In this document: in pieces, positions 1 to 26,712 of the stretch
Layout of the letters: each line of letters opens with the position of its first letter
How positions within the stretch are numbered: position 1 is the stretch's first letter
NCBI GenBank assembly: GCA_007135295.1
Contig: SLJD01000366.1
Coordinates: 1 to 26,712 of the forward strand
Source of the DNA: Phycisphaerales bacterium
GTDB taxonomy: Bacteria > Planctomycetota > Phycisphaerae > Phycisphaerales > SM1A02
Direction: 5' to 3'
Length of the DNA: 26,712 bases
Program-made: the position numbers and the translations under genes
The notes under the pieces: generated by a model
The model's input: the letters and a program-made list of their open reading frames with translations, nothing else
The model's database searches: none
What the model was told of the DNA's origin: nothing

Positions 1-309
1 ACGCTACCATTGACCGGTACGGTCGGCTGCCACGAATGGATGGTCGACGGTGTTTTCTCCTGATATCCACCAGCGGCGGATTCAGCACAATCCCACAGTA
101 CTGACAACGTCCGGAAACGTTTGTTCACGATGTTCCGGACTTCTCGGGCAAGGCGTATTACCGGTCGCGGAGAGCGTGAAGGCAGGCAAGGCAGTGCGGG
201 AAAGTGCCCGCCGCGCCTCCCGGATTCAGGCGTTTGCGGGGAAAACCGTGATCCGCGGGGGAGACGCGCCGATCTGGCCGATGGAAGGTGAAGGTGATTC
301 AGCGATCTG

Positions 310-1815
310 ATGTCTGATGTCCGATCACAACACGCCCCGCCGGATTCCCGCGAGGACGAGGCCCCAGTCGATGACGGGGCGGCGTCGCCGAGTGCGGAAC
401 CATCCGACGGCGCAACCCCCCCGGCTGATGACGGCGGGGAAGGTTCCGGACGTACGCCCCCGGCGGAGGCGGATGGGCAGGATGGTCCCCGCGACGAAGC
501 GGGCGAAGGACCGGCGCCTGACGAGCCGGCGCAGGGATACCTCGATGACATCGCCGCGCTCGTCAACGATCTGAACGCCGAGGACTTCACCGACGACGGC
601 GGGGGGGACGATGACCTCGACGAACAGGCGATCAACGACATGCTCGCCGCCGTCGAACAGCTCGAAGCCGAAGGGAAGCAATCAGTCGAGGCGGCTGGGG
701 ATGATGACCATACCGCCGCTGCGCCCGAGAAAGATGCGGTCCCGCCGGCCGAGGCAAGCGGACCCGTTGATGACGCTCGGCCCGGTGATCCATCTGCTGA
801 AGCGCCGGATGTTCAGACGGCTCCTGATCCACCGGCCGAACAGGCACGCGTGGAAGAGAGCGCCGCCGGCCGATCGGCGCCTGATGCCCAACCGACCAGC
901 CCGTCGCCGCCGGCGGCAGATTCCGGCCGTGATCCGACGCTTGCGGAGATTGACGCCGCCCTGGCCGACGACATCGACGGCCTCATGCCGGATGATGCAG
1001 ATTCGATCGACGCGATGCTCGATGCACTTTTCGAATCATCGGCTGCGATCGTCGAGCAGGGCGAAGGCGGCAGCACGACGGTTCGCAACACGATGTTTGA
1101 ATCGTCAGACGATGCGTCGGCTGATGAAGCGTCCCCGCCGGGCAAGGGCGAACCCGTCGGCGATCCGGCGCCACCTGCCCCGTCGGCCCGCGATGCATTG
1201 ACCCCTGACACAGTGAGCCCTGACGAACCGGTAGCCCCCGGTCAGCCGGACGGTGCTGACTTGTCCCCGCCCCCGGCCGAGCCCGGCACCGCCGGGCAGC
1301 CGGGCTCCGTTTCGTCGGCGGGAGGTGGCGTGGTGGCCGGCGTCGATGGCGGGGACGCCGCCGAGCAGGCCGCGCCGGCCGAGGCTGTTGCTGGTTCCGA
1401 ACTCGCATCCGACCCCGCCGATCTGGCGACGGTGACCGCAGCGGCTGACCCGCCCCCGATGCCGACCGGCGATGCGCCGGATGGCATTCCGTCTGCGGAA
1501 GACTTCGAGCAGGGCGGGGTGTTTGATCTGTCGGCCGGGGACATGGGTGACGATGAACTGGTCGAGAACGCCGCTTCGGGTGCGGCTGCTGACGGCACAC
1601 CGGACCTGCAGAAAATCTGGCAGAGGAAGGTGCGGCCAATTGTCCAGCCGATTGCATCACAGTCCGTTCAGGCGGTGCGGGCGCTGTTAAAGCTCAGTGC
1701 GTTGCCGCTGGCTGCCGCCCCGCCGAAGGTTCGCGCCGTCGTGAGCTGGATCGCCCTGACGCTGGTCTTCTGGGTCCCGCTCGTCTGGGTGTTCGCGCTG
1801 TTCTTCGTGGGCTGA
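310..1815 (+). CDS. Hypothetical 501-aa acidic, Pro/Ala-rich, probably disordered protein with a single C-terminal transmembrane anchor
   Basis: Long ORF with a purine-rich GAAGGTGA tract upstream. The body is D/E/A/P/G low-complexity, followed by a basic segment (KIWQRKVRP...PKVRA) and a hydrophobic terminus VVSWIALTLVFWVPLVWVFALFFVG. No recognised domain. Confidence 0.8.
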   Translation: MSDVRSQHAPPDSREDEAPVDDGAASPSAEPSDGATPPADDGGEGSGRTPPAEADGQDGPRDEAGEGPAPDEPAQGYLDDIAALVNDLNAEDFTDDGGGDDDLDEQAINDMLAAVEQLEAEGKQSVEAAGDDDHTAAAPEKDAVPPAEASGPVDDARPGDPSAEAPDVQTAPDPPAEQARVEESAAGRSAPDAQPTSPSPPAADSGRDPTLAEIDAALADDIDGLMPDDADSIDAMLDALFESSAAIVEQGEGGSTTVRNTMFESSDDASADEASPPGKGEPVGDPAPPAPSARDALTPDTVSPDEPVAPGQPDGADLSPPPAEPGTAGQPGSVSSAGGGVVAGVDGGDAAEQAAPAEAVAGSELASDPADLATVTAAADPPPMPTGDAPDGIPSAEDFEQGGVFDLSAGDMGDDELVENAASGAAADGTPDLQKIWQRKVRPIVQPIASQSVQAVRALLKLSALPLAAAPPKVRAVVSWIALTLVFWVPLVWVFALFFVG

Positions 1816-1870
1816 GAAGCGGGCGTCACGCGGAACTCCATGCACAGCAGGCGGATGCGCTGCGCCGGAA

Positions 1871-1879
1871 TGCTATCAT
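1871..1879 (+). promoter_or_regulatory. Putative extended -10 promoter (TG-c-TATCAT) for a leaderless trmB mRNA
   Basis: TG at 1871-1872 and TATCAT at 1874-1879, then 6 nt, then ATG at 1886. No Shine-Dalgarno sequence. Confidence 0.6.
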
Positions 1880-1885
1880 CGGCGC

Positions 1886-2572
1886 ATGAGCTTTGGATTG
1901 TCACGCGGCCGTGAACTGATTACCGAGGGATTCGGCATCGAGGCGGCGGACCTGCCCCCCGTTGAACAGGGACGCATTGATCCGCGCCACTGGTTCGACC
2001 GGCCGCAGCAGCGGTTCGAGATCGAGATCGGCTCGGGCAAGGGGACGTTTCTCGTCCAGCAGGCGCCGCTCCAGCCGAACGTGAATTATCTCGGCATTGA
2101 ATGGGCCGGTGAGTTCTACCGCTACGCTGCCGACCGCATGCGACGGCGCGGCCTGGCGAACGTACGCATGCTTCGGGCCGATGCGACGGAGTTCTTGCAG
2201 TACTGGTGCGAAAGCAGCGTCGCCGCGGTGATTCACCTCTACTTCTCCGACCCGTGGCCGAAAAAGAGGCACCACAAGCGCCGCGTCGTGCAGGATCACA
2301 CGCTCGAAGTCTTTCACCGCGTGCTCCAGCCGGGTGGGGAGCTGCGCCTCGTCACCGACCATGACGACCTCTGGGCGTGGTACGAGGACCACGCAGCGCG
2401 GCACACGCAACTGTTCGAACGCGTCGAATTCGATCGGCCGTCATCGGCCGGGTCGAGCGAGGTGGTCGGCACGAACTTTGAGCGCAAGTTCCGCGAAGAA
2501 GGCCGCGCGTTTCACGCCATGACTCTGATCCGCCGTGAGACGGCGCAGCAGAACGAAACGGCAACAGCATGA
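1886..2572 (+). CDS. trmB: tRNA (guanine-N7)-methyltransferase
   Basis: EIGSGKG SAM-binding motif, GIE, FSDPWPKKRHHKRR, LVTD and TNFERKF motifs characteristic of TrmB. Confidence 0.95.
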   Translation: MSFGLSRGRELITEGFGIEAADLPPVEQGRIDPRHWFDRPQQRFEIEIGSGKGTFLVQQAPLQPNVNYLGIEWAGEFYRYAADRMRRRGLANVRMLRADATEFLQYWCESSVAAVIHLYFSDPWPKKRHHKRRVVQDHTLEVFHRVLQPGGELRLVTDHDDLWAWYEDHAARHTQLFERVEFDRPSSAGSSEVVGTNFERKFREEGRAFHAMTLIRRETAQQNETATA

Positions 2573-2605
2573 CCGCGTGCGGCGTGTTGGCACACCATCG
2601 GCGTA

Positions 2606-3514
2606 TTACGTCGGCTGCGGACCGAACAGCGGCGAGTCCTCGACCTCGCCGGCCGCTTCACGCATCGACAGGATCTCACCCACGGCCGAGCGGAATTGCC
2701 CGATCAGGATGAGGTACATCACCGTCGCCACAAGTGGTCCGACCAGCACGCACATGCCGAGAATGTAGATGACCGGCAGCAGCCAGAGGTATTGGCCCGC
2801 CCGGTAGTGCAGCGTCTGATCGGGGATCCTCCGGGCCATCCTCCGCAGGAAAACAAGGGAAACGAAAAACAGCGCGATGCTCACCAGGCCGCTCGTCATG
2901 CCGACCGCCATCTCCGAAACGGACAGCACGACGTTGTGAACGAAGACCTTCGCGATGATCAGGCCGAACGTGACCGCCGACAGCCCCAGTATGACTGCGA
3001 CAAGCACCCGGATGGCTGTCTTCAGTGACGCGGTGCGATCCGGTCCCGCCGCGCGGGATGGCTCCGTTCCGGTCAACTTCCACCACCCGGCGGTCAGCAT
3101 GATCGTTGCCGGAAGGGTAAGCACGAGAAACACGGCGAGCATGAAGATCGCTTCAATCTGCGGATCGATCGGGCTGGCCCACGGGGATGGCGGCTGGTGG
3201 GGTTGCGGCGACGGGGCCGGGGCGAGGGTCATCAGCGTGAAGATGGCGATCGGGGTCCCCACGGAACCGATCAGTATCAAAATGTTGCTCACAACGACGA
3301 GCAGTGCTCCCAGCCGCAGCGCCCGCAGAAATGACAGTGGGCTGTACCAGAGCATCCCGCCGTGCAACGTCTGTGCAATCTCCGTCCCGCACTCCGGGCA
3401 CGTGCCGTCCATCGGCAGGCCGTGCAGGTCATAGTCGCACGACACGCATTTCGTGTGCGAGCCAACCGGCTGGCCGGATTCGATGGGCGGTAGACGCTTT
3501 GAGACGGGGTCCAT
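2606..3514 (-). CDS. Multi-pass membrane protein with N-terminal C4 zinc ribbon
   Basis: CVSC-DYDLHGLPMDGT-CPECG (C-x2-C-x12-C-x2-C), followed by about 5-6 hydrophobic segments and a Pro-rich loop. 302 aa. Confidence 0.85.
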   Translation of the reverse strand: MDPVSKRLPPIESGQPVGSHTKCVSCDYDLHGLPMDGTCPECGTEIAQTLHGGMLWYSPLSFLRALRLGALLVVVSNILILIGSVGTPIAIFTLMTLAPAPSPQPHQPPSPWASPIDPQIEAIFMLAVFLVLTLPATIMLTAGWWKLTGTEPSRAAGPDRTASLKTAIRVLVAVILGLSAVTFGLIIAKVFVHNVVLSVSEMAVGMTSGLVSIALFFVSLVFLRRMARRIPDQTLHYRAGQYLWLLPVIYILGMCVLVGPLVATVMYLILIGQFRSAVGEILSMREAAGEVEDSPLFGPQPT

Positions 3515-3520
3515 CGCTCC

Positions 3521-3526
3521 AGCGTA
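3521..3526 (-). promoter_or_regulatory. Putative -10 (TACGCT) for a leaderless mRNA of the zinc-ribbon membrane protein
   Basis: The minus strand reads TACGCT-GGAGCG-ATG, with the ATG at 3514. Confidence 0.5.
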
Positions 3527-3569
3527 TCAAAAGCGGCGGTCCGGTTCGACGGAGATTCGGCGGCCGGTT

Positions 3570-3575
3570 TACGAT
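3570..3575 (+). promoter_or_regulatory. Putative -10 (TACGAT) for a leaderless zinc-finger/histidine kinase transcript
   Basis: TACGAT-TCCAGC-ATG, with the ATG at 3582. Confidence 0.55.
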
Positions 3576-3581
3576 TCCAGC

Positions 3582-3938
3582 ATGCGCAGACCCGGAACCG
3601 ACGAGAACAACGTGCAGATGACCGACGTCCTCTGTGACTTCTGCCGAACCCAATGGTCAGAGGACAAGCCCATGATCGAGGGCCATCAGGGCAGTTGCAT
3701 CTGCGGCAACTGCCTGCGCATCGCCTTTATTGACGTGCTCATCAACAAGCACGACACCGGTCCGGACGGATACAAGTGCACCATGTGCCTCGAACACCGC
3801 GACGACCCGGCATGGCTCAGCCCGATGTATGATGATGCCGTGATCTGTCGGCGGTGCATCAAACTCGGGTCCGGCGCGCTGCACAAAGACAAGCAGTTCG
3901 ACTGGCAGAAACCCGCCGGAGCCGACGAGGACGGATAA
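3582..3938 (+). CDS. Stand-alone protein with two tandem ClpX C4-type zinc fingers (118 aa)
   Basis: CDFC-x19-CGNC and CTMC-x19-CRRC, similar to the ClpX zinc-binding domain (CSFC...LIAG...ICDEC). No AAA+ domain. Start 3582 was chosen over 3453, which would overlap the divergent gene. Confidence 0.8.
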   Translation: MRRPGTDENNVQMTDVLCDFCRTQWSEDKPMIEGHQGSCICGNCLRIAFIDVLINKHDTGPDGYKCTMCLEHRDDPAWLSPMYDDAVICRRCIKLGSGALHKDKQFDWQKPAGADEDG

Positions 3939-3943
3939 ACGCC

Positions 3944-5623
3944 ATGGCGGTCGGCATCAGTCTTGCCAACAAGTGCCAGCTCCTGTTCGGCTGCGCCGTG
4001 CTCCTGATTCTCGCCGCCGCGCTCAGCGTGCCGTGGTTCCGCACGCCGATGATCGTCCACGAAAGCCAGATGGAAGCGGCCCGGGAACTCGCCGACGCGT
4101 GGCTGTCGGACATGTTCCGGCTCGGCGCGTTCGACGAGACCGACCCGATCGTGCTTGACGAGGATGCCGAACAGGTTCTCACCCCCGGCCTGCGGATGCA
4201 GTTCATCACGTATGACGAATACGCTGCCGGACTCACCCCGGGCTCCGTTGAACGGGACGAGGACGATGAGACCGATGAGCCGGCGGTCGACGCCTTCATC
4301 AGTCGCGCCTTCGATCAGTTTCAGGCCGACCCCGCCCGCCGTGAGCACTTCGCGTCCACGCAGGCCGATGGGGCGGTCGTCTACCGGTATGCCCGCGCCA
4401 TCCGCCAGGAGCAGTTCGAGGCCATCAGCGACCAGTTGCCGGTCGATATTCCCGATACGCCCGCCGCCGACCATCCGGATTCGGCTAATCCGCTTCGCGC
4501 GGTGCTGGTCGTCGACCGCAGCGATACCTTCGCCCAGGGCCAGCTTCTTCGGAACCGGATGTACATCATCGCAGCGGGACTCGCCGCAGGGCTGGTGGCG
4601 GTGCTCGTGTTCTACTTCATTCTGACGAAGCTGATCCTCTCGCCGGTTCGCTCGCTCCGGGACACCGTGGGCAAGGTTCAGCAGGGCGATCTCGCCATCC
4701 GCTCGGAGATCCGCACCGGCGATGAGTTCGAGCAGCTTTCCGAAGCATTCAACGCCATGCTTGATCAGGTGGAGCAGAGCCAGTCCAAGCTCCGGTCGAT
4801 CAATGAATCGCTCGACCTGAAGCTCAACGAGTTGTCGGAAGCAAACGTCGGGCTGTACGAATCAAACCGGCTGAAGAGCGAGTTTCTCGCCAACGTCAGC
4901 CATGAACTGCGCACGCCGCTGAACTCGATCATCGGCTTCGCAGAACTGCTGCACGAGATGGCCCAGTCCGACCCCGAGGCCGACCCGAAACGCCAGCGGT
5001 ATCTGGCGAACATCCTCTCCAGCGGCCGCTCGTTGCAGGAGATGATTCAGGAACTGCTGCAGATGGCCCGAATCGAAGCCGGCCGGGTCGAGGTCAACGT
5101 TGAACCGACGAGCATCGCGGACATCGTCGAGGGGCTCGTCGCGATCATGAAGCCGCAGGCCGAGACCAAGCAGGTTGAACTGCGGTCACAGGTCGCCCAG
5201 AACCTGCCGCTCGTCGAGACCGACCCGGGCAAACTCCAGCAGATCCTCTACAACTTCATGTCCAACGCGATCAAGTTCACGCCGGAGCACGGCACGGTCA
5301 CCATCTCCGCCGATCGCGTCAAGCGGCAGGACAACTCGGTCGGCGTGCGGCTCGGGGTCTCGGACACCGGCCCGGGCATCCCGTATGACATGCAGGAGAC
5401 GATCTTCGAGAAGTTCCGGCAGATCGACGCGTCTCACACGCGCGAGCATTCCGGCACGGGCCTCGGGCTGGCGATCTGCCGGGAACTGGCCGAACTGCTC
5501 GGCGCGACGGTCTCGCTCGTCTCCGAGCCGGGCCGCGGGGCGACGTTCTTTGTCGACCTGCCGCTTATGCATCAGACGGATCAGGCCCGGCCGCTCATGG
5601 AACACGCCCGCAGCGAGCAGTGA
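3944..5623 (+). CDS. Membrane sensor histidine kinase (TM - extracytoplasmic domain - TM - HAMP - HisKA - HATPase), 559 aa
   Basis: Two TM segments; HAMP (SPVRSL...GDEFEQLSEAFNAM); H-box FLANVSHELRTPL; N-box NFMSNAIKFT; G1 DTGPGI; F IFEKFRQ; G2 GTGLGLAI. No receiver domain. Confidence 0.95.
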   Translation: MAVGISLANKCQLLFGCAVLLILAAALSVPWFRTPMIVHESQMEAARELADAWLSDMFRLGAFDETDPIVLDEDAEQVLTPGLRMQFITYDEYAAGLTPGSVERDEDDETDEPAVDAFISRAFDQFQADPARREHFASTQADGAVVYRYARAIRQEQFEAISDQLPVDIPDTPAADHPDSANPLRAVLVVDRSDTFAQGQLLRNRMYIIAAGLAAGLVAVLVFYFILTKLILSPVRSLRDTVGKVQQGDLAIRSEIRTGDEFEQLSEAFNAMLDQVEQSQSKLRSINESLDLKLNELSEANVGLYESNRLKSEFLANVSHELRTPLNSIIGFAELLHEMAQSDPEADPKRQRYLANILSSGRSLQEMIQELLQMARIEAGRVEVNVEPTSIADIVEGLVAIMKPQAETKQVELRSQVAQNLPLVETDPGKLQQILYNFMSNAIKFTPEHGTVTISADRVKRQDNSVGVRLGVSDTGPGIPYDMQETIFEKFRQIDASHTREHSGTGLGLAICRELAELLGATVSLVSEPGRGATFFVDLPLMHQTDQARPLMEHARSEQ

Positions 5624-5655
5624 CCCCCCGCGCTGGCTCCCCCCGCGCTGACTCC
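5624..5655. repeat. Short two-copy tandem repeat between convergent genes
   Basis: CCCCCCGCGCTGGCTCC followed by an overlapping CCCCCCGCGCTGACTCC (15-bp period), adjoining a small GCTGAC...GTCAGC inverted repeat. Confidence 0.5.
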
Positions 5656-5663
5656 GCGCCGCG

Positions 5664-7154
5664 TCAGCCCAGCCACATGAATGCCATCGGGCCAAGTGCA
5701 TGCGCCGCTTCCGCCGCCGACTCCGCTGACTCGGCCGCTTCATCCGGAGCGACCCCGACAAGGTCGAACACGCCGATCAGCCACGTCGCGATGCCGAAGT
5801 AGATCAGCAGGCCGGCGATGTCGGCAACGGTGGTGATCAGCGGGCTGCTCGCCGTGGCGGGGTCGAGTCTGAGCCGGGTGAGCACGAACGGCGTGAGCGT
5901 GCCGATGAGGTTCGAGACAATGACGATGCAGATCATCGCCAGTCCGACGATGACGCCGATCTCCCATCCGCCGCGGAACCAGCCGAGGGCCGCGCTGGCC
6001 AGGCCCATCGCCGTGCCGAGCAACGCGCCGACAAACATCTCCTTGCCGATCGTTGCCAGCCACTGTTTAAGGTGGACGTCGCCGGTTGCAATCGCCCGGA
6101 CCATGATCGTCGCTGACTGCGAGCCCGCGTTGCCGCCGCTGTCGATCAGCAGCGGGATAAAGAACGCCAGCACAATCATCGCTTCGAGCGTTTCTTCGTA
6201 CCGGCCAATCACGCCCGATGAGACGATCGCCACGCCGACGAGCAGCACGAGCCAGCCGACCCGCTTGCGCACAAGGGCCGCGATGCTGGTGTCCGTGTAG
6301 CTCATGTCCAGCGGGGCGAGCGCGCCGGTTTTATGAATGTCTTCGGTTGTCTCCTCGACCGCCACGTCCGCCACGTCGTCGAACGTGACGATGCCGACCA
6401 TGATGTTGTCGCGATCGACGACCGGCAGGACGGAAAGGTCGTACCGTTCCATGACGCGGACGGCTTCCTCGCGGTCGTCGCGGGCGTTGAGGGCGACCAC
6501 ATTGCTGTCCATCAGTGACTCGATCGTCGCATCCGGCGAAGCCAGCAGTACCGACCGGATGCGGATTTCGTCAAGCAGTCGCTGCTGGTCATCGAGCACG
6601 TACAGCACGTGCAGGGACTCGGCGTCATCGCCGTGCGACCGGATGTATTCCAGCGTCTGCTGCACCGACCAGTCCGGCTGGACGGAGAGGTAGTGCGGCG
6701 TCATGAGCCGGCCGACGCTCTCCGCCGGGTAGCCGAGAATCACCTGCGTGCTGCGCCGCTCTTCCGGCCGCATCATCGACAGGAGTTGCTTGACCAGTTG
6801 GCCGGGCATCTCATCGAACAGCTCCGCCCGGTCGTCCGGCTCCATCTCGTTGAACATCTGGGCGAGCTGTTCGTTGGTCAGCTCTTCCTGAAGGGCCTGC
6901 TGCAGATCGTGCGGCAGGTTGGTGTACACCTCTGCCGAAAGTTCCCGCGGCAGCAGACGGAACGCGACCGCGCGATGGGCCGGATCAAGCTCGATGAGCA
7001 GGTCCGCAATTTCGGGCGGCAGCATCTCGACCAGTGAACGTCTGGCCTCGTGCGTTCGTTTCTGCTCCAGCATCGATGCGATTTCCTCGGCCAGCAGCAT
7101 GCTGACCATCGGGCGGTCGTTGCCGGTCTGTGGCTGGTCGTCGTTGGATGACAT
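5664..7154 (-). CDS. mgtE: Magnesium transporter MgtE (N-domain, CBS pair, TM domain), 496 aa
   Basis: MEPDDRAELF, ESVGRLMTP, GIVTFDDVAD, GGNAGSQ and SPLITTVADIAG motifs. A GAGGAG Shine-Dalgarno precedes the ATG at 7154; the ORF-track extension to 7403 looks non-coding. Confidence 0.95.
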   Translation of the reverse strand: MSSNDDQPQTGNDRPMVSMLLAEEIASMLEQKRTHEARRSLVEMLPPEIADLLIELDPAHRAVAFRLLPRELSAEVYTNLPHDLQQALQEELTNEQLAQMFNEMEPDDRAELFDEMPGQLVKQLLSMMRPEERRSTQVILGYPAESVGRLMTPHYLSVQPDWSVQQTLEYIRSHGDDAESLHVLYVLDDQQRLLDEIRIRSVLLASPDATIESLMDSNVVALNARDDREEAVRVMERYDLSVLPVVDRDNIMVGIVTFDDVADVAVEETTEDIHKTGALAPLDMSYTDTSIAALVRKRVGWLVLLVGVAIVSSGVIGRYEETLEAMIVLAFFIPLLIDSGGNAGSQSATIMVRAIATGDVHLKQWLATIGKEMFVGALLGTAMGLASAALGWFRGGWEIGVIVGLAMICIVIVSNLIGTLTPFVLTRLRLDPATASSPLITTVADIAGLLIYFGIATWLIGVFDLVGVAPDEAAESAESAAEAAHALGPMAFMWLG

Positions 7155-7296
7155 GAACGATCGCTCCTCAGAATCAGACGCAGGACGCACTTCAGGAAAT
7201 GCTGAGACACGGGCTGCTGCGTTGGCCCAATGGTTTTCGCGACCCGTCGCCAGGTGACGCAATTGCCGCAACCCGCGAACATGCCGCGTGCGGGCC

Positions 7297-7302
7297 ATCG
7301 TA
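7297..7302 (-). promoter_or_regulatory. Putative -10 (TACGAT) for mgtE, implying a ~135-nt 5' leader
   Basis: TAnnnT hexamer on the minus strand about 140 nt upstream of the mgtE ATG. No convincing -35. Confidence 0.35.
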
Positions 7303-7386
7303 GCCAACTTGTCAGCGTCCGGCAGCCCGGCCGGCCCGTGAAACCGCCGGTCGCCGAACGCGGATGAAGGCCGCTGACCGTTGGCG

Positions 7387-7392
7387 TACAAT
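7387..7392 (+). promoter_or_regulatory. Putative -10 (TACAAT) for the tRNA gene
   Basis: TACAAT ends 14 nt before the tRNA 5' end. Confidence 0.55.
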
Positions 7393-7406
7393 CGTCGCTG
7401 CACGCA

Positions 7407-7480
7407 GCGCTCGTAGCTCAGCAGGATAGAGCACCGGTTTCCTAAACCGGCGGTCGGTGGTTCGAATCCACCCGGGCGCG
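7407..7480 (+). tRNA. tRNA-Arg, anticodon CCT (reads AGG); CCA not encoded
   Basis: Acceptor stem GCGCTCG/CGGGCGC; D-arm GCTC...GAGC; anticodon arm CCGGT-TTCCTAA-ACCGG; T-arm GGTGG-TTCGAAT-CCACC; discriminator G. Confidence 0.97.
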
Positions 7481-7551
7481 TTCCCTTTTCTGAGTACGTT
7501 CACCAGTCGGAATGGGAAGTGGGGCCACTTCGGCGAGGCGAATCGTGACAC

Positions 7552-7576
7552 AAAAAACCCGCGCTCAAGCGCGGGT
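7552..7576 (-). terminator. Rho-independent terminator on the minus strand
   Basis: The minus strand reads ACCCGCGC-TTGA-GCGCGGGT-TTTTT: a perfect GC-rich stem with a U-tract. Confidence 0.85.
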
Positions 7577-7728
7577 GTGGAAGGGACATGCTTTGCCTGG
7601 CCGAGGCCCGGTCAGAAGTTCTCTTCGGCGACGGTCGGCCGGGAGAGCTTATCGCTGCACATGATCGCCCCGGGGCCGCCGCCATAGGCATCCTCGCACG
7701 GCTCGCCGTCGGGAAAAAGTCGTGCTTC
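7552..7728 (-). ncRNA. Candidate structured small RNA (~176 nt), family unassigned
   Basis: Extended -10-like TG-t-CATACT at 7743-7735, predicted start near 7728, an intrinsic terminator at the end, extensive self-complementarity by eye, and no convincing ORF with start and RBS. Confidence 0.4.
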
Positions 7729-7888
7729 ACAGGCAGTATGACACCCCGCCGGTTATCGATGACCTGCACTGAGGCGTCCCGGCGCCTGGGGCGATGCCCG
7801 TGCTCGCTTTTGCCGGCCTTGTCGGCAGCTCCCGGCGCCGGAGCGAATAGATGGACAGGGGGGAGGCAGGGGAGCCCCCCGGCCGGCT

Positions 7889-8848
7889 TCAGGACCGGGA
7901 CGCCTTCGCGGAGTCGATCAGCGATTCCATGGCCTCGACGGTTTCGCGGCGATCGGGGCTGAGGCGCTCGGCCTGCTCTTCGGCGTGGTAGCTGCTGCGC
8001 ACCAGCGGGCCGCTCTCGACGACCTTGAAGCCCCGGCGGAGGCCCTCGACCTTGTACCAGTCGAACTGCTCCGGCGTCACCCACCGGTCGATCGGCAGGT
8101 GGTTGCGTGTCGGCTGGAGATACTGGCCGATCGTGAAGATGTCCGCCTCGGCGGTGTCGCGCAGGTCGTCCATCACTTCGAGCACCTCGTCGTCATGCTC
8201 GCCGATGCCGACCATGATGCTCGTCTTCGAGACCAGCCCCTGATCCTTGATCTGCTTGAGCACCTGCAGTGACCGCTCGTACTTCGCCTGCGGCCGGACG
8301 GTCGGGTGCATCCTTCGAACCGTCTCCATGTTGTGGGAGAGGATCTCCGGCCGGGCGTCGATGACCGTCTGCAGATCGTCCTCATCGCCCTTGAAGTCGC
8401 CGACGAGCACCTCGACGGACATGTCCGGGCAGAGCTTGTGGCACTGGCGGATGGTCTCGGCCCAGATCGCGGCCCCGCCGTCCGGCAGATCGTCGCGGTC
8501 GACGGAGGTGATCACAACGTGTTTGAGGCCCATGAGTTGCAGGGACTCAGCGACGCGGCGGGGCTCGTCCTCGTCGACGGGATCGGGCCGGCCGGTCTTA
8601 ATGTTGCAGAAGCCGCACGACCGGGTGCACGTGTCGCCGAGGATCATGATCGTCGCCGTCCCGCGCGACCAGCATTCGCCCATGTTGGGGCAGGATGCTT
8701 CCTGGCACACCGTATGCAGGTTGTGGGTGTCGATGATGTCCTTGAGGCGGTGGTAGCCCTCGCCGCCGGGCACGCGGGCTCGCAGCCAGTCGGGCTTGCG
8801 GCCGATCTGCAGTTGCTGGGGCTGGCCGCCGTCGTTGTTGAGCACCAT
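7889..8848 (-). CDS. lipA: Lipoyl synthase (radical SAM)
   Basis: [19 protein letters not shown] (CX4CX5C), CTRSCGFC (CX3CX2C), GQYLQP and RSSYHA. The start is uncertain: in-frame alternatives are GTG 8935 and ATG 9001. Confidence 0.95.
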
Positions 8849-9009
8849 GCCCGTCAGACTGAGTCGGGCCTTGCCGAGATTCCGCGTCGTGTCCCCGCCG
8901 AGCGGCCGGGGGTGCCGGGCGATGGTGCGCTGCACCGCGCGGTTTTCGTATTGAACGGAGAGGGGCGGGGTCGCGGAGGTGGGGCCGTGGCAGGAACTCA
9001 TAGACCCGC

Positions 9010-9015
9010 ATTGTA
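9010..9015 (-). promoter_or_regulatory. Putative -10 (TACAAT) for lipA
   Basis: The minus strand reads TACAAT, then 8 nt, then an in-frame ATG at 9001. Confidence 0.45.
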
Positions 9016-9285
9016 GCCGACTGCGGCGTCTCAGAGGTGGCGCCGGGCGCCGGAAATCGCTGCCGGATCGACCGAGAGGCCGTCGAAAAATCAATTTGTT
9101 CCGGAAAATTCCGTGCCAGCATTCAACCCACCCCGAATAACCGGTCGATCTTGAACAGGCCGTCCAGGTCGGCGGCAGGATGTCCGTCTCATTGGACTGG
9201 CTGTATGTCCGGCAGCAGGTGACAACCGATTCGGTTTCGTGGATGATGTTCCCGGCCGTTGACGACGCCGGTGCATCTGCGAAGA

Positions 9286-9291
9286 TACACT
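9286..9291 (+). promoter_or_regulatory. Putative -10 (TACACT) for the exosortase/EPS operon
   Basis: TAnnnT hexamer about 90 nt upstream of the GTG start. A TTGACG lies at 9259-9264, but the 21-nt spacing is non-canonical. Confidence 0.3.
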
Positions 9292-9379
9292 GCCGCACAG
9301 CGCTGTTGAGGCAGTACTGGTTGGGCGGCGGTGTCTGACCTGATCTCAGGTGCGTGGCAACTGGACGAGGAGAGTTTGG

Positions 9380-10867
9380 GTGAGTCAGTTCAAGCAGGTA
9401 AGACAAGCCACCGTGGTGCGCAGCATCCTCGCGGTCGTCATGATCGCCGTCGCGTCGCAGATGACCGGCTGCGGCCTCCAGAGTTTCATGGATCCGTCCA
9501 AGACGGGTTACTTCAAGGATCAGCCGACGATGGTCCCGATCCTTGACCGCATCGACGTCATCGAGCAGGAAGAGACGCTCTTCCGCCAGACGAGCGAAGT
9601 CACGCGAGAGGACCTGCTGCCCAGCGACCTGACGTACCGGCTCGCTCCGGGCGACTTCGTCACCGTCGAGGTCTTCGAGCTCGAATTCGACAACCAGATG
9701 ACCCAGGCCATGCGGCGGATCGACGCGTCGGGCAACTTCCGACTGCCGGTCGTCGGCGATGTGCCTGCGGCCGGCAAGACGCTGCAGGAGTTCCAGGACG
9801 ACCTCGTCGAGCTCCTCGCTGAGGAAGTCCTCGCCTACCCGCAGGTCACCGTGCAACTCGAAGAGGGCGGGTACTTCCAGTACACCGTCTACGGCAACAC
9901 CCGCGGCCCGGGCGTGTACCAACTGCGCCGGCCGGACTTCCGCCTGCTGGAAGCGCTCGCGACCGCCGGCGGCGTGCCGCCCGACACGCAGACCATCTAT
10001 GTGATTCGGCAGGTGGCGCTTGATGATGAAGTCATCGCCCCGTTTTATCGTGACATGGAGGACCCGGATCGGCCGCGCGACCCTGATGAGCGGCGGCCGG
10101 TCGACATTGATGAACTGATCGATCAGCTTGACGAGGAGCCCCGACCCGGTGCGATGAGCCAAAGCGCCGGCCACGACGATCCGCCGATCGACATCGACGA
10201 CCTTCAGCCGGTCCGCGTAGCCGACGAACCGCCTGTCGATATCGAGGACATGCCCGCGCCGACCCGCCGTGAACGCGACAGCAACTTCGTCTATGACGAA
10301 GAGCGCGGCGAATGGGTCGAAGTCCGGCCCGGCACCGGCGAGGAAGTGGACGAGGACGAAGCCTACGTCGAGCGGATTATCGAGATCCCGTACGACCGGC
10401 TCGAACAGGGCGACAGCCGATACAACATTGTCATCCGCCCGAGCGACAAAATCTTCGTCGAGTTCCCGGAGATGGGCCTCGTGTACGTTGAGGGCGAGGT
10501 TGCCCGCCCGGGTGTGTACAGCCTCGCCCAGGAAGGCGGTCAGAAGCTCACCCTCAGCCGCCTCATCGCAGCGGTCGGCGGGCTCGGCCCGGTGGCGATT
10601 CCCGAGCGGGTGGACCTGACCCGGATGGTCGGCGAGAACCGCGAAGCGACGATCCGCGTGAATCTCGCCGCGATCCGGCAGCGGACCGAGCCGGACATCG
10701 TGCTCAAGCCCAACGATCACATCATTGTCGGCACCTCGTTCGCCGCAACGCCGCTGGCGGTCATTCGCAACGGCTTCCGCGTGAGTTACGGCTTCGGGTT
10801 CCTGCTTGACCGGAACTTCGGCAACGACGTCTTCGGCGCGCCGCCTACGCGTGTCCAGGGGCAGTGA
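9380..10867 (+). CDS. Polysaccharide export (OPX/Wza-like) lipoprotein with Poly_export and SLBB domains, 495 aa
   Basis: GAGGAG Shine-Dalgarno before GTG; signal peptide with lipobox MTGC; [32 protein letters not shown] and GEVARPGVY motifs. Confidence 0.9.
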
Positions 10868-11181
10868 CCCGGGACCGTGTCGGCGGTGGAAAGGATCGGC
10901 CGTCCTGGTCGCCGTATCGAGGCGGGGCGTTTGTCGGCGGCTGGTTCGTTCGTGGTGTCGGTATCGATATCAGGCCATCTTTTTGGCCGGTTGGGGGTTG
11001 GATACAGCGGCCCGCGGGCCGACAATGTGACAAGAATGAACGAACCCCGGTCCGGCCGGGCGACGTAACAGTGCAGCGGATGCGACGTCGGAAGGGCAGG
11101 AGGACAACCTTGCGGTCGCATTCTGTTTGGCTGTCATGAGACAGGCAAACATGGTGTGTTCCGCTGAAGAGGCGGAGAAGG

Positions 11182-12150
11182 TTGGTCGATCAAGAGCTGA
11201 ATATGTCCAGTGAGGCGGTGGAGATCAGCGACCAGGCCGAGTCGGTCCGCGTCAGCGATGCGGACAGGCAGCAGTTGCTGCTCGGCGGTCTGCTGGTCGG
11301 CGCGTGTTTTGTGTTCCTTTTCTGGAATTTTCTCCGCGCCCAATTCAACTTCGCCATCCATCAGCAGGCCGACTGGGGCCACACGCTGATCATTCCGTTT
11401 ATTACCGGCTATTTCGTCTATCTGAAGCGTGAGACGCTGCTGAAGGTGCCGTTCCGGACGAACTGGCTCGGACTCCTGCCGATCATCGTCGGGGCTGGCG
11501 CATACTTTTTCTTCTGGCTCGGTCCGGACGCCTTCATGCACCACAATCTGCAGGGGGCGGCGGTGGCGCTGACGCTGTTCGGCATCGTGCTGACGTTCTT
11601 CGGTACGCGGGCCACGGGGCACTTGCTCTTCCCGCTGGCGTATCTCGCCGTCTTCGGGCAGCGAATCTCCGACCGCCTCATGGGCCTGGTGACGAATGAA
11701 ATGCAGGACATCGCGGCCATCGGGTCGTATTACGTCCTCATCCTGCTCGGATTTACCGTTGAGAAACTGGGCAATGTGCTGGTCGTCGTCGATCAGGCCG
11801 GCGTTGAAAATCCGTTGAACATCGCCGAGGCGTGCTCGGGCATGCGGATGCTCATGGCGTTCCTGGCGCTGGGGGTGTTTATTGCATACACCGGCCTGAG
11901 CCGGTTGTGGCAGCAGGTGGCCCTCGTACTGCTCGCTGTGCCCACCGCTATTTTCGTGAATATCCTGAGGGTGGTGACGCTCGCTTGGCTGAGTCTGTAT
12001 GACACGGACTTTGCGGCCGGCGATTTTCACCATTTTATCGGGCTGGTCTGGCTTGTCCCGGCGCTGTTTATCTATCTCGGGCTGGTGTGGGTCTTGCGGA
12101 ACCTCGTCATCGAGCCGGATGCTCCGACAGCAGGGGGGACGCCATCATGA
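11182..12150 (+). CDS. Exosortase (EpsH/archaeosortase family transpeptidase), not fused to EpsI
   Basis: Multi-pass membrane protein with DWGHTLIIP, catalytic IAEACSG (Cys at 11833), NILR (Arg) and FHH (His). Start is TTG 11182 (GGAG upstream) or ATG 11203. Confidence 0.92.
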   Translation: MVDQELNMSSEAVEISDQAESVRVSDADRQQLLLGGLLVGACFVFLFWNFLRAQFNFAIHQQADWGHTLIIPFITGYFVYLKRETLLKVPFRTNWLGLLPIIVGAGAYFFFWLGPDAFMHHNLQGAAVALTLFGIVLTFFGTRATGHLLFPLAYLAVFGQRISDRLMGLVTNEMQDIAAIGSYYVLILLGFTVEKLGNVLVVVDQAGVENPLNIAEACSGMRMLMAFLALGVFIAYTGLSRLWQQVALVLLAVPTAIFVNILRVVTLAWLSLYDTDFAAGDFHHFIGLVWLVPALFIYLGLVWVLRNLVIEPDAPTAGGTPS

Positions 12151-12210
12151 TCAGCATGAATGGCCCGGCAAGGCAGTGGATCGCGATGCATGCGCGTGTG
12201 AGGACGGATT

Positions 12211-13059
12211 ATGTTTGACAGCAAGGCCAAGTACGCGCTCGTGGCGGTGTGCCTGACGATGCTCGTCAGCGCGATCGGCTTTCAGTCCGTCATCGCGGCT
12301 TTGAATATCTATCTGGCCAAGGAGCCGGTCGAGCTGCGCCAGTCGCTTGGAACGATTCCGCGGCAACTCGGGGAATGGCGGGCCCGGGGAGAGGACGTCG
12401 ACCTTGACGCCGCCATGACCGAGGAACTCGGCACCGAGGATTATCTGACCCGGACATATGTCCGTGAGCGCGACGGCGAAGAGGAAGCTATCATGCTTCA
12501 CCTCGCCTATTACACCGGGCTGATCGACGCCGTCCCCCATGTTCCGGACCGCTGCTTCGTCGCGCACGGCTGGTCGATTTCCGGGCTGCCGCAGAATCTG
12601 GACCTGCCGGTCGATACATCCGGCTGGCGCGACGATGAAGAAAACATGAGCAATGACGGCACGCCGTACCCCGTCATGGACCGGATTGATCCGATCACTC
12701 GCCGGCCGAGCGAAGTGCGTATGCCGATCGGCGATCTGCGGCTGCGCACTTCGGAATTCCGCAATGAACAGAACCCGAACAGTCGGCTGTTCGCCGGCTA
12801 CTTCTTCGTGGCCAACGGCCGGACGACGCCTCAGCCCGAGGCGATCCGGGTCATGGCGTTCAACCGGTCCGAGAAGTACGCCTATTACCTGAAAGTGCAG
12901 GTATCAATGCCGGTCACCGAAGATGTATCTGTGGACGAGTTTCTTGAGCGGTCCGGGGAGTTTATGGACCTGATGCTTCCGGAGATCATGCGATGTCTGC
13001 CCGACTGGGCCGAAGTCGAGCAGGAGGCGGCGCAACAGGCCGAGGTGCAGTCAAGCTGA
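12211..13059 (+). CDS. epsI: Exosortase-associated EpsI family protein
   Basis: N-terminal TM/signal, L.TIPRQLGEW, HVPDRCFVAHGW (the EpsI HxPxxC...GW motif), and position directly after the exosortase. Confidence 0.8.
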   Translation: MFDSKAKYALVAVCLTMLVSAIGFQSVIAALNIYLAKEPVELRQSLGTIPRQLGEWRARGEDVDLDAAMTEELGTEDYLTRTYVRERDGEEEAIMLHLAYYTGLIDAVPHVPDRCFVAHGWSISGLPQNLDLPVDTSGWRDDEENMSNDGTPYPVMDRIDPITRRPSEVRMPIGDLRLRTSEFRNEQNPNSRLFAGYFFVANGRTTPQPEAIRVMAFNRSEKYAYYLKVQVSMPVTEDVSVDEFLERSGEFMDLMLPEIMRCLPDWAEVEQEAAQQAEVQSS

Positions 13060-13072
13060 CGAGAGGGAATCG

Positions 13073-16000
13073 ATGGCGACTCGAATCAATACGCGATTCA
13101 TACTGATACTGGCTTGTGCCATCATGCTCGCGGTCGCGACTGTGGGCGGCCTGCTGTTCCTGCAGATCCGCGCCAATCCCGAACGCAACGTCCAGGCCGG
13201 CGACCACCTCATGGAAGAGGGCGACTACGAGCGCGCGCTCAACATGTACGGCCGGGCGGTTCACCGCGACCCGGCGAACGAGGAATACCGCGAGAAGATG
13301 AAGGAAGCGCTTCGTCACATCCGTCCGACGACGACCGAGTCGGCGGAGCGGTATTACCAGGACAGGCTCGCCCTTCTCAACTATGAAGCCACTCATGATC
13401 GCACGAATCCCGAAGCGCACCTCCGACTGATCCGGGAGTTCTACGACTTCGCCCGGTTCTCCAACAGTTCGAGCATCTGGCGGCAGTTGGCAGATTACGC
13501 CGACAACATGTGGCACCGCCTGCCGGACGACGAGCCGCAGCGCGTTTACGCCCGACTCTACCGGGGCCTGGCGATGTACGAACGCGCCGATGCCAACACG
13601 AGTGATGAAAACGACGCCGCCGAGGAAGATCTCGTCGAATTTCTCGATGCCGTGCCCGATAGCGATTTGGGCTGGTCGCGGCTGATCATGGGCCGCCTGG
13701 CACGGGCGGAGAATTCCCTGGCCCGCGCTGATGCGCGCACCGCGGCCCGCTTTATCGGATTGGCCGACGAAGCGATTGAACAGGGGGCAGAAAACGTCGA
13801 CGACGGCCCGGCGCTCGCCGTTGCCAAGGCCCGCCGGCTGATCTTTCAGCGGAGCCGTGAAGAGCAACCGGTGGCCGATGAGCAATGGGTCGAGGCGGCG
13901 GACCGCATCGCCGTCCGCATCCGCGGAGTTGATGATGGATTTCTCGTCGGCGACGCCGTCGATGTTCTGCGCATAATCGACCGCTCCGAGGGTCTGCAAC
14001 GCGCGGTGGCGATTCTTGATGACTACCTTGAGGATCACCCTGAATCGCTGATGCACGAGTTCAGTGCCGCCCGGCTGGAGTACGCGATGGGCGAGTTCGA
14101 CCCCGCGCGGGAACGCGCCGAGTCACTTGTCCAACGCGACCCGCTGCCTGTCGGTCTGTTCTCACGCGTTCAGCATCACCTGCGGGGTCGGGCGGCGTCG
14201 CTGCTCGTCGACATCGAGTTCCGCCGGTGGGAACTCGCCGACCTCGATGAACGTGACGGTATTGCTGAGCAGTTGCAGGAAGACCGTGACCTGCTCGCCC
14301 AGCACGCCACGCAGCGTGAAGGTGACCCGATCGTCATCCGGGCGGATGGCAAGATCGCCGTCGCGGAGGGACGCTTTGGCGATGCGGCGAGTCACTTCGA
14401 GCGCCTGATTGAGCAGGGGCTGGAAAGCGACATGGACGTGCTTCGCCTCAGCGCGATCTCGCTTGAGCGTGAAGGGCAACTCGGCCTTGCCCGCCGCCGT
14501 ATGGGGCAGGCCTTCCAGCAGAACCCGGGCAACCAGTGGCTCGCGTATCAGTACGCTCGACTTTCCTTCCAGTTGCAGGATTTCGAGGACGCCCAGAGGG
14601 CGATCAGCGTCGTCATGGACGCCAACCCTCACGAGGACGCTGTGGCGCTGCAGCAGGCGATCGAGCAGGCGATGACTGGCGAGGAGGCCGAACCGATCTC
14701 CCTGCCCGGTGTGCTTCGGCAGGCGTACGAGCGTTTTCAGTCCGGCGACGTCAGCGGCGCCCGGGCGATGCTCATGCAGGCGCGGGAGGATTCGCCCGAC
14801 AACGTTGAAGTGGTGGTGGCCCTCGCGCAGCTCTCCATGATGACAGGAGACCTTGAAGCGTCGAGCCGGTTTGTCGAAGAAGGCCTGCAACTCGACTCGG
14901 ACAACGAAACATTGCAGCGGTTCAGCCGGTGGATCGACGCCGACGACCCCGTCGAGCGGATCGAACTGGTTACGGAGTCGCAGTTCGACGATCCGGCTGA
15001 GCAGGACGTCATGACGCTCGTGAATCTCGAGCAGTCCGCCGACCGCTGGCAGCGGCAGTTGCGGGCCGGGCTTGCACCGGACGGGCAGAACCCTGATGAA
15101 CTGCAGGATCAGATTGACCGCGCCCGTCAGCGAGCGGAGTCGATTCTGGCCGAACTTGATGAGGATTCTGCGAATCACCCGCGGCTGATCGAATTCCAGT
15201 TCGAGCGTGCGCTCGAACAGGGCGACTGGTCGGAAGCGCAGTCGCTCGTCGACCGGGCCGAGCAGGCTGACGCCGACGGCGCCGGCGGACTCGTGTACCA
15301 AGGCCGGTTCCAGATGCAGCGCGGTCAGTACGTCGACGCGGTACGCACGTTCATCAGCCTGACCGAGCGGCGCGGCTTTGCCGCCCAGTCATGGCGATGG
15401 CTGGGGATGGCGTACCACGCGGTCGGCAACTACGCCGACGCGGAGCGCGCGTTCGATCGTGCGTTTGAAATCAATCCCAACGATCTGCTGACATTGCAGG
15501 AATACGGCAACATGCTGCTCGGGGCCGGCGACCAGCAGCGGGCGCTCGACCTCATCAGGCGTGCCCGCGACCTCGCGCCGCACAACCCCACCGTCCGGGA
15601 GACGTGGCTGCAGCTTGAAGCCCAGGCCGGTGACCGGTCCCGTGTGCTGCGCGAGCGACGTGAGCTGTTCGAGGCGAACCCAGACAATCGGGAGAACGCG
15701 CTGCGGCTGGCGGACCTCCTGATCTCCACCGAGCCATCGCGACGGCTCGTGCTCGATGACGACGGCTCGCCCCGCTACGACGGTCGTCGGTGGGAGCAGA
15801 TGTCCAGGTCGCGCCGCCAGCAACTGCTCGAAGAGACCGCTCGGCAATGGATCGATGAAGGCAAGCAGATCGTCAACCAGCTTGTTGACGCCGGCTACGA
15901 TGATCTGGACACGCTGAAAATGAAGGCCCGGCTGCTGCGACGCGAAGGCGAGGGCCGGGAAGCGGTCGGTCTGCTTGAAGACGCTGTCGAAAACCGCGAG

Positions 16001-17812
16001 GGTGTTGCCCGCGTGGAAGCGATGATCGCGCTCGCTGAGTACTACGTCGACGCGAATCAGTTCAACCAGGCGGTGCAGATCCTTCAGGATGCCCGGCAGG
16101 ACCCCGCCGACGAGCAGCGACTGGCCGACCGCAGGCTTGGTGACCTCCTCATGTCGCACGGCCGGCACGCGCAGGCGGCGATGTTCTACAACAGCGTGCT
16201 TGAAGCCGATGACGATCGCGCCGTCCGGTTGCGGATGACCGAATCGCTCATTCGCTCGGGGCAGTTCGACGAAGCCCGCTCGAATCTCGATCACCTCATC
16301 GATCAGGCCGGCGAGGACATGGAGGTCGTGCTGCTCGAAGCGTCACTCGCCGGCCGTCGGGCGGCATACGCCATGGCGGAAGGCGAAGACCGGCTCGCTG
16401 CCCAGCGGTGGTCCGATCAGCGAGAATTGCTCGAACGGGCGGTCGAAATGAATCCGTCGAGCCCCACCCCGCACATTCAGATCGCGCTGAGCTACTACGA
16501 GGAATATCAGCGAACGGGGCGGCGGCGCCTGATCGATGAAGCTGAACTTTCGCTCGGGCGGGCGGAATCGCTCAATCCTGACCAGGTGCAGAGCCGCATG
16601 ATCCGCGCGGAGCTGCGCGCCGGCCGCGGGGATCACAGCGGGGCGGCCCGTGAACTCGGCCGGGTGCTTGAGCGCCGGCCGCACCACGAGTCAGCCCGGC
16701 GTCGACTGGTCGACATCCGTGTCGAGCTTGGCGAGTTCGACCAGGCCATCGAGGTCGTCGAAGACGCGATCGATCGCCAGCCGTTCCAGTCGCGATGGCA
16801 TGATCGGCTCGGCGATCTGCTGCTGCAGGTCGGGCGGTATGACGACGCGGTGGCGGCCTTCCAGCGGTCGTACGAACTGCAGCCAAGCGAGCCGATGCTC
16901 GTGAAGATGGCCGAGTCGATGCTCCGCCGCCCGGATCCGGACTACCAGCGTGCCCACGGTCTGCTCGGCCAGGTCGTCGGCGGCGAGCAGGTCAATCCCG
17001 GGCTGCGGGTGGTCTTCGCGGAAGCAAGTTACGGGCTTGGGCGGTCCGACGACGCGATCGACCAGCTTGAGCGCGCCTACCGGCAGTTCCACCAGTTCAT
17101 CGAGGAAGGCCGGGCTGGGATGCAGGCAATGGCCGCCTGGTATGCAGCGCTCGGCCGCATGTTCGTCCCTGACGAGACCGAACAGGCCGAGGAGATCGTC
17201 TTCGAACTCGCCGACGGCGAGCCGAACGCGTTCGAACTCGACCAGCTTGCCGAACTCTGGGAGAACACGCCGGACGGCGGGGGTCGAGCGGCGGAACTGC
17301 AGGAAATGGCGGTGGAGCGGCTCGAGACAGTTGATGAGTCCATTCGCCCCCGCATCATTCACCGCCAGGGCGTCTCGCTGTACCGCCGGGGCGAGTTCAG
17401 CGCCGCCATGCAGGCGTTCCGCCGACAGACGGAATTGAACCCGGCGGACCACAGCGCGCTGAACAACCTCGCCTATGTGCTCGCCAAGCATCTCGATCAG
17501 CCGGATGAGGCCCTCTCGCACGCCCGCCGCGCTGTCGACATGCAGCCGGAGAACGCGAGTTATCAGGACACCCTTGGCATGATCCTGATGCTGATGGGAC
17601 GGTACGATGAGGCCTACAGCACGCTGCGGCGTGCGATCGAGCTTGATGAGCAGTCGGCTGCGGCCCATCTTCACATGGCGCAGCTTCAACTGGAACGGGC
17701 GGATCCGGATCTGGCCCGTACGCACCTGGAACGGGCGGAAGAACTGGATCCGGACGATGAGGTGCGAGAGGAACTTGAGCGGACGCGTGAGCGAATCAAC
17801 CGCGTGCAGTAA
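13073..17812 (+). CDS. Very large (1579 aa) membrane-anchored TPR-repeat protein, PrsT-like
   Basis: N-terminal signal anchor and many TPR-pattern helices (e.g. AERAFDRAFEINPND). The C-terminal ALNNLAYVL...A..A....PENASYQDTLG resembles PEP-CTERM-system PrsT. GAGGG Shine-Dalgarno. Confidence 0.85.
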   Translation: MATRINTRFILILACAIMLAVATVGGLLFLQIRANPERNVQAGDHLMEEGDYERALNMYGRAVHRDPANEEYREKMKEALRHIRPTTTESAERYYQDRLALLNYEATHDRTNPEAHLRLIREFYDFARFSNSSSIWRQLADYADNMWHRLPDDEPQRVYARLYRGLAMYERADANTSDENDAAEEDLVEFLDAVPDSDLGWSRLIMGRLARAENSLARADARTAARFIGLADEAIEQGAENVDDGPALAVAKARRLIFQRSREEQPVADEQWVEAADRIAVRIRGVDDGFLVGDAVDVLRIIDRSEGLQRAVAILDDYLEDHPESLMHEFSAARLEYAMGEFDPARERAESLVQRDPLPVGLFSRVQHHLRGRAASLLVDIEFRRWELADLDERDGIAEQLQEDRDLLAQHATQREGDPIVIRADGKIAVAEGRFGDAASHFERLIEQGLESDMDVLRLSAISLEREGQLGLARRRMGQAFQQNPGNQWLAYQYARLSFQLQDFEDAQRAISVVMDANPHEDAVALQQAIEQAMTGEEAEPISLPGVLRQAYERFQSGDVSGARAMLMQAREDSPDNVEVVVALAQLSMMTGDLEASSRFVEEGLQLDSDNETLQRFSRWIDADDPVERIELVTESQFDDPAEQDVMTLVNLEQSADRWQRQLRAGLAPDGQNPDELQDQIDRARQRAESILAELDEDSANHPRLIEFQFERALEQGDWSEAQSLVDRAEQADADGAGGLVYQGRFQMQRGQYVDAVRTFISLTERRGFAAQSWRWLGMAYHAVGNYADAERAFDRAFEINPNDLLTLQEYGNMLLGAGDQQRALDLIRRARDLAPHNPTVRETWLQLEAQAGDRSRVLRERRELFEANPDNRENALRLADLLISTEPSRRLVLDDDGSPRYDGRRWEQMSRSRRQQLLEETARQWIDEGKQIVNQLVDAGYDDLDTLKMKARLLRREGEGREAVGLLEDAVENREGVARVEAMIALAEYYVDANQFNQAVQILQDARQDPADEQRLADRRLGDLLMSHGRHAQAAMFYNSVLEADDDRAVRLRMTESLIRSGQFDEARSNLDHLIDQAGEDMEVVLLEASLAGRRAAYAMAEGEDRLAAQRWSDQRELLERAVEMNPSSPTPHIQIALSYYEEYQRTGRRRLIDEAELSLGRAESLNPDQVQSRMIRAELRAGRGDHSGAARELGRVLERRPHHESARRRLVDIRVELGEFDQAIEVVEDAIDRQPFQSRWHDRLGDLLLQVGRYDDAVAAFQRSYELQPSEPMLVKMAESMLRRPDPDYQRAHGLLGQVVGGEQVNPGLRVVFAEASYGLGRSDDAIDQLERAYRQFHQFIEEGRAGMQAMAAWYAALGRMFVPDETEQAEEIVFELADGEPNAFELDQLAELWENTPDGGGRAAELQEMAVERLETVDESIRPRIIHRQGVSLYRRGEFSAAMQAFRRQTELNPADHSALNNLAYVLAKHLDQPDEALSHARRAVDMQPENASYQDTLGMILMLMGRYDEAYSTLRRAIELDEQSAAAHLHMAQLQLERADPDLARTHLERAEELDPDDEVREELERTRERINRVQ

Positions 17813-17862
17813 GAACCACTGAGCCGTCCATGCCGGACGGCCTGAGACAACAGGACAGAGTT

Positions 17863-20079
17863 ATGAGCAGCGTCACGACACAGAGCAGTCCGGCCCGGGG
17901 CGGCGGCACCGCCCGACCGCGCGGGGGTGGCGCGACCGCGGCACCGTCAGCCCGATCGATCGATCCATTTCGCGTGCTCCGCCGCCACGTCTGGCTTCTC
18001 ATCGCGTCGATCTTCATCGGGGCGGGGATCGGAGCGGCGGCGTGGTACGGGCTCGACCGGGCGTATCCGCTGTACTCCGGCGAGGTGCGCTTCGAGTTGC
18101 AGCCGGGCCTCAAGCAGTCCCGGGAGGTCGGCACGCAGGATTTTGGTCGCGAAGATGAGGTCGTCCGCCTCGGGCAGACCGAGATCAGCATGCTGCTCGG
18201 TCGTGATGTCCTGATGGAGGCCGTCCGCACGCCGCAGGTCGAGAACACCGAGTGGTTGCAGAGCTACACGCTGCCGGATGGCGTGTCGATCGACTACGAA
18301 AGTGCGGTCGATGACCTGCGAGACACGCTCAACGCGGGGCTGGTCCGTAATTCAAACCTGTTTCGCGTGGCATGGTCGACGCATGAGGCGGAGGATGTGC
18401 CCGTCGTGCTCAACCGGGTCGCTAACGCATACATCAACAAGCGGCGACAGATGGACGAAAGCCGCCATCGGGCGAACATCGAATTGTTCAACGAGGAGAT
18501 GAACCGGACGGCCGACGAAATCGACCAGTTGTCTGAGGAGATCGAGGATTTCATCCGCGAGCGCGGCATTACGGCGCTCGATGACCCCCGGTTCCACCAG
18601 ACGTATCTGGCGCTGAACAGCACCGTGCACCGAATCCAGGAAGCGACGGTCAACCTCAACGTCGCCCGAACGGAGTACGATCGCATCCAGCGCAAGCTGG
18701 AAGGCACGATCCGGCCGACCGCGGATGATCGCATGCGGGCGGAGATGGAGCCGGTGATCGCCCGGCTCGACCAGCAGGTCAACGAAAGCAAGGCCGCCCT
18801 GTTCTCCCTGCGCGAGCGGCGGATTGACCGCAACAACGACGGCCGGATCCGTGATCTCGAAGCCCGCATCCGCGGCTTTGAGGAGCAGCGTGAAGCGAAG
18901 ATTCAGGAACTGATCAACCGCAATCTTGAGTCCGATCTCAAGATGACCGCCGATCAGATTCACCGCTTGCAACGCATGCTTGAAGAGCTGGAAACGGATT
19001 ACGAGGAGAAGGATGAGTCCCTGCGCGAGCTGGCGGCGAGCTATTCGGAGTTCAAGGAGCTCGAGCGGCAACGCACGCGGCTCGAGGAGCTGCGCAGCAC
19101 GGACATGGCCCTGATCCGCGAACTGCAGATGCTCCGCCTGCGCGATGACGCCGCCCGCGTGCGCATCTGGCAGAACGCGCAGGTGCCGCGCCAGAAGTCG
19201 TTCCCGCAGCTCAAGCTCATGCTGCCGCTCGGCGTGATTCTCACGCTCGGGCTGACGACCGGCCTCGTGTTCCTCCGCGAGATGACGGACCAGCGCGTCA
19301 AGACGGTCAGCGACCTCGGCCTGATTCCCGGCGCTCGCGTTGTGGGCGTGATTCCCGACCGCGACGAGGATCCGACCGGCATCGACAACGTGGAGATGGT
19401 CGTCCGCGATCAGCCGTCCAGCGTCCTCGCCGAGTCGTATCGGCAGGCGTGCGCTCCGCTGATGAAGGTGCTGGACATGTCACAGCACCAGTCGCTGCTC
19501 GTGCTGGGCAGTCTGCCCGGATCCGGGACGACGACGACGGTTTCGAACATCGCTGCGACCTACGCCGCCGCGGGCCGTCGTGTCCTGGCGGTCGATGCCA
19601 ACTTCCGCCGGCCGGGTCTGGCCAAGGCGCTGGGTATTGAAAATCACGGCCCGGGCCTGGGCGATCTTCTGCACGAGGCGACGACGATTGATGAAGCGAT
19701 CATCGACGCCGGCTCGGGCGTGGATCTGCTGTCCTGCGGCACGGTGCCGCACCGCGTCTTCGAGCGGCTGAACACACCGCGGTTCGATCAACTCATGGCC
19801 CAGTTGCGGGAACGGTACGACCTGATCGTGCTGGACGCGCCGCCGGCGGTCGTGGCCGGTGAGGCGATCGCGCTGGCGAACAAGGCCGATGCGACACTGC
19901 TGCTCGTCCCGGCCAATGAAGCGCAGCGCGGCCTCGTGGCGCGACTTATCAACCAGTTGGCCGACACGCGTTCGGAACTCATCGGCATCATGCTCAACCG
20001 GGCGCGCGGCACGACCGGCGGATACTTCAAGAAGAACTTCGCCACCATCGCGTCCTATTCGGCGTCGTCCGAGCGATGA
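17863..20079 (+). CDS. Wzc/GumC-like polysaccharide co-polymerase with degenerate BY-kinase domain, 738 aa
   Basis: TM - coiled-coil periplasmic domain - TM, then AESYRQ, Walker A-like GSLPGSGTTT, A'-like VDANFRRP and Walker B LIVLDAPP. AGGA precedes the ATG at 17863. Confidence 0.9.
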   Translation: MSSVTTQSSPARGGGTARPRGGGATAAPSARSIDPFRVLRRHVWLLIASIFIGAGIGAAAWYGLDRAYPLYSGEVRFELQPGLKQSREVGTQDFGREDEVVRLGQTEISMLLGRDVLMEAVRTPQVENTEWLQSYTLPDGVSIDYESAVDDLRDTLNAGLVRNSNLFRVAWSTHEAEDVPVVLNRVANAYINKRRQMDESRHRANIELFNEEMNRTADEIDQLSEEIEDFIRERGITALDDPRFHQTYLALNSTVHRIQEATVNLNVARTEYDRIQRKLEGTIRPTADDRMRAEMEPVIARLDQQVNESKAALFSLRERRIDRNNDGRIRDLEARIRGFEEQREAKIQELINRNLESDLKMTADQIHRLQRMLEELETDYEEKDESLRELAASYSEFKELERQRTRLEELRSTDMALIRELQMLRLRDDAARVRIWQNAQVPRQKSFPQLKLMLPLGVILTLGLTTGLVFLREMTDQRVKTVSDLGLIPGARVVGVIPDRDEDPTGIDNVEMVVRDQPSSVLAESYRQACAPLMKVLDMSQHQSLLVLGSLPGSGTTTTVSNIAATYAAAGRRVLAVDANFRRPGLAKALGIENHGPGLGDLLHEATTIDEAIIDAGSGVDLLSCGTVPHRVFERLNTPRFDQLMAQLRERYDLIVLDAPPAVVAGEAIALANKADATLLLVPANEAQRGLVARLINQLADTRSELIGIMLNRARGTTGGYFKKNFATIASYSASSER

Positions 20080-20252
20080 TTGCGTCGGCCGGAGAACCGA
20101 TCCGGCGGGGCGTGCAGCCGACACGTCCCGCCGGCCCTCATCCGCGGCCGAACGGCGGCCCGGGAGCGCGACTCGATCGCCGGGGCAGGGAATGCTGACG
20201 TTTCGGCCGCGAGCCGCCCGCCGGCTCCGGCACAGGTCAAGGAACTGCTGTC

Positions 20253-21254
20253 ATGTCCGCCTCTGCCCAACCGCAACGATGCCTGATCACCGGCGGAGCC
20301 GGCTTCATTGGTTCGCACCTGGTCGAGCATCTCGTCGACGGCGGTCATCACGTGGTTGTGATCGACAATTACTCGACCGGCCGGGCGGAGAACCTGGCCA
20401 GCGTTCCGGCCGAGCAGGTTGAGATCCTGCAGGGGGACGTCAGCGATGTGCTTGCCCAACTCGACCCGACGCAGTTCGATGTGATCTACCACCTCGCTGC
20501 GTCAGTCGGGGTGCGCCTCGTGATTGAGCGGCCGATCGAAACGATCGAGAACAACGTCAGCCAGACAGCGGCGGTTCTTGAGTTCGCGGCCGGCGCGGCG
20601 GTTCCGATTCTCGTTGCATCGACGTCGGAGGTCTATGGCAAATCGACCAAGACACCGTTCGCTGAAGACGATGACGTGGTGTACGGGCCGACGATCTACA
20701 GCCGGTGGTCGTACGCGTGCTCCAAGGCGATCGATGAGTATCTCGCGCTCGCCCACGCCGGCCGTCACGGGCTGCCCGCGGTGGTCGCGAGGTTCTTTAA
20801 CACCGTCGGGCCGCGACAGGTCGGCCGGTACGGCATGGTGATTCCTCGATTCGTGGAGGCGGCGCTGTCGGGGACGTCGCTCCAGGTCCATGGTGACGGC
20901 AAACAGACGCGGTGCTTCTGCGATGTGCGGGACGTGGTTGAGATTCTGCCTCGGCTGCTGGCAAACCCCGCCTGTCACGGCCGGGTGTTCAACGTCGGCA
21001 GCGACGAGCCGATTGAGATCGGCGAACTTGCCGCAATGGTCTGCCGGACATTGAATGCCGACTGCCCGATCGAGTATGTCACCTACGATGAAGCGTTCGG
21101 GCAGGGGTTCGATGATCTGCGGCACCGGCGGCCGGATCTGACGCGTCTTCGCGAGGCAGTCGAGTGGTCGCCGCGATACCCCTTGGAACAGACGATTCGC
21201 GATCTGGCCGATCTGTATGAGCGGGGACAGACACCGCTGGAGTCGACCGGATGA
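20253..21254 (+). CDS. NAD-dependent nucleotide-sugar epimerase/dehydratase (extended SDR; UDP-glucuronate decarboxylase/4-epimerase-like)
   Basis: TGGAGFIGSHL, STSEVYGK, YACSK (YxxxK), RFFNTVGPRQ and QTRCFC. Substrate cannot be determined from the sequence. Confidence 0.9.
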   Translation: MSASAQPQRCLITGGAGFIGSHLVEHLVDGGHHVVVIDNYSTGRAENLASVPAEQVEILQGDVSDVLAQLDPTQFDVIYHLAASVGVRLVIERPIETIENNVSQTAAVLEFAAGAAVPILVASTSEVYGKSTKTPFAEDDDVVYGPTIYSRWSYACSKAIDEYLALAHAGRHGLPAVVARFFNTVGPRQVGRYGMVIPRFVEAALSGTSLQVHGDGKQTRCFCDVRDVVEILPRLLANPACHGRVFNVGSDEPIEIGELAAMVCRTLNADCPIEYVTYDEAFGQGFDDLRHRRPDLTRLREAVEWSPRYPLEQTIRDLADLYERGQTPLESTG

Positions 21255-22702
21255 ACTGGCTGGGCGCCCACATCATGACGCCGGCAGCGACGGCGGGGTC
21301 GGCGCTTCGTCCGTCGGACGACGACGGGTTCGGGGCGATGGCGGTCAACGCGCTCGACCTGGTCAACAGTTACTCGGTGATTTTTCTGATCGCGTTCGTG
21401 GTGACGCTGCTGAGCACGCCAGTCATCCGCCGCGTCGCATTATGGGGCGGGGTGGTCGATCGGCCGGATTCGATCCGCAAGCTGCATCGCCTGCCGGTGG
21501 CGTACATGGGCGGGGTTGCGGTGTTCATCGGTATTATTGCGGCGGTGGCGGCGAGTTACGTGTACGTCGACGGGATCACCGCGCAATTCGATCCCGTGCC
21601 GATCGCCATCGTGATCGGGATGGTCGCGATCGCGTTCACGGGCCTGGCCGACGACCTGTGGGGATGGGATCCGCGACTGAAGATCATGGGCCAGCTCATC
21701 GCGGCGGCTGCGCTGGCAGTGAGCAAGATCGGCGTGAACGTTGCGGCGGGGGTCCTCTGGCCGGTGGCGGACTTCTTCGGTCTGGAAAGTCTCGTCTTCA
21801 CGATTCCCGTGCTCGAACTGCCTTTCGATCTTGTGTACTGGACCGGGACGGCCCTGATCGCGATCTTCATTCTCGGCGGGTGCAATGCGGCGAATCTCAT
21901 TGATGGACTGGACGGGCTGCTCTCCGGGGTGGTGGGAATCGTCGCTCTCGGGCTGCTGGTGATCTCCGTGTTCATGGCGCTGCAGGCGTGGCCGCTGATC
22001 GACGGCCGGGAGCCTGTCCTCGCCGGGGCACGGCTGGTCCTTGCGTTCGCCCTGTTCGGGGCGGTTCTTGGATTCCTGCCGCACAACTTCAACCCGGCGA
22101 CGATTTTTCTGGGGGATTGTGGCAGTCTGCTGCTCGGGTACCTGTGCGTCGTAATCATCCTGATGTTCGGTGAGTACGGGCAAACGCACCTCGTATTCGC
22201 CGGGCTGATCGTCTTCGCCCTTCCGATCATGGACACGGTTCTCGCGATCATCCGGCGCAAACTCAGCGGTCAGCCGATGTCCGCCGCGGATGATCAGCAC
22301 ATTCACCACCAGTTGCGAAGCGCGTTCGGCGGGGGCGTGAAAAAGGCCGTCTTCGCCCTGTACGGGATCAGCGGGCTGTTCGCCCTCGTCGGTGTGCTGC
22401 TCGCGGCGCTGGTCATGTTCACCGAGCTTCGCGTGCGGGCGATTTATGCGGTGGCACTGGTGCTGTTTGGTTTCATTGGCGTCATCGCGGTGAAGGCGGC
22501 CCGGCGTCGGCATGAGGTCGAACAGCTTGAACACGAAACGGCGGCCGCTGAAACGGCCCCACCGGCACCACAACCGCAGGGGGCCGGCGAAGGTCCGCCG
22601 ACGGCCGCTCCATCGCTGGCGTCATCCGCCGCCGCGACCCGGACCGGTGAATCCGGCGTGGCCAGCCTGCCCGCCGAAGGCGCCTCCCGGCCGACCGCGT
22701 GA
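21251..22702 (+). CDS. wecA: WecA/TagO-type undecaprenyl-phosphate HexNAc-1-phosphate transferase (MraY family)
   Basis: GLADD, NAANLIDGLDGL, FLGDCGS and the WecA-type HIHH motif; many TM helices; ATGA overlap with the epimerase. The start could be slightly downstream. Confidence 0.85.
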   Translation: MNWLGAHIMTPAATAGSALRPSDDDGFGAMAVNALDLVNSYSVIFLIAFVVTLLSTPVIRRVALWGGVVDRPDSIRKLHRLPVAYMGGVAVFIGIIAAVAASYVYVDGITAQFDPVPIAIVIGMVAIAFTGLADDLWGWDPRLKIMGQLIAAAALAVSKIGVNVAAGVLWPVADFFGLESLVFTIPVLELPFDLVYWTGTALIAIFILGGCNAANLIDGLDGLLSGVVGIVALGLLVISVFMALQAWPLIDGREPVLAGARLVLAFALFGAVLGFLPHNFNPATIFLGDCGSLLLGYLCVVIILMFGEYGQTHLVFAGLIVFALPIMDTVLAIIRRKLSGQPMSAADDQHIHHQLRSAFGGGVKKAVFALYGISGLFALVGVLLAALVMFTELRVRAIYAVALVLFGFIGVIAVKAARRRHEVEQLEHETAAAETAPPAPQPQGAGEGPPTAAPSLASSAAATRTGESGVASLPAEGASRPTA

Positions 22703-22736
22703 CGCCCCGGCGCTGCACATGAGCGGGCGCGGCGGC

Positions 22737-22742
22737 TACACT
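22737..22742 (+). promoter_or_regulatory. Putative -10 (TACACT) for a separate LMW-PTP/FN3K transcript
   Basis: TACACT, then 8 nt, then ATG at 22751. No Shine-Dalgarno sequence. Confidence 0.45.
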
Positions 22743-22750
22743 TGCCGCGT

Positions 22751-23245
22751 ATGAGCGACTCGAATCGTCACCGTCTGCTGTTCATCTGCCTGGGCAACAT
22801 CTGCCGAAGCCCGCTGGCTGAAGGCATCTTTCTGCACAAGGCCAACGCACGCGGCGTCGCTGAGCAGTTCACCATTGACTCGGCCGGGACCGGCGGGTGG
22901 CATGTCGGCGATCCGCCCGACCCCCGCGCCCGCGAAGTCGCCGAGCGGCATGGCGTCAGACTCGTCAGTCGCGGCCGGCAGATCGAACCGGGCGACACTG
23001 ACCGATTCGACCTGCTGCTCTGCATGGACCGGGACAACTACCGGAAGGTGGAGCGGCTCGGCGCCCGGCCGGATCAGATTCACCTCATGCTCGAATTTCT
23101 TCCCGAAGATTCGCCTCACGAGGTGCCCGACCCGTACTACGGCGGCGACGACGGGTTCGACCATGTCTTTGATCTGCTCGACCGGTCGTGCGAGAACCTG
23201 CTTGACCAACTGACGGCCCGGCCTGAGCCGTCATCGAGGCAGTAA
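22751..23245 (+). CDS. Low-molecular-weight protein tyrosine phosphatase family, 164 aa
   Basis: FICLGNICRSP (CX5R), DSAGT and DPYYG. Confidence 0.95.
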   Translation: MSDSNRHRLLFICLGNICRSPLAEGIFLHKANARGVAEQFTIDSAGTGGWHVGDPPDPRAREVAERHGVRLVSRGRQIEPGDTDRFDLLLCMDRDNYRKVERLGARPDQIHLMLEFLPEDSPHEVPDPYYGGDDGFDHVFDLLDRSCENLLDQLTARPEPSSRQ

Positions 23246-23304
23246 ACGAGTGCCGCCGCGGCGCAATTCACCTCAGGAACGAGCAGCCGGAGTCGACGGA
23301 CGGA

Positions 23305-24192
23305 ATGACACGTCAGGCGATTGAGCACGCCATCGAAGCCGCCGGGATTAAGGCCGCCGTCACGCGGCTGAGTGACCTGTCCGGCGGGTGCATTCATCAG
23401 GTTAGCCGGGTGGACCTTGACGACGGCCGCACGCTCGTCGCGAAACTGACCAATGCGTCACAGCGCGGGCTGTTCGAGGAAGAGGCCGTCGGCCTGACCG
23501 CGCTGGCGGAGACGAACACGGTCCTTGTGCCGTACGCGCTGCACACCGGCGAGTACGACGGCCGGGCGGTCCTGCTCATGACGCACGTCGACCCCGGGCC
23601 GCGCGACGACGGGGCGTATCGCCGTCTCGGCGAGGAGCTGGCGGCGATGCATCGGACGGACGTCGGCCAGCGGTACGGTTTCGCGCATGACAACCATCTC
23701 GGCACGACGCCCCAGCCGAACACCTGGCACGACGACTGGGTCGAGTTCAACCGCAACTGCCGGCTCGGCCATCAGTTGAATCTCGCCAAAGCCGGGCGGG
23801 CCATGTCCAGCGATGAACTGAAGACGGTCGAACGCGTGATCGACCGCCTCGATCAGATCCTGCCGCACCGCCCGTTTCCCTCGCTGCTGCACGGCGACCT
23901 CTGGGCGGGGAACGCGATGCCCGGCGTGGACGAGGATGGTTCGCCGCGCGTCGCCGTCATTGATCCGGCGTGTTCGATCGGCGACGGCTGGGCCGACATC
24001 GCGATGATGCAGTTGTTTGGCGGGTTTCCGGCGTCATGTTTCGAGGCGTACAGCGCGCAGATCCACGATCATAACGAGGTGGATCGCCGGATCGCTGCGT
24101 ACCAGCTGTATCACGTGCTCAACCACGTCAACCTGTTTGGCCGGGGATACGCCCGGCAGGCCGTCGCGCTGGCGCAGCAACTGGCGGCATGA
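23305..24192 (+). CDS. Fructosamine/ketosamine-3-kinase family protein
   Basis: LSGGCIH, F.EEA.GL.AL, YGFAHDNHLGTTPQPN.W, SLLHGDLWAGN, IDPA...D...DIAM..LFGGF and YQLYHVLNH.NLFG..Y. Confidence 0.92.
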   Translation: MTRQAIEHAIEAAGIKAAVTRLSDLSGGCIHQVSRVDLDDGRTLVAKLTNASQRGLFEEEAVGLTALAETNTVLVPYALHTGEYDGRAVLLMTHVDPGPRDDGAYRRLGEELAAMHRTDVGQRYGFAHDNHLGTTPQPNTWHDDWVEFNRNCRLGHQLNLAKAGRAMSSDELKTVERVIDRLDQILPHRPFPSLLHGDLWAGNAMPGVDEDGSPRVAVIDPACSIGDGWADIAMMQLFGGFPASCFEAYSAQIHDHNEVDRRIAAYQLYHVLNHVNLFGRGYARQAVALAQQLAA

Positions 24193-24202
24193 CCAATCGC
24201 GC

Positions 24203-25327
24203 TCAACCGTTTCGTCGGGCAAAGTCGGCCATGAACTCCGCAAGCGTGCGGCAGCCGGCTTCCGGAAACGCGTTGTAGATCGAGGCCCGCAGCCCCCCGG
24301 CGTCGCGATGACCTTTCAGACCGTCCATGTCGTTCGCCGCCGCTTCATCAAGGAAACGGGCGTCAAGTTCGTCGCTCGGCGTGCGGAACGAGACGTTCAT
24401 GACGCTGCGGCAGTCGGCTCGGGCCACGCCCCGGTAGAAACCGCCGGACTGATCGATTGCATCATACAGATACGACGCCTTGCGTTCATTGATCCGTTCG
24501 ATGCCTTCGAGGCCGCCCTGATCGAGCAGCCATTTGAAGACCTGGCCCATGATGTAGATGCCGAAGGTCGGCGGCGTGTTGACGCGCGAGCCGCCCTTGG
24601 CGTGCTTGCGGTAGTCAAGCATGGTCGGCAGGCCTTCGCGGCCCTGCTCCATGAAATCCTTGCGGATGATCACGAGCGTGACGCCTGACGGACCGAGGTT
24701 CTTCTGCGCCCCGGCGTAGATCAGCGTGTGGCGGTCGATGTCGATCGGCCGGCTGAACATTTCCGAGCTCGCATCGCAGACCAGCGGGGCGTCGGTGTTT
24801 GGTGGCGTCAGGTACCGCGTGCCGTAGATCGTATTGTTCGAGCAGTAATGCAGGAAGGCGGCGTTGTCACTCAGCGACAGTTCCTCGTCGGTCGGGACGT
24901 GGTCGTACTGGTGCCTGGAGCCGTCGAAGGCGACGTTCACATCGCCGAACAGTCGGGCCTCCTTGATCGCCTTGCTCGCCCATACGCCGGTGTCGGGATA
25001 ATCCGCGACGCGCCCCTCGGTCAGAAAGTTCATGGGGATCATGGCGAACTGCATCGTCGCCCCGCCCTGAAGGAACAGCACGGAATAATCGTCGGAAATG
25101 TTGGCGAGTTTGCGGCAGTCGGCCTCGGCCTCTTCAATGACGCGATCGAACACCGGCCCGCGGTGGCTGTGTTCCATGATGCCGATGCCCGTGCCGTCGA
25201 TCGACCACAGGTCGGCCTGCGCCTGGCGAAGGACCGCTTCGGGCAGGATGGCCGGGCCGGCGGAGAAATTCAGCGTCCGCCGCGTTTCAGGAGCGGCCTG
25301 CGTCGTGCTGGATGGGGCGGTGGTCAT
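24203..25327 (-). CDS. serC: Phosphoserine aminotransferase, 374 aa
   Basis: NFSAGPA, EHSHRG, LQGGAT, YAGAQKNLGPSG (PLP lysine), NTPP and GHR..GG.RASIYNA. AGGA precedes the ATG at 25327. Confidence 0.96.
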   Translation of the reverse strand: MTTAPSSTTQAAPETRRTLNFSAGPAILPEAVLRQAQADLWSIDGTGIGIMEHSHRGPVFDRVIEEAEADCRKLANISDDYSVLFLQGGATMQFAMIPMNFLTEGRVADYPDTGVWASKAIKEARLFGDVNVAFDGSRHQYDHVPTDEELSLSDNAAFLHYCSNNTIYGTRYLTPPNTDAPLVCDASSEMFSRPIDIDRHTLIYAGAQKNLGPSGVTLVIIRKDFMEQGREGLPTMLDYRKHAKGGSRVNTPPTFGIYIMGQVFKWLLDQGGLEGIERINERKASYLYDAIDQSGGFYRGVARADCRSVMNVSFRTPSDELDARFLDEAAANDMDGLKGHRDAGGLRASIYNAFPEAGCRTLAEFMADFARRNG

Positions 25328-25390
25328 GGCGGTGATCCTGTTCAATCGGCGATGAATATCAGGGGACTCGTCGGCGGCCTCACGCGGCGT

Positions 25391-26665
25391 TCAGTCGCGG
25401 ATGCGCTTCAGCGAGACACTGAGCACGTTGTCATTGGCGCGAATCGCGTTGAGGTGTTCAAGCTCCAGCGTGTCGTCGAGCTGGATCCGCGCGCACGCCG
25501 CGAGTGCGCCTTCATAGATCACGTTCTCCATTTCCTCGACGTTGATACCCGCCTGGCCGAGCGTGTAGAACACATGCGCGAGCACGCCGGGCCGGTTGAG
25601 GTGCCGGACCGTCAGCAGGTTCGTCGCCGGGGTCTGCGCGGCGCGGTTGACGCAGTTGGGCACCTCGCCCCGAAGCTTGTACGACTCGATGATGCGGACG
25701 GCCTCGGCGGCGATGGCCTGCTGGGCCTGGTTCGTCGACGCGCCGACGTGATGCGTGCCGTACACCCCCGGTTCGCGCACGATCGGGTCGCTGAATTCGC
25801 CTGTGGATGACCCCGGCTCGTCGGCGAAGACGTCCAGCCCGGCCCGCACGCCTTTCTCGTGAATCGCTTCGGCGAGCGCGTGATGATCGATGACGCTGCC
25901 GCGACTTGTGTTGACAACGTATGCCCCCGGTTTGAGCGCAGCGCAGAACTTCGGCCCGATGATCTTCTCGGTGTCGTCGTTGGCGGCAATGTTGATGGAG
26001 ATGACGTCCGCGACCTTGGCGAGGTTGACGAGCTTCGAGCAGTAATCGATGCCGAGCCGGTTCGCTTCTTCCTCGGTCAGACTGCGTGACCACGCCGCGA
26101 CGCGCATCCCGAACGCCCTGGCCCGGGCAGCCACTTCCCGGCCGATCTGTCCGAGGCCGACGATGCCCAGCGTCCGGCCGGCCAGCCCTTCGGCCTGACT
26201 GTATTCTTTCTTGTTCCACGTTCCCGCCCGCAGATCAGCCGTCTGATCGGGCACGCGCCGGTCGCAACTGAGGATCAACGCCCACGTCAGTTCCGCGACG
26301 GCGATGGAATTCTTCCCCGGGCAGTTCGCGACGAACACGCCCTGCGAGGACGCCGTTTCGACATCGATCGTGTCATAGCCGGCCCCCGCCCGAACGACGA
26401 GACTGAGACCGCTTCCCGCGTCGAAGACTTCCTGCGTGACCTTCGTCGAACGGACGACAAGGACTTCCGGGTCCTGCTCAGCGACCGCGGTGACCAGCGA
26501 ATCGCCGGCCAGATCCGGCTCACACGTGACGGCGCAGTCGATCCGCTCCAGCGCCGCGATGCCCGACGCTTCGAACTTGTCGGCCACAAGCACCGACATC
26601 GGGGTGGTTCGGCTGAGTTCTTGGATCTTCGGCTCAGACTCGGTGGTGCTGGTTTCGCTGGTCAT
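25391..26665 (-). CDS. serA: D-3-phosphoglycerate dehydrogenase with C-terminal ACT domain
   Basis: RAGAGYDTID, GIVGLGQIG, NTSRG, LDVF..EP and HHVGAST; ACT domain HLNRPGVLA; directly upstream of serC. Confidence 0.85.
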   Translation of the reverse strand: MTSETSTTESEPKIQELSRTTPMSVLVADKFEASGIAALERIDCAVTCEPDLAGDSLVTAVAEQDPEVLVVRSTKVTQEVFDAGSGLSLVVRAGAGYDTIDVETASSQGVFVANCPGKNSIAVAELTWALILSCDRRVPDQTADLRAGTWNKKEYSQAEGLAGRTLGIVGLGQIGREVAARARAFGMRVAAWSRSLTEEEANRLGIDYCSKLVNLAKVADVISINIAANDDTEKIIGPKFCAALKPGAYVVNTSRGSVIDHHALAEAIHEKGVRAGLDVFADEPGSSTGEFSDPIVREPGVYGTHHVGASTNQAQQAIAAEAVRIIESYKLRGEVPNCVNRAAQTPATNLLTVRHLNRPGVLAHVFYTLGQAGINVEEMENVIYEGALAACARIQLDDTLELEHLNAIRANDNVLSVSLKRIRD

Positions 26666-26671
26666 GCGCGT

Positions 26672-26677
26672 AGTGTA
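26672..26677 (-). promoter_or_regulatory. Putative -10 (TACACT) for a leaderless serA-serC transcript
   Basis: The minus strand reads TACACT-ACGCGC-ATG, with the ATG at 26665. Confidence 0.6.
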
Positions 26678-26712
26678 TCCGCCAGCCGCCGGATCACGGC
26701 GGGGGAATCCCG

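What the first reader, a model, noticed from the sequence alone, without database searches (positions are those of the whole stretch)
19507..20079. Wzc-like protein appears to be a pseudokinase
Seen: the Walker A reads GSLPGSG-T-TTT, with ACG at 19528-19530 where BY-kinases have the essential Lys (GK[T/S]). Walker A' is DANFRRP instead of DxDLRxP, and the tail (GGYFKKNFATIASYSASSER) has only two Tyr rather than a tyrosine cluster. Established: Lys mutants of Wzc are kinase-dead and phosphorylation cycling drives Wzc assembly. Three concordant deviations argue against a single sequencing error. Inference: a co-polymerase that works without autophosphorylation, or with an unlinked kinase partner.
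Basis: partly seen in the sequence, partly recalled or inferred. Interest (0 to 1): 0.7.

Follow-up and report, generated by a model that had tools for sequence, protein, structure and literature searches.

The report
Lysine-less Wzc-like co-polymerase (pseudokinase)
A polysaccharide-export membrane protein of an uncultured soda/salt-lake Phycisphaerae bacterium carries a tyrosine-kinase-shaped domain that lacks its catalytic lysine in this whole lineage, so it is probably a non-catalytic scaffold, a kind of protein already described in other bacteria.

Summary
ORF 17830-20079 (749 aa) is a Wzc-like PCP-2a. Its cytoplasmic domain has the BY-kinase fold, but it reads G-S-G-T(ACG 19528-30)-T-T where kinases have GK[ST]. 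It has D-A-N-F-R-R-P instead of DxDxR, and a tail with two Tyr.

This is not a sequencing error. Contigs from two metagenome runs of different years carry the same codon. None of 266 relatives and none of 36 genome loci has Lys or Arg at that site.

The protein belongs to a conserved Phycisphaerae operon: OPX, exosortase, EpsI, ~1600-aa TPR protein, then this PCP. Orthologues in the same operon in other orders of the class keep the Lys (GDGKTT). They already have DANFRRP and a half-reduced Tyr tail, so the kinase features were lost stepwise.

The rest of the site stays invariant: P563, G566, T568, D589 and D669. So does a new tail motif, GGY-x-[KR][KR]-N-x6-Y.

Best reading: a fused BY pseudokinase that scaffolds the co-polymerase ring and may still bind Mg-nucleotide.

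Such proteins are already known (PslE 2026, EcpK 2025, HfsB, GumC). This scan has noted about 70 similar cases on other DNA. The finding is a new member of a known kind.

An adjacent LMW-PTP leaves trans-phosphorylation of the two Tyr open.

The parts
9350..10867 (+). OPX (Wza-like) polysaccharide export protein, first gene of the conserved module
   Evidence: Pfam Poly_export 63 bits plus SLBB. TIGR03028 EpsE and TIGR03027 match below cut-off. Present upstream of the exosortase in related loci.
11182..12150 (+). Exosortase (EpsH/Xrt family)
   Evidence: TIGR02602 105.2 bits (cut-off 105.55). TIGR04178 signature 64 bits. XrtA and XrtW match below cut-off.
12211..13059 (+). EpsI-like exosortase-associated protein (DUF3485)
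   Evidence: PF11984 57 bits. EpsI models match weakly.
13073..17812 (+). 1579-aa TPR protein, PrsT-like at its C-terminus
   Evidence: Many TPR families. TIGR02917 PrsT 232 bits, below its cut-off of 312. Conserved in position in all related loci.
17830..20079 (+). Wzc-like PCP-2a co-polymerase (749 aa, P0001) with a Lys-less BY-kinase-like cytoplasmic domain (about residues 510-749)
   Evidence: TIGR01007 104.2 bits (cut-off 108.05), TIGR03007 63 bits, weak GNVR. AF2 pLDDT 90.8. The Foldseek top 50 are all BY-kinase domains, TMq 0.73-0.84.
19432..19452 (+). O-motif remnant E535-S-Y-R538-Q-A-C541 (canonical EX2RX2R)
   Evidence: E and the first R are invariant in 120 relatives. The third R is lost in this subclade but present (ESFRQLR) in the wider Lys-less clade.
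19507..19539 (+). Degenerate Walker A: G-S-L-P-G-S-G-T-T-T-T, with T567 (19528-19530, ACG) at the catalytic Lys position
   Evidence: Column statistics. Contig check.
19594..19614 (+). Walker A' variant D589-A-N591-F-R-R-P (second Asp replaced by Asn)
   Evidence: N is present in 263 of 266 relatives and D589 in 256 of 266.
19822..19848 (+). Intact Walker B (L-I-V-L-D669-A-P-P-A)
   Evidence: D669 is present in 266 of 266 relatives.
20017..20076 (+). C-terminal tail G730-G-Y732-F-K-K-N736-x6-Y743, a conserved motif that replaces the Tyr cluster
   Evidence: G731, Y732 and Y743 are invariant and N736 is present in 265 of 266. Predicted helical at low confidence, pLDDT about 54. It aligns with the start of the Y-cluster of canonical Planctomycetota kinases (R-G-[GDN]-Y-Y-Y-Y).
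20253..21254 (+). NAD-dependent sugar epimerase/dehydratase
   Evidence: PF16363 and PF01370. Syntenic in most related loci.
21251..22702 (+). GT4 (WecA/MraY-type) polyprenyl-phosphate sugar-phosphate transferase
   Evidence: PF00953 102 bits. TIGR02380 81 bits, below cut-off.
22742..23245 (+). Low-molecular-weight phosphotyrosine phosphatase with intact C-X5-R-S and D-P-Y motifs; its link to the PCP is uncertain
   Evidence: PF01451 139 bits. Motifs read. Adjacent to GT4 in 14 of 27 related loci with at least 1 kb of downstream sequence.
23305..24192 (+). Fructosamine-3-kinase family protein, the likely functional partner of the LMW-PTP rather than of the PCP
   Evidence: PF03881 247 bits. 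Follows the PTP in 10 of the 14 PTP-positive loci.

Best explanation
The gene encodes the inner-membrane co-polymerase (PCP-2a) of an exosortase-linked polysaccharide export module (OPX, exosortase, EpsI, giant TPR protein, PCP).

Its cytoplasmic domain descends from an active BY-kinase. It no longer autophosphorylates because it lacks three things: the Walker A Lys, the second Walker A' Asp, and the Tyr cluster that is the substrate.

The domain is kept as a structural module. It most likely still forms the cytoplasmic ring that organises the co-polymerase oligomer. It probably does so using the retained Mg/nucleotide-site residues (T568, D589, D669) and the retained part of the oligomerisation motif (E535, R538). 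The new invariant tail GGY-x-[KR][KR]-N-x6-Y would act as an amphipathic docking helix rather than as a phospho-acceptor array.

Shown: the sequence features, their fixation, the fold, the operon, and the stepwise evolutionary series.

Inferred: loss of kinase activity, ring formation, residual nucleotide binding, and the role of the tail.
For: 1. Fold. The sequence matches VpsO, CapB, BceF, Etk and Wzc at E 1e-13 to 1e-29. The AF2 model has pLDDT 90.8. The Foldseek top 50 are all BY-kinase domains.

2. The catalytic Lys is absent in 266 of 266 relatives. That site varies more than the domain average (entropy 1.9 against 1.66 bits). P563, G566, N573, R593, D669, G731, Y732 and Y743 are invariant, and T568, D589, N591, N723 and N736 nearly so.

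3. Published mutant data: Wzc K540M, ExoP K589I and VpsO K551A lose ATPase or kinase activity. K540M still closes on ATP-Mg and oligomerises, and the T541-D642 pair coordinates Mg (review PMC9800525). PDB titles show Lys mutants with bound MgADP in octamers.

4. Synteny. The OPX-exosortase-EpsI-TPR-PCP order is found in all 25 related loci that reach far enough upstream. It is also found in same-order and same-class genomes.

5. Orthologues in the same operon in other orders keep GDGKTT but already have DANFRRP and a GGYF...5-Tyr tail. Lys-less and intermediate forms make one clade (SH-aLRT 97) next to canonical Planctomycetota kinases with GK[ST]T, DxDxR and YYYY tails.

6. Five complete same-order genomes hold no canonical Y-cluster BY-kinase.

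7. Precedent. PslE is a fused PCP-2 without Lys or Y-cluster. It lacks kinase activity and works as a stable octamer (PMC13434223). EcpK and HfsB are scaffold pseudokinases (PMC12004946).
Against: No biochemical data exist for this family.

Two tail Tyr are invariant across the whole clade. That is also what a specific phospho-site would look like.

An intact LMW-PTP lies three genes downstream, and in 14 of 27 related loci. PslE's lack of activity was linked to the absence of such a phosphatase.

The third Arg of the oligomerisation motif is missing in this protein, so ring formation by the canonical interface is not assured.

The invariance of the Mg-site residues could reflect fold stability rather than ligand binding.
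Confidence: 0.68

Rival explanations
1. The domain is kinase-dead but is still a phospho-regulated substrate. Y732 and/or Y743 are phosphorylated in trans by another kinase, for example the Lys-bearing PCP-like paralogue of the second exosortase locus. The adjacent LMW-PTP dephosphorylates them, so assembly cycling persists with a split kinase and substrate.
For: Two Tyr are invariant in 266 of 266 relatives. The intact LMW-PTP at 22742-23245 is conserved next to the operon in 14 of 27 loci, 4 of them without FN3K. The genome and four complete relatives encode a paralogue with an intact GK[ST] Walker A but no Tyr tail (or one Tyr), which is a complementary pattern.
Against: The paralogue sits in its own exosortase-EpsI locus and lacks the EX2RX2R motif.

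The PTP is absent next to the operon in more distant Lys-less genomes and in the Lys-retaining orthologous loci. It therefore joined the locus after the kinase features had been lost. It is usually paired with an FN3K homologue. From my own knowledge (Gemayel et al. 2007, not re-read here), that pairing is a known deglycation pair.

The invariant Tyr lie on the hydrophobic face of a predicted amphipathic helix together with an invariant Asn. This fits packing rather than phosphorylation (my reading of the motif).
Confidence: 0.17
2. The domain is still an active ATPase or kinase that uses a non-canonical basic residue in place of the Walker Lys, comparable to WNK kinases. Candidates are the invariant R593/R594 or the conserved [KR]734 of a neighbouring subunit's tail.
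For: The P-loop glycines, the Mg-binding Thr, Walker B Asp and first Walker A' Asp stay invariant over an order-deep divergence. A conserved basic pair follows the invariant Tyr in the tail.
Against: R-[RK] at that Walker A' position is also present in canonical kinases that still need the Lys. The Lys site tolerates T, A, S, G, V, N and C. The putative compensating tail residue tolerates both K and R. The second Walker A' Asp and the substrate cluster are lost as well. Every tested Lys mutant of this family is inactive.
Confidence: 0.07
3. The lysine-less codon is an assembly or sequencing error, or the gene is a decaying pseudogene.
For: None beyond the single-base distance AAG to ACG and the (ACG)4 repeat at the site.
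Against: The same codon stands in contigs of two runs of different years. The trait is fixed in 266 relatives and 36 genome loci. The reading frame is intact at 749 aa, which is of normal length, and the columns are strongly conserved.
Confidence: 0.01

Closest known systems
PslE of Pseudomonas aeruginosa (Psl pathway; cryo-EM PslD-PslE complex, Nat Commun 2026, PMC13434223)
   Same: A fused PCP-2 with a cytoplasmic tyrosine-kinase-like domain. It lacks the catalytic Walker Lys and the C-terminal Tyr cluster, and it works with an OPX partner. It was shown to lack kinase activity and to function as a stable octamer.
   Different: It is not detectably close in sequence. It is absent from the best 60 PDB matches of the family profile, whereas active kinases score E 1e-34 to 1e-42, so the loss was independent. 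PAO1 has no Wzb-like phosphatase, but here an LMW-PTP is adjacent. The present family keeps Walker B, the Mg-binding Thr and a strictly conserved two-Tyr tail motif, and it sits in an exosortase operon.
EcpK/EpsV (Myxococcus xanthus) and HfsB/HfsA (Caulobacter): BY pseudokinase plus kinase-less PCP-2 (PMC12004946)
   Same: A BY-kinase fold without catalytic residues or a Tyr-rich tail. The proposed role is as a scaffold for the co-polymerase. The C-terminal helix carries Lys/Arg.
   Different: Those are stand-alone proteins in which all three Walker motifs are gone. Here the domain is fused (PCP-2a architecture) and only Lys, one Asp and the Tyr cluster are changed.
Fused PCP-2 / BY-pseudokinase variants listed by Cuthbertson et al. 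2009 (SMc01795, Mlr8439, VV1_2305), and GumC as a 'pseudo-BY-kinase'
   Same: A single polypeptide that joins the transmembrane/periplasmic part to a degenerate kinase-like domain (as cited and in the review).
   Different: I could not fetch those sequences, so their relatedness was not tested. None is reported from Planctomycetota or from exosortase loci.
Canonical PCP-2a BY-kinases: E. coli Wzc/Etk, V. cholerae VpsO, Burkholderia BceF; S. aureus CapB
   Same: The same fold, 24-29% identity, TMq 0.73-0.84. The same membrane topology and the same OPX partner. Walker B and part of the O-motif are kept.
   Different: Walker A Lys, the second Walker A' Asp and the Tyr cluster are missing. TIGR01007 scores 104.2 bits, below its cut-off of 108.05.

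Membership tests
BY-kinase catalytic domain (TIGR01007 / BYK) | P-loop (MinD/SIMIBI-like) BY-kinase fold | tested here: met
   phmmer against PDB gives VpsO 8.7e-29 and CapB 5.5e-26. AF2 pLDDT is 90.8. The Foldseek top 50 are all BY-kinases.
BY-kinase catalytic domain (TIGR01007 / BYK) | Walker A G-x-x-G-x-G-K-[ST] with catalytic Lys | tested here: not met
   T567 (ACG 19528-30) aligns with the Lys. None of 266 relatives has K or R there.
BY-kinase catalytic domain (TIGR01007 / BYK) | Walker A' hhhhDxDxR | tested here: not met
   The motif is D589-A-N591-F-R. N is present in 263 of 266 relatives.
BY-kinase catalytic domain (TIGR01007 / BYK) | Walker B hhhhDxxP | tested here: met
   L-I-V-L-D669-A-P-P. 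D is present in 266 of 266 relatives.
BY-kinase catalytic domain (TIGR01007 / BYK) | C-terminal Tyr-rich cluster (autophosphorylation substrate) | tested here: not met
   The tail has 2 Tyr (Y732, Y743). Relatives have 2-3. Canonical Planctomycetota homologues have runs such as GDYYYYRQYY.
BY-kinase catalytic domain (TIGR01007 / BYK) | Oligomerisation motif EX2RX2R | tested here: inconclusive
   The motif reads E535-x2-R538-x2-C541. E and the first R are invariant. The third R is lost in this subclade and kept in the wider Lys-less clade.
BY-kinase catalytic domain (TIGR01007 / BYK) | Curated NCBIfam score cut-off | tested here: not met
   104.2 bits against a cut-off of 108.05 for the protein. 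The six-frame genome scan is borderline, at 107.8 or 108.1.
BY-kinase catalytic domain (TIGR01007 / BYK) | Tyr autophosphorylation and ATPase activity | not testable with these tools
   Needs purified protein.
PCP-2a polysaccharide co-polymerase | Two TM helices flanking a long helical periplasmic domain, fused to a cytoplasmic BYK-type domain, with an OPX partner | tested here: met
   Hydrophobic stretches at about residues 55-75 and 462-483, read. TIGR03007 chain-length determinant scores 63 bits over residues 155-510, and GNVR is weak. The OPX gene lies at 9350-10867. TM helices were judged by eye, not by a predictor.
Fused BY-pseudokinase PCP-2 (PslE-like kind) | BYK fold lacking the catalytic Lys and the Y-cluster, yet conserved under selection | tested here: met
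   Mean column identity is 55% over 121 sequences with 17 invariant columns.
Fused BY-pseudokinase PCP-2 (PslE-like kind) | No kinase activity; function independent of phosphorylation cycling | not testable with these tools
   Inferred from motifs and from published Lys-mutant data.
Fused BY-pseudokinase PCP-2 (PslE-like kind) | No cognate Wzb-type phosphatase | tested here: inconclusive
   An LMW-PTP is adjacent here and in 14 of 27 loci. It is mostly paired with FN3K. It is absent from the more distant loci and from the Lys-retaining orthologous loci.
XrtA/PEP-CTERM-type exosortase EPS locus | Exosortase + EpsI + PrsT-like TPR + OPX + chain-length determinant/kinase in one locus | tested here: met
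   Searches give domain-level matches, all below the XrtA-system equivalog cut-offs, so this is an exosortase locus of an unassigned subtype. Synteny is conserved.

The most novel reading that the evidence does not exclude
The Lys-less domain is not inert. It is a nucleotide- or Mg-gated latch. It would still bind ATP-Mg through the invariant P-loop backbone, T568, D589 and D669, and use that binding to close and form the ring, without turning ATP over. The invariant GGY...Y tail helix would dock in the neighbour's crippled site. That helix would be switched by trans-phosphorylation from the Lys-bearing paralogue and by dephosphorylation from the operon's LMW-PTP. This would be a kinase/substrate division of labour between two exosortase-linked co-polymerases.
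Probability: 0.12. Interest if true: 0.6.

Novelty: new member of a known kind. Interest (0 to 1): 0.3.

Why it matters
It adds a large, previously undescribed lineage to the recently recognised class of phosphorylation-independent PCP-2 co-polymerases. The lineage holds hundreds of 50%-identity clusters (339 representatives at E<1e-30 include it) and is annotated in databases as 'tyrosine autokinase' or 'AAA ATPase'.

Its specific value is the natural evolutionary series inside one conserved operon. The series runs from canonical kinase, to Lys-retaining DxN forms with a shrinking Tyr cluster, to Lys-less forms with a fixed two-Tyr tail. This gives matched proteins for testing what a BY-kinase domain still does once catalysis is gone.

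It also warns against annotating these genes as kinases, and against annotating the neighbouring LMW-PTP as Wzb by position alone.

Tried and rejected
- Homodimer prediction of the domain (complex prediction, alignment A1, 2 copies) gave no verdict: score 0.00, controls not run. The service was unreachable six times before that. It carries no weight either way.
I replaced it with a phylum scan using the profile.
- Full-length MAFFT --auto on 120 proteins timed out. I used the C-terminal 260-275 residues instead.
- The promoter/terminator scan of 19900-24400 found nothing useful for deciding whether the PTP is co-transcribed with the operon.
- A literature search for the FN3K/LMW-PTP gene pairing did not retrieve the primary paper. 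That point rests on my memory of Gemayel et al. 2007.
- No RNA holder was listed among the sequencing runs, so nothing can be said about expression.
- Searches for Phycisphaera + exosortase and for Planctomycetes + Wzc found no paper on this family in the library.
- My first tree labelling misfiled two canonical rows (L070, L073) as Lys-less, because their P-loop lacks the Pro my regex required. I corrected this by reading the sequences.
- I dropped an early note of 'perfect co-variation' of the three traits after finding the intermediates and the Cys/DxD subclade.
Full report
**Observation**

The + strand ORF 17830-20079 encodes a 749-aa protein, P0001. Counting from the ATG, codon 560 starts at 19507. 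The stretch reads G-S-L-P-G-S-G-T-T-T-T, and T567 is ACG at 19528-19530, the first of four ACG codons.

HMMER alignments to solved BY-kinases put T567 exactly on the Walker A Lys of VpsO (PGEGKTT) and CapB (PGAGKST). Walker A' is V-D589-A-N591-F-R-R-P, and Walker B is intact (L-I-V-L-D669-A-P-P). The tail, GGYFKKNFATIASYSASSER, holds two Tyr (Y732, Y743).

**Not an error, not a pseudogene**

Contigs of two public metagenome runs cover the codon without a difference. One run is a soda lake from 2019 (record covering 19406-19838). The other is a salt lake from 2012 (record covering 19344-19544). One of them may be the window's source.

The 120 closest protein clusters (52-67% identical in the domain) all read G-[T/S/G/A]-[TS]-T. 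An exhaustive HMMER search of 1.84 billion representatives gave 339 hits at E<1e-30. None of the 146 usable rows among the best 150 (38-69% identity) has Lys there.

Over 266 sequences the site is T131/A69/S37/G15/V8/N3. Its entropy is 1.9 bits, above the domain mean of 1.66. All 36 related genome loci that hold the region are Lys-less as well. The frame is intact and of normal length for the family.

**What the domain is**

NCBIfam's BY-kinase model TIGR01007 scores 104.2 bits, just under its cut-off of 108.05. Wzc, Etk, EpsG and the XrtA-associated kinase models match far below their cut-offs.

An AlphaFold2 model of residues 510-749, built with a 121-row alignment, has mean pLDDT 90.8. Only the last ~20 residues are uncertain, predicted as a helix at pLDDT about 54. 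Foldseek's best 50 PDB matches are all BY-kinase catalytic domains (VpsO, CapAB, Etk, Wzc, BceF) with TMq 0.73-0.84.

The N-terminal 500 residues have two hydrophobic segments around a long coiled-coil region. They match the XrtA-system chain-length determinant (TIGR03007, 63 bits). The protein is a PCP-2a co-polymerase by architecture.

**Context**

The gene lies in a co-directional module:
- OPX/Wza-like protein, 9350-10867
- exosortase, 11182-12150
- EpsI/DUF3485, 12211-13059
- 1579-aa TPR protein with a PrsT-like end, 13073-17812
- the PCP
- a sugar epimerase/dehydratase
- a WecA-type GT4 transferase

In 39 related loci from Phycisphaerae/Planctomycetota MAGs, the order exosortase-EpsI-TPR-PCP-epimerase-GT4 recurs. 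All 25 loci that reach far enough upstream have the exosortase. Complete or near-complete genomes of the same order, and one of the same class, show the same OPX-exosortase-EpsI-TPR-PCP core.

**How the loss arose**

I scanned 300 genomes of the phylum with a profile of the Lys-less family. All ten same-order genomes have the Lys-less type at 234-299 bits. The top-scoring hits outside the class that I read (163-183 bits) are canonical, with GK[ST]T, DxDxR[RK]P and tails such as GDYYYYRQYY.

Five genomes of other orders of the same class carry orthologues in the same operon that are intermediate. They have GDGKTT (Lys kept), DANFRRP (Asp already Asn), and a tail KGGYFREYYRSYQEYQ with five Tyr. 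Operon context was checked in three of them: the full upstream module appears in two, and the third reaches the contig end after the TPR gene.

In a maximum-likelihood tree, Lys-less and intermediate rows form one clade (SH-aLRT 97) beside the canonical kinases. The own-order Lys-less rows form a clade with support 100. A single origin of Lys loss is not rejected (p-AU 0.51), so there were one or two losses. The trait columns were not removed from these trees.

One marine subclade has Cys at the Lys site but keeps DxD. The three deviations are therefore strongly but not strictly coupled, and they accumulated stepwise in a machine that kept working.

**What is kept**

- P563, G566, N573, R593, D669, G731, Y732 and Y743 are invariant.
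- T568 is T or S in all sequences.
- D589 is present in 256, N591 in 263, N723 in 264 and N736 in 265 of 266.
- The two residues after Y-[FLM] are K or R.

T568 and D669 correspond to the Wzc T541-D642 pair that coordinates Mg in the closed, ring-competent state. Wzc K540M has no ATPase activity and gives no EPS, yet it still closes on ATP-Mg and oligomerises (review PMC9800525). Several solved octamers are Lys mutants with MgADP bound (titles).

This makes residual Mg/nucleotide binding plausible but unproven. By contrast, EcpK has lost all Walker motifs.

The tail motif starts where canonical relatives start their Tyr cluster (R-G-[GDN]-Y-Y-Y). On a helical wheel, Y732, F733, N736, F737, M740 and Y743 fall on one face. 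This is my own reading. The residue-level invariance suggests packing against a protein surface.

**Kinase partner and phosphatase**

The 74%-complete genome has one other BY-kinase-like protein, on contig C349. It sits behind a second exosortase-EpsI pair. It has GDGKTS, DCDLGGRS and IIIDTGP, but no EX2RX2R motif and a single Tyr in its tail. Four complete same-order genomes have orthologues with EGKST or DGKTS and no tail Tyr. None of the five complete genomes has a canonical Y-cluster kinase.

An intact LMW-PTP lies at 22742-23245, directly after the GT4 gene. It has the CLGNICRS and DPYY motifs and scores 139 bits on PF01451. A fructosamine-3-kinase homologue follows it.

The PTP occupies this place in 14 of 27 related loci with at least 1 kb of downstream sequence. 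Ten of those have FN3K and four do not. It is not near the operon in the more distant Lys-less genomes, nor in the Lys-retaining orthologous loci. It therefore joined the locus after the kinase features had been lost.

It does not exclude a role on Y732 or Y743.

**Comparison with what is known**

Lys-less BY-kinase-like domains are established:
- PslE is a fused PCP-2 without the catalytic Lys or the Y-cluster. It lacks kinase activity and works as a cross-linked octamer (PMC13434223).
- EcpK/EpsV and HfsB/HfsA are stand-alone pseudokinase plus PCP pairs. Fused variants were listed by Cuthbertson et al. 2009 (PMC12004946).
- The review suggests that GumC could be classed as a 'pseudo-BY-kinase'.

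The present family is far closer in sequence to active kinases (profile E 1e-34 to 1e-42). PslE does not appear among the best 60 PDB matches. This is an independent and comparatively shallow loss.

This scan has about 70 earlier notes of the same kind on other genomes. No paper in the searched library describes the Phycisphaerae family or links it to exosortase loci.

**Verdict**

The most likely mechanism is a catalytically silent ring or scaffold domain that may still bind Mg-nucleotide, with a conserved docking tail (confidence about 0.68).

The main rival is trans-phosphorylation of the two invariant Tyr with the neighbouring LMW-PTP (about 0.17). A cryptic kinase is unlikely (about 0.07), and error or pseudogene is excluded.

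It is a new member of a known kind. The stepwise series within one operon is its most useful aspect.

Noticed in passing
G000:C349 (L050:4500-6800), with L050:2898-4522 upstream: The genome has a second exosortase(EpsH)-EpsI locus, preceded by a WecG glycosyltransferase, a flippase fragment and a hexapeptide acyltransferase. It carries its own PCP-2a-like protein with intact Walker A (GDGKTS), DCDLGGRS and DTGP. That protein has no EX2RX2R motif and only one Tyr in its tail. Orthologues in four complete relatives have no tail Tyr at all. It looks ATPase-competent but has no substrate cluster.
   Followed up: partly
window 22742-24192: An intact LMW-PTP (C-X5-R-S, DPY) is followed 59 nt later by a fructosamine-3-kinase homologue. 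The pair sits downstream of the EPS operon in 10 related loci. The PTP sits there alone in 4 more, all from one marine subclade. Neither gene is present there in the Lys-retaining orthologous loci.
   Followed up: partly
L030-L034 (marine TMED24-like Phycisphaera MAGs), match at about 10001-10675: In this subclade the Walker A reads P-D-T-G-C-T-G, with Cys at the Lys site. Walker A' keeps both Asp (D-G-D-F-R-R-P). This is the reverse combination to the Lys-retaining DxN orthologues. In the four of these loci that reach downstream of GT4, an LMW-PTP follows it without FN3K.
   Followed up: no
L105-L109 and L122-L124 (same-class genomes G222, G254, G299, G206, G284): These are orthologues in the same OPX-exosortase-EpsI-TPR-PCP operon (context checked in G222, G284 and G299). 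They have GDGKTT plus DANFRRP plus a tail KGGYFREYYRSYQEYQ. They are natural intermediates between an active kinase and the Lys-less form.
   Followed up: partly
window 7889-10720 (- strand): This 943-aa ORF is lipoyl synthase only in its C-terminal third (about 7889-8820). The remainder is an open shadow frame opposite the real OPX gene at 9350-10867. It is a trap for ORF callers in this GC-rich DNA.
   Followed up: yes
G000:C165 (L003:1167-1907): This 246-aa protein ends with a P-G-P motif, a hydrophobic stretch and RRRR. That is a PEP-CTERM-like sorting signal, so the protein is a candidate exosortase substrate.
   Followed up: no
window 19528-19539: Four tandem ACG codons encode T567-T570 in the degenerate P-loop. 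Relatives usually have T-T-T-[VA], so the fourth Thr is specific to this genome.
   Followed up: no
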